Origin: an uncultured Candidatus Saccharibacteria bacterium
GTDB taxonomy: Bacteria; Patescibacteriota; Minisyncoccia; Phycocordibacterales; Zambryskibacteraceae
Assembly: GCA_964618905.1 (NCBI GenBank)
Contig: CAZUDK010000001.1
Location: forward strand, 13,982 to 77,981
Length of the DNA stretch: 64,000 bases
Direction: 5' to 3'
Numbering within the stretch: position 1 is the stretch's first letter; the number at the start of each line of letters is the position of its first letter. Position numbers and translations under genes: made by a program. Below, one piece after another: positions 1 to 64,000 of this stretch. A model generated the notes under the pieces. That model was given only the letters and a program-made list of their open reading frames with translations. It had not been told where the DNA came from and made no database searches.

Positions 1-10
1 TTATGATCTT

Positions 11-1813
11 CTACTCAAGTACAGCCTTTATTCTTCTGACACCTGCCGAAACAGATTCTTCTTTGATGATTTTGAACTTGCCAAGAACAGATGTGTTTTC
101 AACATGCGGCCCGCCGCAGAATTCTTTTGAATAAGCACTTTCGAGTGAATCGCCGATATAGTAAACACTGACTTCATCGGGATATTTCTGGTCGAAGAAA
201 TGCCTTGCGCCAATTTTCAGAGCTTCCTCCTTCGGCATGATCTTGCTTTGTACAGGCAAAGCTTCAGCGATTTTTTCATTCACAATATCTTCCACCTTTT
301 GCTTCTCTTCATCTGTCAGTTTGCGCGGAAAAGAAAAGTCAAAACGCAGACGCTCCGGAGTAATGTTACTGCCTTTCTGCCCCACTTCATCTCCAAGAAC
401 ATCATGCAAAGCTTGATGCAAGAGATGTGTCGCTGTGTGATACTTCACGCTTTTTTCTGAAGTATCAGCCAAGCCTCCTTTAAACTTTTGCTCTGCTCCG
501 GCGCGGCTCTTTTCTTGATGCTCTGAAAGCAGCTTCTTGAATCCTTCTACATCGACTTTAATACCTCGCTCATCGGCAATTTCAACAGTAAGCTCAATAG
601 GAAAGCCAAATGTCTGGTAAAGATCAAAAGCTTTTTCTCCGGAAATGCTTTTTTCCTCCACAGAATTTTCCAAACCGTAATCTGAGCCGATTTCTTTTTC
701 AAGCTGGGAAAGACCTAGCCTTAAAGTCTTCCTAAATTTTTCTTCTTCGCCGCTAATGTTTTTATCAATATCTTCACTTGCCTTTGCAAGTTCAGGGTAT
801 ACATCTTCGTATTTCGAGATAACTTCATCTGCCACATTAAATAATCCGCCCGGAATAATACCGAGTACATCCGCATACCTTACGGCACGCCTCAAGAGTC
901 TGCGCAATACATAACCTCTGTCAGTATTGGAAGGCACTACTCCGTCTGCAATCATAAAGACTGATGTCCTGATGTGGTCTGCTACTATTCTCTCTGCCTT
1001 TTCATCCGAAGTCGATGAAAGATCTTTAATTTCCGACATGATGGAATCAAAAAGGTCAGTCTCGTAGGCAGTCTTCTTGCCCTGCATGACTGATGCCATC
1101 CTTTCAAGTCCGGCTCCGGTATCAACATTTTGCTGAGAGAGCTTGCCGGCAACCTGTCCATCTTTTTTAAGATATTCCATGAAAACGTTGTTCCATATCT
1201 CAACCAAGTCTTCCCTCTCTACAGCACTGATGAAGTCAGACTTTGATAGATCTCCCAAACCTTGACCTGTTAAGTCATAAAACATTTCCGTGTCAGGTCC
1301 GGACGGGCCATCATTACCTGCCGACCACCAGTTATCATCTGCACCAAGCGGGTAGATCCTGTCCTCCGGTATCCCAAGGCTCATCCATATATCTTTTGAA
1401 GTTTGATCAAAATCAGCATTATCATCTCCTTCAAAAATAGTCACATACAGTTTTTTAGGATCAAGACCGAGACCTTCTTCATCTGAAGTAAGAAACTCAT
1501 AACTCCATTTAATAGCATCTTCTTTGAAATAATCCCCAAGAGACCAGTTACCCATCATTTCAAAAAAAGTGAAATGCCTGTTGTCTCCGATATCGTCCAA
1601 ATCTCCAGTTCGGACGCACTTTTGAATATTGACCAGCCTCCTGCCTTTCGGATGTTCCTTACCTAAAAGAAAGGGTGCGAGCGGCTGCATGCCGGCAGTG
1701 GTGAACAGAACAGATGAATCATTCTCAGGCACCAAAGGCGCTGAAGGGATCACAGCATGTCCCCTCTTTTCAAAAAAATCCAAAAATCTCTGCCTTATAT
1801 CCTTTGATTCCAT
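11..1813 (-). CDS. alaS: Alanyl-tRNA synthetase, short 600-aa form with catalytic, tRNA-recognition and editing domains but no C-Ala domain
   Basis: The N-terminus MESKDIRQRFLDFFEKRGHAVIPSAPLVP...FTTAGMQ is the class II AlaRS core. The C-terminal ...CGGPHVENTS is the editing-domain zinc motif. The stop codon is TAG at 11-13. Confidence 0.9.
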   Translation of the reverse strand: MESKDIRQRFLDFFEKRGHAVIPSAPLVPENDSSVLFTTAGMQPLAPFLLGKEHPKGRRLVNIQKCVRTGDLDDIGDNRHFTFFEMMGNWSLGDYFKEDAIKWSYEFLTSDEEGLGLDPKKLYVTIFEGDDNADFDQTSKDIWMSLGIPEDRIYPLGADDNWWSAGNDGPSGPDTEMFYDLTGQGLGDLSKSDFISAVEREDLVEIWNNVFMEYLKKDGQVAGKLSQQNVDTGAGLERMASVMQGKKTAYETDLFDSIMSEIKDLSSTSDEKAERIVADHIRTSVFMIADGVVPSNTDRGYVLRRLLRRAVRYADVLGIIPGGLFNVADEVISKYEDVYPELAKASEDIDKNISGEEEKFRKTLRLGLSQLEKEIGSDYGLENSVEEKSISGEKAFDLYQTFGFPIELTVEIADERGIKVDVEGFKKLLSEHQEKSRAGAEQKFKGGLADTSEKSVKYHTATHLLHQALHDVLGDEVGQKGSNITPERLRFDFSFPRKLTDEEKQKVEDIVNEKIAEALPVQSKIMPKEEALKIGARHFFDQKYPDEVSVYYIGDSLESAYSKEFCGGPHVENTSVLGKFKIIKEESVSAGVRRIKAVLE

Positions 1814-1835
1814 GGGGCTAATATAGCATATCTAC

Positions 1836-2477
1836 TTACTTAGACTGTAATAGCTTCAAAATCTTAAAGTCTTCCATAAGGGTGGATTTGAGCTCTTGGT
1901 TGTATATGGCGGCGGCAGGATGATAGAGGGGTATGACCTTTACTTTTACATCATCTATCTGTGTTTCGAAAACCTTGCCGTGCAAAACACTTATAGGCCC
2001 AAGCTCCCATTCCAAGCCATATCTATTCATGACGTATTGCATGGAAAATCTTCCTAATGCTGCTATGACCTTCGGCTTGATGATTTCAATCTGCCTGTCT
2101 AAATACGGAGCATAAAGAGCGATTTCATCCGGCAGAGGATCACGATTCTTGGGAGGACGATCTTTGACTATATTTGTAACATAAGTGTCCTGCCGAGATA
2201 TGTCTGCAGACTCTAAGAGTTCATCCAGTATCTGGCCGGCCCTTCCGCAGAAGGGCCGGCCTGTCTTGGCCTCATTTTCTCCGGGAGCCTCGCCGACAAA
2301 CAATACTTCGGCAGTATGATTACCCTCTCCTATCACAGGAAAATACCCGTTGGCTCTGCGGAAATCTGCAAGTCCAGATCCAGACAAGGCCAGAACTTCG
2401 TCACGTATTTCTTTCAGTTTCTCACTTCGCTCTTCGCTCATGCTTAACTCCAGCTTTCTTTCTAAGTGCGTCACCAA
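1836..2477 (-). CDS. Family 4 uracil-DNA glycosylase
   Basis: The motif GEGNHTAEVLFVGEAPGENEAKTGRPFCGRAGQILDELL matches the family-4 UDG GE(A/G)PG...F.G.AG signature. The start may instead be the internal MSEERSEK. Confidence 0.8.
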   Translation of the reverse strand: MVTHLERKLELSMSEERSEKLKEIRDEVLALSGSGLADFRRANGYFPVIGEGNHTAEVLFVGEAPGENEAKTGRPFCGRAGQILDELLESADISRQDTYVTNIVKDRPPKNRDPLPDEIALYAPYLDRQIEIIKPKVIAALGRFSMQYVMNRYGLEWELGPISVLHGKVFETQIDDVKVKVIPLYHPAAAIYNQELKSTLMEDFKILKLLQSK

Positions 2478-3213
2478 GAGCTGCTACATACCGGCAATAA
2501 TCGCAGTCCTTGCCGGAAGACGGCAAGCGTTCATCTTCAAGACATTGGCGGATAGACAGAAGCACCCTAGGTATCCAATCTGTTTTGCCTTCATAAGGCA
2601 AAACAGTAACATCAAATTCCAATTTGCCGTCTAAAGCTTCTTTGTCTGTCTTGCCATTAACATAAACGAAGTAGCCTGTACTTGATACATCAAAACCGTT
2701 CTGACGGAAAAGCCATTGATAGACTTCCATCTGCCTTTTGTACTGAGTTTTCCATTCATCATCCAAAGTAATTTCTTCTTCTTTGCTGGTAGCTTTGTAA
2801 TCAACAATCAGAAGCTCACCTTTCGGATTTACCCAGACGTCATCTACTCCGCCTCTCAATAAAAGATTCGACTTCGGATCATGGTAAGAGATTCCCCTCT
2901 TGAGAGCATCGCGCCATTCCTCCAATCGCTCGTCAGCTAAAGGCACAGCATCAATACCATAAGTTTCCATCAAAGGATGCTTTGTCTTACTGACTCTATG
3001 AATATCAAACTCCTTCTTCAAGAGAGTGTCTACGGCATTGTTTAAAGTGAATGGGAAACTCGCAGGACGACCCACCCCCATACGCTGGTCAAGATAAAAG
3101 CAGCGAGGACACTGAACAAACAGATCCACCTTGCTTCTACTCAATCTGAAAGGCTCATTAGAGTTTGGGTCAAAGAGGCCTCTAGTTCTCCGAGGATTGT
3201 AGTATTTAGACAT
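2422..3213 (-). CDS. PD-(D/E)XK nuclease, Cas4/RecB-like with Fe-S-type cysteines
   Basis: LIVDYKATSK and QMEVYQW give the D...E.K and QxxxY motifs. An N-terminal CPRC plus a C-terminal C...CDYC give the Cas4-like four cysteines. The 3' end overlaps the UDG start by 56 nt. Confidence 0.6.
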   Translation of the reverse strand: MSKYYNPRRTRGLFDPNSNEPFRLSRSKVDLFVQCPRCFYLDQRMGVGRPASFPFTLNNAVDTLLKKEFDIHRVSKTKHPLMETYGIDAVPLADERLEEWRDALKRGISYHDPKSNLLLRGGVDDVWVNPKGELLIVDYKATSKEEEITLDDEWKTQYKRQMEVYQWLFRQNGFDVSSTGYFVYVNGKTDKEALDGKLEFDVTVLPYEGKTDWIPRVLLSIRQCLEDERLPSSGKDCDYCRYVAALGDALRKKAGVKHERRAK

Positions 3214-3674
3214 TAACTATTATTAAGACGTAAGATTTTGTGTTCTATGAACCAAAACAGCGTAAAAACTATTAGAGTTGCTATTGTAGCAAATATTGAC
3301 AGTGCCAGCAGGCCATACCCTACAGCCATTCCAATTCCCGCAGAAACCCACAGTCCTGCCGCCGTGGTAAGGCCGGATACATGTGAATTCTTAAATATAA
3401 TAACCCCTCCGCAAAGAAAGCCTATACCCATAATAATTCCAGCCGCTACTCTAAGAGGATCGAAACTGTAAGCCGTAATATTCGGTATAACTGAAGTAGC
3501 AATGAGTATAAAGAGGCATGATCCCATGGAAACAAGTCCAAATGTTCTAACTCCAGCCCTCTTGCCGGCAAAAGATCTTTCAAGTCCCACAGCCGAGCCA
3601 AGAAGCATAGCTATAATAAGATAAACAAAAGGTAAAAACTCAGGATCTATATTTGTTAGCATGTTAAAGTTCAT
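3213..3674 (-). CDS. MgtC/SapB family membrane protein
   Basis: GLERSFAGKRAGVRT is the MgtC signature. The protein is hydrophobic with multiple predicted TM segments. Confidence 0.7.
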   Translation of the reverse strand: MNFNMLTNIDPEFLPFVYLIIAMLLGSAVGLERSFAGKRAGVRTFGLVSMGSCLFILIATSVIPNITAYSFDPLRVAAGIIMGIGFLCGGVIIFKNSHVSGLTTAAGLWVSAGIGMAVGYGLLALSIFATIATLIVFTLFWFIEHKILRLNNS

Positions 3675-4605
3675 TAATTTCTTTAATTACTGGTCGGCTA
3701 TCGAAATTCGAGCCGAGCACTTTCTGTAATATGGAAGGGTTATCCTTCACATTCGAACACAGCACCGCGCCGGCTGCCGCCAGCGCTCTCTTCTCTTTAA
3801 TCGAAAGAGAAGTCAGGCAGGTAATAGGATGAAGTGTTCCCTCTTCTATCATATCCTGCAGATTGCCTTTCTCAGGATAATTCCAGCCCACCAGAGTGAG
3901 ATTCTTGCAGTTGGCATACTTGATAGCTGTTGAAGAAAATTTTGTATTGGTCAGAAGCCAGCCATCTGTCAGTTCCCTATCCTTGCCTCCATAATTGAAG
4001 ACATTGCCTTTAAGATCATCAAACCGTGCTTTCACATACAAAGCTACTTTCAAGTCTGATTTGGTTCCGGGTTCATTATGGAATTTTGCTTCCACCATCA
4101 CTAATTTCTTTTCATTCCATGCCACCACGTCGACTTCATGAGAAACACAGCCGCCGAGCACTGTCTGGCGAGTCATAGTCTCAAATCCTTTTTCTTTGAG
4201 GACATCTGCTACAAAATCCTCAAACGGAAATCCTGTCGGTCCAAGTTCCATGACAGCTCTGCGCAGAGAATATCTTCTGGCAGCCGGCTTCTGCAACTTC
4301 TTTAAGACGTCGAAAGCATGCTTGTATATCTCTGAAGTCGTAGTGTCGTTATGCAGATCTTCTTTAACACGAAGAAGAACTTCATCTACTATTTTTTTTG
4401 AAGCGCCGGAACGCAAGAGAGATGCACGCAATTTTTCTGGCTCGAATGCCTCACGCTTGCCGTTTGCCTTTATGACAACTATCTGGTTCGGCATTAAGGC
4501 ATCCGGTGCAACCTTCTTAATTGCTTCCTTAAGCACTGTGGACATACTTAAAGTATACCCCAGATTTACTCTACAGCACTGTCGATAATACCGCCGCCAA
4601 GGCAA
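3664..4605 (-). CDS. ATP-cone domain protein fused to a Mrr-like PD-(D/E)XK restriction-endonuclease fold
   Basis: The N-terminal VVIKANGKREAFEPEKLRASLLRSGAS resembles an ATP cone. The central HEVDVVAWNEKKLVMVEAKF is a D...E.K nuclease core. The likely start is the internal MSTVLKEA. Confidence 0.55.
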   Translation of the reverse strand: MPWRRYYRQCCRVNLGYTLSMSTVLKEAIKKVAPDALMPNQIVVIKANGKREAFEPEKLRASLLRSGASKKIVDEVLLRVKEDLHNDTTTSEIYKHAFDVLKKLQKPAARRYSLRRAVMELGPTGFPFEDFVADVLKEKGFETMTRQTVLGGCVSHEVDVVAWNEKKLVMVEAKFHNEPGTKSDLKVALYVKARFDDLKGNVFNYGGKDRELTDGWLLTNTKFSSTAIKYANCKNLTLVGWNYPEKGNLQDMIEEGTLHPITCLTSLSIKEKRALAAAGAVLCSNVKDNPSILQKVLGSNFDSRPVIKEINEL

Positions 4606-5651
4606 GTCTCTTCTTGGTACAAAACAGCAGACTGCCCGAAAGAAAGACCCCTCTGCGGCTTGTGGAATTTTAATACAAGTTTCTTACCCGCAAGTTTAAG
4701 CTGGGCCGGAAATTTCTCCTGTCTATATCTTATTCTGACCAAGACTTGGGCATCGTCCGGCTCTGTTATCCAATTTACGCGGCTTAGAGCTACTTTATCC
4801 GGAGAGAGCGACTCTGCTTCAGTGATAGAATCAGAGACTGTAATAGTATTAGCTTTCATGTCTTTGCTAACTACGTAAAAAGGCCCGTCTGAATCAGATT
4901 TCTTAGTTATATCAAAGCCATGCCTTTCACCGATGGTGTAATAGAGAACACCTTTGTGAGTGCCTATAACTTTGCCGTTAGTGTCGAGCACATCACCCGG
5001 CAGAGCTTCTATAAAATGCGACAGAAATTCTTCCATGCTGACATCACCAAGAAAACATATCCCCTGACTATCTTTCTTATCAGCCACAGGCAGATTAATT
5101 TCTTCAGCTATCCGGCGAACCTCTTTCTTTTGAAGATTGCCTATTGGAAATAGAATGTGCGGCAAGTCTTCTTGCGTCAGAGTCCACAAGAAATAGCTCT
5201 GGTCTTTTTCCTTGTCTTCTCCTTCACGAAGCATGCGCTGCGCTTTATCACCTTTTTTGCGTGCAACATTAGCATAGTGTCCCGTAGCAATATAATCAGC
5301 ACCCATCTCTTTTGCTTTCTTCCAAAAAGCACCAAACTTTATTTCTCTGTTGCATAAAACATCCGGATTCGGAGTCCTGCCGGCTCTATATTCTTTAAGC
5401 ATGTAATCCACCACACCTCTCTTGTATTCATCTTCAAAATCAAAAAAGAGAAAAGGTATATCAAGGGCGAGAGCGACCCGCATAGCATCTCTTCTTTCCT
5501 CTCTCCAATTGCAAGGCAAAAAATCAGGCTGCCAAACCTTGATGAATACTCCGGTTACATCGTAGCCTTGCTCCTTTAAGAGATGCGCAGAAACAGCAGA
5601 GTCTACGCCGCCAGAGAGCCCGACAAATACTTTTTTACCTTTATTATCCAT
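4566..5651 (-). CDS. mnmA: tRNA-specific 2-thiouridylase MnmA
   Basis: VFVGLSGGVDSAV is the PP-loop. The overall MnmA architecture and length (361 aa) fit. Confidence 0.9.
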   Translation of the reverse strand: MDNKGKKVFVGLSGGVDSAVSAHLLKEQGYDVTGVFIKVWQPDFLPCNWREERRDAMRVALALDIPFLFFDFEDEYKRGVVDYMLKEYRAGRTPNPDVLCNREIKFGAFWKKAKEMGADYIATGHYANVARKKGDKAQRMLREGEDKEKDQSYFLWTLTQEDLPHILFPIGNLQKKEVRRIAEEINLPVADKKDSQGICFLGDVSMEEFLSHFIEALPGDVLDTNGKVIGTHKGVLYYTIGERHGFDITKKSDSDGPFYVVSKDMKANTITVSDSITEAESLSPDKVALSRVNWITEPDDAQVLVRIRYRQEKFPAQLKLAGKKLVLKFHKPQRGLSFGQSAVLYQEETCLGGGIIDSAVE

Positions 5652-5750
5652 AATCTTCGAGAGTTTATCACATCAATATTAAACGCGAAAACTGATATAC
5701 AAGCTGTAGGTTACGCATATTTATTCGACATTGAATATTGAACAAACCTG

Positions 5751-6713
5751 CTAAGGATTCAAATATTTTTGTTTATTTTGAACATGCTTATCATGATTGG
5801 TTGCGTAATACATCATCCCGTCATCACCAGTTAAGAAATACAAATAAGGAGACACTGTTGGATTAAGAGCCGCCAAAATACTCTCTAGACCGGGATTAGA
5901 AATAGGTTTCGGAGGAAGGCCTTTATATAAATAAGTGTTATACGGAGAGTCTATCTTAAGATCGTCAGTCGTAAGGTCTTCAGTTGTTTTGCCGTTAACA
6001 TATACGAAGCTGGCATCTACTTGCAAAGGAATATCGAGCTCAATACGTCTCCATAAAATGCCGGATATCATTTCCCTGTCTTCTTTATTATTGGCTTCAG
6101 CCTCTATTATAGATGCCATAGTTATGATCTCTCCCAAGGAACGGCCGGAAAGCTCCACTTCTGGCATCAGAGGAAAGATTTTTCTGATGAAATTATCCCT
6201 TAGAAGTTTTATGGTGGATGTGGCTGTACTATTTACTGGCACGAAATACGTATCAGGGAAAAGATACCCTTCGGGCGCTAAAGACTCAAAAACTTCATGG
6301 TCAAAAAGAGGGAACCTGTCATCGAAAAGAGCAGAGATTTTAGCAACGGTAAAGCCCTCTGGTATTGTTATTCTGACTCTTTCTATCTGATAATCGCCAT
6401 CGACTATCCTCTTGGCTATAAAGAAAGCATTCTCAGGCTTCTCCATGTAATAATCCCCCGCTTTCATCGCTCTCTCTCCTCCCAAAGCTATAGCAGCTAC
6501 CCTGAACCAAAATGGCGAGCGAATAACCTGTTTTTTCTCCAGTTCGGAAGAGAGTTCAAACAGACCTGAACCTCTATTAACAGCTACAATAGTATCTTTT
6601 GGAAAAGCTCTTGGAGCAGATATGCTGAAAAAATACACGCAGACCAAAACTAGGCCTGCAAGAAATAGAGCAAAAAGAAAAACTAATTTCCCTTGTGTAA
6701 AAGGTGTACGCAT
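5751..6713 (-). CDS. mltG: Endolytic murein transglycosylase MltG (YceG family)
   Basis: An N-terminal TM segment is followed by the GLPPKPISNPGLESILAALNP YceG motif. Confidence 0.85.
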   Translation of the reverse strand: MRTPFTQGKLVFLFALFLAGLVLVCVYFFSISAPRAFPKDTIVAVNRGSGLFELSSELEKKQVIRSPFWFRVAAIALGGERAMKAGDYYMEKPENAFFIAKRIVDGDYQIERVRITIPEGFTVAKISALFDDRFPLFDHEVFESLAPEGYLFPDTYFVPVNSTATSTIKLLRDNFIRKIFPLMPEVELSGRSLGEIITMASIIEAEANNKEDREMISGILWRRIELDIPLQVDASFVYVNGKTTEDLTTDDLKIDSPYNTYLYKGLPPKPISNPGLESILAALNPTVSPYLYFLTGDDGMMYYATNHDKHVQNKQKYLNP

Positions 6714-6718
6714 GATGA

Positions 6719-7963
6719 TTAAATAGGCAGATTAGCTGGAGCCTCAGCTTTCTTAGAAGGTATCCTGGAAAGAGTTGGAGTAGCTGCCACTTCTGAGCTT
6801 GGGAAGTGGTATATAGTTGCAAGTTCTTCAGTTGTTAGAATAAATGGATTGCCATGAAAATTCTTAAAAGGAGCATTAAAGAATGATCGTCTCTTGTAAG
6901 CTTCCAAGAGTTTGCGCTGCTCATTCATCTTTCTTCTCTCTTTGAAGTCCTGCCAAGGATAGTCATAGCCGGCAGAGAAACCGGGCTTAAAGCCGTTTAA
7001 GTTGCTGGAATTGAATTGAGTTACAGAGCCTATTAAACCGCCTATATTTGCCGGATTAAATACATCTACCTCAGCGAAGTAAGTTGCCCTTATCATTGTG
7101 TCGAAAGCGCTCTTGCCAGACGTTCTCTCTATAGCTTTAACTACTTCTTTCTGCCCTTCGCTGAGATGCTTGCTCTCAGGAGTGCTCTTATCTTCCGGAT
7201 CTTTATATAAACCTTTTTTCATGAGATCTTTGATTTCCTTTTCTATGCCTCCTTTCCAGTCAGGCTTAGTGAAAACGCGGCCGTATTTGATGCCTTCTTT
7301 AGCATGAGCTTGGATCATTATTTGTATCCAAGCCTGCTCTCCTGTTTTGAGCGATCCAAGATATTCCAGAACGGTAGTTATCGGATCAACTTTGAACTCT
7401 TCTTCAATGTTTTCATCTAAGCCGTAATCAATATAGGTCTTTATCGGGTAAGCATCGGCCTTGGTAAGAGCAAACTGACCAAACCAACCAAACTTTATCT
7501 TGGAAGGATCATGATGTACGGCAAGAGCATAGTCTGCCACTTCTCGAACTTCAATATTCGGAAATTGGGCATACAACTGAGTCTCAATGCGGCTCTTAAA
7601 ATCTTCCATAGCCCATATAAAGAAATGTACCGTGCCGTCTATAGACACAAGCTCTAAAGAAAACCACGAACGTACGCGGCCTTTGAGATATACATCTATA
7701 AGCGAACCTACTCCGGGCTGATATAGAGTGTTTAGAAAGACTTCCATAGCAGCAGGAGTTTTAAGTATTTCTCGCGGTATCTTTATCTCCAAAAGCACAG
7801 AACCTTTGTTCTTTATCCACTCACGCCTTTTATATTCAAGCCAAATATCAAAAGAAACTGCCAAAAGAAGAGCAGGCAGCCAGATAGGAGCTGTTTTCCA
7901 AAGTGCGTTTAAGACGTCTAGGAATATATCTGTTTGGAAAAGAGAAGATAATTCTCCAAGCAT
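6719..7963 (-). CDS. Hypothetical membrane-anchored protein of 414 aa
   Basis: The ORF is long and clean, with an N-terminal TM segment (PIWLPALLLAVSFDIWL). It has no Walker motif. I do not recognise the family. Confidence 0.55.
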   Translation of the reverse strand: MLGELSSLFQTDIFLDVLNALWKTAPIWLPALLLAVSFDIWLEYKRREWIKNKGSVLLEIKIPREILKTPAAMEVFLNTLYQPGVGSLIDVYLKGRVRSWFSLELVSIDGTVHFFIWAMEDFKSRIETQLYAQFPNIEVREVADYALAVHHDPSKIKFGWFGQFALTKADAYPIKTYIDYGLDENIEEEFKVDPITTVLEYLGSLKTGEQAWIQIMIQAHAKEGIKYGRVFTKPDWKGGIEKEIKDLMKKGLYKDPEDKSTPESKHLSEGQKEVVKAIERTSGKSAFDTMIRATYFAEVDVFNPANIGGLIGSVTQFNSSNLNGFKPGFSAGYDYPWQDFKERRKMNEQRKLLEAYKRRSFFNAPFKNFHGNPFILTTEELATIYHFPSSEVAATPTLSRIPSKKAEAPANLPI

Positions 7964-7972
7964 TAATATATT

Positions 7973-9010
7973 TTACACATTATGATACAGATTGTCTTTA
8001 TCTTTTTTGAAGAACTTGGTGTTTTGTAAGTTTACTAGGATAGTGTTTTCTTTTACGTATCTTTCTTTCAAAACTCTCTTTACTATTTCTTCTTTGGTTA
8101 GAGGGCCTTCCTTTTCTATTATTTTTCTAATTACATCCTTAACAACTCCGGACATATATCCCCATTCTGAAAGCGCATATAATCCTCGTCCTACCAGTAC
8201 GAATCTATCGTCTTTTATAAGCTCGTTGTGAGTAGTGGCAACATGAGCCTTTTTATCGAAATATTGCGTGATAGCTTTGGCAACTTCTTTGAAGTGTATA
8301 GGTTCTCCGTGCTTTCTGATAACCAGAAAAGCATAATCCCTCATGCCTTTAGCCCGAACATTTGGAGAGCTTGCTTTACCCCATTCTCCCAAAGGGTTTC
8401 TGTCTATTTTATGCGAGAGCGCAAGCCATCTTTTTATTATTTCCTCGTTCTTATATTTTTCATTCAAATCTTTCATTTCATCAAGGAAAGATTCTATAAG
8501 ATCTCCTTCGGCAATTAAGTCGTCATCATCCAGTCTGGAATAAAGCCTCTTGAGAGCTTCCTCTATTTTCTTTGCAAGCTCAGGATCCACCTGCCATCGG
8601 TGCTTGAAATCCGAATCTTCTTTAAGGCGCTGGAATTCTTCGCCGACAACCAAGAGAAAATGGAAGTGGTTCTTGGTGCTCTCATCTTTAGCCAGATAAT
8701 CCAAAAGATCTTTTTCGGAAATAACTGCTCCAAGAGAGGCGATAAGATTCTTGAGCTCAATAAAGACTGGTGCCAAATCCTTGTACACAGAAGATTTCCT
8801 CATGGTCATCAAGGAATGGTTCTCTATCTGCCTTACACGCTCTCTGGTGATGCCATATTTCTTACCTATAGCATCGAGAGTAAGCTTCTGAGACTTTGCA
8901 CCGAGGCCGTAACGATTGATGATGACGTCCTGTGCGCGTTTGGACAGAACAGACAACAAGCGCTTCGTTGCATCCTTCGGTTTAAAAGTTAATGCTATCT
9001 TTTCAGTCAT
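7973..9010 (-). CDS. Sigma-70 region-4 HTH plus C-terminal HARE-HTH domain DNA-binding protein
   Basis: The N-terminal LTLDAIGKKYGITRERVRQIE is a region-4 type HTH. The C-terminal IHFKEVAKAITQYFDKKAHVATTHNELIKDDRFVLVGRGLYAL resembles a HARE-HTH. Confidence 0.55.
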   Translation of the reverse strand: MTEKIALTFKPKDATKRLLSVLSKRAQDVIINRYGLGAKSQKLTLDAIGKKYGITRERVRQIENHSLMTMRKSSVYKDLAPVFIELKNLIASLGAVISEKDLLDYLAKDESTKNHFHFLLVVGEEFQRLKEDSDFKHRWQVDPELAKKIEEALKRLYSRLDDDDLIAEGDLIESFLDEMKDLNEKYKNEEIIKRWLALSHKIDRNPLGEWGKASSPNVRAKGMRDYAFLVIRKHGEPIHFKEVAKAITQYFDKKAHVATTHNELIKDDRFVLVGRGLYALSEWGYMSGVVKDVIRKIIEKEGPLTKEEIVKRVLKERYVKENTILVNLQNTKFFKKDKDNLYHNV

Positions 9011-9056
9011 ATTTGACCTCTATTTTTATCATTGACTAATGTATATGTCAAGGATT

Positions 9057-11891
9057 CTACGAAAGTACGATATTTATTATCTTGCCGGGCACATAAATAA
9101 CTCTTTCAACATTCTTACCGGAAAGCCATTTGGAAATTTCTGGCAAAACTTTAGCCCTCTGAAACGCTTCTTCTTCGCTTATATCTATAGACGAGTTAAA
9201 CTGCCCGCGCTTTCTGCCATTGACCTGCACCACTATCATAGCCTCGCTTGAGACAAGTTTGGAGCTGTCATATTCAGGCCATTTTTCTTGGTGTATTGAG
9301 CTGTCGTGGCCGAGTTTATTCCAAAGCTCTTCAGCAATATAAGGAGCGAAAGGTGCAAGAAGTTTAAGCAGTATTTCAAACTCTTGGCTTGAGACTTCTT
9401 CCCTCTTATCCATATCATTAACCAAAATCATCAAAGCAGAAACAGCAGTATTAAATCCAAGAACTTCTATATCTTCTGATACTTTCTTTATTGTCTCGTG
9501 CAGAAGCGAAGATTCTTCATTTCCTTCGGAAATCTTCTCGCTGATGCGCCAAATTTTTTCAAGGAAGCGGCGCGGACCGACGAGCGAGTCTTCGCTCCAG
9601 GCGATCGCCTGCTCAAACGGCCCCATGAACATCTCGTACAGGCGAAGGGTGTCCGCGCCGAATCTCTCCACTATATTGTCCGGATTAACCACATTGCCTT
9701 TCGACTTTGACATCTTCTCTCCGCCTTCGGCGAGAATAAGGCCGTGGGAAGTGCGCTTTTTGTATGGCTCGCTTACCGGAACCAAGCCTGAATCAAACAA
9801 AAATTTATTCCAAAAACGCGAATACAAAAGATGCAGAGTAGTATGCTCCATGCCGCCGTTATACCAGTCTACCGGCATCCAATATTCGAGCGCCTTCTCG
9901 GAAGCGAACCTCTTATCATTCTCCGGATCCGTATATCTTAGGAAGTACCAAGAAGAGCCTGCCCATTGGGGCATTACGTCTGTCTCTCTCTTGGCTTCGC
10001 CTCCGCATTTAGGGCAGGTGGTATTCACCCATTCTGTAATATTGGCCAAAGGTGACTCTCCCGTATCTGTAGGCTGATAATTTTCAACCTCGGGCAGCTT
10101 CACTGGCAAATCCTTCTCCGGCACCGGCTGCCAGCCGCACTCAATGCAATGAATCATAGGTATCGGCTCACCCCAATATCTCTGCCTTGAGAATATCCAA
10201 TCTCGGAGTTTAAAGGTTGTCTTCTTCTCTCCACCCGCAAATTTTACGATCTCATCTTTTGCTTCTTCTGAATTCCTGCCATTAAACTTTCCGGAATTTA
10301 CCAGCACTCCCTCGCCTGTGTAAGGACTCTCTCCTTTCTCAAGCCTCTCCAGCCAAATATCCATCTCGGCATGAGTCATGAATTCCATCGTCAGGTCTTT
10401 AAGATCCATCCATATTACCTCGGCAGTAGCATCTTCTTCAGCTGAAAGTTCATCCCTTTCTTCATTCTCAAGATCAAAGCTTACCAGAGTCGTATATGAA
10501 ATCCTGTTTTCATCCTTGTGCGCGGCAAAGTATTCAGCCCTGACTTCTCCGCCTAATATTTTTCCGTTTATTAGATTCTTGTATCCTGTCTCCTCGGCAA
10601 CTTCCCTCCTGGCCGCTTCAAGTACATCTTCGCCCTCTTCAATGCCGCCCATAGGGAAAGTGGTCCAAGGATGTTTCTTCCATCTCAAGACAATAACTTT
10701 GCCATCTTTCGGATTCCGCACTATTACCTGTACATTCTTCCTCTCAACAGCCTTCTTTCCAGCAACAGGCGGATTCCTTTTGTCTACCCTTTCAGGAATC
10801 ACGACTTCTCTTATAGGCAAGCCAAACTTTTGAGCGAACTCATAATCTCTCTCGTCGTGTGCAGGCACGGCCATGATGGCACCAGTGCCGTAGTGTGGCA
10901 GGACATAGTCCGCAATGAATACCGGAATCTCTTCCTTATTCGCTGGGTTTATCGCAGTTACTCCCTCAAGCTTCACACCTGTCTTCTCCTTGGTTTCGCT
11001 TGTGCGCTCTATTTCGGTCTTATTTTTCGCTTCCTTTATGTAGCTCTCTACTTCTTCCTTATTCGTTATTGCCAATTCATCACTTGCAAGCAGCGGATGC
11101 TCCGGTGCAAGCACCACGTAAGTTGCACCGAAGATAGTGTCAGGCCGAGTAGTGAATACTTTTATTTTTTCTTCTGAATCCTTTATCTGGAAATCTATTT
11201 CCGCACCCTCTGACTTTCCTATCCAATTTCTCTGCTGGATTTTAACCCTCTCCGGATAATCTACTTCATCCAAATCTTTAGCTAGACGGTCAGCATACTT
11301 GGTAATTGCCAGCATCCACTGCTCCTTTTCTCTCTTCTCTACCAGTGTTCCGCATCTCTCGCACCTGCCATCTATGACCTCTTCATTGGCAAGAACAATT
11401 TTATCCTTCGGGCACCAGTTCACTAGGCTCTTAGCCTTATATGCCAGGTCTTTCTCAAAAAACTTAAGAAAAATCCACTGAGTCCACTTGTAGTACTTAG
11501 GGTCCGTAGTATTTATTTCTCTCGACCAGTCAAATGAAAGTCCAAGAGATTTAAGCTGGCGGCGGAAGTTGTCGGTATTCTCTTTTGTAACTACTCGCGG
11601 GTCTTTGCCTGTTTTAAGTGCATAATTTTCTGTCGGCAAACCGAAAGCATCCCAACCTATAGGATAAAGAACATTAAAACCTTCCATCCTTCGCTTGCGC
11701 GAGACAATATCTATAGCTGTATAGCTTCTCACGTGTCCGACATGAAGCCCGTCGCCAGACGGATATGGAAATTCTACAAGTGTGTAATACTTTGGCTTTT
11801 TGGAAATCTCTTCGGCTCTATAGATGCCAGTCTCTTCCCATTTTTGCTGCCACTTACTCTCTATTTCTTTCGGGTCGTACTCTTTTGACAT
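9057..11891 (-). CDS. leuS: Leucyl-tRNA synthetase carrying an inserted NUDIX domain
   Basis: HVGHVRSY is the HIGH motif and KMSKS is present. The CP1 editing-domain end AHDERDYEFAQKFGLPI is there. About 135 extra residues (aa 378-515) contain the canonical Nudix box GGIEEGEDVLEAARREVAEETG before the leucyl-specific GVLVNSGKFNG. Confidence 0.95.
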   Translation of the reverse strand: MSKEYDPKEIESKWQQKWEETGIYRAEEISKKPKYYTLVEFPYPSGDGLHVGHVRSYTAIDIVSRKRRMEGFNVLYPIGWDAFGLPTENYALKTGKDPRVVTKENTDNFRRQLKSLGLSFDWSREINTTDPKYYKWTQWIFLKFFEKDLAYKAKSLVNWCPKDKIVLANEEVIDGRCERCGTLVEKREKEQWMLAITKYADRLAKDLDEVDYPERVKIQQRNWIGKSEGAEIDFQIKDSEEKIKVFTTRPDTIFGATYVVLAPEHPLLASDELAITNKEEVESYIKEAKNKTEIERTSETKEKTGVKLEGVTAINPANKEEIPVFIADYVLPHYGTGAIMAVPAHDERDYEFAQKFGLPIREVVIPERVDKRNPPVAGKKAVERKNVQVIVRNPKDGKVIVLRWKKHPWTTFPMGGIEEGEDVLEAARREVAEETGYKNLINGKILGGEVRAEYFAAHKDENRISYTTLVSFDLENEERDELSAEEDATAEVIWMDLKDLTMEFMTHAEMDIWLERLEKGESPYTGEGVLVNSGKFNGRNSEEAKDEIVKFAGGEKKTTFKLRDWIFSRQRYWGEPIPMIHCIECGWQPVPEKDLPVKLPEVENYQPTDTGESPLANITEWVNTTCPKCGGEAKRETDVMPQWAGSSWYFLRYTDPENDKRFASEKALEYWMPVDWYNGGMEHTTLHLLYSRFWNKFLFDSGLVPVSEPYKKRTSHGLILAEGGEKMSKSKGNVVNPDNIVERFGADTLRLYEMFMGPFEQAIAWSEDSLVGPRRFLEKIWRISEKISEGNEESSLLHETIKKVSEDIEVLGFNTAVSALMILVNDMDKREEVSSQEFEILLKLLAPFAPYIAEELWNKLGHDSSIHQEKWPEYDSSKLVSSEAMIVVQVNGRKRGQFNSSIDISEEEAFQRAKVLPEISKWLSGKNVERVIYVPGKIINIVLS

Positions 11892-11946
11892 TACTCCAAT
11901 ATTATATCTTTACACTGCAAAAACAAAGCGAAGCAAAACTAGCTTA

Positions 11947-11977
11947 GAAAAAGGGTAACCCGTCTCGAAAAACCCTT
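11947..11977 (-). terminator. Hairpin followed by a U-run downstream of the 11976..12905 gene
   Basis: On the minus strand aagggt(n15)accctt is followed by tttt. It overlaps the stop codon. Confidence 0.45.
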
Positions 11978-12905
11978 ATTGAGTCCTCACAGGATAAAGC
12001 TGAGGATCGATGGCACGCTGGAAGCAGTAATGTCCGGCTGAGTGATTCCAATTTTCCATCTCTAGACCGCCAGGACCATAAGGCATTCGTGCAACAGGCA
12101 TCTCTCCTTGGCCGGGAGTCTCTCTATTGAAGATGGCGCAAAGCTCAAAAGCCTTTGCTGACTGACCTATAAGAGTATACTCGTAAGCCTCGCCGGTCTC
12201 TGGATCTACAGGAGGCGTAAAGCCGGATATGGAATCAGTCAGCTCACTAAGCTTGCCTGGTATATAACCTTTCTGCTGGTAGAAATTCACGATTTGCCAC
12301 TGAATGTTCTGGAGATCCGAAACGCGTTCCTGGTCATAGCGAATAGCGCGGGCAGTTGCCGGCGAACCAACTACTGCAAAGCCGCAGATAATAGCTGCAA
12401 GGATAAGAATCACAGAACCTATTCTCCACCAATTTCTTTCTTTTGGAGAAATAACATTTCTAACTTCGCGCAAGTAGTAAGCAAAAACTCCTCCTGCTAT
12501 GACGAGAAGTGCAAGAACTTTTAGAATAAAGCCCGTTGTAAACTCTTGCCCGTCGAGGAACATGTATATAACGGTTATCAAGTCGCCTGCGATTATGGCA
12601 CCAGCGATGAAGAGTGTGATATAGGAGAGAAATTTGCGTACTCCAGACTCGCGACGAGATGCATCTTCGGCATAACTTTTCTGCAAAAGCCAAGAAAGAA
12701 GAAGAAAGATAGGAAAAGCCACTATTAGAGTAGCTACCTGCAAGCTGATGGAACTGGAGCCGTAGTAGAGAGCAGTTCGCATTGCCGGAAATGCAACATT
12801 GATAACGCGGAAAACGAGAAAGATAAGCGCTGTGATGCTCGCATAAAAAGCAACTATAGCCCCCACCTGCAAAAAGAAATCCTTAACGGTTATTTTTGTA
12901 GTCAT
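11976..12905 (-). CDS. Multi-pass membrane protein, hypothetical
   Basis: A 309-aa ORF with 5 to 6 hydrophobic segments and no recognisable catalytic motif. Confidence 0.55.
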   Translation of the reverse strand: MTTKITVKDFFLQVGAIVAFYASITALIFLVFRVINVAFPAMRTALYYGSSSISLQVATLIVAFPIFLLLSWLLQKSYAEDASRRESGVRKFLSYITLFIAGAIIAGDLITVIYMFLDGQEFTTGFILKVLALLVIAGGVFAYYLREVRNVISPKERNWWRIGSVILILAAIICGFAVVGSPATARAIRYDQERVSDLQNIQWQIVNFYQQKGYIPGKLSELTDSISGFTPPVDPETGEAYEYTLIGQSAKAFELCAIFNRETPGQGEMPVARMPYGPGGLEMENWNHSAGHYCFQRAIDPQLYPVRTQ

Positions 12906-12912
12906 TCTTTTA

Positions 12913-13734
12913 TTATATTAGAAATTCGATAACATCTCCATCTTGAACAATGTATTCTTTGCCTTCAGTTCGTATCCAGCCTTTCTCGCGCGCGGCCGCG
13001 CGCGAGCCAGCTTCCAAAAACTTGTCGTAGTGAATTACCTCTGCCCGAATAAATTTATCCTGAAAGTCTGAGTGAATAGACTTACCTGCTTCTGGAGCAG
13101 TTGCGCCTCTCTTAGTAGTCCAAGCTCTGCTCTCTTTTTCTCCAGTAGTAAAGAAAGTTATAAGATCGAGAAGTTTATAGGATTCAAGAATCAACTTATC
13201 AAGACCTGTACCGAAAACCGGATCGACTTCTATAAAAGGTCCAGGAATCTTTTCTTTGAATTCCGGTGAAATCTGCCCTGACACTTCCGAGACATTCAGC
13301 ACGTAAAGAGTAGGTTTCTGTATGCCAGCTTTCTCAAGTTCGAGATTAATGATTTCTATGTCGAAGAGTGGATCAACTTTGTTATGTACATGGATGATGT
13401 CAGAGTCTTCAAACGTACGAACCATCATAATGATTGCATCCACCTCTCTTATATGCGAAAGGAATTTATTTCCGAGACCTTCGCCTTCTGCTGCGCCGCG
13501 CACCAAGCCGGCAATATCTACAAACTCAACAACAGCAGGAATTTTCTGCTTTGACTTACTCATGTCAGAGAGCTTATCGAGCCTCTCGTCTGGCACCGGC
13601 ACAATACCAACAGACGGATCTATGGTGCAGAACGGATAGTTCTCCGCCGGCACTTCTTTCTTTGTAAGTGCATTAAAAAGCGTGGACTTCCCCACATTCG
13701 GCAAACCGACGATTCCGACAGTCAATTTAGACAT
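12913..13734 (-). CDS. ychF: Ribosome-binding ATPase YchF, short 273-aa form
   Basis: GLPNVGKST is the G1 motif and DIAGLV is G3. The NVSE motif is present. A C-terminal TGS domain is present. The helical insert is shortened. Confidence 0.85.
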
Positions 13735-13815
13735 AGGAAATATCTTTACCTAGAAGCATGACAAAATCAATACTTCCGGTTAAAAAACTATTTATTTCAG
13801 AAAAACCTACCTAAG

Positions 13816-16800
13816 TTATCCCGACAATTCCTGCATTTCCAACTCTGAGATTTTTTGCTTCAATTCCACGATCTTCTGCTGTATTTGCAATATTAGCTGC
13901 TGTCTCAATATGTCTGTTGATGTTCCTGTATATACAGGAGATGCGATCGGATGAGTAAGAGAAACCATGTAAGTGGTTGCAGACCAACCAGCAAGACCAT
14001 TATCGAACTTAACTTCTACCCACTGGTAACCGTCTGCAGTTATAGGACCGGAGAGCACTGAACCTTGAACTCCATTTGGAACAACACTTAGCACCTGAGA
14101 TAGCAAGGATGGTCCTGATCTTATATTGAGACCGGAAGTACTTTGAATTCTATCTGAGGCTGAAATTATCGAAGAAGTTGGCGTTTGAGTAACTACTGGA
14201 GTTACAGAAACCGCAGTAGGAGTGTAAGAAGTAGCAGTAGTAGTAAGACCTGACAAGTAAGAAGTTGCAGACCATCCTGTATATCCGTTGCTGTACTGGA
14301 CTTTAACCCAAGTATATCCATCAGCCACAACCGGCTCGCTCGATACAACTGTACCTGTGGAATTTATTGGAGCTACAGCCAATACCGAGGCAGAGAGCGA
14401 AGGCTGAGATCTAACATTCAATGCCGCTAGAGTTTTTACAGTGCCTTGCATAGCTTCTACTGGAGTAAGTTCCTCGAAATCTGAATCATCCAACTTACTC
14501 AGATCAAAATCAGCACCATCTCCATAATCAATACCATAACCGATTCCACCGGAAGAATGAGTGGAAGGATTAGTATCTTCTGTAGGAGCTTCTACCACTT
14601 CGTAGACTGAGAAGCCTGGAACTGTAAATATGAGTGTACCTGAAGTCTTGCTGTAAGAATTTATGGTGCAGTTTGTGCAGAGCTGTCCATCCTTGTATAC
14701 CACCGGATTATCCATATCTATGTCATACATGGTTATAAGAGCCGGCTCATTGAGTTCAGGGAGTTTATCTGACTCAATCGTTATTCTGTTCTTTTCTATA
14801 TGTACATATGAATCAAGATTCAAGCGCTCCCCGTCTCTTACTAGGGATACAGATTCCAGGAATTTTATCTTTCCTTTATTGTTTACACCTAATTCGAAAT
14901 TAACAACATTTTTAAGATCTTTGTCTGAAAGATCAGACTTAATGTTGAATTCATTGGCGATAGGAGGAACACATCCGCTTTGATTTACAGTAGAAACGAG
15001 TGCAGCAGGAGTGCCCGGACATTTATCCTTACCATCATTAACACCGTCATTATCGCTATCACCTTGTGGGAACATAGAAGGCAAAACAACAGTTACAGCT
15101 CTATGGGATGATTTTCCTCCTGCTGATGCATATATCACGACCGTACCGACAGAATGCCCTGTTACCAAACCAGTAGAAGAGACGCTGGCTATAACGCCGT
15201 TAGTTGTAGTCCAATTAATAGGACTGCCTGTAAGGTTTCCAGATGAATCCTTAGCTACAGCACTGAGTTGTATTGTATCACCTGTCTCTACGGTCAGGAA
15301 AGCATCATTCGGCGACATGGATATAGAATCAACAGGACGAGCATTCGAAACATTGAATACCACAGGAGAGGATATCGTAACATTTCCGTATGCATCGCGA
15401 GCAACTGCAGTAATAGTGTGTTGGCCGTTCGTTAAATTGGCTGTGTCATACAAAATCTTGTATGGCGAATGTATTTCTTCGGATCCGGCATTGGAACCAT
15501 CTATCTTGAATCTAACTCCTGCTATTCCTTTATTGTCAGAGGCGGATGCTTTCAATTCTATTGTTCCTGAAACGAAATCGCCTGAAGATATAGATTCCAC
15601 TGATACCTCAGGATATTCATTATCTACTTCTACAGGAGGTGGCGTATTGTTATCTGAGCCTGTAGGTATATCTGTGCCGTAAGCTGCGGCAAGGGTAGCA
15701 GCATTTATATTTAATCTCTTATGAACATCGAAACAAGACTGACCAGGAATGTCGTTAACTCCAGGCACAATAGCTCCGCAAGGGAATGCTCCTGTGCGTA
15801 GGTCCCACAATGGCTGATTTGTCAGCTTTCCATCCACATATCTATATAAGATATTAGCACCTATATCTTCCCCATTCTTTCCTGCGCCTTTAAGCGGAGA
15901 ATCATCTGGTATGTATATAGGTGTAGCTGCAAGTTTAGGATTAACACTGATGTTTCTTCTATAGATTCCGGAAGTATCTGAGATATTCTCTGAAGGTTGT
16001 ACGGAATTATTGTATATATCAGAATTCTCCATCAATGCTTTGTATTTAGGAGTTGAAATAGAGAGAATATTTCCAGAGGTACCCAATACTAATGCGTTTG
16101 TCACCGTAAAGGCACATTCATATCCATCAGGAATGCCTGCACATATCTTGTCTGTACCTTTATCGCTAGGTGCTTCGTTTGCCAGGACAGCCTCAGGTGT
16201 ATTTATGATTGTTACATTTTCTATATGCGTACCGCCGGTTCCTGTAAAACCTGTACCGGCTCGAAGCATAAAAGGATGCTGTGTGCCTATAACCAGATAA
16301 TCCTTATATACGTTTCCATGAGGACATCGCAAACCAAGATCCTCCCCTGTTACATTCACAGGTCTGCAATCGACATAACCTGCAAATACTCCTCCGATAG
16401 ATATATTTCCTAACAGTCTATTGTTATGTCCTCCCGGAAGACCATTAAAGAGCAGATTTGGGCCGGCATGGATCTCTATTCCTCTGTGTTGCTCTCCATC
16501 GAGTATGGAGTTTTCAACTATTACGTTTGAGGCTGGGTAGAGTGCTATGGCCTCATCCGGCGCATTAGGCCTGCCGTTGTTGTACAATCTTCTTATTGTT
16601 ACATATTGTGAACGACTGACACTAAGTCCATGTCTTTGGTAATCATAAATTTCTGAATCTTCAAGGAGAACATACTCACTGTCCAGAATCTTTATAGGGT
16701 GGTCATTAAAGTATCTATTTGGATGAGTAGCTAGAAGTTTCTTAAGTGTAATGTTTGAGCTACGAACCACCTGGAATACGTCTCTCTGCTTACCTCCTGC

Positions 16801-18273
16801 TGCTTCTGTCCTATCAACACTTGAACCTCTCAGACCAATGATATCCCAGTAAGAACAGTGCGACATCTCAAAAGCTTGATGCTCACCTCCATCTGCCGAA
16901 AGAAATGCCCTTCTTTCGCTTTGGGCTATCATGGTGATATGAGCATTTTCAGTACCATTTCTAGCATTAGCAGTACAGTCAATATCCGGCATGCCTGTAG
17001 TTTGCGGAGTATAGATGCCGTTCATTAATACGAGGATATCTCCAGGCCTGAGCTTTGGTATTGCTTTGCTGAAGGTCTTAAGAGGAGACACATCAGTAAG
17101 TCCGGAGTTGGAATCCGAACCGGTTGGAGAAATATAGTAAGCAGACCCAGAAGCATCAGGAATCTGACCAGTTTGATTCTTTGTAGAAATATTTACCTGA
17201 ATGCTTTCTGTGTTGCTTGAAGCTTTCTTTATGTCAGCACTTAAAGTATGCTGCCCGTCAGAAACAGACAGAGAGTCCCAAGTTGCCGTATAAGGAGCGG
17301 ATGTATCAGCAGAGCCAATATTTTTTCCATCTACTTTAAATTGAACACTCTCTACACGATCATTATCTGAAGGATCAACCTCCATTACTATTATGCCGGA
17401 GACCACCTGCCCTGAAACTGGTGAAGAGAACAAACTTACAGAATTTTGTTCAGAAGAATTTCCTGTGTCTGTACCTGCATCTTCATCATTACCTGGAGCT
17501 CTCACAGCAACAGCAGATGCCACCCATGATTGAGTAGCGCTTGTATTTAAAAGTTTCCAAGAGAAAGAAGCGCTTTCTACATTAGAGAACTTTCCTGCAA
17601 GACCCATGATACGCCTGCCGCTGGCAGAGTCTCCATCACCATCTAGTGTCCACAACACATTTTGTTTTCCGGGATTTGAAATTCCTAGATCTCTCTGGAC
17701 TATAAAGTTGCCAATCAAAAGATCAGTGGTGGCAGATGAAAGAGAAAGATTCGCAGTAGAGGTGTTTTGATTTCCTGAAACAGTGTATACCTGTCCGAAA
17801 GAATTATTAAGATTAGCTCCACTGATACTTAACACACCTGCTACAAAAGTAGTGTCCTTAGACACTGCCACATCAACGTTAGCAGTTCCTGTTGGAGGAT
17901 TTTTCAGATACCAAATTTCATTTCCGACGATATTAGATGACTGATTAAGAGGGGTTAGATCAATGCCTGAGTACTTTACGGAATTAATAGTTCCGCTTCT
18001 GTTGCCTAAAAGAACTATTAGTAGTCGATTAGTATCATTATTAGGAACTGTGTGTGGGAAAGAAAACTTATTTCCTATTGTTGAATACCCAGATTCAAAA
18101 GAAGAAGTTGAAGTTATTACAGGTGCAGAAATTTCAGAAGACAGCACATCTAATGTTGCAGCTGTAGGCAGCGCTTCATCATTAAAATTAAAATCTTTGA
18201 TTGCAAAAGAAGCAGTAAATACAACAACCGATATTCCTAAAATTAGAAATAAATTTTTACTTAAGGTACTCAT
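13816..18273 (-). CDS. Giant secreted or cell-surface protein of 1485 aa: signal anchor, Ig-like domains, parallel beta-helix, Big_2, TSP3 calcium-binding motif, two SH3b domains and a C-terminal coiled coil
   Basis: The N-terminus MSTLSKNLFLILGISVVVFTASFA is a signal or anchor sequence. The repeated SPY...DT...NGQHT...A.D..GN pattern fits Ig-like domains. The NxxG-rich repeats (e.g. VTIRRLYNNG...SNVIVENSILDG) fit a beta-helix. DSDNDGVNDGKDKCP is a TSP3 motif. Two NVRSQPS / NIRSGPS ...GW.AT.Y segments are SH3b domains. Confidence 0.85.
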   Translation of the reverse strand: MSTLSKNLFLILGISVVVFTASFAIKDFNFNDEALPTAATLDVLSSEISAPVITSTSSFESGYSTIGNKFSFPHTVPNNDTNRLLIVLLGNRSGTINSVKYSGIDLTPLNQSSNIVGNEIWYLKNPPTGTANVDVAVSKDTTFVAGVLSISGANLNNSFGQVYTVSGNQNTSTANLSLSSATTDLLIGNFIVQRDLGISNPGKQNVLWTLDGDGDSASGRRIMGLAGKFSNVESASFSWKLLNTSATQSWVASAVAVRAPGNDEDAGTDTGNSSEQNSVSLFSSPVSGQVVSGIIVMEVDPSDNDRVESVQFKVDGKNIGSADTSAPYTATWDSLSVSDGQHTLSADIKKASSNTESIQVNISTKNQTGQIPDASGSAYYISPTGSDSNSGLTDVSPLKTFSKAIPKLRPGDILVLMNGIYTPQTTGMPDIDCTANARNGTENAHITMIAQSERRAFLSADGGEHQAFEMSHCSYWDIIGLRGSSVDRTEAAGGKQRDVFQVVRSSNITLKKLLATHPNRYFNDHPIKILDSEYVLLEDSEIYDYQRHGLSVSRSQYVTIRRLYNNGRPNAPDEAIALYPASNVIVENSILDGEQHRGIEIHAGPNLLFNGLPGGHNNRLLGNISIGGVFAGYVDCRPVNVTGEDLGLRCPHGNVYKDYLVIGTQHPFMLRAGTGFTGTGGTHIENVTIINTPEAVLANEAPSDKGTDKICAGIPDGYECAFTVTNALVLGTSGNILSISTPKYKALMENSDIYNNSVQPSENISDTSGIYRRNISVNPKLAATPIYIPDDSPLKGAGKNGEDIGANILYRYVDGKLTNQPLWDLRTGAFPCGAIVPGVNDIPGQSCFDVHKRLNINAATLAAAYGTDIPTGSDNNTPPPVEVDNEYPEVSVESISSGDFVSGTIELKASASDNKGIAGVRFKIDGSNAGSEEIHSPYKILYDTANLTNGQHTITAVARDAYGNVTISSPVVFNVSNARPVDSISMSPNDAFLTVETGDTIQLSAVAKDSSGNLTGSPINWTTTNGVIASVSSTGLVTGHSVGTVVIYASAGGKSSHRAVTVVLPSMFPQGDSDNDGVNDGKDKCPGTPAALVSTVNQSGCVPPIANEFNIKSDLSDKDLKNVVNFELGVNNKGKIKFLESVSLVRDGERLNLDSYVHIEKNRITIESDKLPELNEPALITMYDIDMDNPVVYKDGQLCTNCTINSYSKTSGTLIFTVPGFSVYEVVEAPTEDTNPSTHSSGGIGYGIDYGDGADFDLSKLDDSDFEELTPVEAMQGTVKTLAALNVRSQPSLSASVLAVAPINSTGTVVSSEPVVADGYTWVKVQYSNGYTGWSATSYLSGLTTTATSYTPTAVSVTPVVTQTPTSSIISASDRIQSTSGLNIRSGPSLLSQVLSVVPNGVQGSVLSGPITADGYQWVEVKFDNGLAGWSATTYMVSLTHPIASPVYTGTSTDILRQQLILQIQQKIVELKQKISELEMQELSG

Positions 18274-18405
18274 AATTATTTATTTATCTTCTCCTATATG
18301 GAAGTCTTTATACTGCTACTGCTGAGATCACTATTAAAATTGTACATCCAATTTTTTTTGTATATATAAGACTTTTAAGATAGTGTGGATAGCATTTAAA
18401 AATTA

Positions 18406-18438
18406 TGTGCACCCAAATAATTCATACTCGGGTGCACA
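18406..18438. promoter_or_regulatory. 9-bp perfect inverted repeat (tgtgcaccc / gggtgcaca) with a 15-nt loop, inside a 330-bp AT-rich leader
   Basis: Seen directly in the sequence. It lies in the 18274-18603 intergenic region upstream of the giant surface-protein gene. Confidence 0.3.
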
Positions 18439-18603
18439 CATTAAATCTTTCAAGATATTAATTTCATTTAATAAAAATAGAGATCCATTATTATGATTTA
18501 AAAATGACTAAATACTTTATAAAGATTAATAAAGATACATTAAATTTAGCCTTGATATATCAATGTTTATATATCTTTTGCTGATAGATTTATTTAATCT
18601 TAA

Positions 18604-19185
18604 TTACTTTGCTTTTCTTCCAAGTTTATAGACTTTTCGCTTGATTCTTTCGCGTCGAGAAACACTTCCCGCATGTTTAAGATATCCGAATTTTTGAACC
18701 ATTATAGGAGAGAATCCTCCAAACCATAATATCCCCCGCTTGAGTTCATTAGTCGTATCTCCAAAGATGATGCGCTGAGCTAAAGGTACAGTATCTGAAG
18801 TAACAAACATTCTTGCGCTTCTGCCTTTAAGAAGTTTCTTCCAACTAAATTCACTGGTGAAGTGGAAAGCAAATCCTGGTATCCAAGTTCTATCAAAAAG
18901 TCCTTTTAGCAAAGCTGGCATTGTCGACCACCAAGATGGATAAAAAATTACGAAGTGATCGCACCAACGTATATTTTCCTGAAAAGAAACCAGACTCGGC
19001 TCAAGTTCCTGCACAAGCCTGTACCCGTGATGAAGTACCGGATCAAAATCCATATCAGCAAGATTCATTCTGCGCACTTGATGACCGACTTCATTTGCAC
19101 CTCTTTCGTAATGGTCAGCTAAAGTATAGTTGAAACTGTCATTATCCGGATGCCCAAGAAGAATAAAAATTTTTTTCTTTTTCAT
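18604..19185 (-). CDS. Flavodoxin-like NAD(P)H-dependent oxidoreductase (MdaB / KefF-like)
   Basis: MKKKKIFILLGHPDNDSFNYTLA...HFVIFYPSWWSTMPALLKGLFDR is the flavodoxin_2 signature. Confidence 0.7.
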   Translation of the reverse strand: MKKKKIFILLGHPDNDSFNYTLADHYERGANEVGHQVRRMNLADMDFDPVLHHGYRLVQELEPSLVSFQENIRWCDHFVIFYPSWWSTMPALLKGLFDRTWIPGFAFHFTSEFSWKKLLKGRSARMFVTSDTVPLAQRIIFGDTTNELKRGILWFGGFSPIMVQKFGYLKHAGSVSRRERIKRKVYKLGRKAK

Positions 19186-19189
19186 GAAT

Positions 19190-19420
19190 TTATTTTCTCA
19201 TTAATTTCTGAAGCTCGGCCTGATGCTTGCGCATTACTTCCATAGTGGCAGCTGTCTCACCTTTACCTTCTTTCATCCTCTGCTTAACCTCCTCCCCTAT
19301 CTTCTGAAAGAAATCAGGATTCTTATCTATAAGTTCAAGCATCATATCTTGCTGTGCCTGAGGCATGCCTTTCATTTTGGACTTAAGCATCTGCTTAAGC
19401 ATAAAGTCTTTGATTCCCAT
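19190..19420 (-). CDS. Small hypothetical protein of 76 aa
   Basis: The ORF has a charged helical composition. There are no recognisable motifs. Confidence 0.4.
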   Translation of the reverse strand: MGIKDFMLKQMLKSKMKGMPQAQQDMMLELIDKNPDFFQKIGEEVKQRMKEGKGETAATMEVMRKHQAELQKLMRK

Positions 19421-19456
19421 AACTTGAAATTATACGCTATGAATAATATAAGGCAA

Positions 19457-19482
19457 AACCCCGCACATGCGTGCGGGGTTGT
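19457..19482 (-). terminator. Rho-independent terminator
   Basis: ccccgcac-atgc-gtgcgggg forms an 8-bp GC stem. On the minus strand it is followed by uuuugcc. It lies immediately downstream of the 19486..19992 gene. Confidence 0.6.
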
Positions 19483-19485
19483 TCA

Positions 19486-19992
19486 TTAATAAAGAAACAT
19501 CTCTTGGTTTCTCCGGCGATTTATCTCTTCGGCCCTCTCCCTGTTCTCGTGGGCGACCTGAATGTGGAAGATGGAATCAATGATCTCTTCCTGATTTTCA
19601 ACCAGTTCCTTCATCCGCTCTAGCCACCCACCTTTTTCCCTTACTACCTGGAAGTCGATTTCGTAACCCTCGCTATCCTTGGAATACGAGGCCTCAAATA
19701 CTAAAACTTTTTCCTTCCTCTTATCGGATGAAAAATGATCGAAGACTTTTGCCCGACAGTCCGTAACAAGATGCTCGCGCGTGGAGAGCCAGCTAAAGTG
19801 CATGGATAAGCCTTTTACAAGCTCAGGCTCGGAAAATTCAAACGAATTATAGACAACTTCCGAGCCTCTGTTCTCCTTCATGCTTGATTTGTCGAGCATC
19901 GAGGTTATGTGCTGTACGGCAACAAAAATTTCCATATCTGACATGCCGAATCTCCAAGATTCCGAGATAAAGTCTGACGAACATTTCCGCAA
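19486..19992 (-). CDS. Hypothetical protein
   Basis: A 168-aa ORF with its own terminator. The start is possibly the internal MSDMEIF. No motifs recognised. Confidence 0.45.
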   Translation of the reverse strand: MRKCSSDFISESWRFGMSDMEIFVAVQHITSMLDKSSMKENRGSEVVYNSFEFSEPELVKGLSMHFSWLSTREHLVTDCRAKVFDHFSSDKRKEKVLVFEASYSKDSEGYEIDFQVVREKGGWLERMKELVENQEEIIDSIFHIQVAHENRERAEEINRRRNQEMFLY

Positions 19993-20034
19993 GACATATT
20001 ATTTATCTGAAGTGAATTGTCAACTTAAGCAACA

Positions 20035-20058
20035 CAAAACCCCGCTTTCGCGGGGTTT
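20035..20058. terminator. Bidirectional rho-independent terminator
   Basis: aaaaccccgc-tttc-gcggggtttt is a perfect 10-bp stem flanked by A and T runs on both sides. Confidence 0.65.
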
Positions 20059-20080
20059 TGTGTTTGAGTCAAATGCTTTT

Positions 20081-20242
20081 TTATGCAGCTGACTTTGGCA
20101 GTATCTTGTACATGCCGGTACCGCATACAGAGCAAGTGCCTTTAGCGGCCGGACGGCCGGGCTTGATTTCAGTCTTTGTGACATCCTTCATCTCCCGCTT
20201 CTCCTTGCACTTTACGCAATATCCTATGATTTTGTCTTCCAT
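20081..20242 (-). CDS. Small CxxC...CxxC zinc-ribbon protein (DUF5679-like)
   Basis: MEDKIIGYCVKCKEKREMKDV...GTCSVCGTGMYK. The ORF track extends it to 20452 through a hydrophobic N-terminus, which is probably not translated. Confidence 0.45.
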   Translation of the reverse strand: MEDKIIGYCVKCKEKREMKDVTKTEIKPGRPAAKGTCSVCGTGMYKILPKSAA

Positions 20243-20342
20243 AACATTAATTATATATTGATATACAATCTGACTATACACATTATCCCCAGTCAAGGCA
20301 ATACCTTGGTGGACTACATCCGCGTGAATTGGAACCAAATCC

Positions 20343-21122
20343 TTGAAGGATTGCAGGAGTGGCAAGCCATCTTGCAGCCCCAATATGCGGTCGTATAAGC
20401 CCATTATAGCTATGACAGAGCCAAAAGCACAGCAGAATACCAAGACCACCAAGTTCTCGTTCTACGAGGATTTTGATGGCAAATACCACAAGGTTGGAGA
20501 GATTCGTGAGCTTATCCCACAGTTCAAGGCGTTCTACCTTGCCGAGCGCCGTCGAGAACCAGAGCGAAGCGCTATCAAGATAATCAACGACTTCAACAAG
20601 AGCATCGCCCCATTCACTTTCTTTCCTTGGGAAAAGCAATACCGTTTATGGCGCAAGAAATGGGATGCTCAACTTTTGGCAGAACAAGGTTATCGAGAAG
20701 AACAACGAGCCGTGCGACAAATCATCAAAATGCGCGATGAACAGCAGGTTGCAATTGTGCCTGACGAATATGCGCTCGGGGCTGGCGCACGAACTCTTGC
20801 TGGCGAGCTGCTCAACGACGCAATGGAGATTCTCAAACAAGACCAAGAATCAGCAGAATTGTATGAAGACGATATTATCGTCAAACGTCGCAACTACGTG
20901 CTCAATGTGTTCAACTATGTAATGAAAGCATCTCACACCAAGGAAGCATTGAATATCAAAACAAACGCAGAGAAACGTGAGACCGCAAACTTTATGATGA
21001 GTATCTTGAATCGTGCAACCGCTGGCAAACTAACAGATGACGAAATGAGCTTGCTGCGTGCCTCGGTCAACCCTGGTCTTCGGGATGAGACCACAGATGT
21101 TCCTGTAACCACTCCTTCTTGA
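20343..21122 (+). CDS. Hypothetical protein, first gene of the island
   Basis: A 259-aa ORF. The start is uncertain and may be MTEPKAQQ at 20412. No recognised domain. Confidence 0.45.
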   Translation: MKDCRSGKPSCSPNMRSYKPIIAMTEPKAQQNTKTTKFSFYEDFDGKYHKVGEIRELIPQFKAFYLAERRREPERSAIKIINDFNKSIAPFTFFPWEKQYRLWRKKWDAQLLAEQGYREEQRAVRQIIKMRDEQQVAIVPDEYALGAGARTLAGELLNDAMEILKQDQESAELYEDDIIVKRRNYVLNVFNYVMKASHTKEALNIKTNAEKRETANFMMSILNRATAGKLTDDEMSLLRASVNPGLRDETTDVPVTTPS

Positions 21123-21258
21123 TAGGGCGATACACTGCGTCGAAAAGTGTCAGCAAGCTGGCTGCTTCTTCCATAGCAAGTTCATCAGAGATGTCCTCTC
21201 CTTTTTCTTCTTTGTAGATTCTTTTGAACTCCTCTAATGCTTCTTTTGAAACCATATT
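21067..21258 (-). CDS. Small hypothetical protein, tail of the RM operon
   Basis: From the internal start MVSKEALEEFKR. It is co-directional with the RM genes and abuts them. The 3' end overlaps a convergent ORF. Confidence 0.3.
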   Translation of the reverse strand, partial: NMVSKEALEEFKRIYKEEKGEDISDELAMEEAASLLTLFDAVYRPIKKEWLQEHLWSHPEDQG

Positions 21259-22078
21259 AGTACCAACATAACTCAACTGGTTCACCGATTTGTTCAGCAA
21301 TGTATTCAGTAACAGTGGTAAGGTCTCCAACCTTATCAATCAGCCCGTGTTCGAGCGCATCCATGCCAAGGTAAGTAAGTCCGTTAGCAAGCCCCGCGAC
21401 TTTTTCTCTTTCAAGATTTCTGTTTGATGCAACTTCATCAACAAACACTTCGTGTATCTTCTTTATGTCAGAAAGTACGGCTGCACGTTCCGTTGCGTTT
21501 AGTGGACGTGATGGGTCTCCTGCATCCTTGTGTGGAGCTGATGACAGCTCAACATAGGTATAACCCTCCTGTGCATTTTTGCGGGTCTCATCGAGATACG
21601 ATGCGGTAACACCGATACTCCCTACATCAGAAATGCGAGAGGCAAAAACCGTGTCTGCACCCGTAGCTGCCCAATATGCAGCAGATGCTCCGACAGAACG
21701 GATAAGAGCCACGGATGGCTTATCAAGAGCTTTGAGAGCGTTGGCTACTTCTTCGCCAGTGGTAATATCTCCGCCAAAAGAATCAATAGAAAGCAGGAAC
21801 GCTTTGATTTGTGGGTTACCTTCTGCATAGTGAATAGCATCCACAATGTATTCCGATGAAGCTACATCAGATTCAAGCCCCTCGGCACTCGTCTCGGTAG
21901 TGTACGTTGCCAAGTAACCGTTCATATTAGAAACAAGTACATTACAGCTTGCAGGTATTTCTGCGTCTGCGTATTCATCCTCATACGAACCAGCCCACGC
22001 GCCCACAATAAGAGCAATGATTGCTGTAATGATTATGAGAATGATTGCTGTTTTCTTTTTCATGATGTTTTCTCCCAT
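21257..22078 (-). CDS. Membrane-anchored S49 family serine peptidase (SppA-like)
   Basis: The N-terminal TM segment is [23 protein letters not shown]. The S49 core is [15 protein letters not shown]...[11 protein letters not shown]. The MKKK start overlaps the hsdR stop as ATGA. Confidence 0.75.
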
Positions 22079-25000
22079 ACGTCAGCGAATAATTCCGCTT
22101 GCTTCAATACCGTTTCAGTAGCGATTGCTTGCTTGTCTGGCGGATAACCAAATTGTGCAAGGGTTCGCTTCACAAGCACGCGCAGACGTGCCTGTACGTT
22201 CTCACGGATAGTCCAGTCAATTGAGGTGTTCTTGCGAACCTTATCAACAAGCACTCGTGCAAGGTCTCGTAGATTTTCATCACCAAGCACCTCTCGTGCG
22301 CTGTCGTTGATTGCAAGTGCATCATAGAAAGCAATCTCGTCATCAGAAAGTCCCAAGTCCTTACCCCGCGCATCCTCCTCGCTGATTTTCTTTGCAAGTT
22401 CAATAAGTTCCTGGATGACTTCGGAAGCGGTCAATAGATTGTTCTGGTACTTCTTGATTGTCTTATCAAGTAGTTCAGATAACTTCTTTCCTTGGATAGC
22501 ATTGCGACGCAAACGCAGCTTGATTTCATCATTCAAAACTTTGCGCAACAGTTCCATTGCCAAGTTGCGATGCTTCATCCCTTGAACTTCGGCAAGGAAC
22601 TCGTCAGACAACACAGAAAGGTCTGGCTTTTGTACACCAGCCGCTGCGAAAATGTCCACGACACCTTCGGCAACAAGTGCCTGGTCAACAATCTGGCGAA
22701 TAGCCGAACCGATGTTTTCAGTTCCTGGCGTACCTTCTGGTTCAAACTTTACCAGGCGTGCCTTGATTGCCTGGAAGAAGCCGACTTCATCACGTATCTC
22801 CATTGACGCTTCGCTCGGCACTGCAAGTGCGAACGATTGAGAAAGCGCCATAGTTTCTTTTATGAACCGCTCTTTAGCACTCGGTGTTTTGCGTTCTTTG
22901 CCTGATACACCAACTTCTTCGCCTTTATCTTGTCCAAGAATATGCTCCTGCGCTTCAAGGATAATACCGAGCTTCTGGTGTGTGTCAGCAGCGAAGTATC
23001 GCTGGTAGTCAAAGTCATGGAACATTGCTTTTACTACTTCGTATTTCTCCATCATCACCTCAATAGCTTGCTCCTGTGTATTTGTCGGTTCACCCTTACC
23101 GCCACTTTGCGTGTACACAGCAAGTGCCTTCTGCAAGTCAGCAGCAAATCCAATGTAGTCAACAATAAGACCTCCTGGCTTGTCCTTATAGACACGATTC
23201 ACACGGGCGATAGCTTGCATCAAGTTGTGCCCACGCATGAGCTTATCAACGTACATCGTATGCAAACACGGCACATCAAATCCTGTTAGCCACATGTCCC
23301 GCACAATAACGAGCTGCAATGGATTCGCGGCATCCTTGAATCGTTCAGCAAGTTTTCGGCGATTTTCTTTATTTGTATGGTGTGGTTGAAACTCTCGCGG
23401 GTCGCTTGAGCTTGCCGTCATCACCACTTTGATTGTGCCTTTATCCAAATCGTTACTATGCCAATTAGGACGTAGTGCGACTATCTCCTCGTATAGCTCA
23501 ACAGCAATACGACGACTCATTGCTACTATCATGCCTTTGCCAGTAAATACTTCTTGGCGTGCTTCAAAGTGTTCAACAATATCCTTCGCTACTTGTTTTA
23601 TTCGTTCACGATTACCAACAATAGCTTCAAGCTGTGCCCACTTTGCTTTGGCTTTTTCTTTGGTGGTGAACTCAACACCTTCTGCTACTGCTTCAACGTC
23701 TTCATCCATCTCTGCTTTCTTGTCGTCAGGTAGGTGCACCTTCACAAGTCGGCTTTCATAGTAGATTGGCACCGTTGCCTTATCTTCAACAGCACGCTGG
23801 ATGTCATACACATCAAGATATTCACCGAATACAGCAGGGGTTGATTTGTCTTCTTTTTCAACAGGCGTACCAGTAAAACCAATGAATGAAGCGTTAGGAA
23901 GTGCGTCGCGTAGATACTTCGCATTACCATATCGAGTGATTGCTTCATCGTCTTTGAAAACTGTTCGAGCAGCAAACCCATATTGACTACGGTGCGCTTC
24001 ATCAGCCATCACAACGATATTCTTGCGGTCAGTGAGCATGTCGTACGTCTCACCTCCGTTTTCGGGAAAGAACTTCTGAATCGTAGTAAATACAATTCCT
24101 CCTCCCGCTGTTTGTAGCAATTTCTTCAAGTGTTCACGACTTTCTGCCTGCACTGGTTCTTGTCGTAGCAAACCACGACTTGCAGCAAAGGTATCAAAAA
24201 GTTGGTCATCCAAATCATTGCGGTCGGTAATAACAACAACGGTTGGGTTGTCGAGAGACAAAACCACCTTACCTGTATAGAACACCATAGAGAGCGACTT
24301 GCCCGAACCCTGCGTATGCCACACCACTCCAATTTTTCTTTCACCATGTTCAGCTGTTGCCTGTACTGTTGAGCCAATCGCTTTGTTCACCACGTAATAC
24401 TGGTGGTAAGCGGCAATTTTCTTGATAGTTTCGACGATGGTTTGTCCCGTTTTTGCATCTTCGCGTCGCGCTTTTTCAAAAACCGTGAAGCTGCGTACTA
24501 CATCAAGGAGCACCTCTGGTATGAGCATCTCTTGAACCAAAACCTGCATCTGCGGAGTGGTCTTTTCTTTCTCACGTTTTCCTTCTGGGGCACGCCATAC
24601 AGCGAAACGCTCCCAATTTGTAGTAAGAGCACCTGCTTTAGCGTCGATACCATCTGATGCGACAAGCACGCTGTTGTATGCAAAGAGCTGTGGTATTGCT
24701 CGCTTGTAGTTGTCGAGTTGTGTATATGCTTTATGTACTGTGGCATTTTCATCCACTGGATTTTTGAGTTCAATGACAACGAGCGGCAAGCCGTTCACGA
24801 TAAGTACCACGTCTGGGCGCTTGCTTGAATTATCAAAAGGAACTGTGAATTGGTTAGAAACAACCAAGTCATTGTTGCGTGCATTATCAAAATCTATGAG
24901 ATGAACAATCTCTCCACGTTGTTCTCCGTCGTTGTAGTCGTGTACGCTTACACCATCAGTAAGCATCCGTTGGAACTCCTCATTTGCTTCCGCAAGGAGT

Positions 25001-25227
25001 GGTTGTGACGCCACTTGCAGCACCTTCTTGATGGCGTCTTCTCTTGCATCTTCGGAAACATTTGGATTGAGGCGTTCTACGGCAGCACGTAAGCGTGATT
25101 GCAAAATAACCTCACGCAAATCACCGCGCTCTGCTTCTTGCTCGTCTGGGGCAAGGTAGGTGTAGCCCTGCTGTTCAAGCAGTTCGACAACCCATTTTTC
25201 TATATCGCTTTCGTAGATTCGGCTCAT
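22060..25227 (-). CDS. hsdR: Type I restriction enzyme R subunit
   Basis: 1055 aa. Helicase motifs include HTQGSGKS and MADEAHRSQ, with characteristic HsdR length and a C-terminal helical domain. Confidence 0.95.
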
Positions 25228-25229
25228 AA

Positions 25230-26036
25230 CTAAAATAATGTTTTTGATATCTTACGCACGCCAGTAATAAGGTCATCAATCTCTTGCTCCTTCGGCTCCC
25301 GACCTTTCTTGTGGTCACAGAGATTGCGAATATCAGCAAGAAACTGAACATTCCTCCACACAGGAACATCAATCACTGTGGCATTCTTGAGGGCGTCGTT
25401 ATAGTCAGCAATTGTCGGCTTCGCTTTCTTGATAGCTGTACTATGGTTGGCACAAACCTCTCTCAAGTGTGCCTCCAACACCACACCAGCCAAAGCACCA
25501 GCCGCTCGCAGAAAACCCTTTTTCTTGAGTTCTTCTGCTGCGTCCAATTCGTTATCAAACAAGTCTGCTTGAAGAAGTGCTCGTATATCAAACAACGAAC
25601 TCTCAAAGGTCTTTTTGAGTGCTTCTATAATGTTCACCTGCTGTTTGAACTTCGGAACAGCAGCATCCTGCCCAACAACCTTTGTTTTTTCATACCCACG
25701 AGTGACACTCATACCGTTCAGATAATCCTGTATGACATAGTTTTCATAGTTGATTGAGTCGGTTTTTCGATTCTTTGCTGGTCGGTAGTACGACACAAAA
25801 TCATCAACTCGTGACGGTAGAATCTGCTGCAAAACAGCAAGGGCTTCTGAATACCATGGCTGGTATTCTTCACTAAATTGCCCGACGGCTTTTTTGGTTT
25901 TTGCAACCGTGTCCTTGTCCAGCCCTGACCGCTCAAGTTCTTCCGCACTAAAACAATCAATAATCATCCTGTAATACAGGACATTGCCCTTGTCCACGAG
26001 TTTCTTTATGTCTTCTTTGTATTTTTCTGTTTTCAT
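25230..26036 (-). CDS. DUF4145/HEPN-like protein with an Rx4H motif, embedded between hsdS and hsdR
   Basis: The C-terminal [13 protein letters not shown] gives R-x4-[21 protein letters not shown] resembles the DUF4145 helical core. It is tightly coupled, with a 4-nt overlap to hsdS and a 2-nt gap to hsdR. Confidence 0.5.
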
Positions 26037-27259
26037 ACTTTTATTTCGCCACTTATTAGCCGAGGTAACAATGCGTCACGTGTAGAAGATAACGCTTTGA
26101 TACTTCGTATATTCAAAAGGATTTTGTCGAAAATCGGAGATGAGATTTTTGAAAATGATTCAAGTAATTTTGCAGGGGGTAAAGCGGTTTCAATACGACG
26201 AAACGAACTTTTACTAATTTCCATGAACGTAGAACCATTCGCTGCTGCAAGAATGAGGGGCATGTTTGCTTTCAACCAAAGAAAAGTAAAGAGGTTGTCC
26301 CAAGGACTGCGTGCATTGATAGCTATGTATCCTTGATTGATTGCAACTGGTATAGCAGAGATTGCGATGTATCCAATTGGGGCACGTGAAGAAAGAAGTA
26401 AAGTACCTACTGGCAGTAGTCCACTACTAATACGTGTCAATCCCTTATCTGTAATCCGACTGTTGGTATCGAGCAGGAAAGCGTCTGGTCTATCAGACAA
26501 ATCCTTTGGTGTCGTCCAGTGAATGTCTCCGTCCCAATACTCGGGATTTTTTGTTGAGGGCGTTGTGCCTCCTTTTACGTCGAGTATATCGTCGAGTGTG
26601 CCCATTTCCCAGTCATGAGGTAGTGCATCATCAATCGTTGGCTTCAAAAACCACTCATTGAAAATTGTTTGAGCAATTCGTTCTAACGTCTCGTTTTGCT
26701 TTTTGAGTAATTCAATTTTGTCATCCAAACATTGAAGAACATCTACGATTGATTGTTGTGTTGTTACTGGTGGTAAATCAATCACAGTTGATTTGAGATT
26801 GGTGACGGGTTGAGCAAGTGACGGGACGCCGACCTGATTGGCGTATGTCATGAGTTGATGCAGACCCTGTGGAGAGTGAAAGTAGTAAGTTAGAAACTCG
26901 GCAGAAAGTTTCTTATTTGGTCGTAAATAAAATTGTCGTTGGGAAAGAATGTATCGTTCGTATTTTGAGTTTTTAGGAATATAGGCGACTTGTCCAATGT
27001 TTCCAGCATGAGTAAAAACTACATCACCTCGTTGTACATTCGCGCTCGAAAGTCGGTCAGCATGTTCAGGAGTAATAAAATTGTACGCTACGTCAGCAAG
27101 ACGGATACCACGAAGGTGAGCACCGCTAATTACAGGCACCCCCTCTTCAACAAAAGTATCAACCTTGATATTAGACCCAAACGGACCCATCGCAATTTTC
27201 TCGGCAACTTCGCCGAGTGTTGTTTCCTGCCATTCTTTTTTAGTCGTTGTCTTCGTCAT
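26033..27259 (-). CDS. hsdS: Type I restriction-modification specificity subunit
   Basis: Two target-recognition half-domains are separated by the conserved helical spacer LKKQNETLERIAQTIFNEWF. Confidence 0.9.
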   Translation of the reverse strand: MTKTTTKKEWQETTLGEVAEKIAMGPFGSNIKVDTFVEEGVPVISGAHLRGIRLADVAYNFITPEHADRLSSANVQRGDVVFTHAGNIGQVAYIPKNSKYERYILSQRQFYLRPNKKLSAEFLTYYFHSPQGLHQLMTYANQVGVPSLAQPVTNLKSTVIDLPPVTTQQSIVDVLQCLDDKIELLKKQNETLERIAQTIFNEWFLKPTIDDALPHDWEMGTLDDILDVKGGTTPSTKNPEYWDGDIHWTTPKDLSDRPDAFLLDTNSRITDKGLTRISSGLLPVGTLLLSSRAPIGYIAISAIPVAINQGYIAINARSPWDNLFTFLWLKANMPLILAAANGSTFMEISKSSFRRIETALPPAKLLESFSKISSPIFDKILLNIRSIKALSSTRDALLPRLISGEIKV

Positions 27260-27263
27260 GGTT

Positions 27264-27896
27264 TTATTCTGTTTGCCCGTCGCGCTTGGCTATGTTTTCG
27301 CGGTCTTCTTCTGGCAAGCTGCCATACAAAGCATCAATCTCTTGTGGCTCGGTAATCATTTTTTCTGCAATGATATTCACCAAGCGAAAAAGTGCTTCGG
27401 CAGTTTGTGGCTGGTCATCAAGGTTTATCTGTCCAGGATGCACAGCATGGTTGCCGATAACTCGTACCGTATCGAGCATTTGCTGTACCTTCTTCGGTAG
27501 TCCGTTCTCAACAAGAGTTGCTATATCGGTATTGAGGTTTTTGCCTTCACCTCCAACAGATGCACAAAGCTTCTGAATAGCGAGACGTAAAAGAGCGGCT
27601 GCTGCTCGTGGTGACTTTTGTACAATTTGCGCGGCTTCCTCGTAGTCACGCTTCACTTCTGTCGGCAGGTCACTGCTTGGCTTCTCAACAGGAGTATTCG
27701 TTGGTCGTATCATTTCACCGTAATACCAAACAGAAAAATCCTTACACTGGCTACAAATCGCAATACTCAATCCTTGAATATGTGCGTTGCCTTGTGTCCA
27801 CGTACCACTCCATGTTTGGTGTGCATACGCAGTACAATGCGGGCAGTTGAACGCATTTCCATTTAGATATGGGACTGTGTAGGGTATGTCTGTCAT
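27264..27896 (-). CDS. DUF4145/HEPN-like protein with an N-terminal zinc ribbon, embedded between hsdM and hsdS
   Basis: CPHCTAY...CSQC forms the zinc ribbon. [15 protein letters not shown]...[14 protein letters not shown] gives the Rx4H motif. Confidence 0.55.
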
Positions 27897-29521
27897 AGGT
27901 TGAATCCAATTTTCTTTAGCTGCTTCTCAATCTCGACATTGAGTTTTTCCTCCTCCTTTATCTGCTCCTTCAAAGTAGAGGTGAGGCGTGCCATTTTTTC
28001 TTCAAACGGCTCACCATCATCTTCAATAACGGCTGCACCGACATAACGTCCAGGAGTAAGAACGTAATTATGCTTTTGAATATCGGGCAATGTGGCAGAC
28101 TTACAGAAACCTTTGATGTCTTTGTATTTGCTTTCTTTGCTGCGCCATTCGTGATACGTGCTGGTGATTTTCTTCACCACTTCGGGCGTGAACTCACGAT
28201 GCGTACGGTCTACAAGATGTCCCATCTCCGAAGCGTCAATAAAGAGCACTTCGCCTGTACGCTTGCGGTCTCCGTTTCCGAGACGCTTGCGTGATATGAA
28301 CCAAAGACATGCAGGAATACCAGTGTTATAGAAAAGTTGTTTTGGAAGGGAGACAATACAATCTACGAGGTCAGCATCAACAATGTTTTTACGAATCTCA
28401 CCCTCGCCACTTGATTGAGAAGAGAGGGAGCCATTCGCCAAGACCATTGCCATGACACCCTTCGGAGCAAGGTGATGAATCATGTGCTGCATCCATGCAA
28501 AGTTGGCATTGTTTGCAGGTGGTGTGCCGTACTGCCATCGTGGGTCATTTTTCACAATATCCCAACCCCAGTCACTTTGATTGAATGGTGGATTGGCGAT
28601 GATGTAGTCAGCTTTCAAGTCAGGATGTGCGTCTTTGAGGAAAGAACCTTCGCTATTCCATTGCACCTGCGAACTATCAATACCGCGAATGGCAAGGTTC
28701 ATGCGAGCCAAACGATAGGTGGTGTGATTGCTTTCTTGTCCGAAGATAGAAATGTCATCAATACGTCCACGATGTGAGAGTACAAACTTCTCACTCATCA
28801 CAAACATACCGCCAGAACCACAAGCGGGGTCATAAACGCGTCCTTTATGTGGCTCAATCATTTCAACCATCAGCTCAACAATACTGCGAGGTGTATAGAA
28901 CTGTCCGCCTTTCTTTCCTTCGGCTGCCGCAAACTCACCAAGGAAGTATTCATACACACGACCGAGGATGTCTTTTGATTTTGCAGCTTCATCGCCCAAC
29001 GCAATGTTCCCGATAAGGTCAATGAGGGCACCGAGCGCGAGTTTATCTATGTTTGGAGTGGCATACACCTTCGGCAAAATACCCTTGAGGGTAGGGTTCG
29101 CTTTCTCAATCGCATCCATTGCTGCATCCAAATCCTTACCGACGCTTGGTTGCTTTGCTCGTGAATGAAGAAATGACCATCGCGCCGTTGGTGGTACCCA
29201 AAAGACATTTTCTGCACGGTATTCATCTGCATCTTCGGGGTCTGCGCCCGCATATTCAGCATCACCAGATAAAAGTTTCTGATGCAGCACCTCGAAGCTA
29301 TCAGAAATGTATTTCAAAAAAATGAGACCGAGAACAATGTGTTTGTATTCCGCTGCGTCTATGTTTTTGCGGAGTTTATCAGCAGCCGAAAAAAGCTGGC
29401 TTTCAAAGCGTCCGTTTGTATTCTCTGTACCTGCGTCTTTTTTGCTTTTAGTTTTCATTTCTTTTTTGATGCCCGCTTCTTGGGTTGCACGTTCACGTTT
29501 GCTTCTATGAACTTCGCCCAA
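27893..29521 (-). CDS. hsdM: Type I restriction-modification N6-adenine DNA methyltransferase
   Basis: [10 protein letters not shown] is the SAM motif and IIANPPF is the catalytic NPPF. The probable true start is MKTKSKKD at 29458, which overlaps the upstream HTH gene stop as ATGA. Confidence 0.95.
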
Positions 29522-29661
29522 TCGTCTTTATGTATTCGCCAGGTACCCAGGCGTACCGCCTTTAGTTTTCCTTCCTTGATATAGCGATACAAAGTGCGTT
29601 CGCTGATACCGAAACGCTCCACTATATCCTTTACCCGCAATAACTCTTCTTTGTTTGGCAT
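29455..29661 (-). CDS. Excisionase/AlpA-family HTH protein at the head of the RM operon
   Basis: [53 protein letters not shown] is an Xis-type winged HTH. The ORF track extends it to 29745. The palindrome tgccatggca lies upstream. Confidence 0.55.
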
Positions 29662-29985
29662 AATGATGGCTCTTACGGGGAGTATTTTAGCACTTTTCTG
29701 CCATTTTTGCCATGGCAGCAGAGGCAGAGTTGGCAAATTATCCACAGAACATGTTCTTGCGTTCTACTTTCAAGAATAGATATAATCAGGATGTCGGTAG
29801 TTCATTGACTAAAAAGTTTGCAGACAATTAGCAAGGGTACGAGCATTAGCCAGGCATAACTAAAGCGCTCGCTTTAGTCGCAGAGGCAGCAGCATTACGC
29901 CCCGCATAAAAAGTAGCAAGTAACACGCAATCGCGTTGTTGTTTCCTTCTTTTTGCGCGGGGCTTTCTCTTTTGAGCAACCCCAC

Positions 29986-30010
29986 CAAAAAACGGGTTGC
30001 TTTTTAGTTT
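29986..30010 (+). terminator. Rho-independent terminator inside the island's noncoding stretch
   Basis: gcaaccc-caccaaaaaac-gggttgc is followed by tttttagttt. Confidence 0.45.
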
Positions 30011-30423
30011 GTGACACCGACGTTCGCCTATGTTGAGCGTCGAGACATGCAAAAAAATAATGGGCAAGGATGCCGATAATCTCACCGATGAAAACATCGA
30101 GCAGATTAGAGATGACTTGTACATTGTTGCAAATCTTGCGTTCTCACATTGGCAACAAAGCTACGTATCAACCGATACGCAGCAAGCACTTCCTGGAAAC
30201 AGTAAGTGAGTCATGAGTGATAGCCGCCAGCTGGCGGTAGCGGACGAGTGGAGCGGTAATCTCCACCTGCTGACCCCGAATCACCACGAACGCTGGACTT
30301 GGAACTGACGAGGACGAATCACCCCTTTATTGTTCCTTCTTCCGCTGCCCCGAAGGGGTACCGCCATGACAAACGCAATGCAGGTCGAGTATTGCTATTA
30401 GCAACAACAATCAGTGAAAGAGT

Positions 30424-30588
30424 ATGCGTGACAAACACTACCCAAATCGAACCGTACGCGTAGCCGATGACGTATGGGAAGCAATCAAGTCGGTAAGGAA
30501 AGAGTCGGGCTTGTCCTGGAATCTCTTTCTGAAATTGGTAACCACTAAATTGAAAAGCCATGAGCGAAACGAGAAAGAAACCGAGTGA
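30424..30588 (+). CDS. Small MobC-like ribbon-helix-helix protein of 54 aa
   Basis: NRTVRVADDVWEAIKSVRKESGLSWNLFLKL resembles the MobC/RHH R.V.E.E...A...G.S.S motif. It is below the ORF-track cutoff. The 3' end overlaps the next ORF. Confidence 0.4.
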   Translation: MRDKHYPNRTVRVADDVWEAIKSVRKESGLSWNLFLKLVTTKLKSHERNEKETE

Positions 30589-30760
30589 AGGTGAACCCTG
30601 TCCTTACTGTGGCGCAAAAGTCGTGAGAGCTGTACCGAGGCAAAAAGCACGAGGTCATCGTGCCTACTACTACGAATGGTATCTCCGATGCTCCAACGTG
30701 AGGTGTCCAAAGGGATACAAAGACATGCCCAATGAGGCACGTCGCAATTGGGACGAATAA
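30560..30760 (+). CDS. Small zinc-ribbon protein
   Basis: CPYCGAK...CSNVRCPKG. Confidence 0.4.
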   Translation: MSETRKKPSEGEPCPYCGAKVVRAVPRQKARGHRAYYYEWYLRCSNVRCPKGYKDMPNEARRNWDE

Positions 30761-31104
30761 CTTTCGGTGCGAATTATTCCTCATGGAGAGGGCATCCCCC
30801 GCCGAAGAAAAGGGTCGAAAACCAAAACTCCCACCACCAATTTCTACTTTCCACAAAAACTACACGACATAGACAAGGCAACACTCATTGAGTTCATTCT
30901 GCATAACGGAGCATAACCCAGGTATTACCTGTCGTAGTCGTGTGAGAGGAGAAAAGTACCGTCCACGTGGATACCGAGCAGGTTGAAGCGTGGAAATAAA
31001 AACAGCCCTCGTGGGGCAATTGCACTAAATGGTTCTTTGATGAAGTTCAAATGAATCAAACGAGAACTTCAACTAACAAATGAATCATAGCAAAGTGTCT
31101 CACT

Positions 31105-31377
31105 TTGGGTCAAGTGGATAAAACACACATATTCAAATCATTGTATTGCACTAAAGAACCAAAAGCAGATATGAACGACGAAATGAAAAACCAAAGCGGG
31201 CGGGCGGCAACGATAAGTGTAAGTGCTGTTGCTGCCGACCTCGGTGTATCACGCGCAACGGTGTTGCGTTGGATTCGTGCAGAAAAAATCCAGGGCTTCT
31301 TCCGAATAGGAACGAAGTGGCTCATCCGTCGAGAGGATTATGAGCATTTTATCAACCGTCAGATAGGCGAAAAGTAA
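31105..31377 (+). CDS. Excisionase/MerR-like HTH DNA-binding protein
   Basis: ISVSAVAADLGVSRATVLRWIRAEKIQGFFRIGTKWLIRREDYEHFI is an Xis-family HTH. Confidence 0.6.
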   Translation: MGQVDKTHIFKSLYCTKEPKADMNDEMKNQSGRAATISVSAVAADLGVSRATVLRWIRAEKIQGFFRIGTKWLIRREDYEHFINRQIGEK

Positions 31378-31379
31378 CT

Positions 31380-31607
31380 ATGAACAACAAACAAGACAAC
31401 AATGAAGATAAGAAGGATTGGTTAGGACAACTTGTCTTCTGGCTCACTATCGGTGTTCTCGTGTTTAGCATCACAACTTTGCTTGGCTATCTCAATGAGC
31501 ATGTTGATTTTGAGGTGACATCGAGCAATGTCGGCTTTGTGGAGTTTTCTATCTTGGTAGCATTGGTCGTTCTTTTGACTCTTGGCGGATTGTTCAGGAA
31601 AAAATAA
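31380..31607 (+). CDS. Small two-TM membrane protein
   Basis: Two hydrophobic segments. It is coupled to the flanking genes. Confidence 0.4.
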   Translation: MNNKQDNNEDKKDWLGQLVFWLTIGVLVFSITTLLGYLNEHVDFEVTSSNVGFVEFSILVALVVLLTLGGLFRKK

Positions 31608-31609
31608 CC

Positions 31610-32515
31610 ATGAATAAACTCATCACACAATTTGTACACTACCTTTCAGCCGAGCGTAACTTCTCGGAACGTACGGTTCGTGCGTATGAGTTAGATTTGC
31701 AGAAGTTTGTTGAGTTTTTGGAATCTCGCAACACTACAGACATTTCAGAAGTTGCTCGTGATGACATTCGCGCTTTTCTTTCAGAACTAACTAAAAACGG
31801 AATCAAGAAGCCAAACAGTGCCGTAACTCGTGCTCGCAAGCTCTCCTCAATCAAGTCCTTCTATAAGTATCTTGTTCGTTACGGAGTGCTCGAATCAAAC
31901 CCCGCCGCAGATGTTGAAACACCAAAGCTGCCTCATAAAGAACCGAATTATCTTACTCCCCAAGAATATGATGCGTTGCTTGTAGCAGTACGGCGTGCCG
32001 CAACACCTTTTTACCTTGCGCGTGACCTTGCTATCGTCACCACTTTCCTCAATACAGGTGTTCGTCTATCTGAACTTGTAGGGCTGTCTCTCAATAGCAT
32101 CAATCTCGAATCATCAAATGCTTTTATCAAGGTGCGCGGTAAGGGAGACAAAGAGCGCACCATCCCACTAAACGACAACGTTGCAGCAACACTGCGCAAG
32201 TATGTAGCGAAACGCCCAGAAGTTGATACTAACCAACTGTTCATCAGTAGATTGGGAAAGGGGCTTTGCGCAAGAAGCGTATATCACCTTATCAAGCGCT
32301 ACCTAAAAGAAGCAGGAATCAAGAAAGACCGTATTGGTGTTCACTCACTACGTCATACATTCGGCGCTTCACTCCTCGCAAAGAATGTGAACCTTGTCGT
32401 CATTCAAGAACTTCTGGGGCACAAAAAACTTGAAACAACCCGCAGATACCTTCACATCAACAGCGTTGACCTACGCAATGCGGTTGACCGTTTGGCATTA
32501 GACACACAACCATGA
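31610..32515 (+). CDS. Tyrosine site-specific recombinase (XerC/XerD-like integrase)
   Basis: An N-terminal SAM-like core-binding region is present. HSLRHTF and RRYLH carry the catalytic His and Tyr. It is 301 aa. Confidence 0.85.
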   Translation: MNKLITQFVHYLSAERNFSERTVRAYELDLQKFVEFLESRNTTDISEVARDDIRAFLSELTKNGIKKPNSAVTRARKLSSIKSFYKYLVRYGVLESNPAADVETPKLPHKEPNYLTPQEYDALLVAVRRAATPFYLARDLAIVTTFLNTGVRLSELVGLSLNSINLESSNAFIKVRGKGDKERTIPLNDNVAATLRKYVAKRPEVDTNQLFISRLGKGLCARSVYHLIKRYLKEAGIKKDRIGVHSLRHTFGASLLAKNVNLVVIQELLGHKKLETTRRYLHINSVDLRNAVDRLALDTQP

Positions 32516-34053
32516 ACACTCCTTCAACAAAACCAAAAGCAATAATCTATATTCGCGTCTCATCGGATGAGCAATATGAGGGCACGAGTCCAGGATTCCA
32601 ACGGAAAGAATGTTTGAGATACTGCGAGCAGAGAGGTTTTGATGTTGTTGCGGAGTTTGAAGAACCAGAATCAGCAAAGGATTTGTCTTTGAATAACCGA
32701 AAAGAATTGTTGCGTTCAATTGAGTTTTGTCGAAAACATAAAAATCAAATCCAAGCGTTTGTGGTATTACGCGTCAACCGCTTTGCTCGTAATACAGAAG
32801 ACCACTTTATTATCCGTAAAAAATTACTCTCTTACGGAACGACCTTGCACTCTGTTACAGAACCTATCGGAAATAAGCCGATTGAGAAACTCGTAGAAAC
32901 AGTTGCAGCTGCTTCTGCTGATTATGAGAATGCCATTCGAAAGCAACAATGCTCCGATGGTATGAGTGAAAAAATCAATCAAGGTATCTATCCTTGGAAA
33001 CCACCATTGGGTTATGCATGCGGTCAGTTCAAAAAACGTGGTCTGAAAAAGACAGAAGCCGATAAGCCAGACACTGTGCGTTTTCGCTTTATTCAACAGC
33101 TCTTGAAAAAATGTCTTGAGGAGAAAATCAAAAGTAATGTCGAACTCGCTAAACTGCAAAAAATTGATGAGATTTTTTCAAACAAGTTTTACGCAGGCAT
33201 TATCGTCAATCCGTTCACAGGTAAAGAGGTTGAGGGAAAACATGAACGAATGATTACGCCAGAAGAGTTCAACCAGATTCAACTTATCCGCAAAGGCAAG
33301 GCGCCAGTCATTATCAAGAAGAAACTAAAAAATCATCCTCATTTTCCACTAACACGGGATATGAAGTGCGTATGTAGTGTGGGCATGAGTGGCAGTCACC
33401 CCCGTGGAAATGGAGGTGTATATTCTTACTACCATTGCCACAACAGGGATTGTCCGCTTTATTGCAAGAACATACCTGCTGATAAAGTGCACTCTGATTT
33501 TCTGGCGTGGCTTGGAGGAGTAACACCAAAGCAAGAGTTTCTCGACCTATTCCGTGAGATTGTGATTGATGTCTGGCGCAACAATACTTCACTGCTTGAA
33601 GATGCTATCAAACAACAACAAAAGGAGCTTGAGGAGCTGCGACAAAAGAAGTTTGAATATGTTGAGCTAATTCGTAAGGGCACTATCAGTGAGGACTTTG
33701 GTAAAGAAGTTATTGAGCAGACAGATAACGAAATTGCAGCAAAACAAATCACTATCCGTGAGAATCACTTGGATAAGCTCGATATCGAAACCGCAGTATC
33801 CTACGCCACCAACTTTATTTCAGACCTTCCACGCACCTGGATGGATTTGGACATTGACGCAAAAAAGCGGTTCCAAAAACTCGTTCTTCCCGAAGGAATC
33901 GTGTACGATAAAAACAACGGATTTGGAACCGCCAAACTGGGCTTTATTTACGAGATGAATCAGCAACTTGTTGCTGAAAAATCAGATTTGGTGGACCCTA
34001 CCGGATTCGAACCGGTGACCTCCTCATTGCAAATGAGGCGCTCTACCAACTAA
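32512..34053 (+). CDS. Large serine recombinase (resolvase catalytic domain plus recombinase and zinc-ribbon domains)
   Basis: AIIYIRVSSDEQ carries the catalytic Ser. A Cys-rich ribbon (CVCSVG...YYHCHNRDCPLYC) is present. The start overlaps the tyrosine recombinase stop as ATGA. The last roughly 20 codons read through tRNA-Ala. Confidence 0.8.
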   Translation: MNTPSTKPKAIIYIRVSSDEQYEGTSPGFQRKECLRYCEQRGFDVVAEFEEPESAKDLSLNNRKELLRSIEFCRKHKNQIQAFVVLRVNRFARNTEDHFIIRKKLLSYGTTLHSVTEPIGNKPIEKLVETVAAASADYENAIRKQQCSDGMSEKINQGIYPWKPPLGYACGQFKKRGLKKTEADKPDTVRFRFIQQLLKKCLEEKIKSNVELAKLQKIDEIFSNKFYAGIIVNPFTGKEVEGKHERMITPEEFNQIQLIRKGKAPVIIKKKLKNHPHFPLTRDMKCVCSVGMSGSHPRGNGGVYSYYHCHNRDCPLYCKNIPADKVHSDFLAWLGGVTPKQEFLDLFREIVIDVWRNNTSLLEDAIKQQQKELEELRQKKFEYVELIRKGTISEDFGKEVIEQTDNEIAAKQITIRENHLDKLDIETAVSYATNFISDLPRTWMDLDIDAKKRFQKLVLPEGIVYDKNNGFGTAKLGFIYEMNQQLVAEKSDLVDPTGFEPVTSSLQMRRSTN

Positions 34054-34064
34054 GCTAAGGGCCC
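33989..34064 (-). tRNA. tRNA-Ala(UGC)
   Basis: Folded by hand. The acceptor is GGGCCCU/AGGGUCC with a G3:U70 pair. The anticodon loop is UUUGCAA. The T-loop is UUCGAAU. The discriminator is A and CCA is encoded. Confidence 0.85.
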
Positions 34065-34122
34065 AATAAAAGGAAAGTATAGTAGACAAGCAGGGAAAAA
34101 TCAATCAAAATATCGGCCAATA

Positions 34123-34196
34123 GGGCCTATAGTATAGTAGTAACACACGTCCATGGCATGGACGAGTCCGGGGTGCGATTCCCCGTAGGTCCACCA
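34123..34196 (+). tRNA. tRNA-Ala(GGC)
   Basis: The acceptor is GGGCCUA/UAGGUCC with G3:U70. The anticodon loop is AUGGCAU. The T-stem is CGGGG/CCCCG. CCA is encoded. It is divergent from tRNA-Ala(UGC) across a shared 58-bp region. Confidence 0.8.
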
Positions 34197-34230
34197 AACA
34201 ACAAATCCCGCATAAGCGGGATTTGTTGTT
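34197..34230. terminator. 15-bp perfect hairpin (aacaacaaatcccgc-ataa-gcgggatttgttgtt)
   Basis: It lies between the tRNA-Ala(GGC) 3' end and the convergent gene ending at 34238. Confidence 0.55.
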
Positions 34231-34237
34231 TACTCAC

Positions 34238-34684
34238 TTACTTCCTCTTGATCAGTCCGAAGGTGTAGGCAAAGAAGCGTTCGATTCCAGAGAGCGCCAA
34301 TAGGAAGAGGACTATCGAGGCTTGTGCGGGCCAGAAGATATAGGAATATGTTGCTGCCAGGGCAAGCCACACGCCAGTGCATGAAGGGCAGTAAAGAAGC
34401 GAACCGATAAAGCCGCGCAAGCCGTGCTCGTAAGGCTCTTCTATTTCCTTGCCATCGCGTTCAATTATTTTCACAAAAGGAGCTCTAACAGAAATCGTTA
34501 CAAATTCGTTAGAAACTATGTTTGCCGCTCTATATACAGCAAGGCCGAAGACTAAGAGCTTCAGAAAAGTCAGACTTTCGAAGACTTCATTAATAGAATC
34601 AACTTTGCCCAACAGATAAACGTTGAGTAAAACAAATACCACCATATCAAGAATCATCCACAGGAACATGCTTTTGTACTTCAT
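34238..34684 (-). CDS. DUF1360-like small membrane protein
   Basis: Hydrophobic segments plus the conserved CPSCTGVW motif. Confidence 0.5.
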   Translation of the reverse strand: MKYKSMFLWMILDMVVFVLLNVYLLGKVDSINEVFESLTFLKLLVFGLAVYRAANIVSNEFVTISVRAPFVKIIERDGKEIEEPYEHGLRGFIGSLLYCPSCTGVWLALAATYSYIFWPAQASIVLFLLALSGIERFFAYTFGLIKRK

Positions 34685-34689
34685 CTATT

Positions 34690-35343
34690 TTGGTTATTAG
34701 CTATGATCTTAGATTCTACATGTTCGCTATTTATGCTGCAATAAGTAGAATTATGATCATGTTCGACTTAGTCTCTTTAATACAGATTGGCGGGTATCTT
34801 GGCCTCTTTATTATTATCTTCGCGGAATCCGGACTTTTCTTTGGCTTCTTTCTGCCGGGCGATAGCCTATTGTTTACGGCCGGATTCCTGGCATCTCAAG
34901 GATACCTCTATATCCCACTGCTTGTTGCTCTGCTTTTTTCAGCGGCTGCTCTTGGCGACACCGCCGGCTATGCCTTCGGCAAATATTACGGACCAAAAAT
35001 ATTTTCCAAAGAAAAATCAACCTTTTTTAATCCTTCGCATATAAAGAAAACCTCCGAGTTCTTTCGCAAATATGGAGTCAAAACCATAATGCTGGCAAGA
35101 TTCATACCTGTCATAAGGACCTTCGCCCCTATTATGGCCGGTGTTGGAGAAATGCCTTACAAGACTTTCATCAAATATAATTTAATTGGGGCCGCTCTTT
35201 GGACTGGCGGTATGACTCTGGCCGGATACTACTTCGGCCAAACGGTTCCCAATGCAGACCAGTACATATGGCTCATCGTTGGAATTATTATTGCAATCTC
35301 TTTTATTCCGCCGATTCGAGAGTATTTAAAAGTGCGAAAATAA
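34690..35343 (+). CDS. DedA/SNARE-associated (VTT domain) membrane protein
   Basis: FAESGLFFGFFLPGDSLLFTAGFLA...ARFIPVIRTFAPIMAGVG is the DedA signature. Confidence 0.8.
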   Translation: MVISYDLRFYMFAIYAAISRIMIMFDLVSLIQIGGYLGLFIIIFAESGLFFGFFLPGDSLLFTAGFLASQGYLYIPLLVALLFSAAALGDTAGYAFGKYYGPKIFSKEKSTFFNPSHIKKTSEFFRKYGVKTIMLARFIPVIRTFAPIMAGVGEMPYKTFIKYNLIGAALWTGGMTLAGYYFGQTVPNADQYIWLIVGIIIAISFIPPIREYLKVRK

Positions 35344-35362
35344 GACAGTACGCAACCGAGTT

Positions 35363-36331
35363 TTACTGTCGTGCAATTTCTATAACATGATCCACAAAAT
35401 CCCGAGCCTGCCAGCCGGCAGCATCGAAAGATTTTTGCATGAGCGAATCTTCAGCAAGGCGCGGCGAAGAAGTGGTATTCAAAAGATAAGTCTTGCCGTT
35501 TGGAGTTACCACAAAATCTGAAACAGAATAATGTCTCATGCCGAGAGCTTGGTGAGCCGACCGAGTGACATCTTCTATCTTCTTTATTGTTTCCTGATTT
35601 AAATTAGAAGAATATTCATAGTTGGCCGCCTTCTTTTCTATAGGCATGAAAGCATATAGATCTTGATCGCGAGCTCTGTCCAGAGCGGCGCATGACACTT
35701 CCCTGCCGCGGATCATCTCTTCCACGACAGCTCTGGAAGAATGTAAAAAAATTTCTTTGAGGATTTTCTCAAATTCCCCATAAGAGCTTGCTTTGCGAGC
35801 TCTTATGGGGCTGTAAAAATCAGCTGGCTTGATTATCACAGGCATCATGTAATTCCTGAATATTTCAATCAGCTTGCCGCTGTCAAAAGACTCTTTAGAA
35901 AGAATCTTATAATTTGGTATGGATATGCCGTTTAGAAAATATGTCTTTCCGGATTCATGCCTATCCGAAGACAAAGCACTGGCGCTTTTATCTGCTCCGG
36001 TGAATGGCACGCCAAGCCCTTCAAGAATTTCTTGAATCTGACCGTCTTCTCCATACGGTCCATGCAAAGCATTCCAAACAATATCAACATGCTTAAGAGA
36101 CTGCGCTGGAGTTCTGACAAGTCCCCAATAGTGCCAATCACCTGACCTTGAAATAAAAATATCAACCGGCTCATATTTCTCCGGCATTTCACTCAAGAGA
36201 GAGAGAACACGACCGCCGGTTGCCAGCGAAGCATCATACTCATGCGAAGGACCGCCGCGTAATACTGCTACTCTTATACGAGAAGATGACATGCATAAAT
36301 TATACACCAGCGAAGCAAAAGTGACTGCCAA
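35363..36331 (-). CDS. ddl: D-alanine--D-alanine ligase
   Basis: RVAVLRGGPSHEYDASL is the N-terminal domain. An ATP-grasp core is present. The start is likely MSSSRIRV. Confidence 0.85.
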   Translation of the reverse strand: MAVTFASLVYNLCMSSSRIRVAVLRGGPSHEYDASLATGGRVLSLLSEMPEKYEPVDIFISRSGDWHYWGLVRTPAQSLKHVDIVWNALHGPYGEDGQIQEILEGLGVPFTGADKSASALSSDRHESGKTYFLNGISIPNYKILSKESFDSGKLIEIFRNYMMPVIIKPADFYSPIRARKASSYGEFEKILKEIFLHSSRAVVEEMIRGREVSCAALDRARDQDLYAFMPIEKKAANYEYSSNLNQETIKKIEDVTRSAHQALGMRHYSVSDFVVTPNGKTYLLNTTSSPRLAEDSLMQKSFDAAGWQARDFVDHVIEIARQ

Positions 36332-36422
36332 AAAGCGTCTCGGAGCGCGACGGCGCGAGAGTCAGGCAGATTTCTAGCAAGAAATACTGCCGTGGTTTTT
36401 GGCGGTCAGCTTTTGCGAAGCG

Positions 36423-37643
36423 TTATATCCGAAATCCTTTCCCGCGCAACCGTCTGTGGTACCCAATAGCAAAGCGATGCGCCTCGGCATTGGCAAGAAG
36501 TATTGCTCTGACATGATTCTTAATATGCATTTTAGAACCGACAACTTCACGAGCTTTATGTCTCTGGTCTTTAACCACTGCAGCAATCCCTATATGGAAA
36601 CCTTCTTTATCTAAAACTTCTTTGGCTGCCGCCATCTGAGCTTTGCCGCCATCTACTACGATAAGATTCGGCATAGGCCATTCTGGATGCGTAAGTCTGC
36701 GGCTTATGACTTCTTTAAGATTGGCTATATCATTGTTCTTATCTGTTTTTATTTTAAATTTTCTGTACTGACTTTTGGCAAGTTCTCCATCTTCCACCAC
36801 AGTCATCACTCCAACTGCGTTCGAGCCGGAAAGATGCGCAATGTCATAAGCTTCAATCCGAAAAGTTATTTCTCCTGCATCTTTTTCTATGTCTTTTTTC
36901 AAGAGAGCAATATCTTGTATATGATCAAGAGAAAATATCTGTCTCTTCACTTTCTCTGCTTCCTCAAATTTTTGTTCTTTAGCCAAAGACTTCATTTCTT
37001 TTTCCAGAGAAGTTATAAGTTTGGTTTTCTTGCCTTCGAAAAATAAGACGAGGTGACGAATAATCTTGTTGTAATCTTTCTTTGATATCCAGCCAGCGCA
37101 CGGACCGGGACAGAGCCCTATCTGAGCATTAAAGCAAGGCCTGCCGGTGAGCTTGCATTTCTCATCTCTGAAAGGAAAGATCTTGCGGATTATCTTGAGA
37201 GCCTCGCGCAACTCGGTACCTTTAGGGAACGGTCCAAATACCCTGCGAGGTTCAACCTTGTAGCCTTTTTCTAATTCCCTGCCCCGCACTAAAAGAACCC
37301 GTGGAAAATCCTCTCGGGTTATAACCACATAGTTGTAGCTCCTGTCATCTTTTTCCTTGGTATTGCCTCGCGGTTTGTACTTGCGAATCTCGTTAGCTTC
37401 AAGAATAAGCGCTTCCAAGACTGAATCTGTTTTTTTATATGCAACCTTCTCTGTTTCGAGGATAACCTTCTCTATGATAGGACCTCTGGTGCGAAAAATA
37501 TTGCCATTAAAATAGCTTCTGACTCTATCTTTGAGGCTTGTAGCCTTGCCTATATAGAGAATCTTGCCTTTTTTATCCAGGAAGTAATACACTCCCGGAG
37601 AATCAGGAATATTAAATTTCTTTAAATCTGTCGAATTCATCAA
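36423..37643 (-). CDS. uvrC: Excinuclease ABC subunit C, lacking the C-terminal (HhH)2 domain
   Basis: GVYYFLDKKGKILYIGKA is the GIY-YIG motif. A UvrBC-interaction helix is present. The RNase H-like domain IEAYDIAHLSG is present. It ends at 406 aa. Confidence 0.85.
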   Translation of the reverse strand: MMNSTDLKKFNIPDSPGVYYFLDKKGKILYIGKATSLKDRVRSYFNGNIFRTRGPIIEKVILETEKVAYKKTDSVLEALILEANEIRKYKPRGNTKEKDDRSYNYVVITREDFPRVLLVRGRELEKGYKVEPRRVFGPFPKGTELREALKIIRKIFPFRDEKCKLTGRPCFNAQIGLCPGPCAGWISKKDYNKIIRHLVLFFEGKKTKLITSLEKEMKSLAKEQKFEEAEKVKRQIFSLDHIQDIALLKKDIEKDAGEITFRIEAYDIAHLSGSNAVGVMTVVEDGELAKSQYRKFKIKTDKNNDIANLKEVISRRLTHPEWPMPNLIVVDGGKAQMAAAKEVLDKEGFHIGIAAVVKDQRHKAREVVGSKMHIKNHVRAILLANAEAHRFAIGYHRRLRGKGFRI

Positions 37644-37650
37644 TTTCTAA

Positions 37651-40380
37651 TTACCTCTTCTTTAAAACTCTGCGAAGATAAGTGCCGGTATGAGTATCCG
37701 TATTCGCAACTTCTTCCGGCGTACCTTTAGCCACCAACTTACCGCCTCCGACACCGCCTTCAGGACCAATATCAAGAATATAATCAGCACTTTTTACCAA
37801 GTCGAGATTATGCTCTATTACCAGAACTGTATTACCCTTATCCACGAGCTTCTGCAATATCTCTATAAGCTTTTTTACATCCTCATAATGCAGACCAATA
37901 GTAGGCTCATCGAGAAGATAAATAGTTTTCTGCAAATGCGGACGGTACAATTCCGATGCAATCTTTACGCGCTGAGCTTCCCCACCGGAAAGAGTTGTTG
38001 CAGACTGACCAAGCTTCAAGTAACCGAGCCCGACGTCACTGAGTGTTCTAAGCCTGTCATATATAGCAGGTATGTCTTCAAAAAATCCGAGAGCGTCTTC
38101 TACTGTCATCTCCAAGACATCATATATGGACTTTTGTTTGTATTTGACTTCAAGAGTATCTTTCATGAATCTCTTACCACCACAGACGTCACAAGGCACA
38201 TAAACTGTCGGCAAAAAGTGCATCTCCACAGCAATCTGTCCTGCTCCCTGGCAAGTCTCACATCTTCCACCTTTAACATTGAAAGAAAATCTAGAAGGCT
38301 TCCAGCCGCGAGCTCGAGCTTCTGAAGTTTCGGCAAACAATTCCCTGATGAAAGTGAAGGCTCCGGTATACGTTGCCGGGTTTGATCGAGGTGTCCTGCC
38401 TATCGGCGACTGATCTATCAAGATGGTCCGGCCTAGATACTCAGAACCGTCAAAACTCTGAGCGTTAAAAGTCTGAGCGCTCCTATGCTTCCTATCAAGC
38501 CGCGCCTGAAGATTCTTGTAGAGAATTTCATAGACAAATGACGATTTGCCGGAACCTGATACGCCTGTGACAACCACGAACTTGCCGAGCGGAATATCAA
38601 CATTGAACTTGTCTATATTGAATATCTTACCTCCCCTGATCTTAATACTTCCTTTATCTGATGTTCTTCTTGTCTCTGGTACATCAATCTTCTCTTCACC
38701 GCGCAAGTAAGAGAGGGTCAGCGAATTACTTTTGTTTTCTTTGGCTGTCAGAAGTGGCTCCAGAAAATCTGCCACCACCACTTCTCCGCCGTGACGACCT
38801 GCGCCTGGACCGATATCTACGATGTAGTCCGCAGAATAGATAGTGTCTTCATCGTGTTCTACCACTATGATGGTATTGCCAAGATCACGGAGATTTAAAA
38901 GAGTCTTTATAAGCCGGTCATTGTCTCTCTGATGCAAGCCGATGGTAGGCTCATCGAGCACATACAGCGCTCCGACAAGTCCGGAACCGAGCTGGCTGGC
39001 TAATCGTATGCGCTGAGCTTCACCACCGGAGAGAGTATGAGCGCGCCTGTCGAGCGACAAATATTCTATGCCGACATTGAGCATAAACTTTAGCCTCGAT
39101 TCTATTTCTTTGACAACCACTTTAGAAATATTCTTTTCTCTGTCTGAGAGTTTCAGCTTCTTTAGAAATTGATCTGCATCTTTTATAGAAAGCGCCGTGA
39201 ACTGGACTATGTTTTTACCACCGATTAGGACATTGAGTGCTTCTTCTCTCAAACGATCTCCGTTGCATTTCGGGCAAGGCTCTGTACCAAAAAGATACTT
39301 GGTGCCAAGGCCGTTACATTCCGGACAGGCTCCATACGGCGAGTTGAAAGAGAAGAGTCTTGGCTCTATGTCTGGAAATGAAAAGCCGTCCCGCGGGCAT
39401 GACCACTTTGCCGAAAGCAAGTGCTCTTGTTCATCTTCAGCATCCTTCTTCGCCTTTTTTCCGTCTGAGGTATCCCTAAAGCGAAGCACAAGCAATCCTT
39501 CAGATTCTTCAATGGCTTTTTCTATAGATTCGGATAATCTCTCGTCTGCGGTCTTCGGGTCTGTTTTGAATTCATCAATGCTTATAGCATCCACCAGCAC
39601 GGAGATTTCATGTTTCTTTGTCTTTGTCAGAGCTATTCTCTCTCGCAAAGACTTGCGCTGACCATCCACTAAAACTTCGCTGTATCCTTTGCCTAATAAA
39701 TCATAAAGAAGCTGGTAATACTCACCCTTCCTGCCGCGCACTATCGGCGAAAATATTTCGGCATATACCGGCAGAGGCAAATCTTTCTTTGGCAGTGATG
39801 CAGCTTTTTCGTTTATTTTTTCTAAGACGAAATTTTTTATTTCTTCGTTTGAGAGCTTTTGGATTTCATTGCCGCAAACCAGACAATGCGGGCGACCAAT
39901 GCGTGCAAACAAGATACGAAGATAATCATTTATCTCTGTGATAGTAGCCACGGTGGAACGCGGATTGTTGGAACGAGATTTTTGATCTATTGAAATAGCC
40001 GGAGAGAGGCCGATGATTTCATCGACATCAGGCTTTTGCATCTGGTTTAAAAATTGACGCGCATAAGAAGAGAGAGATTCTACATACCTCCTCTGCCCTT
40101 CTGCGAAAATCGTATCGAATGCCAGAGATGATTTGCCAGAACCTGATAAGCCGGTAATGGCTATCATTTTGTCGCGCGGCATCCGCACAGTGATATTTTT
40201 CAAATTATGCGTTCTTGCCCCACGCACTTCAATATACTCACCTTCCTTAAGGTTGCTTGCCCCGTAGGGAGCTTGCTCTCCTTTGGGGTGAGTGCGGGCA
40301 CCTTTAACAATTATCTTGCCTGCGCCGCTATCCTTCTGCGGTTTTTCGCTCTGTTTGTTTTCTTCTTTTTTCTTTGCCAT
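37651..40380 (-). CDS. uvrA: Excinuclease ABC subunit A
   Basis: Two ABC ATPase modules (GLSGSGKSSLAF and GVSGSGKSS), zinc-finger cysteines and LSGGEAQR signatures. Confidence 0.95.
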   Translation of the reverse strand: MAKKKEENKQSEKPQKDSGAGKIIVKGARTHPKGEQAPYGASNLKEGEYIEVRGARTHNLKNITVRMPRDKMIAITGLSGSGKSSLAFDTIFAEGQRRYVESLSSYARQFLNQMQKPDVDEIIGLSPAISIDQKSRSNNPRSTVATITEINDYLRILFARIGRPHCLVCGNEIQKLSNEEIKNFVLEKINEKAASLPKKDLPLPVYAEIFSPIVRGRKGEYYQLLYDLLGKGYSEVLVDGQRKSLRERIALTKTKKHEISVLVDAISIDEFKTDPKTADERLSESIEKAIEESEGLLVLRFRDTSDGKKAKKDAEDEQEHLLSAKWSCPRDGFSFPDIEPRLFSFNSPYGACPECNGLGTKYLFGTEPCPKCNGDRLREEALNVLIGGKNIVQFTALSIKDADQFLKKLKLSDREKNISKVVVKEIESRLKFMLNVGIEYLSLDRRAHTLSGGEAQRIRLASQLGSGLVGALYVLDEPTIGLHQRDNDRLIKTLLNLRDLGNTIIVVEHDEDTIYSADYIVDIGPGAGRHGGEVVVADFLEPLLTAKENKSNSLTLSYLRGEEKIDVPETRRTSDKGSIKIRGGKIFNIDKFNVDIPLGKFVVVTGVSGSGKSSFVYEILYKNLQARLDRKHRSAQTFNAQSFDGSEYLGRTILIDQSPIGRTPRSNPATYTGAFTFIRELFAETSEARARGWKPSRFSFNVKGGRCETCQGAGQIAVEMHFLPTVYVPCDVCGGKRFMKDTLEVKYKQKSIYDVLEMTVEDALGFFEDIPAIYDRLRTLSDVGLGYLKLGQSATTLSGGEAQRVKIASELYRPHLQKTIYLLDEPTIGLHYEDVKKLIEILQKLVDKGNTVLVIEHNLDLVKSADYILDIGPEGGVGGGKLVAKGTPEEVANTDTHTGTYLRRVLKKR

Positions 40381-40520
40381 AGCAGTTTGCCCCAGGGCTT
40401 GCCCTAGGGTTAGACGTGGACACTATAGCATACTCTTAAATTATCCACATTGACCTAAAAAATAGGTAGAGTATTGTTGAGTTTAGAAGCACATCTCACC
40501 ACACTCGTCGTAGGAGAAAC

Positions 40521-40781
40521 ATGATTCGACCTGGTGAAGGCGGCACTCTCAAACGGTCTGCACAGAAGTACGTACCCAAAAACAGGAGGAAACGACTTCG
40601 TAGATGTGAGACATGCAACAAGCTTTGTTACTCCACCATGAAAGAAGCAGATAATGCTGCTTCTAGGTGGAATAAAAGAAATCCTTGGGAGAAAGAGAGG
40701 AAAGTATACCCTTGCGGAGAATTCTTCCATGTCGGCCGTCCGCCGGACACTGAGACACCTTCAACCGCAGAAAAATCATGA
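40521..40781 (+). CDS. Small basic Cys-containing hypothetical protein
   Basis: RCETCNKLCYS...YPCGEFFHVG. Confidence 0.35.
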   Translation: MIRPGEGGTLKRSAQKYVPKNRRKRLRRCETCNKLCYSTMKEADNAASRWNKRNPWEKERKVYPCGEFFHVGRPPDTETPSTAEKS

Positions 40782-40935
40782 ACTTCATCCCCTGCCTCCT
40801 GTTGCTGTAAGTTAGCCTCTACGACACTTCGTCAAAGAGGTAAACCTATACTGCAACAGGAGGTGATCCATCAGGGCTGCGGGAAAGTTGCCCATACCCG
40901 CTGTATGCACAGCAAATAACAGAACCATTCACAAA

Positions 40936-40975
40936 CCCCGGCAGAAGCCGGGGTGCTATTTTTATTTATTTTTTA
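40936..40975 (+). terminator. Rho-independent terminator
   Basis: ccccggc-agaa-gccgggg is followed by a long T-rich tract. It overlaps the uvrB stop. Confidence 0.6.
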
Positions 40976-43053
40976 TCCAATCTGCTCTCAAGTACCTGTA
41001 TCTCATCCCGCAAAATGGCAGCAGTTTCAAAATCCAGCAATTTAACTGCTGCTTCCATTTCTTTTGTTTTTTGCTTTATCAGTTTCTTTGGATTCTTTTC
41101 GAGCATTTTCTTATCTGCTTCAAGCAAAACACCGACAGCTTGCCTATGCTCTCTCTCCAGAGTATCTGTAATATCCTTAACCTTCTTCATGATCGTCTTC
41201 GGAGTAATGCCATGCTCCTTGTTATATTCAATCTGTATTTTTCGGCGCCTTTCGGTTTCGCTTATAGCCCTCTCCATTGAACCTGTTATATTGTCTGCAT
41301 ACAAAATCACTTTGCCTTCAACATTTCTGGCTGCTCGGCCGATAATCTGAATAAGAGATGTTTCAGAACGCAGGAAGCCTTCTTTGTCGGCATCTAAAAT
41401 TCCTATAAACGTAACCTCAGGCAAGTCTAAACCTTCACGCAGAAGATTGACGCCCACTAAAACATCAAACTCACCCTTCCTGAACTTGGTAAGGATTTCT
41501 ATGCGCTCGATAGTTTTTATTTCGCTATGAAGATATTCAGCCTTTATTTTTTTCTCCTTGAGGAATTCACTCAAGTCTTCCGCCATTTTTTTGGTCAAAG
41601 TCGTAGCTATCACTCGCCCGCCTTTCTTCACAGCCTTACCAGCTTCAGCAATAAAGTCATAAACCTGACCTTTATAAGATCCTTTCTGCTGAATCGGTCT
41701 GACAGAAATTTCCGGATCGATAAGTCCTGTAGGGCGAATGACCTGCTCCACCACTTGCTCGGATTTTTCTTTCTCAAACTTTCCCGGAGTGGCGCTTGTA
41801 AATATGACTGGTCCAATTCTCTCCTCGAACTCTTCAAACTTGAGCGGCCTGTTGTCTTTTGCTGAAGGTAGGCGGAAGCCGTGCTCTACGAGTGTGTCCT
41901 TGCGCGCCTTATCGCCAGCATACATTGCCCCTATCTGCGGCACGGTTACGTGTGATTCGTCGATGATGGTTAGAAAATCCGGAGTACCATCTGTCTTGTG
42001 TGGAAAGTAGGAAAGCAAAGTATCCGGAGCTTCACCCGGCTTCTTGCCAGAAAAATGCCTTGAATAATTTTCTATACCATTGGTATAGCCAACCTCACGG
42101 ATCATGGCTAGGTCGTATGAAGTTCTGCGTTTGAGCCTTTCAACTTCCAAAATTTTACCCTCGGCTTTCATTTCCTCCAGACGCTCTTCCAGTTCCTGTT
42201 TGATGCTCGCCAGTGCTCTCTTCATCTGATCCTCGGCAGTTATAAAGTGCTTGGCCGGAAACAAAAAGAATGCTTCCGGTTCGGAAATTATTGAATGCGA
42301 CACTGCATCTATTTTCTTTATTGTATTTATCCTGCCTGCTTCTATTTCTATTCTGTAAAGATTTCTCTCCGAGACCGGCATTATTTCCACAGCATTGCCC
42401 AAGGCTCGAAAAGTGCCGGGCTTTAAATCTGCATTAGTTCGAGTGTAGTGAATATCTATAAGCTCGCGGATAAAATCAGCTCGCGAGATCGCCTGGCCTT
42501 TCTCTATCTTCATATTGACCTTCTCATACTCGGCCGGAGAACCAAGACCATAGATGCATGAGACGGAAGCTACGATGATCACATCTTTTCTTGTCAGGAG
42601 CGCCTGGGTGGAAGCATGGCGAAGGCGGTCTATCTCTTCGTTTATCATCGCTTCCTTTTCTATATATGTATCTGTTACCGGCATGTACGCTTCAGGCTGG
42701 TAAAAGTCGTAATAGGAGACGAAGTAATGCACAGCATTGTCCGGAAAAAATTCTCTGTACTCCTGGGCGAGCTGGGCAGCCAGAGTTTTGTTATGGGCAA
42801 TAACGAGAGTTGGTTTGCCGTAATTAGCTATGACATTGGCCGCTGTAAAGGTTTTGCCCGATCCAGTAACACCAAGAAGGGTTTGGTAATCAAAACCCTT
42901 TTCAAGACCTTCCGTTAGCTCCTTGATAGCCTTAGGCTGATCCCCTGCCGGCGGAAATTCGCTTTTGAGATTAAAAACTGACATGTGACGTATCTTACAC
43001 CTCTTTAACGTATTTCGACAAAAACTCTTTTTTGAATTCGTGGAAGTTTCCAT
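40966..43053 (-). CDS. uvrB: Excinuclease ABC subunit B
   Basis: GVTGSGKT is Walker A. The DESH box is IIDESHVT. A C-terminal UVR coiled coil is present. The probable start is MSVFNLKSEF. Confidence 0.95.
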   Translation of the reverse strand: METSTNSKKSFCRNTLKRCKIRHMSVFNLKSEFPPAGDQPKAIKELTEGLEKGFDYQTLLGVTGSGKTFTAANVIANYGKPTLVIAHNKTLAAQLAQEYREFFPDNAVHYFVSYYDFYQPEAYMPVTDTYIEKEAMINEEIDRLRHASTQALLTRKDVIIVASVSCIYGLGSPAEYEKVNMKIEKGQAISRADFIRELIDIHYTRTNADLKPGTFRALGNAVEIMPVSERNLYRIEIEAGRINTIKKIDAVSHSIISEPEAFFLFPAKHFITAEDQMKRALASIKQELEERLEEMKAEGKILEVERLKRRTSYDLAMIREVGYTNGIENYSRHFSGKKPGEAPDTLLSYFPHKTDGTPDFLTIIDESHVTVPQIGAMYAGDKARKDTLVEHGFRLPSAKDNRPLKFEEFEERIGPVIFTSATPGKFEKEKSEQVVEQVIRPTGLIDPEISVRPIQQKGSYKGQVYDFIAEAGKAVKKGGRVIATTLTKKMAEDLSEFLKEKKIKAEYLHSEIKTIERIEILTKFRKGEFDVLVGVNLLREGLDLPEVTFIGILDADKEGFLRSETSLIQIIGRAARNVEGKVILYADNITGSMERAISETERRRKIQIEYNKEHGITPKTIMKKVKDITDTLEREHRQAVGVLLEADKKMLEKNPKKLIKQKTKEMEAAVKLLDFETAAILRDEIQVLESRLDKK

Positions 43054-44206
43054 CCAAAATGCTCTGGCGCATTCTTTTTACTAAATTGATGATGAAGTAA
43101 AGGTTGTGCATAGAGCCCAGTGTGCCGCCGAGCATCTCATGCGCACGGTAAAGATGACAGATATAAGCACGGGAATAATTTTGACACACTTCACATCCGC
43201 ACTCGGCATCTATAGGTCCAGAGTCTTCTCTGTATTCTGCATTTCTGATATTAATCTTTCCTCTTGATGTATAAAGAGTGCCTCCTCTGCCGTTTCTTGT
43301 TGGGGCCACACAGTCAAAGAGGTCCACTCCATTTTCCACACCCATAAAGAGGTCTTCCGGCTCGCCGATTCCAAGAAGATGCACTGGCTTTTCTCTCGGC
43401 AATATTTCATTAACCCATTTGACCGCCGTTTCCATATCCTCTTTGGCGAACGAGCCTCCGATGCCAAAGCCATCAAAGTCCAAGCCGCCAATAAATTCCG
43501 CAGACCTTTTGCGCAAAACCTCTTCCCTGCCTCCTTGAACAATTCCAAACAAAGCCTGATCTTCTGAATTAGACTTTGACTTATGATAATCGAGAGATTT
43601 CTTTGCCCATCTATGCGTCCTCTCAAGAGCTTCTTCCTGATATCTGAAATCCTCGGCCGGAGAAGTGCATTCATCAAAAGCAAATACCATGTCCGCGCCG
43701 ATATTGTGCTGTATCTCTATCGACTTCTCCGGTGTTATGTAGTGAAGAGAACCATCCAAATGCGATCGGAAAGACACGCCTTCGGAGCCGATTTCCGCAA
43801 GACGGGGTATCTCACCTTCACTGGAACGCTCGCGGAGCATTTGCGATGGCTCTGTTATTTTTACAACCTTGGAAAGCTCTTTTCCATAAGCAGCACCTAA
43901 AGAGAAAACCTGGAATCCTCCCGAATCGGTCATGGTTGGACCATCCCAATTCATAAATTTATTCAATCCACCAAGATTTTTAATTCTTTCAGCTCCCGGC
44001 TCTAAATAAAGGTGATAAGTATTAGCCAGTACAACTTCTGCGCCGACTGACTTAACTTGCTCTGGCGTCAAAGCCTTGACTGCCGCCTTAGTACCAACGG
44101 TAACGAAAGCCGGCGTATTGATCACTCCATGCTTAGTCTCCAGAGTACCAGCCCTGGCCAGCGATCCGGTCAATTTCTTTTGGATGTTGAATTTTATAGC
44201 ACTCAT
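42995..44206 (-). CDS. tgt: Queuine tRNA-ribosyltransferase
   Basis: TPAFVTVGTKAAVKALTPEQVKSVGAEVVLANTYHLYL and the C-terminal zinc site CxCxxC...H. Confidence 0.9.
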   Translation of the reverse strand: MSAIKFNIQKKLTGSLARAGTLETKHGVINTPAFVTVGTKAAVKALTPEQVKSVGAEVVLANTYHLYLEPGAERIKNLGGLNKFMNWDGPTMTDSGGFQVFSLGAAYGKELSKVVKITEPSQMLRERSSEGEIPRLAEIGSEGVSFRSHLDGSLHYITPEKSIEIQHNIGADMVFAFDECTSPAEDFRYQEEALERTHRWAKKSLDYHKSKSNSEDQALFGIVQGGREEVLRKRSAEFIGGLDFDGFGIGGSFAKEDMETAVKWVNEILPREKPVHLLGIGEPEDLFMGVENGVDLFDCVAPTRNGRGGTLYTSRGKINIRNAEYREDSGPIDAECGCEVCQNYSRAYICHLYRAHEMLGGTLGSMHNLYFIINLVKRMRQSILDGNFHEFKKEFLSKYVKEV

Positions 44207-44296
44207 TTGCCTCTACATTATCAAACTGTGTAATAAACACCTAGTTCAAACGTCGAAAGCCATCGGAAAGCACATACCAAACTTCAGGAGGCGCTG

Positions 44297-45031
44297 ATGC
44301 ACTGCTTGAAGAACCAAAACTCCAGAGAAGACAGAAGGAGAAGCAACGTCAGACTTCCCGGGCTAAGGATATATAGCTTGGGAATAGTAAGAGAGTCCAG
44401 AGTTGCTGAAGATGTATACATCAAGCACGATGAAGCCTTCAGCCACTATGACTCGGAAAAGTGGCAAACTGCTTACAGTCTGCACGAGCACTGCATCATC
44501 GTCTCAAGAGTTTCGGCAACTACAACTGCAGAAAGAGGTGGAGATGAAAAAGAGGTCTCGCTATCAAGAATAGCAGGACTCTTACATGATATAGGCAAGC
44601 TCAGTGAAGCCTGCCATATCTACCGCCTCAATCGCAAACTGAGCTTGGAGGAGAAGAGGAGGGTGAGCAAGCATGCACGGCTATCCTCTATCTATATTCT
44701 ATCAAGGCTGAGAAAGGTCAGACCGCAGGACAGGAAGTTTCTTAAAAGAGCCTGCGTGCCGATCAAGTGGCATCACAAGCCGTGGCGAGTGATTCGGCCG
44801 AGACTGCGAATGATTGCCTGGGACATAATGCTCTCAGACATCTTCACCGCCTTGATGGAGACAAGACACAGGCCGGGGCTCTCGCAGTTTGAAGCTATCG
44901 AAGCCTTGCCTGAAGTTGTTGCCAAGAAGGTCCCTCGACTTTTTCAATTCATCTTTGGCAGAGAGATCAAGTTGAGCATAGACGCTCTTACCAGACTTTA
45001 CGGAAAGGAGAGCATAGCACTTCTGCCATAA
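44297..45031 (+). CDS. HD-domain phosphohydrolase
   Basis: The LLHDIGK HD motif. An SD sequence aggagg precedes the ATG. Confidence 0.6.
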   Translation: MHCLKNQNSREDRRRSNVRLPGLRIYSLGIVRESRVAEDVYIKHDEAFSHYDSEKWQTAYSLHEHCIIVSRVSATTTAERGGDEKEVSLSRIAGLLHDIGKLSEACHIYRLNRKLSLEEKRRVSKHARLSSIYILSRLRKVRPQDRKFLKRACVPIKWHHKPWRVIRPRLRMIAWDIMLSDIFTALMETRHRPGLSQFEAIEALPEVVAKKVPRLFQFIFGREIKLSIDALTRLYGKESIALLP

Positions 45032-45044
45032 TTCGAGGGAGCGG

Positions 45045-45074
45045 GCCGGGCCACATTGTGGCCCGGCTTTTTGC
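45045..45074 (+). terminator. Rho-independent terminator
   Basis: gccgggccac-att-gtggcccggc is followed by tttttgc. Confidence 0.6.
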
Positions 45075-45098
45075 AACTGTCATACACTGATTATAAAT

Positions 45099-46103
45099 TT
45101 ACCTCTTCGTAATAATACTCTTCTTGTATACATCCAAATGTTCAAGGGCAACTCCCGTACCTTTTGCCACGCAATAGTAAGCATCATCAGCAAGCACTGC
45201 TTTTACTCCTGTCCTTCTGAGTACCAATTCCGGCAAATGCCTGAGCTGGGAAGAACCACCTGTCATAATGATGCCTCTGTCTATAATATCTGCCGAAAGT
45301 TCAGGCGGCGTCTCCTGCAAGACATCCTTAATAGCCTTAACCATTCCTCGAAGTTCCTTGGAAATAGCTTTGACTATTTCATTGGTCTTAAGCTCAATAG
45401 TCCGAGGCAAACCTAATATTGAATCCCGACCTTTTATCGGCATCACCAGCTCCTCATCCAAAGAAACTGCCGAACCTATTCGTATCTTGATATCCTCAGC
45501 CATCTTGTCTCCTATGGCTAAGTTGTAAACTTTTTTGATGTAATCTGCGATTGCCGCATCTATTTTATTTCCAGCAACCTTTACGGAAGTTGAAGACACT
45601 ATTCCTCCGAGAGAAATAACAGCCACGTCAGTAGTTCCCCCACCAATGTCCACTATCATGTGTCCCGCTGCTTCTTGAATTGGAATGCCTGCGCCTATAG
45701 CAGCCAGAATAGGTTCTTTAACAACATATGCATTTTTAGCTCCGGCTTTAATTGCCGCTTCGATAACCGCTCGGCGCTCTGTAGATGTGACACCCGCCGG
45801 CACAGATACAAGCACATCCGGCTTCCAGATATTCCATTTACCCAAAGCTTTATCTATATAATGCCTAAGCATCGCTTCAGTAACTCTATAGTCCGCTATC
45901 ACTCCGTCCTTCATCGGGCGATAAGCCACAATCTCATCAGGAGTTCTACCTACCATGGTCTTAGCTTCTGCTCCGACAGCTAAAATCCTATTATCATCTT
46001 CAGATACTGCCACTACAGAGGGCTCATTGAGGACGATTCCTTTACATGGAACGAACACCAGAATGTTAGTCGTACCGAGATCTATACCGAGTTTCTTTGC
46101 CAT
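45099..46103 (-). CDS. mreB: Rod shape-determining protein MreB
   Basis: LGIDLGTTNILVFV and DIGGGTTDVAVIS are the actin-fold phosphate motifs. Confidence 0.95.
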   Translation of the reverse strand: MAKKLGIDLGTTNILVFVPCKGIVLNEPSVVAVSEDDNRILAVGAEAKTMVGRTPDEIVAYRPMKDGVIADYRVTEAMLRHYIDKALGKWNIWKPDVLVSVPAGVTSTERRAVIEAAIKAGAKNAYVVKEPILAAIGAGIPIQEAAGHMIVDIGGGTTDVAVISLGGIVSSTSVKVAGNKIDAAIADYIKKVYNLAIGDKMAEDIKIRIGSAVSLDEELVMPIKGRDSILGLPRTIELKTNEIVKAISKELRGMVKAIKDVLQETPPELSADIIDRGIIMTGGSSQLRHLPELVLRRTGVKAVLADDAYYCVAKGTGVALEHLDVYKKSIITKR

Positions 46104-46140
46104 AAATAAGTGGATTACTTCACTATGATACTATAGCTCT

Positions 46141-48129
46141 ATGAAATCTGGAAAAGAACCCGTCTCGCGTCGACGAGATTCCGCGAGTCGAGACGGGAAG
46201 ATAAGAAGAGTGGCAATGAGGGCAAGTTCACCTTCTGTAGTAGAAGTCATCCCAATTGTTAAAGGCTCTATGAAGCCTTCTCTTTCCTATTTCACAAGCA
46301 AAGTAGTAGAGGTGGGTGAATTTGTAAAAGTGCCTCTCAGAAAAGGAGAAGCTGTTGCCATAGTTACTGCTGTGCATGACGCAGAGAAAGCTAAGACTCA
46401 TCTTAAGAGCTCGCCTTTTGCCCTTAAAAAACTTTCAAGCCTCGGCTTGCAAAAAAAATCCGGTAAAGGGAGCACCAAAGAACCGGAGAAAGCCCGCATA
46501 GGAAAAGCTTTCATGGCGGCGGCGGAGAAATGCGCCAAATATTATTCTTCAACTACCGGCAGCGTCCTCGATGCTCTCATACCGAAAATAATCCTCGACG
46601 AGCCGCAGCTCGTATTTACAAAAAAACAAGAAGATCAGAAGCTAGATAAATCAGGTCCCAAAAATGAACCACTATTGATCCAGCTCGATGAGAACGAACG
46701 CTTCGGACAATACAAGAGCATTATCCGCGAGAGCTTAGCTAAAAAGTCTTCGGTTATGTTTATTACTCCTACCGAAGAGGAAGCTCTGCGTGCCTTTGAA
46801 TTCCTCTCTCATGGCATAAGTGAATATGCTTACCTCTTTACTCTTAGCCAAAGCACTAAATCCTTAAAAAAGGTCTTGAATGAGGCAGCTGATTCAGAGC
46901 GGCCAGTGCTATTTGTCACCACTCCTTCTGGGGTATCTTTCAACAGACCGGACCTCGACACCATCATCCTAGAGAAAGAAAATTCCAGAGCATACAGGAC
47001 TATGACTCGTCCATACATGCACCTTAAAGTTTTCTTGGAATATCTGGTGCAGCAATCTGCAAAGAGACTGATCTTTGGAGATTCAGTGCTTTCTTTGGAA
47101 TCTCTATGGAAGGAAAAAGAAGGCGAATACAAGGATTTCTTCCCTCTTAAATGGAGGCTTCCTTCAGATAGCCATGTCAGGCTCATAGACATGAAAGCAG
47201 AGCAGAGAGAAACTAAGAAATTCGATATCTTCTCCCAAGAGCTTAAAGAGATGATACAGAAAGCATTGGAAGAAAAAGAGAAAGTATTCCTCTTCGGTGC
47301 TCGCAAAGGTCTTTCCCCCACCACCATTTGTGGTGACTGCGGCTCCATTCTTACCTGCAAAAACTGTGGCGGCCCAGTGGTCTTACACCGCAAGGAAGAG
47401 AATTCGGGAGAGAACATATATATCTGTCATGCCTGCAGAGCACGCAGACCGGCCGAAACTGCATGCGACACCTGCGGCAGCTGGAAACTTTCTGCCATCG
47501 GCATTGGAACAGACCTCATAAAAGAAGAAGTGAAAAATATTTTCCCGAAGGCAAGAGTGATGTCTCTCGACAAAACTCATGCCAACACCAATGCTAAGAT
47601 CCAGAAAATAGTCCAAGACTTTGAAAGCGGCGGTGAAATATTAGTAGGCACTGAACTGGCTCTTCTATATATGAAAAGAGTGCCTTATGTAGGATTGGTG
47701 TCAGTCGATGCGCTCTTCTCTATACCAGACTTCTGCATAAACGAAAGAATATTTTATCTTGTAAGCAAGCTCAGAGAAATTTCTTATAAAGAAACTGTTA
47801 TTCAAACTCGCAACATTGGTAAGATGGTTCTGACCCAGGCTGCTGCCGGAAATATTCTTGATTTCTACAAGGATGAAATATCAGAACGGGAAGAGATAAA
47901 ATACCCACCTTTCTCATTATTTATTAAAATTACTCCAGTCTCCAAAGAAGCAGCCAAGATTGTGCCGAATCTCAAAGAGACCTTGATGAAGTGGAGACCG
48001 GATGTGGTAAAGGATTCCTTGGTCATCCGCCTGCCGAGAGAAAAATGGCCGGATCAAGAACTCAGAGAAGAACTGTCTTTGCTTACTCCAGACTTTTCAA
48101 TTAAAGTAGACCCCGAAAGCATACTATAA
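46141..48129 (+). CDS. priA: Primosomal protein N' (PriA) homolog with degenerate Walker A and Walker B motifs
   Basis: An N-terminal 3'-DNA-binding-like domain is present. The PriA Cys-rich zinc region is CGDCGSILTCKNCGG...CHACRAR...CDTCGS. A C-terminal domain is present. GxTGSGKT is replaced by LDENERFGQYKS and DEEH by LEKEN. Confidence 0.75.
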   Translation: MKSGKEPVSRRRDSASRDGKIRRVAMRASSPSVVEVIPIVKGSMKPSLSYFTSKVVEVGEFVKVPLRKGEAVAIVTAVHDAEKAKTHLKSSPFALKKLSSLGLQKKSGKGSTKEPEKARIGKAFMAAAEKCAKYYSSTTGSVLDALIPKIILDEPQLVFTKKQEDQKLDKSGPKNEPLLIQLDENERFGQYKSIIRESLAKKSSVMFITPTEEEALRAFEFLSHGISEYAYLFTLSQSTKSLKKVLNEAADSERPVLFVTTPSGVSFNRPDLDTIILEKENSRAYRTMTRPYMHLKVFLEYLVQQSAKRLIFGDSVLSLESLWKEKEGEYKDFFPLKWRLPSDSHVRLIDMKAEQRETKKFDIFSQELKEMIQKALEEKEKVFLFGARKGLSPTTICGDCGSILTCKNCGGPVVLHRKEENSGENIYICHACRARRPAETACDTCGSWKLSAIGIGTDLIKEEVKNIFPKARVMSLDKTHANTNAKIQKIVQDFESGGEILVGTELALLYMKRVPYVGLVSVDALFSIPDFCINERIFYLVSKLREISYKETVIQTRNIGKMVLTQAAAGNILDFYKDEISEREEIKYPPFSLFIKITPVSKEAAKIVPNLKETLMKWRPDVVKDSLVIRLPREKWPDQELREELSLLTPDFSIKVDPESIL

Positions 48130-48695
48130 TGCCTGAGACTAAAAAAACTGTGGCTAAAAAGCCAGCTAAGACCATAAGAACAAAGGATGATCCCATCTTG
48201 CGGGAGAAGGCGGAGCCTGTGCCTGTAAAAGAAATAACATCCGAAAAAATCCAAAAAGTTTTGATAGAGATGAGTAAGGCTCTTCATGGAGAAGATGACG
48301 GCGTGGCGATAGCCGCGCCGCAAATCGGAGAAAAGCTTAGAATTTTTGTTGTGAATACAGAAGCTCTCAGCGAGCTTACAGGCGACCCGAATTCGGATGC
48401 AAAAAAGAATGTCGAAGACATGGTTTTCATAAATCCTGAGATAAAGAAGCTGTCTCGCAAAAAAGTATGGATGGAAGAAGGATGCCTTTCGGTAAGATGG
48501 CTATACGGCAAAGTCAAAAGAAGCGAGAAAGCAACGGTGACAGCCTACGATAGAGACGGTAAAAAATTCGAGAAAGGCGCTTCAGGCATACTGGCCCAAA
48601 TATTCCAGCACGAAACAGATCACTTGAATGGCATTTTATTCATAGACAAGGCTAAAGACCTTGAAGATTTGCCTCCCGATAATGAAAACAGCTAA
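48129..48695 (+). CDS. def: Peptide deformylase
   Basis: The GVAIAAPQIG, EGCLSV and QHETDHLNG motifs. Confidence 0.95.
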   Translation: MPETKKTVAKKPAKTIRTKDDPILREKAEPVPVKEITSEKIQKVLIEMSKALHGEDDGVAIAAPQIGEKLRIFVVNTEALSELTGDPNSDAKKNVEDMVFINPEIKKLSRKKVWMEEGCLSVRWLYGKVKRSEKATVTAYDRDGKKFEKGASGILAQIFQHETDHLNGILFIDKAKDLEDLPPDNENS

Positions 48696-49569
48696 AGAAC
48701 AAGAAATAAAATTTGTATTCTTCGGCACTTCAGAATTTGCTGTCGGCGTACTTGAAGTTTTAAAGAAAGAAGGCATGATGCCTTCTCTTGTTGTTACTAC
48801 GGAAGACAAGCCGAAAGATAGAGGTCTTGGCCTACAGCCCACTCCGGTAAAACAGTGGGCAGAAATACATGGAATTACGGTGTTCCAGCCGAGTGATTTG
48901 AAGTCGGATGATGTTTATAAAAGACTTGAAGAAGAGCAAGCAGAGTTATTTATAGTCGCCTCTTATGGCAAGCTTCTGCCGGAGAGAATATTTGAATTGC
49001 CACCTCACAAAACTTTAAACGTACACCCTTCCCTGCTTCCAAAATTAAGAGGTCCCGCTCCTATAGTAAGCGCCATACTCGAAGGCCAAGAGACAGGAGT
49101 AACCATCATGCTTATGAGTAAAGAAATGGACGCCGGACCGATATTATCCCAAAAGCAAGCTGTGATTCCTGATATGCAGAATGACCCTCCAAGAAGAGAC
49201 TCTTTGGAAGAACTTTTGGCCAGAGAAGGCGGTGAACTTTTAGTGGAAACTATCCCAGCATGGATCAGTGGAAACATAAAACCAAGAGAGCAAGATCAGA
49301 ACGAAGTCACTTATACCAAAAAAATCGAGAAGCAGGACGGGCTTCTTAATATCTTTTCAGATCCCTTGGAAAATTTGCGCAAAGTGAGAGGTTATTGGGG
49401 CTGGCCCGGAGCTTTTATGTTTTTCAAAGATAAGAATGGAAATAAAGTGAGAGTAGTGGTGAAAGAGGCAGAAATTTCAAATGGAATATTCACCCCCATA
49501 TCAGTCGTACCTGAAGGCAAAAAAGAAATGCCTTGGAAAGATTTTTTAAGAGGGCGAAGAGAGTTATAG
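48661..49569 (+). CDS. fmt: Methionyl-tRNA formyltransferase
   Basis: The N-terminal formyltransferase core (NVHPSLLPKLRG) and a C-terminal tRNA-binding domain. Confidence 0.9.
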   Translation: MKICLPIMKTAKEQEIKFVFFGTSEFAVGVLEVLKKEGMMPSLVVTTEDKPKDRGLGLQPTPVKQWAEIHGITVFQPSDLKSDDVYKRLEEEQAELFIVASYGKLLPERIFELPPHKTLNVHPSLLPKLRGPAPIVSAILEGQETGVTIMLMSKEMDAGPILSQKQAVIPDMQNDPPRRDSLEELLAREGGELLVETIPAWISGNIKPREQDQNEVTYTKKIEKQDGLLNIFSDPLENLRKVRGYWGWPGAFMFFKDKNGNKVRVVVKEAEISNGIFTPISVVPEGKKEMPWKDFLRGRREL

Positions 49570-49737
49570 ATCCTCAAGCTGTGAGGTAAATTCATCTCCG
49601 TAAACACTAGGACTGAGCACCCCTCCTGCGCTTTTTTCAACTCTTACTAGAAAAAACAGTATCACTGCCGTAAGTAAGCCGCCGGCAAGCACGGTAAACG
49701 ACACCCACGGAGAAGCTTTTTGATTTAAATAATTCAT
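49564..49737 (-). CDS. Small TM protein of 57 aa, unannotated in the ORF track
   Basis: MNYLNQKASPWVSFTVLAGGLLTAVILFFLV... Its ATG overlaps the hpf stop as ATGA. Confidence 0.3.
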   Translation of the reverse strand: MNYLNQKASPWVSFTVLAGGLLTAVILFFLVRVEKSAGGVLSPSVYGDEFTSQLEDL

Positions 49738-50141
49738 TTTCTTTTCTTTAAACCTTTAATCTTGAGCTTGCCGGCGGTCCAAGAGAATCCCTTCATCATA
49801 TTTTTTATCGCCTCCCCACCCTTGCGCGACAGTGTATTGTTTCTGCCTTTAGCTCTCTTTATCTCTCTCTTGATTTCATCCTTTACTGCGTCTATGGCAG
49901 ACAATATATTGTCATTCTCCGATACTGCATATAGATCTAATCCATCTCCGCTTATATGCACCTCGGCGCGGAAAATATCTCCGCTTTGATGGTGGTTCGT
50001 AACCTTGCCTACTTCTACCCTAACTATTATGTCCGGACTCTTGTTCTTGAAATATTTATCAAGAGAGCCGATCTTCTTGTTGACATAATCTGATATCTCA
50101 GACGTGAGTTCAATATCAGAAGCTTTGATGCTGATGTTCAT
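49734..50141 (-). CDS. hpf: Ribosome hibernation promoting factor with a basic C-terminal tail
   Basis: MNISIKASDIELTSEISDYVNKKIGSLDKYF is the HPF/RaiA fold signature. Confidence 0.85.
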   Translation of the reverse strand: MNISIKASDIELTSEISDYVNKKIGSLDKYFKNKSPDIIVRVEVGKVTNHHQSGDIFRAEVHISGDGLDLYAVSENDNILSAIDAVKDEIKREIKRAKGRNNTLSRKGGEAIKNMMKGFSWTAGKLKIKGLKKRK

Positions 50142-50246
50142 GACATTGAAAAATTATCGTTTATTAATTTCTAATGTAATTATACCCTGCTAGATATCAA
50201 ATAGGCAAAACCTAATAAATCTAAGATTTTGATCCGGTAAATTAGT

Positions 50247-50837
50247 CTAAAAGTACGTGAATATAATCGCTGTCAGGTTAAGTATGGCATGACTAGCTGA
50301 GATGGCTATAAGATTAGGATACTTGTGATACATCCATGCAAAACCTATACCGGAAGCAAAAACAAGCGGAAGAACAATAGCCTTTTGAGCATAGATGGTA
50401 TGTAAAAAGGTGAAGAGAATGGTATTAACAGCTATCACTGAAAATATAGAGAGCTTTAATCTTGATAATTCCTCCATTAGAAAGCCTCTATAAAGAAACT
50501 CTTGAGTTATGCTGGACGGCAGAAAAAGGAAAAGCAGATGCGTATGAGTATACCAAGCATCAATAGGTTTCTTGTTTAAAAGATATGCCACTCCAACCAA
50601 AATCAGAATACTGAAAATTGTAAAAATAGTATAAGGAATGATTACTTTATCCAAGTTGTCGGTTCGGATGCCAAGCGACTTCGGCGACCAGCGTTGGAAG
50701 ACAACCAAGAGCACCGCAAAAATACTGTATGTTCCTATTATGATTATCCTGTGCTGAAATGGCAGAACGCCGAAATATATAAGAGCGACTGGAACTACAA
50801 ACACAAAAGCTACTTGCAAGATGATGAACCACTTCAT
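50247..50837 (-). CDS. CPBP family intramembrane metalloprotease (CAAX protease/Abi-like)
   Basis: The QEFLYRGF (EExxxR-type), FLH and HAILN motifs in a polytopic protein. Confidence 0.7.
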   Translation of the reverse strand: MKWFIILQVAFVFVVPVALIYFGVLPFQHRIIIIGTYSIFAVLLVVFQRWSPKSLGIRTDNLDKVIIPYTIFTIFSILILVGVAYLLNKKPIDAWYTHTHLLFLFLPSSITQEFLYRGFLMEELSRLKLSIFSVIAVNTILFTFLHTIYAQKAIVLPLVFASGIGFAWMYHKYPNLIAISASHAILNLTAIIFTYF

Positions 50838-50869
50838 ATGTTTGTCATATTAATATATTATACCCTTTC

Positions 50870-51286
50870 ATGAGCTTACCTAAAAAATATAAAGGCACCA
50901 AAAGAAAACTAAAGGTTAAGAAATCCCACGCCGGCCTCGGCTTGTTCACAGAAGAGCCTATAGAGAAAGGCGGATTTATCATAGAATACACAGGAACAAT
51001 ATTGAACGAAAAGCAGGCAAACGAAAAAGGCGGCAAATATCTTTTCGAAACCAGTTCAAACAGATTTATCGATGGCTCCGGCAGAAAAAATACCGCCAGA
51101 TATATCAATCACTCTTGCCGGCCGAATTGTGAAATAGATATACGAAGAGGTCATATACTTGTATTTGCAAAGCGTGCAATTAAGGCTGGAGAAGAGCTCG
51201 GCTATGATTATGAAAAAGAATATTTTGATGAATACATCAAACCTTATGGCTGCAAGTGCATAAAATGCAGAGAAGAGGCTAAATAG
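50870..51286 (+). CDS. SET-domain protein (putative lysine methyltransferase) with post-SET cysteines
   Basis: GLGLFTEEPIEKGGFIIEYTG...NHSCRPNC...ELGYDY...CKCIKC. Confidence 0.8.
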   Translation: MSLPKKYKGTKRKLKVKKSHAGLGLFTEEPIEKGGFIIEYTGTILNEKQANEKGGKYLFETSSNRFIDGSGRKNTARYINHSCRPNCEIDIRRGHILVFAKRAIKAGEELGYDYEKEYFDEYIKPYGCKCIKCREEAK

Positions 51287-51297
51287 GATATGAACAG

Positions 51298-51318
51298 CCC
51301 CGCGCCGTAGGCGCGGGG
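51298..51318. terminator. GC hairpin ccccgcgcc-gta-ggcgcgggg
   Basis: It lies between the convergent SET gene and the 51327..51572 ORF. The U-run is weak. Confidence 0.4.
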
Positions 51319-51326
51319 CATTCTGT

Positions 51327-51572
51327 CTACGCAGGCAAGAGCGACAGCAAACAACTTTCACAACAACCGTTCTCTCCGGCAGTGTGCCCTTCGATTCCGC
51401 ACTCCTCTTGAATCCTCGCAAGTTCACTTTCAGCGGCTTCGAGCAAGTTCCGAGCTATCTTCACTCGCTCGATGATAAGCCCCGCGTACCTTTGAGTTTC
51501 AAAGGATGTCCTCAGTAAGGCGCTCATCTTGCCTCCTTTTCTAAAGGTCTTTCTTAATTTTAGATAACTCAA
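51327..51572 (-). CDS. Small hypothetical protein with a Cys-rich C-terminus
   Basis: ...ECGIEGHTAGENGCCESC. The start is uncertain and may be MSALLRT. Confidence 0.3.
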   Translation of the reverse strand: MSYLKLRKTFRKGGKMSALLRTSFETQRYAGLIIERVKIARNLLEAAESELARIQEECGIEGHTAGENGCCESCLLSLLPA

Positions 51573-51665
51573 AAAGAATTGTTAAGACCGTTATTCACTG
51601 CTTTTCTACTCTTTCGTTATTTGTTATAAAATTAATAAATAAGTACTTAAGACGTCTAACTGAAA

Positions 51666-52232
51666 ATGAGCAGGCCATATCTTTTAACTGGTGCAATATT
51701 AATAATTCTGGCCATTGCTCTTGTAGTGCTTGGTTCCAAATACCGTGACGGCAGCATAACCAACCGTGACCAAACAACTGAGTATAAAACCTACTCAAAC
51801 GAAGAGCTCGGATTCGAACTAGAAAGACCTGGTAATTCGAGCGTAAGCAGAGAAGGAGAAAATAGGGTTAAGTTCACAGTGCTTGGAGACCTTAATTCTC
51901 CTAATACTGAAATCACAGACGGGCTAACACTCACTGTAACAGCCAATCTGAATGTTGTTTACAACAGCTTGGAAGATTATGTAGATGCCAGAGTGGAATC
52001 AAACAGCTCAAACGGCGGCTTAATACTCACCAGTCCTGAGGCAACCGTCGTAGGTGGAATGCGTGCTATCAAATATTCATTCCAAAATCTTCTTGGCCGA
52101 ACTAGTTGGGAATACGTATTCTTGCCGCAGCCCGGCCGAGGATACGTCGTTACTTACTCAGTTATTGACCCAGAAAATATCGGCTACGAAGAGATCGCAT
52201 TAAAAATGCTTAATAGTTTAACCTTCAAATAA
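51666..52232 (+). CDS. Membrane-anchored hypothetical protein
   Basis: An N-terminal TM segment followed by a Ser/Thr/Asn-rich ectodomain. Confidence 0.5.
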   Translation: MSRPYLLTGAILIILAIALVVLGSKYRDGSITNRDQTTEYKTYSNEELGFELERPGNSSVSREGENRVKFTVLGDLNSPNTEITDGLTLTVTANLNVVYNSLEDYVDARVESNSSNGGLILTSPEATVVGGMRAIKYSFQNLLGRTSWEYVFLPQPGRGYVVTYSVIDPENIGYEEIALKMLNSLTFK

Positions 52233-52235
52233 ACA

Positions 52236-52424
52236 ATGCCAGCACGATCTAAAAAACAGCAGATGGCTGCCGGAGCAGCTCTCTCAGCTAAGCGAGGAGA
52301 AATAAAAGAAAGCGAACTTCAGGGTGCATCTAAAGAGATGTACGAATCCATGACGGAAGAAGAACTTGAGGAACTTGCCAGCACGAAACGTGAAGACTTG
52401 CCGGACGAAGTGGAAGGAGATTAA
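52236..52424 (+). CDS. Small acidic hypothetical protein
   Basis: A 62-aa ORF directly followed by a terminator. Confidence 0.4.
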   Translation: MPARSKKQQMAAGAALSAKRGEIKESELQGASKEMYESMTEEELEELASTKREDLPDEVEGD

Positions 52425-52431
52425 AAAGAAA

Positions 52432-52464
52432 CAGCGGCTCTGCTCTAGCAGGGCCGCTGTTTTA
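52432..52464. terminator. Bidirectional terminator hairpin
   Basis: cagcggc...gccgctg is followed by tttt on the plus strand, with an A-run upstream. Confidence 0.55.
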
Positions 52465-52474
52465 ACATCCAGCA

Positions 52475-52723
52475 CTACAATAAATGAAAGTGTAGATACT
52501 GCAAGAACATCTGGTTGAAAGACCAGTAAGCGAGGGCGGTAAAAATATCCTCCTCTGTTAGGAACAGAGTTGCCTTGAATGCGTTGTAGCAGTAAGGACA
52601 CTGAATTACCACGATCCTTCCGACATCCTCTATTCCATGGATGACTCTCAGATTTTTGTGGCAGTGCGTACATCTGAAGGCTTGTAAACGTTCCACTTTT
52701 TTCCTCCTTGCTTGAGTGAACAC
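52475..52723 (-). CDS. Zinc-ribbon protein
   Basis: CTHCHKN...CPYCYN. Confidence 0.4.
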   Translation of the reverse strand: MFTQARRKKVERLQAFRCTHCHKNLRVIHGIEDVGRIVVIQCPYCYNAFKATLFLTEEDIFTALAYWSFNQMFLQYLHFHLL

Positions 52724-52781
52724 CTCTGTCGCCTAAAATACCATAATTTTCAAGAAAAGGAAGATCTTTCTATGGAGCCAC

Positions 52782-53075
52782 TTACCAAGCTTTGTATATC
52801 TCACGAGAGCCGGAAACATACATCTCGTTAATGTCTTTGAACTGCTCGGCCATTTCCCTATTCTCCTTTGTATCCTTCATCTCTTCTTCCCTGTTTTTCT
52901 CATAAGCAATCAAATCATCATATTGGCTCACTATAATTACCCGATGCCACTGGCCGGTTATATCTGTCATGATGTTGAGAACTCCAGGTTTATCACCCAT
53001 GGCTTCCTTGAAACGCTTGGCCAATTTACCGGCATTGCCCGGCTTACAAACAAAAGTGTCGTGAACTATTATCAT
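52782..53075 (-). CDS. Hypothetical protein
   Basis: A 97-aa ORF with no recognised motifs. Confidence 0.35.
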   Translation of the reverse strand: MIIVHDTFVCKPGNAGKLAKRFKEAMGDKPGVLNIMTDITGQWHRVIIVSQYDDLIAYEKNREEEMKDTKENREMAEQFKDINEMYVSGSREIYKAW

Positions 53076-53152
53076 GTGATTTTAAAATTAGCTAATCATC
53101 ATATTGTAGACGAAAAAAACAAGTTAACCATACTCTGATTAATTAATGAGTA

Positions 53153-53185
53153 AGTAAAAATCCCAATGCTTGCGCATCGGGATTT
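53153..53185 (-). terminator. Terminator downstream of tRNA-Asn
   Basis: aaatcccaatgc-ttgc-gcatcgggattt with one mismatch, followed by a U-run on the minus strand. Confidence 0.55.
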
Positions 53186-53194
53186 AACTTTCTC

Positions 53195-53270
53195 TGGCTC
53201 CGCGACCAGGGCTCGAACCTGGGACATCCTCGTTAACAGCGAGGCGCTCTACCGACTGAGCTATCGCGGA
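53195..53270 (-). tRNA. tRNA-Asn(GUU)
   Basis: The acceptor is UCCGCGA/UCGCGGA. The anticodon loop is CUGUUAA. The T-loop is UUCGAGC. The discriminator is G and CCA is encoded. It closely resembles canonical bacterial tRNA-Asn. Confidence 0.85.
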
Positions 53271-53515
53271 ATATTATTTTTCAGAATCTCTCCTCTAAGC
53301 TCCCTCCCTTCTCCGGTTTTGAAAAACTTTTCCCTACATCGTGCTTCACCTAAAGTAGAGAACTTCTCTGTATAAACCAACGTGAGAGGTCTACGGCCTT
53401 TAGTTGGTTTAACATGACCAGAATTATGTTCTCGTAATCTTCGAGACACATCTTTCGCAAGACCAACATAGAAACCGTTATCTTTTTTGCTTTGCAGTAT
53501 GTAAACAAAGTACAT
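53261..53515 (-). CDS. Stand-alone GIY-YIG nuclease domain protein
   Basis: MYFVYILQSKKDNGFYVGLAKDVSRRLREHN is the GIY-YIG motif. Its last three codons and the TAG stop are supplied by the 5' end of tRNA-Asn. Confidence 0.7.
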   Translation of the reverse strand: MYFVYILQSKKDNGFYVGLAKDVSRRLREHNSGHVKPTKGRRPLTLVYTEKFSTLGEARCREKFFKTGEGRELRGEILKNNIPR

Positions 53516-53529
53516 ACTATTATTCTACA

Positions 53530-53575
53530 CTCTACCGACTGAGCCCTGCCTGCCGGCAGGCGGGTATCGCGGAAT
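53530..53575 (-). pseudogene. Duplicated 5' half of tRNA-Asn (acceptor 5' strand plus D-arm) interrupted by a 20-nt palindromic insertion
   Basis: ctctaccgactgagc + [cctgcctgccggcaggcggg] + tatcgcggaat are identical to tRNA-Asn positions at 53247-53272 apart from the insertion. There is no anticodon, T-arm or 3' half. Confidence 0.6.
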
Positions 53576-53645
53576 GAAAAAATAATAACAGAAAAAAGCT
53601 CAAAATCAACCGCATGAATATGAAGTCACCTGTTATAATACTGAT

Positions 53646-54194
53646 ATGAAAAAAGCTGTTGTAGTAATAATAGTTCTAGCTGCTCTGGGTCTGGTCTATT
53701 CTCTAAGCAATAATCCGTCAAAAGTAACCAATGTTTCCAACAATAATGAAAGTTCTTCCGTAAAACCCGACCCTTCAAACGCGACCTTTATTTTTGAAGA
53801 TGGTCCGATAACCTTGTCTGGCGGCAAGACAACAATAGACATAGAAGGTTCTTCTGTTCTAAAAGAAGATGTGAGCCTTTGGGGTAACTTTATCGCTTAC
53901 GGAGATATAAATAGTGACAAAAAAGAAGATGCAGCGGTCATCATCACCCGTACAGGCGGCGGATCAGGCTTCTTCATATATGTAGCTCCTTTCTACTCCA
54001 AAGCAGGTTCATACAAAGGCGGTAATGCTGTATTTCTAGGTGATAGAGTGGCTCCAAAGGATATTTCAATAGCTGATGGCATTTTAACAGTGGAATACAT
54101 GGACAGAGCTGAAGGAGAACCTATGGCCGCCGAACCCACAGTGCTAAAGTCAGAACAATTTAAAATCAAAAACGGAATACTGGAGAAATTATAA
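53646..54194 (+). CDS. Secreted or lipoprotein-like hypothetical protein
   Basis: The signal peptide is MKKAVVVIIVLAALGLVYS. Confidence 0.5.
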   Translation: MKKAVVVIIVLAALGLVYSLSNNPSKVTNVSNNNESSSVKPDPSNATFIFEDGPITLSGGKTTIDIEGSSVLKEDVSLWGNFIAYGDINSDKKEDAAVIITRTGGGSGFFIYVAPFYSKAGSYKGGNAVFLGDRVAPKDISIADGILTVEYMDRAEGEPMAAEPTVLKSEQFKIKNGILEKL

Positions 54195-54270
54195 TCTTTT
54201 GAGAATAGTTTATATTCTTTAAATCAGTATTTATTGCCTGATTATGCATTTTATGCTTTAATTTCCGCTT

Positions 54271-56079
<1,809 letters not shown>

Positions 56080-56189
56080 TTATTAACATTCTACGATTGA
56101 CTTTTGTCAATACTTGTGCCAAGATTAAGTTTGGCACTATCGATAATTTCGCTAGTTGAACATTAACTTCGGCAGGAAGAGAGGCCAGC

Positions 56190-56672
56190 ATGAAAAGCAA
56201 TCTTGCTTCAGCAGGTATTGCTTGGCGGTTAAATAACGGCGAGCTTGAAGTCCTGGTTTTGGACTCATACACTACCATCGAATCGTGGGAGAAAAGGAGC
56301 CACCCAAGAACCAAGTTCCCAGGAGGAGGAAACCGAGAATATGCCAACGAAACCGCGAGACATACTCTCAATAGAGAGTATGTCCACGAGACAGGACTGA
56401 CATTCCCCGAGAATGCAATCCTGATCTGGAGAAATAGGAAGCCTAGTACATACCCGAAAGGAGAGACTCATATCCAATATTTCTATGCCGCTCCCGAAAA
56501 GGAAGTTACAGGTCCCATGCGGACTGATGTGATCCAGGACGGCAATGAATGGCTATCCCCTCCTTACTGGATGTCTGCTTCTGTGCTCTCGAAGAGCAAG
56601 CAGCTTCTATACTGGCATAGGCGTCCTCTGATCGAGCTTATGAAGTTAATTGACAGAGGATTACTCCTCTAA
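56190..56672 (+). CDS. NUDIX-like hydrolase with a partly degenerate Nudix box
   Basis: GGGNREYANETARHTLNREYVHETG matches Gx5Ex7REUxEExGU, except that the second catalytic E is H. Confidence 0.45.
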   Translation: MKSNLASAGIAWRLNNGELEVLVLDSYTTIESWEKRSHPRTKFPGGGNREYANETARHTLNREYVHETGLTFPENAILIWRNRKPSTYPKGETHIQYFYAAPEKEVTGPMRTDVIQDGNEWLSPPYWMSASVLSKSKQLLYWHRRPLIELMKLIDRGLLL

Positions 56673-56739
56673 CAGGTCCCACTACTATTTAGAATTAACA
56701 TTCTAGAGACGTGGTGGGACTTTTTGCTATACTATTGCC

Positions 56740-57504
56740 ATGTCCAAACTAGATACAGCGCCATACAAGGGAGTCAGGGATTTTTATCCTGAAGATATGG
56801 TTATCCAGAACTATATTTTTGATACCTGGAAAAAGGTTTCTAAAGATTTTAATTATCAAGAATATTCTGCTTCGCCTCTCGAACCGACTGAGATTTATAC
56901 TGAAAAATCAGGATCGGAGATAGTTAACGAACAGACTTTCACCTTTATCGACAGAGGGGGGCGCTCTGTCACCCTGCGGCCGGAGATGACCCCGACGCTT
57001 GCCCGAATGATCGCCGCCAAGAGACGCAATCTCAAATACCCCCTACGCTGGTTCTCCATTCCAAACCTGTTCAGATACGAGAGGCCGCAGAGAGGGCGCA
57101 AGCGCGAACACTGGCAACTTAACTGCGACCTAGTAGGTGTTGCCGGCCTTGATGGTGACAGAGAAGTCATGTCCCTCGCTTATGCAATTATGAAAGAGTT
57201 TGGAGCAAAAGATGAAGACTTCGAAATAAGAGTGAACAACTGCAATCCGGAAGATTTCAAAGACATAGCTCCAAATATCGTATTCGATGAATCTCTTGCC
57301 AGAGGCCAAGCTTATTACACTGGACCGGTTTTTGAATTCTTTGATACTAATCCTGAGAACAGCCGCTCAATATGCGGTGGAGGAAGGTACGATAAACTTT
57401 TGGAGATTTTTGATGTTGAGCCTCTGCCTATTGCTGGCTTTGGCATGGGAGATATCACTCTGCGAGATTTCCTTGAGACTCATAAGCTAGGACCGTATGC
57501 GTAA
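56740..57504 (+). CDS. HisRS-like class II aaRS catalytic core lacking the anticodon-binding domain
   Basis: Motif 1/2-like TLRPEMT and WFSIPNLFRYERPQRGRKREHWQ are present. Motif 3 is GGGRYD and GFGMG follows. It ends about 15 aa after that, at 254 aa. Confidence 0.65.
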   Translation: MSKLDTAPYKGVRDFYPEDMVIQNYIFDTWKKVSKDFNYQEYSASPLEPTEIYTEKSGSEIVNEQTFTFIDRGGRSVTLRPEMTPTLARMIAAKRRNLKYPLRWFSIPNLFRYERPQRGRKREHWQLNCDLVGVAGLDGDREVMSLAYAIMKEFGAKDEDFEIRVNNCNPEDFKDIAPNIVFDESLARGQAYYTGPVFEFFDTNPENSRSICGGGRYDKLLEIFDVEPLPIAGFGMGDITLRDFLETHKLGPYA

Positions 57505-58072
57505 AATAGTTTTCGACATTGAGACTCGTAACGTCTTTGCAGACGTTGGAAAAAACGACCCTGCTCTTTTGGATATATCACTCGTAGCTATTCATGACTC
57601 CGAGACCGGAGAGTACTCTTCTTATCTTCAAGAAGAACTGTCAAAGCTGTGGCCCATCATAGAACGAGCAGACATGCTCATAGGCTTCAACTCGGACCAT
57701 TTCGACATTCCCCTGCTAAACAAATACTATCCTGGCGACCTCAAAGAGATCAGATCCCTTGATATTCTAAAGGAGATAAAGAATTCATATGGAAGAAGAA
57801 TGCGCCTCGATCAGCTTGCCGAAGGAACTCTTGGCTTGAACAAATCAGGGCACGGGCTTGATGCTATAGACTGGTGGAAGAAAGGTGAAATAGAAAAAAT
57901 CCGCAAATATTGCATTGATGATGTTAAGCTGACAAAAGACATCTATGACTATGCAATGAAAAACAACAAGCTGTTCTTTAAGGAAGGTAAAGACTTGCAT
58001 GAGATAACTCTCGACACCTCAGACTGGGAAAGCGAAGGTGACCATAAACTGACTTTCACTCTGCCATTTTAA
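57497..58072 (+). CDS. DEDDh 3'-5' exonuclease (DnaQ / oligoribonuclease-like)
   Basis: FDIET is Exo I. GFNSDHFDIPLL is Exo II. GHGLDAIDW...YCIDDV is Exo III. The start overlaps the upstream HisRS-like stop by 8 nt. Confidence 0.75.
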   Translation: MRKIVFDIETRNVFADVGKNDPALLDISLVAIHDSETGEYSSYLQEELSKLWPIIERADMLIGFNSDHFDIPLLNKYYPGDLKEIRSLDILKEIKNSYGRRMRLDQLAEGTLGLNKSGHGLDAIDWWKKGEIEKIRKYCIDDVKLTKDIYDYAMKNNKLFFKEGKDLHEITLDTSDWESEGDHKLTFTLPF

Positions 58073-58077
58073 ACATC

Positions 58078-58557
58078 ATGGATACACTCTTTATTTTTGG
58101 CGCTAAGTACTTGTTTGTCTTACCAATTCTTATTGCCATTGTATCAATAGCAAAGATGCCGCAAGACAAACGGAAAGATGCTCTTTTATTCTTCTGTCTG
58201 TCCTTGCCGCTTACATTTTTAATCTCCATTATTGCCAGAAAAATGTACTTCAATCCCCGTCCGTTTACTATAGAAAATTTTACTCCGCTAATACCGCATT
58301 TGCCTGACAATGGATTCCCTTCAGACCATACCTTATTGGTGTCAGCTATTGCATCAGGATTGATGTATTTCAGCAAAAGAAAAGTGGCTGTAGGTTTGTG
58401 GCTGATTGCCATTCTTGTAGGAATATCCAGAGTCTATGTAGGGGTGCATCATCTGCTTGACGTCTTGGCAGCGGCAGTTATTGCCTTGCTTGGCGCGGTT
58501 CTCGTCCATGTTTTCCTAGAGAGGCGGCAAGATGGTATAATGGACAAAATAAAATAA
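58078..58557 (+). CDS. PAP2 family phosphatase (undecaprenyl-diphosphatase-like)
   Basis: The PSDH and SRVYVGVHH phosphatase motifs in a polytopic protein. Confidence 0.75.
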   Translation: MDTLFIFGAKYLFVLPILIAIVSIAKMPQDKRKDALLFFCLSLPLTFLISIIARKMYFNPRPFTIENFTPLIPHLPDNGFPSDHTLLVSAIASGLMYFSKRKVAVGLWLIAILVGISRVYVGVHHLLDVLAAAVIALLGAVLVHVFLERRQDGIMDKIK

Positions 58558-58558
58558 T

Positions 58559-59242
58559 ATGGAAACCAATACCAACAAATACATCGTGCCTTTAGCCATT
58601 GTTATCGCAGGAGCAATGATATCCGGAGCCATTTATTTCGGAGGTTCTGGAGGAAGCGTGGCAAGCAATTCCGAAGCCAATGCCGTAGAATCCACAAACA
58701 TCGCCCCCGTTAGCGCCGAAGACCACATTAGAGGCAACCCTGATGCGGCTTTGGTCATTGTCGAATATTCAGACCTTGAATGCCCATTCTGCAAAGTTTT
58801 CCATAATACAATGAGGCAGATAATGAGTGAATATGACGGAAAGGTTGCCTGGGTTTACAGACACTTCCCTATTCCCCAACTTCACCACAAAGCACCTCAT
58901 GAAGCTGAAGCATCTGAATGTGCAGCCGAGCTTGGCGGCAATATAGCTTTCTGGCAATTTGTTGATGAAGTGTTTAAGAGGACTAATTCCAACGACTCTC
59001 TAGATCCTGCAGAATTGCCGAAAATCGCCGGAGATATCGGACTTGATACAGTTAAGTTCAACTCCTGCTTATCATCAGGAAAATACACTGAAGCAATACA
59101 GAAGAGCGCTGAAGCAGCCGTAGAAGCAGGTGCGAGAGGCACTCCTTACTCCGTGATTATCTCAGGCGACCAGAAAGTTGTCATAAACGGTGCAGAACCT
59201 ATCGAGAGTGTCCGAGCAAAAATTGATTCGCTGTTAAAGTAA
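58559..59242 (+). CDS. DsbA-family thiol:disulfide oxidoreductase
   Basis: An N-terminal TM segment and the CPFC active site within a thioredoxin fold. Confidence 0.8.
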   Translation: METNTNKYIVPLAIVIAGAMISGAIYFGGSGGSVASNSEANAVESTNIAPVSAEDHIRGNPDAALVIVEYSDLECPFCKVFHNTMRQIMSEYDGKVAWVYRHFPIPQLHHKAPHEAEASECAAELGGNIAFWQFVDEVFKRTNSNDSLDPAELPKIAGDIGLDTVKFNSCLSSGKYTEAIQKSAEAAVEAGARGTPYSVIISGDQKVVINGAEPIESVRAKIDSLLK

Positions 59243-59252
59243 GATAAACTAC

Positions 59253-59375
59253 CTGACTGGAGTTATGGTTAAGAAAAACCTCGCGGAGCGCGTCGTCTGC
59301 CTTAGGCAGACCCCCGCGGAGCGTACATCGCCAGCAGGCGATATAGCGTGTTTTTCGTACCATAACTCCAGTCAG
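59253..59375. repeat. 123-nt structured element bounded by 17-bp perfect inverted repeats (ctgactggagttatggt / accataactccagtcag) enclosing internal hairpins
   Basis: Seen directly. The inner hairpins are gtctgcc-ttag-ggcagac and atcgcc-agca-ggcgat. cgcggagcg is a direct repeat. There is an internal T-run. The element fills the dsbA to DUF2779 intergenic region. Confidence 0.5.
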
Positions 59376-59402
59376 TAATTACGTAATCATTCTAAGCATT
59401 CT

Positions 59403-60923
59403 ATGCTAACGAAAACTAACTACATCCTCTGGAGAGATTGCCCCAAAAACACATGGCTTAAAGTGCATAGGCCCGATGTGTATTTCGACCATGAATTATC
59501 TGACTTCGAAAAACAGATCATAGAAACCGGAAACGAAGTAGAGCTTGAGGCTCGGAAACTTTTCCCTACTGGAGTGCTGGTAGAAGGGCGCGAAGAGAAG
59601 GCTATAGAGGAAACGAAAAAGCTTCTTGAATCTGGCGAGAGGACTTTATTCCAAGCTGCTTTTGAAAAGCCCGCCTCGACTCGCGCAGACTCTTCGACGC
59701 GAGGCGGAGATGGATATTTTGCGGCCCTGGATGTTTTAAAAAAGGAAGAAAATGGAAAATTTTCTATTTATGAAATCAAAGCAACAAACAGCATAGACAA
59801 AAATACTCACTATCATGACCTAACTTTCCAGACCAATCTTTTGCGCCGGTGCGGACTAGAGATAGAAAAAACCTACCTCATACATCTTAATCCTAAATAT
59901 GTAAGGGAAGGAGAACTTGATCTCACCCAGCTCTTTGCTGTGGAAGACGTTACTGAAAAAGTAGAAGAATTAAAAGATGAAGTTGAAGAAGAAATGGCTC
60001 TTGCTCTCCAGTACATACAGCAAGAGAAAGAACCGCCGGGATACTGCTCCTGCATATACAAAGGACGCTCTAGCCACTGCACGACATTTCATTATTCAAA
60101 TCCCAATATTCCAAAATACGGAGTGCACGACCTTGCCAGAATAGGCCTTAGCAAGAACAAGCTCAAATCTCTTATTGATGATAATATTTTCGAGATTGGT
60201 GATATTCCGGAGAGCGTAGAACTCTCTGATAACCAAAAGAATCAAATTCTTACTTACCTCGATGACATTGAGATAATTTCAAAAGAAGAAATTTCCCAAG
60301 AGCTTGATAGTCTTGTATTCCCTCTTTATTTCCTTGATTACGAAACCTTCCCTTCGGCTCTGCCGCGCTTTGACCAATATTCGCCATATCAGCAGATCCC
60401 TTTTCAATATTCACTGCATGTACTCGACAATCCCGAAGCCGAACCAGTGCATAAGGATTTTCTTTATACCAAGAGTGATGATCCATCCGTAAGCTTCTAT
60501 AGATCGCTTGCCGATCATATCGGCAATAAAGGAAATGTCATAGTCTGGCATAAAAGTTTTGAATGCGGAAGAAATCGCGAAATTGCAAACCGAGTACCGG
60601 AGTCTGCTGAATTTTTCAAACAGCTAGATGAGAGAGTTTATGATTTGGAAGATATTTTCAAGAAACAGCACTATGTGCACAAGGACTTCAAAGGCAGTTC
60701 GAGCATCAAGAAGGTCCTGCCGGTTTTAGCACCCGAACTTTCATACAAGGACCTTGAAATACGCGAAGGCGGCTCCGCCGCCGAAGCCTGGGACAGATCA
60801 GTCAGGGGAGGAATTGGAGAGAAAGAGAGAGAAGAGATATTCCACAACTTGCGCGAATACTGCAAGCTCGACACTTACGCCATGTATGCTATCTGGAACG
60901 AGTTGTATAAACTGGTTTACTGA
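59403..60923 (+). CDS. PD-(D/E)XK nuclease-like N-terminal domain fused to a DUF2779/RNase H-like C-terminal domain
   Basis: IYEIKAT is the E.K core. YHDLTF is Cas4-like. The C-terminal YFLDYETF and WHKSFE are DEDD-like motifs. Confidence 0.5.
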
Positions 60924-62176
60924 TACCCTCTTAGTCTATTGATCTTTTCGTGCTGTCTTATTTTTTCGTGGGCTTTAGCTTCAATCTGCCTGATGCGCTC
61001 TCGCGTAACGCCGAATACCTTGCCTACTTCTTCCAAAGTATGGGTGTAGCCATCCAGAAGACCATGTCTCATTTCCAGAATCTTTCTTTCCTTGGGAGGC
61101 AGGTCATCGAGGATTTCGCGCACCTGGTCGGAGATAATTCTGCGGGAAGACTCCTGGTCCGGAGAGAGGATTTTATCGTCTGCCAGGAAGTCTCCTAGCT
61201 TTGACTTACCTTCATCACCTTCATCCCCTACCGGAGATTCAAGAGATACAGTAGACTGATCTATCTTCTCTATCTGGTAAATCTTTTCTACGTCCAGATT
61301 CATTTCCATAGCTACTTCTTCTTGCAAAGGTTCTCTGCCAAGGTCTTGAGTCAGTCTGCGTACTACCTGTTTGTATTTAGCAATGGTTTCCACCATGTGC
61401 ACCGGCACGCGGATGGTTCGCGACTGGTCAGCTAAGGCACGAGTTATGGCTTGCCGTATCCACCATGTTGCATAAGTTGAAAACTTAAATCCTTTAGTCC
61501 AATCAAACTTTTCTACAGCCTTAAAGAGACCAAGATTTCCCTCCTGAATCAAGTCGAGCAGCGTCAAATCCGGACTTCTATTAGCATATTTCTTGGCAAT
61601 AGAGACAACCAGACGCAAGTTTGCTTTTGCTAGAAGATTTTTTGCTTCAAGATCTCCTGCCACTATGCGCTTAGCCAGCTCTTTCTCCATTGATCCTGAT
61701 ATAAGCGGATACTGACCTATCTCTTTCAGATACATCTGTATTGAGTCATAAGTAGAATCACTCTTTGAATATGAGTATCTCTTACCTCCTTCTTCAGATG
61801 GAATCTCAAGAAGTCCTCCTCCTTCAAGTACGTCAATTCCGACAGTATTAAACCTGTCGTAAAGCTCATCCAAAAATAGAATATCGGATTCTATATTAGG
61901 GAACTCTTTTATTATTTCATCGTAAGTTACAAATCCTTTTTCCTTACCGCGAGAAATAAGCCTTTCCATTTTAAGGACGGTATCCAGCTTTTTCGCTCTT
62001 TTCTTTTGCGGGCTTTTAGTATTGGTCTTTTTTACCGTCTTTTTGGTTTTCTTTGCAAAGACTTTTTTAACAGAAGTTTTCTTTGCTGTGCTCTTTTTTG
62101 AAACAGCTTTTTTACTAACCTGCTTTTTGACAGGCTTTTTTGTTCCCTTATTTTTTTGTTTAGAAGTTTTTTTCAT
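60917..62176 (-). CDS. rpoD: RNA polymerase sigma-70 factor with a Lys-rich N-terminal extension
   Basis: Regions 1.2 to 4 are present. [10 protein letters not shown] is region 2. The region 4 HTH is [20 protein letters not shown]. Confidence 0.9.
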
Positions 62177-62193
62177 GCAAACACTTTTTTATG

Positions 62194-64000
<1,807 letters not shown>

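Follow-up and report, generated by a model that had tools for sequence, protein, structure and literature searches.

Does a leucyl-tRNA synthetase (LeuRS) of the Patescibacteria carry a second, intact enzyme inside its proofreading domain and, if so, what might that enzyme do there? Few enzymes are as conserved as the aminoacyl-tRNA synthetases (aaRSs), and it is, to our knowledge, rare for one of them to have a catalytic domain nested within it. The original prediction, made on the 64-kb stretch of DNA analysed here (the window), was that a Nudix hydrolase domain with an intact catalytic motif interrupts leuS. We have followed it up by alignment, profile searches, structure prediction and a survey of homologues.

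The host is a complete LeuRS

The host protein is encoded by leuS (positions 9057–11891 of the window, minus strand, as are all features described below), an open reading frame for a bacterial-type LeuRS of 944 residues. It scores above the cutoff of the NCBIfam model TIGR00396 (leuS_bact; 1036 bits versus 548) and is matched by the Thermus thermophilus LeuRS (PDB entry 1h3n) with an E-value of 4.5e-239 in HMMER. Its full-length AF2 model has a pLDDT of 89.9, and the top Foldseek match of this model is 2bte_A (TM 0.76/0.81), with 4aq7 and related structures also resembling it. The ORF is a bona fide, otherwise complete bacterial LeuRS. The synthetic site has its HIGH signature (HVGH, aa 50–53; 11733–11744) and its KMSKS signature (aa 726–730; 9702–9716). 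The N-terminal part of the CP1 editing domain (aa 221–364; 10800–11231; PF13603 profile positions 1–148) contains the T-rich motif TTRPDT (aa 247–252; 11136–11153), the GTG loop (aa 335–337; 10881–10889) and AHDERD with the catalytic aspartate Asp346 (aa 344–349; 10845–10862), and the C-terminal part resumes past the insert (aa 521–560; 10212–10331), as located by PF13603 and by alignment to residues 374–417 of the Thermus enzyme (Tt). The HIGH, KMSKS and T-rich motifs, the GTG loop and the catalytic aspartate are all near-invariant in an alignment of 112 sequences. The Nudix domain is therefore not a substitute for a lost editing function, and its role as a stand-in for a decayed editing site is ruled out.

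The leucine-specific domain of about 54 residues is absent from the window LeuRS, where a short peptide precedes KMSKS in the alignment to 1h3n. The minimal LeuRS of Mycoplasma mobile also does without this domain, and its published description mentions a tetrapeptide (PMC3643597). The M. mobile enzyme (PDB entry 3ziu, 637 aa) has lost CP1, however, whereas that of the window retains the full CP1 with the Nudix domain in addition.

A Nudix domain nested in CP1

In the HMMER alignment to 1h3n, aa 3–364 correspond to Tt 2–362 and aa 521–724 to Tt 374–582, which confirms the insertion and fixes its boundaries: the nested Nudix domain spans aa 365–520 (10332–10799), in place of the Tt 363–373 loop. 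The extra segment that had been announced is thus real, but its size of about 135 residues was underestimated, as 156 residues stand where the Thermus LeuRS has 11 (a net gain of about 145). The span first reported, 10347–10760, corresponds to aa 378–515 on the translation. The insert had been placed between the end of CP1, given as AHDERDYEFAQKFGLPI (aa 344–360), and the following segment GVLVNSGKFNG (aa 528–538). This placement has to be corrected: PF13603 is split by the insert, with profile positions 1–148 at aa 221–372 and 150–183 at aa 518–551, and its presence on both flanks puts the insert within CP1. By topology, the insert occupies the variable I4b loop between the core helices α2 and α3, and the Nudix domain lies beside the entrance to the editing pocket. 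The GC content of the insert (0.44–0.45) is similar to that of the remainder of the gene. A recent foreign insertion, an intein or a mobile element is ruled out by the unbroken frame, this gene-like composition, the lack of a Hint or endonuclease domain and vertical conservation in the clade.

The CP1 site between α2 and α3, at the edge of the opening to the editing pocket, is known to vary between lineages, being occupied by I4b in bacteria and by I4ae in eukarya and archaea; it is a non-conserved peripheral loop (PMC3747510). The insertion point is shared with the window LeuRS, but I4b is a loop and I4ae a helix, without an enzymatic fold, whereas the window LeuRS has a complete 156-residue enzyme domain there. 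The junction residues Pro366, Asp370, Pro374 and Gly528 are near-invariant in the alignment and the junctions are modelled by AF2 at a pLDDT of 88–93. Junctions so conserved and so confidently modelled suggest that the domain may have co-adapted with its host and be held in one orientation next to the editing pocket.

The Pfam NUDIX profile (PF00293) matches aa 384–514 of the whole protein with 62.7 bits (E 4.7e-17; gathering cutoff 21.1) and the insert alone with 68.3 bits, which is far beyond chance. A regular expression locates the Nudix box, GGIEEGEDVLEAARREVAEETGY, at aa 415–437 (10581–10649), with Glu421, Arg429, Glu430, Glu433, Glu434 and Gly436; the string as first quoted, GGIEEGEDVLEAARREVAEETG, is aa 415–436 (10584–10649). 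This is the single strict match to GX5EX7REUXEEXGU in the protein, and a six-frame scan of the whole window, with a loosened pattern included, found no other Nudix box. In an alignment of 29 sequences with 26–46% identity, Gly415, Gly416, Glu421, Arg429, Glu430, Glu433, Glu434 and Gly436 are invariant, as are Arg384 and Lys459. The predicted structure and a fold search confirm the α/β/α sandwich of the Nudix fold, with an uncharacterised MutT/nudix protein of Enterococcus faecalis (2azw) as the nearest neighbour. Profile score and fold agree, and the original claims of an intact Nudix domain inside LeuRS and of a box with its catalytic glutamates are borne out: residues 365–520 form a self-contained Nudix-fold domain in which the catalytic motif is intact. 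The domain is acidic, with a pI of 4.9 (family median about 5.7) and a net charge of −10. The window also holds a second, degenerate Nudix ORF, relatives of which were not found in a metagenome scan.

Downstream of the box, the alignment delimits an X-loop region, AEYFAAHKDENR (aa 452–463; 10503–10538), in which the aromatic pair Tyr454/Phe455, at +17/+18 from the box, is followed by His458-Lys459-x-x-Asn462-Arg463. The specificity-determining X-loop of Nudix enzymes corresponds to a spot about 17 residues downstream of the box (PMC5389931). Lys459, Asn462 and Arg463 are invariant or near-invariant, also in free-standing and ProRS-embedded relatives. Small single-domain Nudix enzymes (2AZW, MutT, NUDT15/MTH1, NudI, Ndx1 and the Ap4A hydrolases 1F3Y and 3I7U) are only 17–25% identical to the insert, which differs from them in its own X-loop signature, (Y/F)(F/Y)AxHKxxNR, and in being nested rather than free-standing.

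Distribution and relatives of the domain

The same layout is present in all 120 of the closest homologues. The strict box is found in 118 of them despite a median identity of the inserts of only about 55%, which argues for purifying selection on the catalytic residues. The layout was further recovered in 137 stretches taken from species-representative genomes; the 80 retained are mostly labelled Patescibacteria/Paceibacterota. The layout is not rare: it is vertically conserved through a large Patescibacteria clade (Paceibacteria/Parcubacteria-type), of which it is the standard LeuRS. In public protein collections the fusion LeuRSs already carry the PF00293 tag. Their automated names are often ‘class I tRNA ligase family protein’ and even ‘RdgB/HAM1 family pyrophosphatase’. 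Full-text searches of the literature returned no description of a LeuRS–Nudix fusion, as the original prediction had supposed.

By combining HMMs and sequence landmarks, we catalogued 288 Nudix domains of this subfamily. LeuRS is the host of 235 of them, at three sites, in a sample of LeuRSs that is biased by the way in which sequences were collected, and the sole other host protein seen in the census is the class II ProRS. The ProRS–Nudix fusion is rare: one further fragment (P0280) came from a word-index search, and in a metagenome scan the 11 ProRS loci inspected, of 80 related ones, had no Nudix box (most matches are of about 480 aa). The domain of the window belongs to site 2, where the strict box is found in 185 of 206 domains, whereas many site-1 copies, as well as free-standing copies of the P0008 type, have an altered box (E7 to Q, R15 to A). 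These altered boxes, which indicate that the full catalytic machinery is not always needed, would suit a non-catalytic or regulatory module that tunes how the tRNA 3′ end reaches the editing site, or that couples LeuRS to nucleotide levels; so would the conserved, confidently modelled junctions and a place equivalent to that of I4b/I4ae, which border or cover the editing pocket (PMC3747510). We nevertheless regard such a role as unlikely, as the conservation of all catalytic residues at site 2 is unexpected for a purely structural or sensor function and as free-standing homologues exist.

Among the latter, P0008 is a protein of 157 aa with 38% identity, encoded by its own gene on a contig of 68 kb. 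The free-standing Nudix of locus L081 lies within an island of small stand-alone hydrolases comprising four NUDIX, a Ham1, a Ser_hydrolase and a HAD; its stand-alone Ser_hydrolase and Ham1 are 28–41% and 30% identical, respectively, to LeuRS-embedded copies. Sister LeuRSs hold two or three Nudix domains, plus Ham1/ITPase, HAD or Ser_hydrolase inserts, at other sites, the Ham1-bearing form being found on six contigs. Comparison of the identities of LeuRS body and insert (81 and 35% for P0016, 72 and 30% for P0097, 71 and 33% for P0069) suggests that the insert behaves like a cassette.

Possible substrates

None of the curated Nudix subfamily models of NCBIfam reaches its cutoff for the insert, with RppH, YtkD, NudE, NudI and MutT all below threshold, as is TIGR00052. 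The MutT 8-oxo-dGTPase models (TIGR00586/NF008044), with a cutoff of 97.9 bits, give 16.1 bits. The best RppH score, 30.2 bits, falls far short of the cutoff of 116 (116–259 among the models), and the matches cover only aa 24–79 of the insert query, essentially the box region. These scores weigh against an RNA-directed enzyme, namely an RppH-like 5′-pyrophosphohydrolase or a decapping enzyme acting on tRNALeu or on other RNA brought by the synthetase. The acidity of the domain also argues against RNA binding. In addition, the CP1 editing site of LeuRS binds the 3′ end of the tRNA and not its 5′ end, and we consider this activity quite unlikely. As for ADP-ribose pyrophosphatases, Dunn et al. 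are said to have placed their specific proline at +15 in 1999; position +15 is Ala452 here, and there is no proline in aa 438–463. A conserved X-loop proline downstream of the box is described for these enzymes (PMC5389931). The NADH pyrophosphatase motif SQPWPFPxS is likewise absent from the insert sequence.

Aminoacyl-tRNA synthetases make dinucleoside polyphosphates when ATP or another NTP attacks the aminoacyl-adenylate. The nested domain might hydrolyse the Ap4A, Ap3A or Ap4N made by its own synthetase and so provide a built-in sink for alarmones or by-products. This would fit the independent capture of one Nudix subfamily by two unrelated synthetases, the class I LeuRS, with as many as three sites, and the class II ProRS, even if ProRS–Nudix is rare. 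The lupin Ap4A hydrolase (1f3y) is the top PDB profile match (E 7.6e-10, with coverage limited to the domain's first half), and the Aquifex Ap4A hydrolase is also among the matches; however, the E-values for very different Nudix classes range only from 1e-10 to 1e-5 and mostly concern the box region. In ApnA hydrolases, an X-loop tyrosine about 16–18 residues past the box stacks on the adenine (PMC5389931), and Tyr454 stands at this place (+17), but it is not conserved: the column is Y/F and, of the 29 diverse members, no more than about 18 have a tyrosine at +17/+18. The invariant basic residues Arg384, Lys459 and Arg463 would suit a long polyphosphate. Conversely, the ApnA-hydrolase family models all remain below threshold, Ap4A diffuses freely, which leaves no obvious kinetic gain by fusion, and this hypothesis does not account for the co-inserted Ham1, HAD and Ser_hydrolase domains. 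The recurrent aaRS hosts, the +17 tyrosine and the match to the plant Ap4A hydrolase, none of them diagnostic, keep Ap4A/ApnN plausible as substrates, and we retain their clearance as a tentative alternative. We rejected the naming of a substrate from NCBIfam, phmmer or PDB profiles, in view of the sub-threshold scores and of the flat list of Nudix classes; neither the sequence nor the fold singles out one substrate.

A pre-transfer editing site, at which aminoacyl-adenylates formed by mis-activation (norvalyl- or isoleucyl-AMP, for example) would be hydrolysed, has only topology in its favour, the domain being located within the editing domain of an aaRS that faces near-cognate amino acids. 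ProRS, the other Nudix host, also edits. The reaction would be chemically atypical for a Nudix enzyme: aminoacyl-AMPs belong to the mixed acyl-phosphate anhydrides and not to the nucleoside diphosphates linked to X, and we know of no Nudix enzyme using them. With a canonical post-transfer site that is fully conserved, there is no evident need for a second one, and free-standing members of the subfamily occur away from any synthetase. We hold this hypothesis to be highly improbable.

An autonomous enzyme in a permissive loop?

The reading that we favour, with a probability of about one half, is that the domain is a ‘house-cleaning’ pyrophosphatase for nucleotides, which works autonomously and is housed in a permissive loop of LeuRS. 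The domain would be an active Mg2+-dependent pyrophosphohydrolase using Glu430, Glu433 and Glu434 of the Nudix helix, probably aided by Glu486, as its conserved residues suggest, while the basic residues Arg384, Lys459 and Arg463 would hold the polyphosphate chain. It would act autonomously on free nucleotide polyphosphates, either damaged or non-canonical NTPs or dinucleoside polyphosphates, apart from leucylation and tRNA editing. LeuRS would offer it a home in that the peripheral CP1 loops may tolerate large insertions, and being joined to an enzyme that is essential and constitutively made would guarantee its expression in a minimal genome. As free-standing relatives exist, the Nudix domain can work alone. 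Nudix, Ham1/ITPase, HAD and Ser_hydrolase domains belong to generic families that clean up nucleotides or metabolites, and the occurrence of the last three as inserts in sister LeuRSs speaks for a general clean-up of nucleotides rather than for a chemistry specific to the synthetase. Three observations fit less well with a mere passenger. The near-exclusive aaRS hosts (235 of 288 domains in LeuRS) argue against pure hitch-hiking, which predicts no such bias; the presence of two or three copies of one Nudix subfamily per LeuRS is unexpected for a simple housekeeping passenger; and the conserved junctions, with the co-adapted orientation that they suggest, also count against it.

Known fusions provide some points of comparison. 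Like the window LeuRS, IleRS–GNAT (NF040702) and NadM–Nudix (NF003790) join an adenylate-handling Rossmann-type enzyme to an unrelated catalytic module; NadM–Nudix (NMN adenylyltransferase/ADP-ribose pyrophosphatase) even combines a HIGH-class adenylyltransferase with a Nudix domain. Both, however, are terminal fusions involving other subfamilies (their models score 15–21 bits against cutoffs above 350), whereas the Nudix domain of the window is nested in the editing domain, with a functional coupling that is only proposed. In its widest form, such a coupling would make the dedicated Nudix subfamily a third hydrolytic site wired to aminoacylation in Paceibacteria-type Patescibacteria, destroying by-products or damaged ATP analogues (Ap4A/ApnN alarmones, non-canonical adenylates) at source, and LeuRS a multi-enzyme scaffold for nucleotide quality control (with as many as three Nudix domains, besides ITPase, HAD and serine hydrolase) in minimal cells. 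This is a speculative proposal, which we think possible rather than probable.

Implications

A whole candidate-phyla lineage has, as its standard LeuRS, an enzyme with an intact second enzyme domain beside the proofreading pocket. The finding bears on the automated annotation of the fusion proteins. Should the Nudix domain prove to be coupled to the chemistry of the synthetase, it would represent a new kind of quality-control site in an aaRS and would offer a natural system in which to address what the Ap4A made by aaRSs does physiologically, a long-debated question. Should it be a passenger only, it would illustrate the way in which ultra-small genomes fit house-cleaning enzymes into the permissive loops of essential proteins, and would show that the I4 and β1–β2 loops of CP1 accept the insertion of whole domains, which is of use for aaRS engineering.

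The host protein

The window leuS gene (9057–11891, minus strand) is an uninterrupted ORF whose 944-residue product is a genuine bacterial LeuRS. It scores 1036 bits against the NCBIfam model TIGR00396 (cutoff 548) and aligns with Thermus thermophilus LeuRS (PDB entry 1h3n) at E = 4.5e-239, and its full-length AlphaFold model (pLDDT 89.9, pTM 0.79) superposes on LeuRS–tRNA complexes with TM-scores of 0.76/0.81–0.83. The HIGH (HVGH, aa 50–53) and KMSKS (aa 726–730) signatures are present, as are the T-rich editing motif TTRPDT (aa 247–252), the GTG loop (aa 335–337) and the catalytic aspartate (Asp346 within AHDERD), and all are near-invariant in an alignment of 112 sequences. A Nudix domain acting as a substitute for a decayed editing site is therefore ruled out. 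Hydrolysis of aminoacyl-adenylate by this domain, put forward in the original prediction, would be atypical chemistry for a Nudix enzyme and unneeded in a LeuRS with an intact editing site; we consider it very improbable.

The leucine-specific domain (about 54 residues; Thermus 583–636) has no counterpart in the window LeuRS, in which just HGLILAEGGE lies ahead of KMSKS (aa 716–732, window 9696–9746). This is similar to Mycoplasma mobile LeuRS, in which a tetrapeptide takes the place of the domain (PMC3643597). Two genes upstream of leuS, on the same strand at higher window coordinates, a YchF-type GTPase ORF (12913–13734, minus strand) of just 273 aa encodes a G domain and a C-terminal YchF domain with little between them. 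A 1485-aa protein (13816–18273, minus strand) with Big_7, Big_2 and SH3_3 domains and a β-helix has a sub-threshold match to the Nup98-type autopeptidase S59 domain (27.7 versus 28.4 bits). An alanyl-tRNA synthetase ORF (11–1813, minus strand) is just 600 aa long, with PF01411 and tRNA_SAD ending at aa 595, and apparently lacks the usual C-terminal region.

A Nudix domain nested in CP1

A Nudix domain in this LeuRS had been predicted from the sequence, and the prediction is confirmed: the strings quoted for it are all found, including AHDERDYEFAQKFGLPI (aa 344–360) and GVLVNSGKFNG (aa 528–538). The Pfam NUDIX model PF00293 matches aa 384–514 with 62.7 bits (E = 4.7e-17, gathering cutoff 21.1), far beyond chance, and the span first proposed (10347–10760), searched alone, gives 68.3 bits. 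The protein has a single match to the strict Nudix pattern, the box GGIEEGEDVLEAARREVAEETG(Y) (aa 415–437, window 10581–10649, minus strand); a six-frame scan of the window, also with a loosened pattern, found no Nudix box beyond the LeuRS insert site. The insert modelled alone reaches a pLDDT of 93.7, and its best 50 Foldseek matches in the PDB are all Nudix enzymes (NUDT15, RppH, MutT, MTH1, Ndx1 and CDP-Chase). The insert is thus a true Nudix domain.

Elsewhere in the window, a free-standing 160-aa Nudix-like ORF (56190–56672, plus strand; PF00293 28.9 bits) carries a degenerate box, REYVHETG, and falls outside the LeuRS-insert subfamily; a metagenome scan found no relatives of it. A 254-aa HisRS ORF (56740–57504, plus strand), with the catalytic domain and motif 3 and no anticodon-binding domain, follows 67 bp downstream, and directly after it, with an 8 bp overlap, comes an RNase_H-superfamily exonuclease ORF (57497–58072, plus strand).

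The boundaries first proposed required revision. HMMER aligns aa 3–364 with Thermus 2–362 and aa 521–724 with Thermus 374–582, so the insert comprises aa 365–520 (window 10332–10799), 156 residues in place of an 11-residue Thermus loop. Positions 1–148 of the Pfam editing-domain model PF13603 match ahead of the insert and positions 150–183 behind it, at aa 518–551; the Nudix domain therefore lies inside CP1 and not, as originally placed, after it. In the published CP1 topology, I2b comprises three helices between β3 and β4, and I4b is a non-conserved loop between α2 and α3 (PMC3747510); in Streptococcus pneumoniae LeuRS an editing-site ligand lies about 4 Å from I4b (PMC3747510). The predicted secondary structure reproduces this topology, including I2b and I4b: β1 (226–236), β2 (242–247), α1 (250–255), β3 (258–261), three helices (266–296), β4–β6, α2 (347–356), the Nudix domain, α3 (541–551) and β7 (555–560). 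The Nudix domain therefore occupies the hot-spot for I4 insertions, next to the editing pocket. The junction residues Pro366, Asp370, Pro374 and Gly528 are near-invariant, the junctions have pLDDT values of 88–93 in the full-length model, and the base composition of the insert is like that of the rest of leuS.

Conservation and specificity marks

Across 29 aligned Nudix domains (26–46% identity), Arg384, Gly415, Gly416, Glu421, Arg429, Glu430, Glu433, Glu434, Gly436 and Lys459 are invariant, and Asn462, Arg463, Leu474, Glu486 and Trp494 are at least 90% conserved. The domain is complete and under purifying selection, with an intact catalytic motif, and we infer an active Mg2+-dependent pyrophosphohydrolase. 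The best-conserved region outside the box, (Y/F)(F/Y)AxH458-K459-x-x-N462-R463, starts 17 residues past it, at the position of the X-loop, a determinant of substrate specificity in Nudix enzymes (PMC5389931). Neither the ADP-ribose proline (its X-loop position is Ala452) nor the NADH motif was found in the insert, and no curated subfamily model reached its cutoff (the best, RppH, gave 30 bits versus 116). Judged by sequence and profiles, the known marks give no clear answer and assign no substrate.

The main rival reading, also raised in the original prediction, is that the domain clears Ap4A/ApnN made by the synthetase. It would fit the near-exclusive occurrence of the subfamily in two unrelated aaRS classes, the conservation of basic residues, the ApnA tyrosine (Tyr454 in the window protein, but not conserved across the subfamily) and the first rank of lupin Ap4A hydrolase in a PDB profile search (E = 7.6e-10, within a flat list), although none of these is diagnostic. 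We regard it as possible but doubtful.

Distribution and cassette behaviour

The architecture is lineage-wide. PF00293 is found in all 120 best LeuRS homologues (56–76% identical) and the strict box in 118 of them; in the 60 homologues with both flanking anchors found, these lie a constant distance of about 180 residues apart. With each GTDB species represented by a single genome, a scan turned up relatives in 137 stretches. Most of the 80 retained come from MAGs that bear the label Patescibacteria or that of a sublineage (Paceibacterota, Kaiser-, Taylor-, Yonath-, Wildermuth-, Yanofsky-, Moran- or Parcubacteria); we regard a few odd taxon labels as naming or binning noise. At least 41 of these loci hold a full-length continuous LeuRS ORF with the insert. 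In a representative library of 1.84 billion proteins, the insert matched 644 clusters at E ≤ 1e-3, of which 164 reached E ≤ 1e-10. In public annotation, proteins of this architecture go by the name 'class I tRNA ligase family protein' or 'leucyl-tRNA synthetase'.

Longer LeuRS relatives (1089–1336 aa) carry additional modules. The extra-module sisters (P0039, P0113, P0083, P0175, P0134, P0138 and P0164; 923–1336 aa) combine two or three Nudix domains with a Ser_hydrolase (α/β-hydrolase; P0039 and P0113), HAD phosphatase (P0083) or Ham1/ITPase (P0175) module at several different sites. The Ham1-bearing form is known from six sequences on separate contigs, which PGAP misnames 'RdgB/HAM1 family pyrophosphatase'. 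The second or third Nudix domain sits at site S1, the β1–β2 hairpin directly before the T-rich motif, or rarely after CP1. Our purpose-built HMM detected 288 domains in 279 proteins: 206 at S2 (the site of the window protein), 27 at S1, two at a third LeuRS site (S3), 38 free-standing and 15 unplaced. The box is canonical in 185 of the S2 domains versus only 12 of those at S1, and an E7-to-Q, R15-to-A variant is common to S1 domains and free-standing proteins of the P0008 type. In a neighbour-joining tree, S1, S2 and free-standing copies are intermixed in several clades. Some closely similar LeuRS bodies hold very different inserts (P0016, 81% body and 35% insert identity to the window protein; P0097, 72% and 30%; P0069, 71% and 33%), which suggests cassette-like replacement or duplication, or rapid divergence, at the same site.

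Free-standing P0008 is encoded within an island on contig L081 (1713–12375), where some 15 small genes on one strand specify chiefly hydrolases (four NUDIX, Ham1, Ser_hydrolase, HAD, His_Phos_1, GDPD, a 2H-type enzyme and LDcluster4), along with a kinase and reductases. These hydrolase families are those embedded in LeuRS elsewhere; the Ser_hydrolase is 28–41% and the Ham1 30% identical to embedded copies, with a weaker match for HAD (23%, E = 1.8e-7). A class II ProRS also hosts the HKxxNR subfamily, between its anticodon-binding and C-terminal domains (P0243, aa 398–515; P0229/P0281; P0280). This ProRS architecture is rare, being absent from all 11 loci inspected among the 80 related ones fetched.

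Functional implications

We favour, with a probability of about 0.5, an autonomous nucleotide 'house-cleaning' role, because the domain also occurs free-standing and behaves like an exchangeable cassette, its co-inserts (Ham1, HAD, Ser_hydrolase and extra Nudix) are generic sanitizing hydrolases that are also found clustered as genes of their own, insertion took place in loops known to be permissive, and a pI of 4.9 and net charge of −10 make the domain acidic. A regulatory or cap role, and after it an RNA-directed one, both seem unlikely beside such house-cleaning.

A complete Nudix domain is thus nested at the CP1 I4b loop of an otherwise complete LeuRS. The architecture is abundant in metagenomic data, yet full-text literature searches found no published description of it; an accessory enzyme here sits nested in an aaRS, and the Nudix domains form a distinct subfamily.

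Follow-up and report, generated by a model that had tools for sequence, protein, structure and literature searches.

The window (the whole 64,000-nt stretch of DNA analysed) very probably carries an integrative element of 13.69 kb whose own large serine recombinase (LSR) integrated it at the 3′ end of a tRNA-Ala(UGC) gene, with attP located in the end of the LSR gene itself. The island extends from 20306 to 33996 (13,691 bp); its ends are base-exact, and the 9-bp repeat TTGGTGGAC is present at both. The preliminary description had proposed an integrative island at this tRNA, with the recombinases at the tRNA-proximal end and a defence cargo. All of this was borne out, and the position given there for a candidate attL turned out to be the exact far end of the island. 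An abrupt rise in GC content at the island start had also been reported. A rise exists (0.451 in the island vs 0.423 on the left and 0.437 on the right), but it is small, and gradual near 20.4 kb.

Table 1. Features of the island and its borders (positions in the window).
Feature	Position	Strand	Basis or remark
Putative chromosomal B arm of attB	20250-20305		Promoter region of flanking DUF5679 gene
Core repeat TTGGTGGAC, distal copy	20306-20314		Left island end; read from sequence, in register with proximal copy
Displaced native LSR 3′ end (LVDYIRVNWNQILEGLQEWQAILQPQYAVV)	20306-20398	+	Predicted P′ arm of attP; stop 20396-20398; translation and tail profile
236-aa ORF, not MobC	20412-21122	+	No family match
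S49 (SppA-type) peptidase, N-terminal membrane helix	21257-22078	-	Pfam PF01343 1e-28; NCBIfam SppA_dom; also in L144
HsdR, type I R subunit	22060-25227	-	Pfam; PADLOC REase_I, 1197 bits
268-aa ORF, variable slot of R-M operon	25230-26036	-	No family match
HsdS, type I specificity subunit	26033-27259	-	Pfam PF01420; PADLOC
DUF4145 / PD-T7-4 defence protein	27264-27896	-	Pfam 8e-18; PADLOC PD-T7-4 2e-85
HsdM, type I methyltransferase	27893-29458	-	Pfam; PADLOC; ORF extends to 29521
HTH_17 excisionase-family DNA-binding protein, 68 aa from internal ATG	29455-29661	-	Pfam 6e-13; TIGR01764
Three small ORFs	30030-30209; 30424-30588; 30560-30760	+	Matches weak, E about 1e-3 to 8e-3
Second HTH_17 excisionase-family protein	31171-31377	+	Pfam 3e-10; PHROG excisionase 1.4e-11; TIGR01764
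75-aa small membrane protein, conserved backbone	31380-31607	+	Upstream of tyrosine recombinase; homologous position in L140, L144, L146
Xer-like tyrosine recombinase	31610-32515	+	Pfam PF00589/PF02899; overlaps LSR start as ATGA
LSR, integrated form, 513 aa	32512-34053	+	Pfam Resolvase and Recombinase domains; 527 homologues
Core repeat TTGGTGGAC, proximal copy	33988-33996		Right island end; holds predicted crossover
tRNA-Ala(UGC), intact	33989-34064	-	ARAGORN; Rfam 73.9 bits; 3′ part is predicted B′ arm of attB

The LSR ORF was already known to run into the tRNA gene, and the overlap with the antisense tRNA amounts to 65 nt (21 codons and the stop). This overlap is real but not incidental: it marks an LSR gene with an internal attP, a trait common to the family. 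The LSR codons from 33997 on (PTGFEPVTSSLQMRRSTN) are antisense tRNA, and the resident gene ends in 18 such codons. The native tail, VDYIRVNWNQILEGLQEWQAILQPQYAVV, was left at the far island end, where 20306-20398 holds the final 30 LSR codons, LVDYIRVNWNQILEGLQEWQAILQPQYAVV, followed by the stop. When a profile of 35 homologue tails was run against the six-frame translation of the window, it matched the plus strand at 20093-20395 with E = 5.7e-8, the next best value being 0.61. The same type of tail is also found on intact homologues. Joining the ends in silico restored an LSR of 522 aa with a homologue-like end, and in the joined form ORF 20412-21122 starts 13 nt after the native LSR stop, on the same strand. 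As judged from the sequence, we place attP inside the 3′ end (last 30 codons) of the LSR gene, and the island reads as integrated at the discriminator/CCA end of tRNA-Ala(UGC) with the LSR tail swapped for antisense-tRNA codons.

The far-end sequence had been regarded earlier as a degenerate repeat of the tRNA 3′ end. The repeat is present, but what lies there is the coding sequence of the LSR C-terminus, moved away from the rest of its gene (the P′ arm), and not a degenerate tRNA duplicate. A decayed tRNA copy at 20306-20336 was considered and rejected; the profile of intact homologue tails matches in the window only there. As bare DNA the repeat is not above chance, any given 9-mer being expected about 0.5 times per 64 kb on both strands. 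When the tRNA region was aligned locally to the window, the repeat was not among the top alignments (best unrelated scores, 25-27), nor was it listed by the repeat finder. A DNA-level match no better than background would suit the view that the resemblance at 20306-20336 is due to chance and that the true border lies elsewhere. Such a view is hardly credible, since the protein profile match is unique in the window and the same register is seen in 15 other elements.

The proximal TTGGTGGAC covers one nucleotide past the tRNA 3′ end together with CCA, the discriminator and the first four acceptor-stem bases. The crossover was assigned to a 4-bp window, G-T-R-S, which was narrowed by the minimal cores of other elements and covers the complement of tRNA positions 74-71, from the first C of CCA through the discriminator to two bases of the acceptor stem. 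With the crossover in these positions, the tRNA therefore stays complete without tRNA duplication. In the displaced tail, GAATTGGAACC (20326-20336) matches the tRNA T-arm sequence GGATTCGAACC (34003-34013), and the motif TTGGAACC is at 20329-20336. When the consensus arms were compared (P′, ..GTGGAC..(15)..TGGAACCA; B′, ..GTgG.CC..(10)..TCGAACC), the TNGAACC motif was 5 bp further from the core in the P′ arm than in the tRNA T-arm. The shift analysis was moderately peaked (0.38 at 5 bp and 0.36 at 4 bp, with a secondary peak at 9-10 bp), and the wobble C of the Asn codon was 96% conserved. The 5-bp shift matches the shifted ZD motif described for LSRs (PMC3783163), the known geometry by which LSR zinc-ribbon domains tell attP from attB. 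No clear dyad symmetry of the P and B arms with P′ and B′ was observed. The B arms showed no conservation between elements; at the island, a promoter-like site (20301->20273, minus strand) lies ahead of the flanking DUF5679 gene (about 20081-20245, minus strand; Pfam). The predicted junctions are …AAATCAGATTTGGTGGACTACATCC… for attP and …GGCAATACCTTGGTGGACCCTACC… for attB.

The C-terminus of most of the 120 LSR homologues is either an antisense-tRNA peptide (GFEP, GIEP, RIEL and so on) or a native tail of the form ..VD..R.SWNQII.EL..WQ. A minus-strand tRNA lay over the LSR 3′ end in 48 of the 83 DNA sequences (Ala, 23; Glu, 14; Met, 3; Lys, 3; Arg, 2; Leu, Ile and Tyr, 1 each), and the LSR tail was intact in seven of the 83. 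Both junctions were mapped in 16 elements (15 of 4.2-13.7 kb, and L147). Their identical core measures 4-12 bp and is invariably located at the same Val codon and the discriminator. The intragenic-attP design is common to many relatives in ultra-small bacteria (CPR/Patescibacteria). Intact native-tail LSRs were also found on large non-CPR bacterial contigs with no tRNA nearby, so the tail belongs to the ancestral protein, and an intragenic attP is not necessarily used by all members.

The ATGA coupling of the tyrosine and serine recombinase genes, noted earlier, was confirmed; the preliminary description had given the two enzymes no separate roles. The tyrosine recombinase scored below the XerC/XerD cut-offs of NCBIfam. 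It might be argued that this enzyme is the integrase of a classic tRNA island and that the LSR is a passenger running by chance into the tRNA. An intact Xer-like recombinase with a SAM-like N-domain near the tRNA-proximal end would fit this, as would the excisionase-type HTH genes, and tyrosine integrases usually target tRNA 3′ ends (PMC4383910). Against it, the far end holds no displaced tRNA fragment (the identity is 9 bp only) and is marked by the displaced LSR tail, in frame. Moreover, the LSR-tRNA junction occurs at more than 40 loci without a tyrosine recombinase. The tyrosine recombinase adjoins the LSR in L001, L003, L060, L140, L144, L146 and L147 and is absent from most LSR loci. In L140 it is 93% identical (backbone, 81-84%), whereas the LSR is 36% identical and reads into tRNA-Glu(CUC). 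A passenger LSR is thus very unlikely. Because most loci lack the tyrosine recombinase, and because of the L140 pairing at tRNA-Glu, the sequence data indicate that the LSR, and not the tyrosine recombinase, determines the integration site. The tyrosine recombinase gene is a conserved part of the backbone, and its product may serve the circular form, e.g. in multimer resolution, or have another accessory role.

We propose that the LSR recombines attP, in its own gene end, with attB at the tRNA 3′ end. Integration would cut the LSR gene, the native tail moving to the far island end and antisense-tRNA codons taking over. Excision would yield a circle, as seen only for a relative, L083, a 7,239-bp circular contig (141-bp terminal overlap) whose LSR, P0037, has an intact native tail. 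The tail exchange may alter the activity or stability of the LSR. It is also quite possible, though we lean against it, that the element is as described and the tail swap has no functional meaning, both LSR forms being alike and a separate factor (e.g. an HTH_17 protein) setting the direction. The tRNA-derived tails vary with tRNA and frame, clearly without selection as protein, and in an AF2 model of P0037 the tail is a lone helix beyond a low-confidence linker. Excisionase-family genes are present in the island, and separate RDFs are usual for LSRs (PMC3783163; PMC12286644). A meaningless swap is, however, at odds with three properties of the native tail: it is conserved as protein past the ~25-bp P′ arm (E-L-x-x-W, with variable wobble positions), it stays open in every mapped integrated element (for 26-37 codons), and it is retained by relatives away from tRNAs. 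There is only a hint of a degron role for the tail: among 37 family tails, 7 have -AA at the end, and that of the window ends in -AVV. One of the two HTH_17 proteins may be a regulator or directionality factor. That encoded at 31171-31377 is a candidate for either role, and the gene at 29455-29661 has the same position in L001, L140 and L146.

Exact-match scans of JGI metagenomes with both predicted junctions revealed no empty attB or circular junction of this island, and the left-flank protein is an orphan with no relatives. No replication gene was recognisable in the island, whereas some relatives carry Prim-Pol, and no transfer genes were recognised. These results, together with the small GC difference from the flanks, would fit a fixed, immobile remnant, i.e. 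an old insertion that is now ordinary chromosome. We regard this as unlikely. None of the recombination genes is truncated, and the displaced tail is complete, stop codon included. L144, from another sample, is a 95-99% identical copy of the island in which one gene and one hsdS domain have been swapped. Relatives occur at the same tRNA with different cargo: L001, with a syntenic right flank (ddl-uvrC-uvrA), has the same module at tRNA-Ala(UGC) and a type III-like R-M cargo. Many contigs of the family end exactly at the junction, which also argues against a remnant.

The AF2 model of P0037 resembles LSR-DNA complexes, the top Foldseek matches being serine integrase, Bxb1 and LI integrase complexes. 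The island LSR shares with the large serine integrases of phages and ICEs (Bxb1, phiC31, A118/LI, TP901-1; structures 4KIS, 9IU2, 9DXH) the resolvase, recombinase and zinc ribbon/coiled coil architecture, a short core without long att repeats, and a zinc-ribbon motif that is shifted outward by 5 bp in attP relative to attB. In known LSRs, attP is beside the int gene and the target is usually a disrupted protein-coding gene (PMC5704250; PMC10083194). In the island, by contrast, attP is predicted inside the int gene 3′ end, and the target, the extreme 3′ end of a tRNA, stays intact while the integrase C-terminus is exchanged. A similar plan is known from the SSV1-type integrases of archaeal viruses and plasmids: attP is located within the integrase gene, a tRNA gene serves as target, and integration partitions the integrase gene, which excision restores. 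Those enzymes are tyrosine recombinases, inactivated by a split into two large parts, and a long tRNA-matching core is duplicated. The island likewise has its putative attP in the integrase gene, a tRNA target and a gene split on integration, but it encodes a serine recombinase, the exchange is confined to the final 27-30 codons, and cores in the family measure 4-12 bp. In the integration-dependent immunity of cluster G-type mycobacteriophages (BPs, Brujita), a phage gene carries attP in its 3′ end, and integration at a tRNA swaps the C-terminal tail of the encoded protein and switches the properties of that protein. There it is the repressor gene that is split, the tail given up is an ssrA-like degradation tag, and a tyrosine recombinase acts as integrase. 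In the island, the split gene is that of the serine integrase itself.

Like Islander-type islands and tycheposons, the island is site-specific beside a tRNA gene and carries defence or adaptive cargo. Such elements restore the tRNA with a copy borne on the island, and a displaced fragment of the tRNA stays behind; this island has no such fragment. They sometimes carry replication genes (PMC4383910; bioRxiv 10.1101/2020.12.28.424599), and the great majority use tyrosine integrases (910 of 937 tycheposon-type elements; bioRxiv 10.1101/2020.12.28.424599). SCCmec CcrAB, Tn4451 TnpX and other LSR islands have in common with this one very short flanking repeats and a conserved gene as target (3′ end or within), but no intragenic attP or tRNA target, and the similarity is far below family cut-offs. 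The NCBIfam similarity of the LSR, to CcrB and XisF, is weak (44.6 bits against a cut-off of 900).

A MobC-like gene, and hence a mobilizable island, had been suggested, but no relaxase, MobC or oriT-type match was obtained. When Pfam, PHROGs, NCBIfam, PADLOC and PDB sequences were searched, ORF 20343/20412-21122 gave no match. As cargo, the island carries a type I R-M operon (HsdR/S/M), in which a PD-T7-4 (DUF4145) gene is embedded. The HsdM start is likely the ATG at 29458, because the L144 gene encodes 521 aa. In L144, the variable slot of the operon holds an SduA_C gene. Among the small ORFs of the island, 30424-30588 showed a weak Arc-like match, and 30560-30760 has a zinc ribbon with a weak Lar-like match.

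The island extends over 20306-33996 (13,691 bp) and is flanked by the repeat TTGGTGGAC. As the preliminary description had it, the island lies at tRNA-Ala(UGC), with the recombinases on the tRNA-proximal side and a repeat at the far end. The ORF of the large serine recombinase (LSR) overlaps the tRNA gene in antisense by 65 nt. The GC content is higher in the island (0.451, against 0.423 and 0.437 for the flanks); this difference is real but small, and the rise described earlier stands only to that extent. It may be noted that the two divergent tRNA-Ala genes (UGC on the minus and GGC on the plus strand) are 58 nt apart, and that the island uses the UGC gene only. When the window was searched with Rfam, no non-coding RNA beyond the two tRNAs was found, including in the gene-poor stretch at 29.7-31.1 kb. 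An AT-rich intergenic stretch with no recognised feature was seen at 18274-18603, between a 1485-aa ORF and a flavodoxin-like gene; the interval 18001-19000, which spans it, has a GC content of 0.32.

Features of the island and of its tRNA target
Feature	Position	Strand	Remark
Displaced LSR 3' end	20306-20398	+	translates to LVDYIRVNWNQILEGLQEWQAILQPQYAVV, then stop codon
ORF without family match	20412-21122	same as LSR	'MobC-like' in the preliminary description
S49 peptidase gene			in the island
Type I R-M operon		-	hsdM, DUF4145/PD-T7-4, hsdS, 268-aa ORF without known family, hsdR
Three small ORFs		+	
Two HTH_17 genes			excisionase family; left of the recombinases
Membrane protein, 75 aa			left of the tyrosine recombinase
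Xer-like tyrosine recombinase, 301 aa	31610-32515	+	ATGA overlap with LSR start
LSR, 513 aa	32512-34053	+	Resolvase and Recombinase domains
tRNA-Ala(UGC)	33989-34064	-	ARAGORN; Rfam agrees
tRNA-Ala(GGC)	34123-34196	+	divergent to tRNA-Ala(UGC); ARAGORN; Rfam agrees

The segment 20306-20336 had been taken for a degenerate copy of the tRNA. Its DNA likeness to the tRNA 3' end did not exceed the background, either in a repeat search or when the tRNA region was aligned locally to the window. Tyrosine-integrase islands of the Islander type have a displaced tRNA 3' fragment, a direct repeat of tens of bp, at the distal end; by the repeat finder and local alignment, no such fragment was found here, where just 9 bp were identical. 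The search for att repeats at the DNA level (repeats, local alignment) gave nothing above background and was given up; the signal appeared only in protein.

The search for LSR homologues gave 527 proteins at E <= 1e-5, and the C-termini were compared in the best 120 of these 527. Most of the 120 end in sequences of the type ..LVDPxGFEPxTSSLQMRRSTN or ..VDLRGIEPR.HPCHG, translated from antisense tRNA genes of various types. Another group, about 37 of the same 120, ends in a conserved ..LVD..R.SWNQII.EL..WQ.LQ..., and the plus-strand translation of 20306-20398 is the same tail as in these intact homologues. A profile of 35 such tails was run, with filters off, against all stop-to-stop frames of the 64-kb window. 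It matched only the far-end segment 20306-20398 (E = 5.7e-8; next best E = 0.61). When 32512-33996 was joined in silico to 20315-20398, a 522-aa LSR was obtained with a C-terminus like that of the intact homologues. From this profile match and this reconstruction it follows that the far end holds the LSR gene's displaced 3' end, and that attP, the attachment site of the element, is located within that gene. The earlier observation was confirmed, but its interpretation only in part: the segment is not a tRNA copy but the native tail of the LSR, i.e. the C-terminus encoded by the uninterrupted gene.

Relatives were scanned with one genome per species, giving 80 loci, mostly from Patescibacteria (CPR), and together with the window and the homologous loci L001 and L002 this made 83 sequences. 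A minus-strand tRNA gene lay over the LSR 3' end in 48/83 (Ala 23, Glu 14, Met 3, Lys 3, Arg 2, and Leu, Ile and Tyr 1 each). The native LSR tail was intact in seven of the 83, and in six a contig end cut exactly at the LSR 3' end. Eleven were partial, and a further 11/83 were not assigned, several of them having tRNA-like tails uncalled by ARAGORN. In 17 sequences, a match to the tail profile also lay upstream of the LSR in the same orientation, and in 15 of these 17 both junctions were in register; one more element, L147, was mapped additionally. These mapped elements (15 plus L147) measure 4.2-13.7 kb, that of the window being the largest, and share an identical core of 4-12 bp between their junctions. 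In every case the core contains GT[GA], in which the LSR's Val codon coincides with the complement of C74, A73 and position 72 of the tRNA. By the shortest cores (GTGC, TGGTGC, TGGTAG, GTGGAC), the crossover must fall within four bp. The displaced tails are all open for 26-37 codons, like the intact genes.

One family member was seen in its episomal form. L083, a 7,380-bp MEGAHIT contig, carries in its middle the intact LSR P0037 with native tail, and because its ends overlap exactly over 141 bp it is a circle of 7,239 bp. Many contigs of the family (L011, L012, L017, L037, L045, L053, L064, L080, L144, L146) stop exactly at the LSR 3' end/tRNA junction; assemblers produce such breaks where a sample contains integrated together with empty or circular forms. 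For the island of the window, exact-match scans of JGI metagenomes gave 0 matches both for the predicted attP junction …GCTGAAAAATCAGATTTGGTGGACTACATCCGCGTGAATTGGAACC… of the circle and for the predicted attB (chromosomal site) …CAGTCAAGGCAATACCTTGGTGGACCCTACCGGATTCGAACC…. The search for relatives with an empty site through the 152-aa protein of the left flank found no homologue besides the protein itself; the only other contig with it is a 1.8-kb Logan contig that ends 40 nt before the region. The left junction of L144 falls about 1.3 kb outside the 10 kb of flank covered; identical proteins are not shared between the window and L144, and the cluster look-up gave singletons.

Two further arrangements were observed at the junctions. 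In L049 (11506-11560), the LSR is joined to neither a tRNA nor its own tail; what follows it is another P'-like tail that has diverged, MVDRNQKYWNTFVKI, and this points to elements in tandem or nested at a single site. In L147, which carries both a tyrosine recombinase and an LSR, a second TTGGTAGCC that matches the tRNA-Glu 3' end lies at 40-60, about 50 nt to the left of where the distal junction was mapped; an earlier insertion may have left it as a scar.

The att sites were aligned on the core, using 24 P' arms (LSR tail DNA) and 48 B' arms (3' part of the tRNA). The consensus was ..TGGTGGACt.C.Tg.GA.Tta.tTGGAACCA for P' and ..TGGTgG.CCc..gggGAaTCGAACC for the tRNA B'. The inner 6-9 bp are alike in both arms and co-vary with the target (GTGGAC in Ala, GTAGCC in Glu elements), and the outer TNGAACC motif lies 5 bp farther out in P' than in B'. 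According to Rutherford et al. (PMC3783163), the zinc-ribbon motif in LSR attB sites lies 5 bp closer to the centre than it does in attP. Both features of serine-integrase sites, the short shared core (4-12 bp) and the 5-bp motif shift of PMC3783163, were thus found. For the Asn of the W-N-Q motif, 96% of the tails use the codon AAC, a constraint at the DNA level on top of that on the protein. Beyond W-N-Q, the E-L-x-x-W part is selected as protein, since its residues are kept while the wobble positions vary. No relationship exists between the B arms of different elements, on the downstream side of the tRNA, and the P arm has no clear dyad symmetry; in both points the model falls short of a complete description of the att sites. 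In three tRNA-Glu elements (L075, L077, L078), a hairpin gacttctc..gagaagtc was noticed in the P arm inside the LSR gene, within the 30 nt that precede the core (e.g. L077 4669-4698). It is followed by a T-run on the tRNA strand, codes for ..KDFS.DEKSF..., and could serve as the tRNA terminator after integration.

The resolvase domain of the window LSR matched PF00239 (1e-23, residues 10-158), and the Recombinase domain (PF07508) was also present, as is a zinc-ribbon domain with an inserted coiled coil; PF13408 is annotated on many homologues. In the catalytic domain with its Arg/Ser active site, R15, V16 and S17 are invariant in 25 homologues, and C286, C288, H308, C309 and C314 are the invariant Cys/His residues across homologues. 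The AlphaFold model of P0037 (mean pLDDT 77.8) has the usual LSR domains, long helices at 353-430 and, after a low-confidence linker at the crossover codons, a terminal helix at 513-537. The PDB entries that Foldseek ranked highest for it are full-length DNA complexes of serine integrase, Bxb1 and LI integrase, with E from 3e-17 to 7e-10. By every testable criterion (domains, structure match, att geometry), the enzyme is an LSR, predicted to catalyse attP x attB recombination by a crossover with a 2-bp stagger.

The tandem pair of recombinases described earlier is present and ATGA-coupled; the comparison adds that the LSR sets the target. Among the scanned family loci, a tyrosine recombinase directly upstream of the LSR occurs only in the clade of the window (L001/L002, L003, L060), most family loci having none. 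Within this clade the two proteins diverged in parallel (67-78% identity for the LSR, 58-69% for the tyrosine recombinase, which has many homologues). Further elements with both enzymes, at tRNA-Glu or tRNA-Ala, are L145, L146 and L147. In L140, the tyrosine recombinase is 93% identical to that of the window, and the backbone is 81-84% identical up to the first LSR codons; for the LSR, which reads into tRNA-Glu(CUC), identity is only 36%. A tyrosine integrase would be expected to fix the target tRNA, but here a 93%-identical copy is found at tRNA-Glu with another LSR. Because of the L140 pairing and the many loci without a tyrosine recombinase, the LSR cassette is seen to set the target, the tyrosine recombinase belonging to a backbone kept through LSR exchange. 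The latter enzyme is Xer-like by NCBIfam, under the XerC/XerD cut-offs, and we infer that it resolves multimers of the circle. A shufflon role, in which it would invert hsdS segments, was dropped: there is one hsdS and there are no partial copies. In nature, exchange of the LSR cassette redirects one and the same backbone from tRNA-Ala to tRNA-Glu, and for engineering the family offers LSRs with a near-universal tRNA motif (acceptor end and T-arm) as attB.

The cargo of the island includes clustered HsdR, HsdM and HsdS genes of a type I R-M system and a full-length match to PD-T7-4 (PADLOC PDLC04109, 2e-85), whose function is predicted. No replication or transfer gene was recognised in the window element. 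The idea of a mobilizable island with a MobC-like gene was not upheld: no island ORF had a relaxase or MobC match in Pfam, PHROGs, NCBIfam, PADLOC or PDB sequences, and the ORF concerned matched nothing in any library searched. In the circular form this ORF would start 13 nt past the native LSR stop, on the same strand, so that integration would separate it from the recombinase operon. L001, syntenic at the right flank (ddl, uvrC-like, uvrA, uvrB), has a homologous module at the same tRNA-Ala(UGC) with other cargo, namely a type III-like pair (methylase/helicase-nuclease) plus a caspase-helicase gene. The cargo elsewhere in the family comprises Prim-Pol replication proteins, DUF5659, DUF4238 and R-M genes. 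L144, whose contig ends in the tRNA, is the same island at 95-99% nucleotide identity; the first target-recognition domain of hsdS differs between the two. In the slot between hsdR and hsdS, the 268-aa ORF of the window (25230-26036) is replaced in L144 by a 378-aa SduA_C (Shedu-like) gene (3292-4428). This slot looks like a position for swapping defence genes inside a type I R-M operon.

In the textbook view, serine integrases disrupt protein-coding targets and have attP outside int, and tRNA 3' ends are the sites of tyrosine integrases. The present LSR family breaks both rules. LSR islands have been described as inserting within protein-coding genes and disrupting them (PMC5704250; PMC10083194), the latter paper having no mention of tRNA, and in the Islander paper (PMC4383910) tRNA/tmRNA gene targets are assigned to tyrosine integrases. 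In contrast to the described LSR elements, which disrupt protein-coding genes, the target here is a tRNA and attP is in the int gene. A literature search, which was not exhaustive, found no description of tRNA-targeting LSRs with intragenic attP. Islands such as this one are ordinary objects; the integration module varies the serine-integrase theme, and it is widespread in CPR and mechanistically testable. The family seems to provide a main route by which islands, defence islands included, move in CPR/Patescibacteria, ultra-small bacteria whose mobile elements are poorly known. The split-gene signature, an LSR ending in an antisense tRNA together with an upstream orphan tail, delimits such islands base-exactly in metagenome-assembled genomes.

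A viral origin was considered and rejected. Relatives in IMG/VR had at most 29% identity and those in GenBank phages less than 28% with partial coverage, and because these matches are distant the family is not a recognised phage group. Three distant IMG/VR LSRs also read into tRNAs, and the arrangement of intragenic attP and tRNA target may extend well beyond the CPR family. The LSRs of the IMG/VR viral contigs L085, L086 and L087 (41-53 kb) are 28-29% identical to that of the window and lie at the ends of predicted-prophage contigs; their tails (..RDSNPRPAA, ..LTGFEPMFPG, ..LPGIEPGLTD) are antisense tRNA. Since LSRs with an intact native tail are also present on large contigs of non-CPR bacteria, away from any tRNA, the native tail is ancestral, and the intragenic attP need not be common to all relatives.

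The nearest analogies are two. SSV1-type archaeal tyrosine integrases have attP inside int and a tRNA target, and in cluster G mycobacteriophages attP lies at the 3' end of the repressor gene, where integration removes a degradation tag and so makes immunity integration-dependent. As in the SSV1 type, attP falls within the integrase ORF, integration splits this ORF and the gene is intact on the circular L083; unlike the SSV type, the split gene is that of a serine recombinase.

It is conceivable, though on balance we think it unlikely, that the element has a built-in switch of state in the C-terminal LSR helix, which integration exchanges, the native-tail episomal and the tRNA-tail chromosomal enzymes differing in stability or in competence for integration and excision. 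The episomal LSR would carry the native tail, ending like an ssrA degron in some lineages, and the chromosomal LSR the tRNA-derived one. Through its tail the element would sense its own integration state, without or alongside a separate directionality factor, and ORF 20412-21122, uncoupled by integration, would be co-expressed with the LSR only from the circle. If true, the switch would be the equivalent, among serine recombinases, of the SSV-type partition of genes and of the integration-dependent immunity of mycobacteriophages. With a self-splitting integrase gene, LSR directionality without a dedicated factor becomes directly testable.

Among the 37 native tails, 7 end in -AA and 15 in -A; the reconstructed tail of the window ends in -AVV. 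The -AA and -A tails (P0035, P0064, P0066, P0067, P0109, P0118, P0119 and others) recall ssrA-type degradation tags.

Follow-up and report, generated by a model that had tools for sequence, protein, structure and literature searches.

Layout of the operon and its type I restriction-modification genes

The window, the whole stretch of DNA analysed here, is 64,000 nucleotides long, and between 21067 and 29745 its minus strand carries eight co-directional genes, all of whose open reading frames were confirmed at the coordinates below. Their order in the 5' to 3' direction of the operon is HTH, hsdM, gene 1, hsdS, gene 2, hsdR, S49, and small ORF, preceded by an inverted repeat.

29698-29718, minus strand: inverted repeat CTGCCAT-N7-ATGGCAG, candidate operator, 37-57 nt upstream of the HTH ATG
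29455-29661, minus strand: small HTH_17/excisionase-type DNA-binding protein, putative regulator, 68 aa from ATG 29661
27893-29458, minus strand: hsdM, type I N6-adenine DNA methyltransferase, 521 aa from ATG 29458, with NPPF at residue 289
27264-27896, minus strand: gene 1, RAZR/PD-T7-4 orthologue, 210 aa, with a Cys4 zinc ribbon at the N-terminus and a DUF4145-type HEPN RNase domain at the C-terminus
26033-27259, minus strand: hsdS, type I specificity subunit, 408 aa, with two target-recognition domains
25230-26036, minus strand: gene 2 ("gene B"), two-domain HEPN protein, 268 aa, with an alpha-rich N-domain (residues ~1-165) and a C-terminal HEPN domain
22060-25227, minus strand: hsdR, type I restriction/translocase subunit, 1055 aa
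21257-22063, minus strand: S49 (SppA-type) serine peptidase, 268 aa from ATG 22063, with a hydrophobic N-terminal stretch, putatively an anchor
21067-21255, minus strand: small acidic ORF, 62 aa from ATG 21255

Four of the junctions, as read from the sequence, were ATGA overlaps (HTH/hsdM, hsdM/gene 1, hsdS/gene 2, and hsdR/S49), with the hsdM and S49 start codons at ATG 29458 and ATG 22063, and the remaining junctions were gaps of 4 nt (gene 1/hsdS), 2 nt (gene 2/hsdR), and 1 nt (S49/small ORF, the latter starting at ATG 21255). These overlaps and short gaps confirmed the tight string of co-directional genes that a preliminary description of this DNA had proposed. The 3' end of the string is marked by a plus-strand open reading frame (20343-21122) that converges on the small ORF.

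HsdM matched N6_Mtase (2.8e-111) and HsdM_N (4.5e-24) in Pfam and MTase_I (5.6e-201) in PADLOC, and among solved structures it matched PDB 3khk (1e-145) and EcoR124 M (1.3e-41). HsdS matched Methylase_S in two stretches (1.8e-41) and the PADLOC model Specificity_I (1.3e-93), and hsdS was the most divergent gene among the six related operons compared (20-60% identity), as is expected from shuffling of its target-recognition domains. HsdR had a PD-(D/E)xK-type region at residues ~132-155 (...IELK), a Walker A GSGKS at 307, and DEAH at 409, and was matched by HSDR_N (4.5e-51), SWI2_SNF2 (1.1e-79), T1RH-like_C (1.1e-127), and TIGR00348 (2.9e-192); its C-terminal domain was HindI-like, and its sole solved relative was EcoR124 HsdR (~1e-35). 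Every restriction-modification (RM) domain and catalytic motif of the three subunits was intact (NPPF, GSGKS, DEAH, and PD...ELK), and the RM genes look functional from their sequences. Of EcoR124 (type IC) and EcoKI, the former is the closer relative of the operon. The nearest named relatives suggest that the genome is of Parcubacteria type (CPR). An identity as MADS was rejected because the NCBIfam scores were far below their cut-offs (MADS1, 18.9 bits versus 80; MADS2, 60.4 versus 720; MADS5, 30.4 versus 400) and also because PADLOC gave the genes much higher scores as standard type I subunits.

The Xis-type HTH gene that had been placed at the head of the operon was upheld by matches of its product to HTH_17 (5.9e-13, Pfam), TIGR01764 'excise' (34.4 bits versus a cut-off of 28.8), and mad1 (1.5e-12, PADLOC) and by its recurrence in related operons, with homologous HTH_17 genes of 60-62 aa found upstream of hsdM in L172 and L173. 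The HTH_17 gene is thus a recurrent head of these operons, and its product probably acts as the autoregulator of the operon. The mechanically called open reading frame extends beyond ATG 29661 to GTG 29745. The inverted repeat overlaps the -35 element of a weak sigma-70-like site (29713 to 29684; ATGGCA-18-TAAAAT, with TG), and L172 carries CTGCCAAACCTTGCCAG at the equivalent place upstream of its HTH gene. The repeat and the sigma-70-like site may be the operator and promoter of the operon, although this is only a lead, and the assignment is weak because the promoter scan overall was not above background (8 sites found versus 15.1 expected).

The two HEPN proteins

Both of the genes inserted among the RM genes had been proposed to encode HEPN proteins, and both proved to do so, gene 1 by orthology to RAZR and gene 2 by its fold and an invariant RNxxxH motif. 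Residues 5-208 of the gene 1 protein aligned with positions 3-209 of the 211 in the PADLOC PD-T7-4 profile (2e-85), and the protein was 47% identical to PDB 9y9c_OA across 198 residues (3.2e-57). Its earlier assignment as a zinc ribbon joined to a DUF4145-like HEPN domain was correct, as shown by this orthology, a Pfam DUF4145 match (8.2e-18), and the Cys4 set C18, C21, C48, and C51 (motifs CPHC and CSQC), which was invariant in 25 homologues. The string RVIGNH that had been named as its HEPN signature is literally present, but in the same 25 homologues H150 was variable (H/N/E/D) while R145, N149, and H153 were invariant. Since R145 and H153 also align with the experimentally essential R146 and H154 of E. 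coli RAZR, the true catalytic motif is R-x7-H. The residues of the oligomer salt bridge in E. coli RAZR (D179, D180, and R184) correspond to E178, K179, and E183 in gene 1, which are near-invariant in its clade and could form a salt bridge of swapped polarity. By sequence, then, gene 1 is a full-length RAZR/PD-T7-4 orthologue with all key residues conserved.

PD-T7-4/RAZR is a published single-gene abortive-infection RNase (PMC9519451, PMC13017515), and RAZR cloned in E. coli defends alone, with phage ring proteins as its direct trigger (PMC13017515). Gene 1 shares with it the full-length architecture, the Cys4 zinc ribbon, the conserved linker, and the DUF4145 HEPN domain with its essential Arg and His. 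It differs in the charge swap at the salt-bridge residues and in lying inside a type I operon, between hsdM and hsdS, in a CPR-like genome, whereas an overlap with an integrase gene has been reported as frequent for PD-T7-4 and its homologues (PMC9519451). In L174 and L175, RAZR relatives occur as single genes within defence islands.

Gene 2 had no family match above threshold in Pfam, NCBIfam, or PADLOC. Its AF2 model was confident (pLDDT 87.6) and has the four-helix HEPN fold, and the protein carries a conserved R-x4-6-H motif: R237, N238, C240, D241, and H242 were invariant in 25 diverse homologues from many phyla, which bears out the RNLCDH motif noted for this gene. Together, the modelled fold and the invariant motif identify gene 2 as a HEPN protein. 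It is not, as had been suggested, DUF4145-like. Membership in Pfam DUF4145 was rejected (15.3 bits versus a cut-off of 23.1; E, 0.021), comparison of the gene 2 profile with the RAZR profile by hhalign gave a probability of 1%, and no profile similarity was found to the RAZR, Abi_C, or DUF3644 proteins of these operons.

Among 8000 candidates scored, 3512 homologues of gene 2 were found at E <= 1e-3. The N-domain is specific to the family, which had the same architecture of ~260 aa throughout 791 clusters, and conservation reached 50-60% identity across phyla. Only about 9 of 80 genome loci with gene 2 had type I genes nearby, and no conserved partner gene was seen, the commonest neighbour family occurring at 4 of 70 loci; neighbours included integrases, transposases, AbiV, SduA, AbiJ, and KAP NTPases. 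Homologues were present in 37 IMG/VR contigs and on a single plasmid-collection record (1.9 Mb), which we read as a chromid, and none was found in the sequenced phage genomes searched. Both HEPN genes belong to families found mainly away from RM loci. That of gene 2 is widespread, no published description of it was found, and it is the new element of the operon.

Cargo slots and the S49 peptidase in related operons

At the hsdM/hsdS junction (slot 1), the window, L082, L172, and L173 carry RAZR, and L081 carries a DUF4145 relative (46% identical). In other related operons the same junction holds a ClpP-like protease (L087), a KAP NTPase (L001), a DUF1016/YhcG nuclease (L038), or RhuM with KilA-N (L077). 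At the hsdS/hsdR junction (slot 2), gene 2 is carried by the window, L001, L038, L077, L081, L082, and L087, DUF3644 by L172, and Abi_C by L173, all of which are HEPN families. Both inter-subunit junctions thus act as slots for interchangeable cargo. In L081, gene 2 was 87% identical to that of the window despite identities of only 42% for hsdR and 50% for hsdM, demonstrating that cargo has moved between operon lineages. These findings do not sustain the earlier claim of an integrated composite: the HEPN genes behave as swappable cargo in two slots, with families found mostly outside RM loci. Nevertheless, loose clustering in an island would not need the tight ATGA overlaps that couple hsdS to gene 2 and hsdR to S49, and this counts against a view of autonomous cargo. 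In addition, all five operons with RAZR or the DUF4145 relative in slot 1 had a HEPN gene in slot 2 (gene 2 in three, DUF3644 in one, and Abi_C in one), a co-occurrence that could reflect functional pairing rather than independent cargo in what is a small sample of mostly related CPR lineages.

The S49 protein matched Peptidase_S49 (1.1e-28) and TIGR00706 (1.8e-38; 132 bits, below the equivalog cut-off of 155). Its GASAAY motif (S127) and K179 were conserved in three homologues, and these two residues are the putative Ser-Lys catalytic dyad of SppA-type peptidases. At the N-terminus, KKK precedes a hydrophobic stretch that resembles a membrane anchor, and the ATGA overlap with the hsdR stop suggests that S49 is probably co-transcribed with hsdR. 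S49 follows hsdR in L082 and L087 and is not present there in L001, L038, L077, L172, or L173, so that most related operons are without it. Compared to the window, identity fell from 96% for hsdR to 74% for S49 in L082 and from 87% to 57% in L087. Type I genes lay within 6 kb at about 9 of the 80 loci with S49 homologues, most of these loci having no RM gene in that range, and the homologues at 40-63% identity mostly had no RM gene within 6 kb and had heterogeneous upstream neighbours.

The small ORF had no family match in Pfam, NCBIfam, or PADLOC. Its homologues adjoin S49 in L087/L088, L092, L093, L095, and L096, and in L096 no RM gene was detected in the 6-kb upstream flank; L092 and L095 are ~2-kb contigs and uninformative on RM linkage. 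The ORF at the corresponding position in L082 was not homologous to that of the window. The small ORF thus travels with S49 and not with the RM genes. Both appear to be host genes that adjoin the defence module and are transcribed with it, without belonging to it. The proposal that the protease is a module member consequently failed on its absence from most related operons, its fast divergence, and its homologues mostly lacking RM genes, although this dismissal is not certain, because peptidases are repeatedly found next to type I systems (M48 in the RRDM island described below, YgjP-like in L093, and ClpP-like in L087).

Relation to known systems and proposed working of the operon

The arrangement had been thought not to be a described, named system. 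That view was overturned, since gene 1 is the named PD-T7-4/RAZR and HEPN toxins in type I operons have been published; the layout is a variant of a known theme whose new part is the gene 2 family. In EcoprrI, prrC lies between hsdS and hsdR. PrrC of EcoprrI and several HEPN families are known from type I and III RM loci (PMC3506569, PMC3632139, PMC3710099), and prrC co-localises with hsdMSR (PMC3506569). EcoprrI (type IC) and the operon described here both have a HEPN RNase gene inside a type I hsd operon, co-expressed and with no separate antitoxin, and both would join restriction to translation shut-off, as predicted here from sequence. Gene 2 differs from PrrC in having no sequence relation to it, in belonging to a family mostly unlinked to RM (hsd linkage at only ~9 of 80 loci), and in lacking an ABC-ATPase domain (no Walker A and no ATPase match even at E <= 10 in its 268 aa). 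A PrrC/RloC-type anticodon nuclease identity for gene 2 was therefore rejected: it is located in an hsd operon, but the N-terminal ABC-type NTPase domain was not found.

HEPN families reported in RM operons include DUF4145, DUF3644/EC042_2821, AbiJ/Abi_C, AbiU2, and ApeA, with DUF4145 already listed as fused to a zinc ribbon and as linked to R-M in operons (Anantharaman et al. 2013, PMC3710099). The genes studied here resemble these in being solo HEPN genes within an RM operon, and gene 2 differs in matching none of their Pfam models. The RRDM island of EPEC has the order RptR-hsdM-hsdS-DarT-DarG-hsdR-M48 peptidase, and its authors regarded the hsdS/hsdR site as a likely recombination hotspot and reported RptR to fall outside every known class of regulator (PMC12255303). 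Both loci begin with a small regulator, followed by type I RM genes with an abortive-infection module between hsdS and hsdR, and end with a predicted peptidase. They differ in the regulator (HTH_17 versus RptR), in having single-gene HEPN RNases here rather than the DarTG toxin-antitoxin pair, in the second slot (hsdM/hsdS) also being filled here, and in the peptidase (S49, an apparent host neighbour, versus M48). The resemblance is one of layout only, as none of the eight proteins was assigned to DarT, DarG, or M48 in Pfam, PADLOC, or NCBIfam.

We consider it probable that the locus is an intact type I RM operon in which each of two slots holds a self-contained, single-gene HEPN RNase, forming a modular, layered defence. 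Its RM genes and RAZR orthologue bring together restriction and at least one homologue of an abortive-infection RNase proven by experiment. The intact domains and motifs suggest that HsdM2S would methylate host DNA and that HsdR2M2S would translocate and cut unmodified incoming DNA. The gene 1 protein would exist as a latent oligomer with a zinc ribbon for binding large phage proteins of ring shape, portals among them; once assembled around such a ring, it would have an active HEPN site (R145/H153) and would cleave single-stranded RNA, stopping translation and aborting infection. Latent oligomer, ring binding, and cleavage of single-stranded RNA have been shown for E. coli RAZR (PMC13017515), and this mechanism is transferred to gene 1 on the basis of 47% full-length orthology and conservation of all key residues. 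The gene 2 protein may be a second, unrelated HEPN RNase and further abortive-infection effector, with its family-specific N-domain the likely sensor or regulator. Since the operon genes appear to be co-transcribed and translationally coupled, restriction and the two back-up RNases would be made together.

The evidence favours autonomous modules swapped by recombination over an integrated machine. In one version of the latter, the Hsd complex would hold one or both HEPN proteins latent, as a guard of the PrrC kind, until an anti-restriction factor or stalled restriction fired them. Gene 2 is translationally coupled to hsdS, has the position of prrC in EcoprrI, and recurs in slot 2 even where hsdR is only 30-42% identical. 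That position is also occupied by DarTG2 in RRDM (PMC12255303), the slots are paired in all five relevant operons, and the presence of no antitoxin gene fits the immunity-suicide coupling hypothesis (PMC3506569). We nevertheless regard such a guard as unlikely, given that ~90% of the gene 2 homologues, across 80 genome loci, lack both a neighbouring RM gene and a conserved partner, that RAZR in E. coli acts by itself, with phage ring proteins triggering it directly (PMC13017515), and that gene 2, at only 268 aa and with no P-loop, is without the ABC-ATPase domain that regulates PrrC. Still broader is the idea that all eight genes, including HTH, S49, and the small ORF, form one immunity system, the protease serving in signalling, effector activation, or restriction alleviation. 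The overlap of the S49 start with the hsdR stop, the recurrence of S49 after hsdR in L082 and in L087 although the slot 1 cargo of L087 differs, the ~9 of 80 S49 homologue loci with type I genes within 6 kb, and the peptidases near other type I systems (YgjP-like, ClpP-like, and the M48 of RRDM; PMC12255303) agree with it. It is made quite improbable by the five operons with no S49 after hsdR, the drop in identity at the hsdR/S49 boundary, the small ORF not conserved in L082, and the varied, mostly RM-free surroundings of the 40-63% S49 homologues; moreover, an anchor with positive residues first would be predicted to leave the catalytic domain on the outer side of the membrane, apart from the Hsd and HEPN proteins.

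For gene 2 as an RNase effector in our preferred modular reading, the alternative is that it is not a toxin, being instead a non-catalytic or regulatory HEPN protein, such as an adaptor that binds nucleotides or proteins, or one that specifically processes the hsd transcript and so tunes HsdR expression. A cognate antitoxin was not seen, the conservation of gene 2 across phyla is unusual for a defence gene, and it was not found in the phage genomes searched and only on the one chromid-like record, all of which would suit such a role. We find this role highly improbable in view of the full R-N-x3-H signature being invariant in 25 diverse homologues and of the same slot accepting DUF3644 and Abi_C, families of predicted or known abortive-infection effectors. 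The integrases, transposases, and defence genes among its neighbours and its homologues in IMG/VR contigs likewise argue against it.

Layout of the operon and its surroundings

The ORF listing confirmed that eight genes, all in one direction on the minus strand, occupy positions 21067 to 29745, and the gene order proposed in the preliminary description agreed with the domain assignments from Pfam, PADLOC, and NCBIfam: an HTH_17/excisionase-type HTH gene, hsdM, a DUF4145 protein gene (gene 1), hsdS, the gene for a family-less 268-aa protein (gene 2, here gene B), hsdR, an S49 peptidase gene, and a family-less small ORF. Read from the sequence, four junctions (HTH/hsdM, hsdM/gene 1, hsdS/gene B, and hsdR/S49) are ATGA start/stop overlaps and three are short gaps, of 4 nt between gene 1 and hsdS, 2 nt between gene B and hsdR, and 1 nt between the S49 gene and the small ORF. 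The mechanically called ORFs of the HTH gene, hsdM, the S49 gene, and the small ORF start farther upstream than their likely true starts, which are the ATG codons at 29661, 29458, 22063, and 21255, respectively. A convergent plus-strand ORF (20343-21122) lies at the 3' end of the gene string, and approximately 370 nt of noncoding DNA and divergent small ORFs lie at its 5' end. No RNA families were found inside the operon with Rfam. The main features discussed here are as follows.

25230-26036, minus strand: gene B, of a putative HEPN family without a library match
27264-27896, minus strand: gene 1, RAZR/PD-T7-4
29698-29718, minus strand: inverted repeat CTGCCAT-N7-ATGGCAG, upstream of the HTH gene and overlapping the -35 element of a weak promoter-like site
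31105-31377, plus strand: second HTH_17 gene, upstream of the operon
31380-31607, following the second HTH_17 gene: small ORF with a hydrophobic stretch, as read from the sequence
31610-32515, plus strand: tyrosine recombinase
32512-34053, plus strand: large serine recombinase, overlapping the tyrosine recombinase and running into tRNA-Ala
33989-34064, minus strand: tRNA-Ala(tgc), into which the serine recombinase ORF runs
34123-34196, plus strand: second tRNA-Ala, tRNA-Ala(ggc)

The restriction genes look functional, since HsdM carries the motif NPPF and HsdR carries a PD...ELK region, GSGKS, and DEAH, together with a HindI-like C-terminal domain. The sole solved relative of HsdR was EcoR124 (approximately 1e-35), and for HsdM, EcoR124 M (1e-41) was a nearer relative than EcoKI M (7e-20). 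Membership in the methylation-associated defence system, raised by PADLOC matches to mad1, mad2, and mad5, was rejected: the NCBIfam models for that system scored far under their cut-offs and ordinary type I models scored much higher.

The first gene of the operon, both in the window and in two homologous loci from our censuses, L172 and L173, is an HTH_17 gene of 60 to 68 aa. The HTH proteins of L172 and L173 are 39% and 31% identical to that of the window, respectively; the gene is thus a real part of this operon lineage. The inverted repeat upstream of it is a possible operator of the HTH_17 protein and would fit an autoregulator, and L172 has CTGCCAAACCTTGCCAG, with TGCCA repeats, at the equivalent place; we treat this as only a lead. 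Promoter and terminator scans did not rise above the shuffled background.

The region from 31105 to 34196 resembles a mobile element's integration module. Large serine recombinases also adjoin the operon in L172 and L173, and because recombinases lie near the operon in all three, an integrative element probably carries or adjoins it. A search around the integrase and tRNA-Ala genes gave no att-like direct repeats. The nearest named relatives were Parcubacteria-group genomes (Parcubacteria 21-54-25, Niyogibacteria, and Kaiserbacteria), and the window is probably of CPR origin. Elsewhere in the window, a 1,485-aa ORF (13816-18273, minus strand) has a hydrophobic segment at its N terminus and stretches of repetitive, low-complexity sequence and resembles a large surface or secreted protein, and a Flavodoxin_2/FMN reductase gene (18604-19185, minus strand) lies in a local GC dip (18001-19000, 0.32 versus approximately 0.44). 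L173 also has a Flavodoxin_2 gene a few kilobases upstream of its related restriction-modification (RM) operon, which may reflect shared island content or conserved synteny.

Two HEPN-type genes

Gene 1 matched the PADLOC PD-T7-4 model end to end (2e-85) and PDB chain 9y9c_OA with 47% identity across 198 residues (3.2e-57), which places it in the RAZR/PD-T7-4 family; the cryo-EM entry 9y9c belongs to the paper on the "ring-activated zinc-finger RNase" (PMC13017515). In that work, the E. coli RAZR gene by itself gave abortive-infection defence against two SEC-phi phages as well as T3 and T7. Large rings of phage protein (Gp77 or portal) are bound by the zinc-finger domain and become surrounded by polymerising RAZR, whose DUF4145/HEPN domain then cuts single-stranded RNA; residues R146 and H154 are essential (PMC13017515). 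In an alignment of 25 homologues, the four zinc-ribbon cysteines, R145, N149, and H153 of gene 1 were invariant and position 150 was variable. The preliminary description had called gene 1 a HEPN protein from an R-x4-H motif, RVIGNH. The HEPN call held and the motif did not: with R145, N149, and H153 fixed, position 150 variable, and R145/H153 aligned to R146/H154 of E. coli RAZR, the functional motif is, as judged from the alignment, R-x7-H, and R-x4-H is a coincidence of the window gene 1 sequence. DUF4145 had already been listed as a HEPN family with zinc-ribbon fusions and in operons with RM genes (Anantharaman et al. 2013, PMC3710099). With gene 1, RAZR is seen outside its published host, in a Parcubacteria-like (CPR) genome and within a restriction operon. 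At residues 178 to 183, this clade has E178, K179, and E183 where E. coli RAZR has D179, D180, and R184, which were reported as necessary for higher-order oligomerisation; the charge swap might keep an inter-dimer salt bridge.

Gene B matched no family at threshold in Pfam, NCBIfam, or PADLOC, and its score against DUF4145 was 15.3 bits, below the cut-off of 23.1. Its homologues were numerous, with 3,512 at an E value of 1e-3 or lower among 8,000 candidates scored and at least 495 loci in a one-genome-per-species collection. Many bacterial phyla and archaea have homologues with 50 to 60% identity, and every hit bearing a name was called "hypothetical." R237-N238-x-C240-D241-H242, along with E188 and H190, was invariant in 25 diverse members. 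An R/H pair was therefore kept across the homologues of both genes, in line with the HEPN reading proposed for them at the outset. The AlphaFold model of gene B was confident (pLDDT 87.6), with residues 1 to 165 forming an alpha-rich domain with a small hairpin. This N-terminal domain matched nothing else; a search with it of 1.84 billion representatives gave 791 clusters at 50% identity, and the best 150 representatives were without exception 314 aa or shorter with the domain at the N terminus, so the architecture is fixed and shuffling of the domain onto other effectors was rejected. Comparison by hhalign of the gene B profile with gene 1 alone, the RAZR profile, the L173 Abi_C protein, and the L172 DUF3644 protein gave no significant relation, and the gene B assignment to HEPN thus rests on the modelled fold and the motif; the alignment profile had zero hits against PDB sequences. 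The family has a full HEPN catalytic signature yet matches no model in Pfam, NCBIfam, or PADLOC. Gene B is a new candidate defence gene.

Proposed cargo slots and the probable limits of the module

Type I genes adjoined or lay near gene B in only approximately 9 of 80 genome loci. Its commonest neighbour family accounted for 4 of 70 at most, and the neighbours ranged from housekeeping genes to integrases, transposases, AbiV, SduA, AbiJ, KAP, and AAA_15. Inside RM operons, gene B was placed between hsdS and hsdR (in L001, L038, L077, L081, L082, and L087), with a different order in L063 (hsdM, a PIN-like ORF, gene B, a further ORF, and then hsdS). The other junction, between hsdM and hsdS, held various genes.

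Cargo at the hsdM-hsdS junction of operons carrying gene B
Window and L082: RAZR
L081: DUF4145 protein, 46% identical to the window RAZR
L087: ClpP-like protease
L001: KAP NTPase
L038: DUF1016/YhcG nuclease
L077: RhuM plus KilA-N

Gene order of the operons with closer RAZR relatives
L172: HTH_17, hsdM, RAZR, hsdS, DUF3644, hsdR
L173: HTH_17, hsdM, RAZR, hsdS, Abi_C, hsdR

In L172 and L173, the operon was kept and the gene between hsdS and hsdR was different; more distant RAZR relatives were solo genes in defence islands. DUF3644 and Abi_C are HEPN families listed among defence or abortive-infection effectors and were previously noted in RM operons (Anantharaman et al.). Because gene B has the HEPN signature and is replaced at the same slot by these families, there is good circumstantial evidence that it is a single-gene defence RNase, which makes it worth testing. 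Compared to the window, L081 was 87% identical in gene B and only 42% in hsdR, 50% in hsdM, and 46% in RAZR, values which indicate that cargo moves independently of the operon. On our reading, one lineage of type I operons has two slots prone to recombination, and these hold autonomous effectors encoded by single genes, most of them HEPN RNases. Both junctions would then act as exchange sites for defence cargo, where published work pointed to hsdS-hsdR, and would offer a practical route for mining new effectors.

Gene B homologues were also present in 37 IMG/VR contigs (L176 to L212), several of them right at the contig edge, and on one 1.9-Mb record of a plasmid collection; none matched among 50,697 deposited phage genomes. 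Many of the 37 contigs, judging from their identifiers, are presumably prophage calls, in which case gene B may be prophage-edge cargo or host DNA within such calls.

The preliminary description had included the S49 peptidase in a composite system, a view that the comparisons did not bear out. Only L082 and L087, the closest relatives, have the S49 gene after hsdR, and identity to the window drops at the hsdR/S49 boundary from 96% to 74% in L082 and from 87% to 57% in L087. The S49 gene is missing after hsdR in L001, L038, L077, L172, and L173, and the ORF at the place of the small ORF in L082 is not homologous. A metagenome scan with a three-sequence alignment gave 80 S49 homologues (the single S49 protein as query gave no hits). 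Most of the 80 had no RM gene within 6 kb, and the genes upstream of them were heterogeneous, the most distant homologues following phage portal genes, and homologues of the small ORF adjoin S49 in L087/L088, L092, L093, L095, and L096, with L096, at least, having a long upstream flank free of RM genes. Since these observations point to S49 being a neighbouring host gene, we conclude that S49 and the small ORF are probably a host gene pair on a shared transcript. RM genes near approximately 9 of the 80 S49 loci would favour a role in the module, as would the recurrence of peptidases beside type I systems (YgjP-like in L093, ClpP-like in L087, and M48 in an enteropathogenic E. coli [EPEC] island), and we nevertheless consider such a role very improbable. 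An S49 protease degrading HsdR in "restriction alleviation" is also unlikely, given its apparent membrane anchor and poor RM linkage.

Probable autonomy of the effectors and known systems

Sequence and homology show that the type I system encoded by the operon is intact, that its RAZR orthologue retains every essential residue, and that the second protein combines a predicted HEPN fold with an invariant catalytic motif. The HTH protein would repress the operon promoter, and restriction would act first, on unmodified DNA. RAZR would fire as portals or other ring-shaped phage proteins build up and would then cleave RNA, halting translation; gene B would be a second latent RNase whose N-terminal domain senses a cue. 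The modules are most likely autonomous, because E. coli RAZR works alone, approximately 90% of gene B homologues lie outside RM loci, and cargo is swapped between operons. The main rival is a PrrC-like guard, with one or both HEPN proteins kept latent by the Hsd complex. In its favour are the place of gene B in the operon, its translational coupling, and the repeated presence of a HEPN protein at that slot; we nonetheless hold the guard to be unlikely. Slightly less likely still is a broader reading in which the double-HEPN type I operon (HTH, hsdM, RAZR, hsdS, a second HEPN gene, and hsdR) is functionally integrated and typical of CPR bacteria: the second HEPN protein would guard the restriction complex, held latent via HsdS or HsdR and freed by phage anti-restriction, RAZR would independently sense virion assembly, and linked peptidases (S49, ClpP-like, and YgjP/M48) would help to control HsdR or the RNases.

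The statement that the arrangement is not a described system proved true only narrowly, because RAZR/PD-T7-4, PrrC/EcoprrI, the EPEC RRDM island, and immunity-suicide coupling are precedents. In PrrC/EcoprrI, too, the HEPN RNase lies within an hsd operon; gene B is not a member, since it has neither an ABC-ATPase domain nor obligate RM linkage. The RRDM island (RptR-hsdM-hsdS-DarTG-hsdR-M48) has a similar layout with different parts, and its authors called hsdS-hsdR a probable hotspot (PMC12255303). The general principle is that of immunity-suicide coupling (Makarova, Anantharaman, Koonin, and Aravind; PMC3506569, PMC3632139, and PMC3710099), and the coupling of restriction to RNase-mediated suicide, known since PrrC, is unchanged here. 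What is new is the gene B family, without a match in the family libraries or literature searched, the use of both junctions as cargo slots, and the recurrent double-HEPN configuration in CPR-type operons.

Peptidase genes occurred in several other arrangements. On contig Ga0247841_10006051, two S49 paralogues (L141 and L133) flank a type I RM system, and in L093 a YgjP-like metallopeptidase (1093-1782) lies between hsdR and S49. In L087 (1645-2190), and also in L088 and L089, a 181-aa cytoplasmic ClpP-like protease (PF00574, 2.2e-17) occupies the hsdM-hsdS junction in place of RAZR; gene B is 89% identical in these relatives. In a Pacebacteria genome in which RM was not detected, gene B has as its neighbour a related, divergently oriented ClpP-like ORF (6e-10; L006, 9396-9971, minus strand). 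The ClpP-like ORFs may be protease cargo or may reflect a link between gene B and a ClpP-fold protease.
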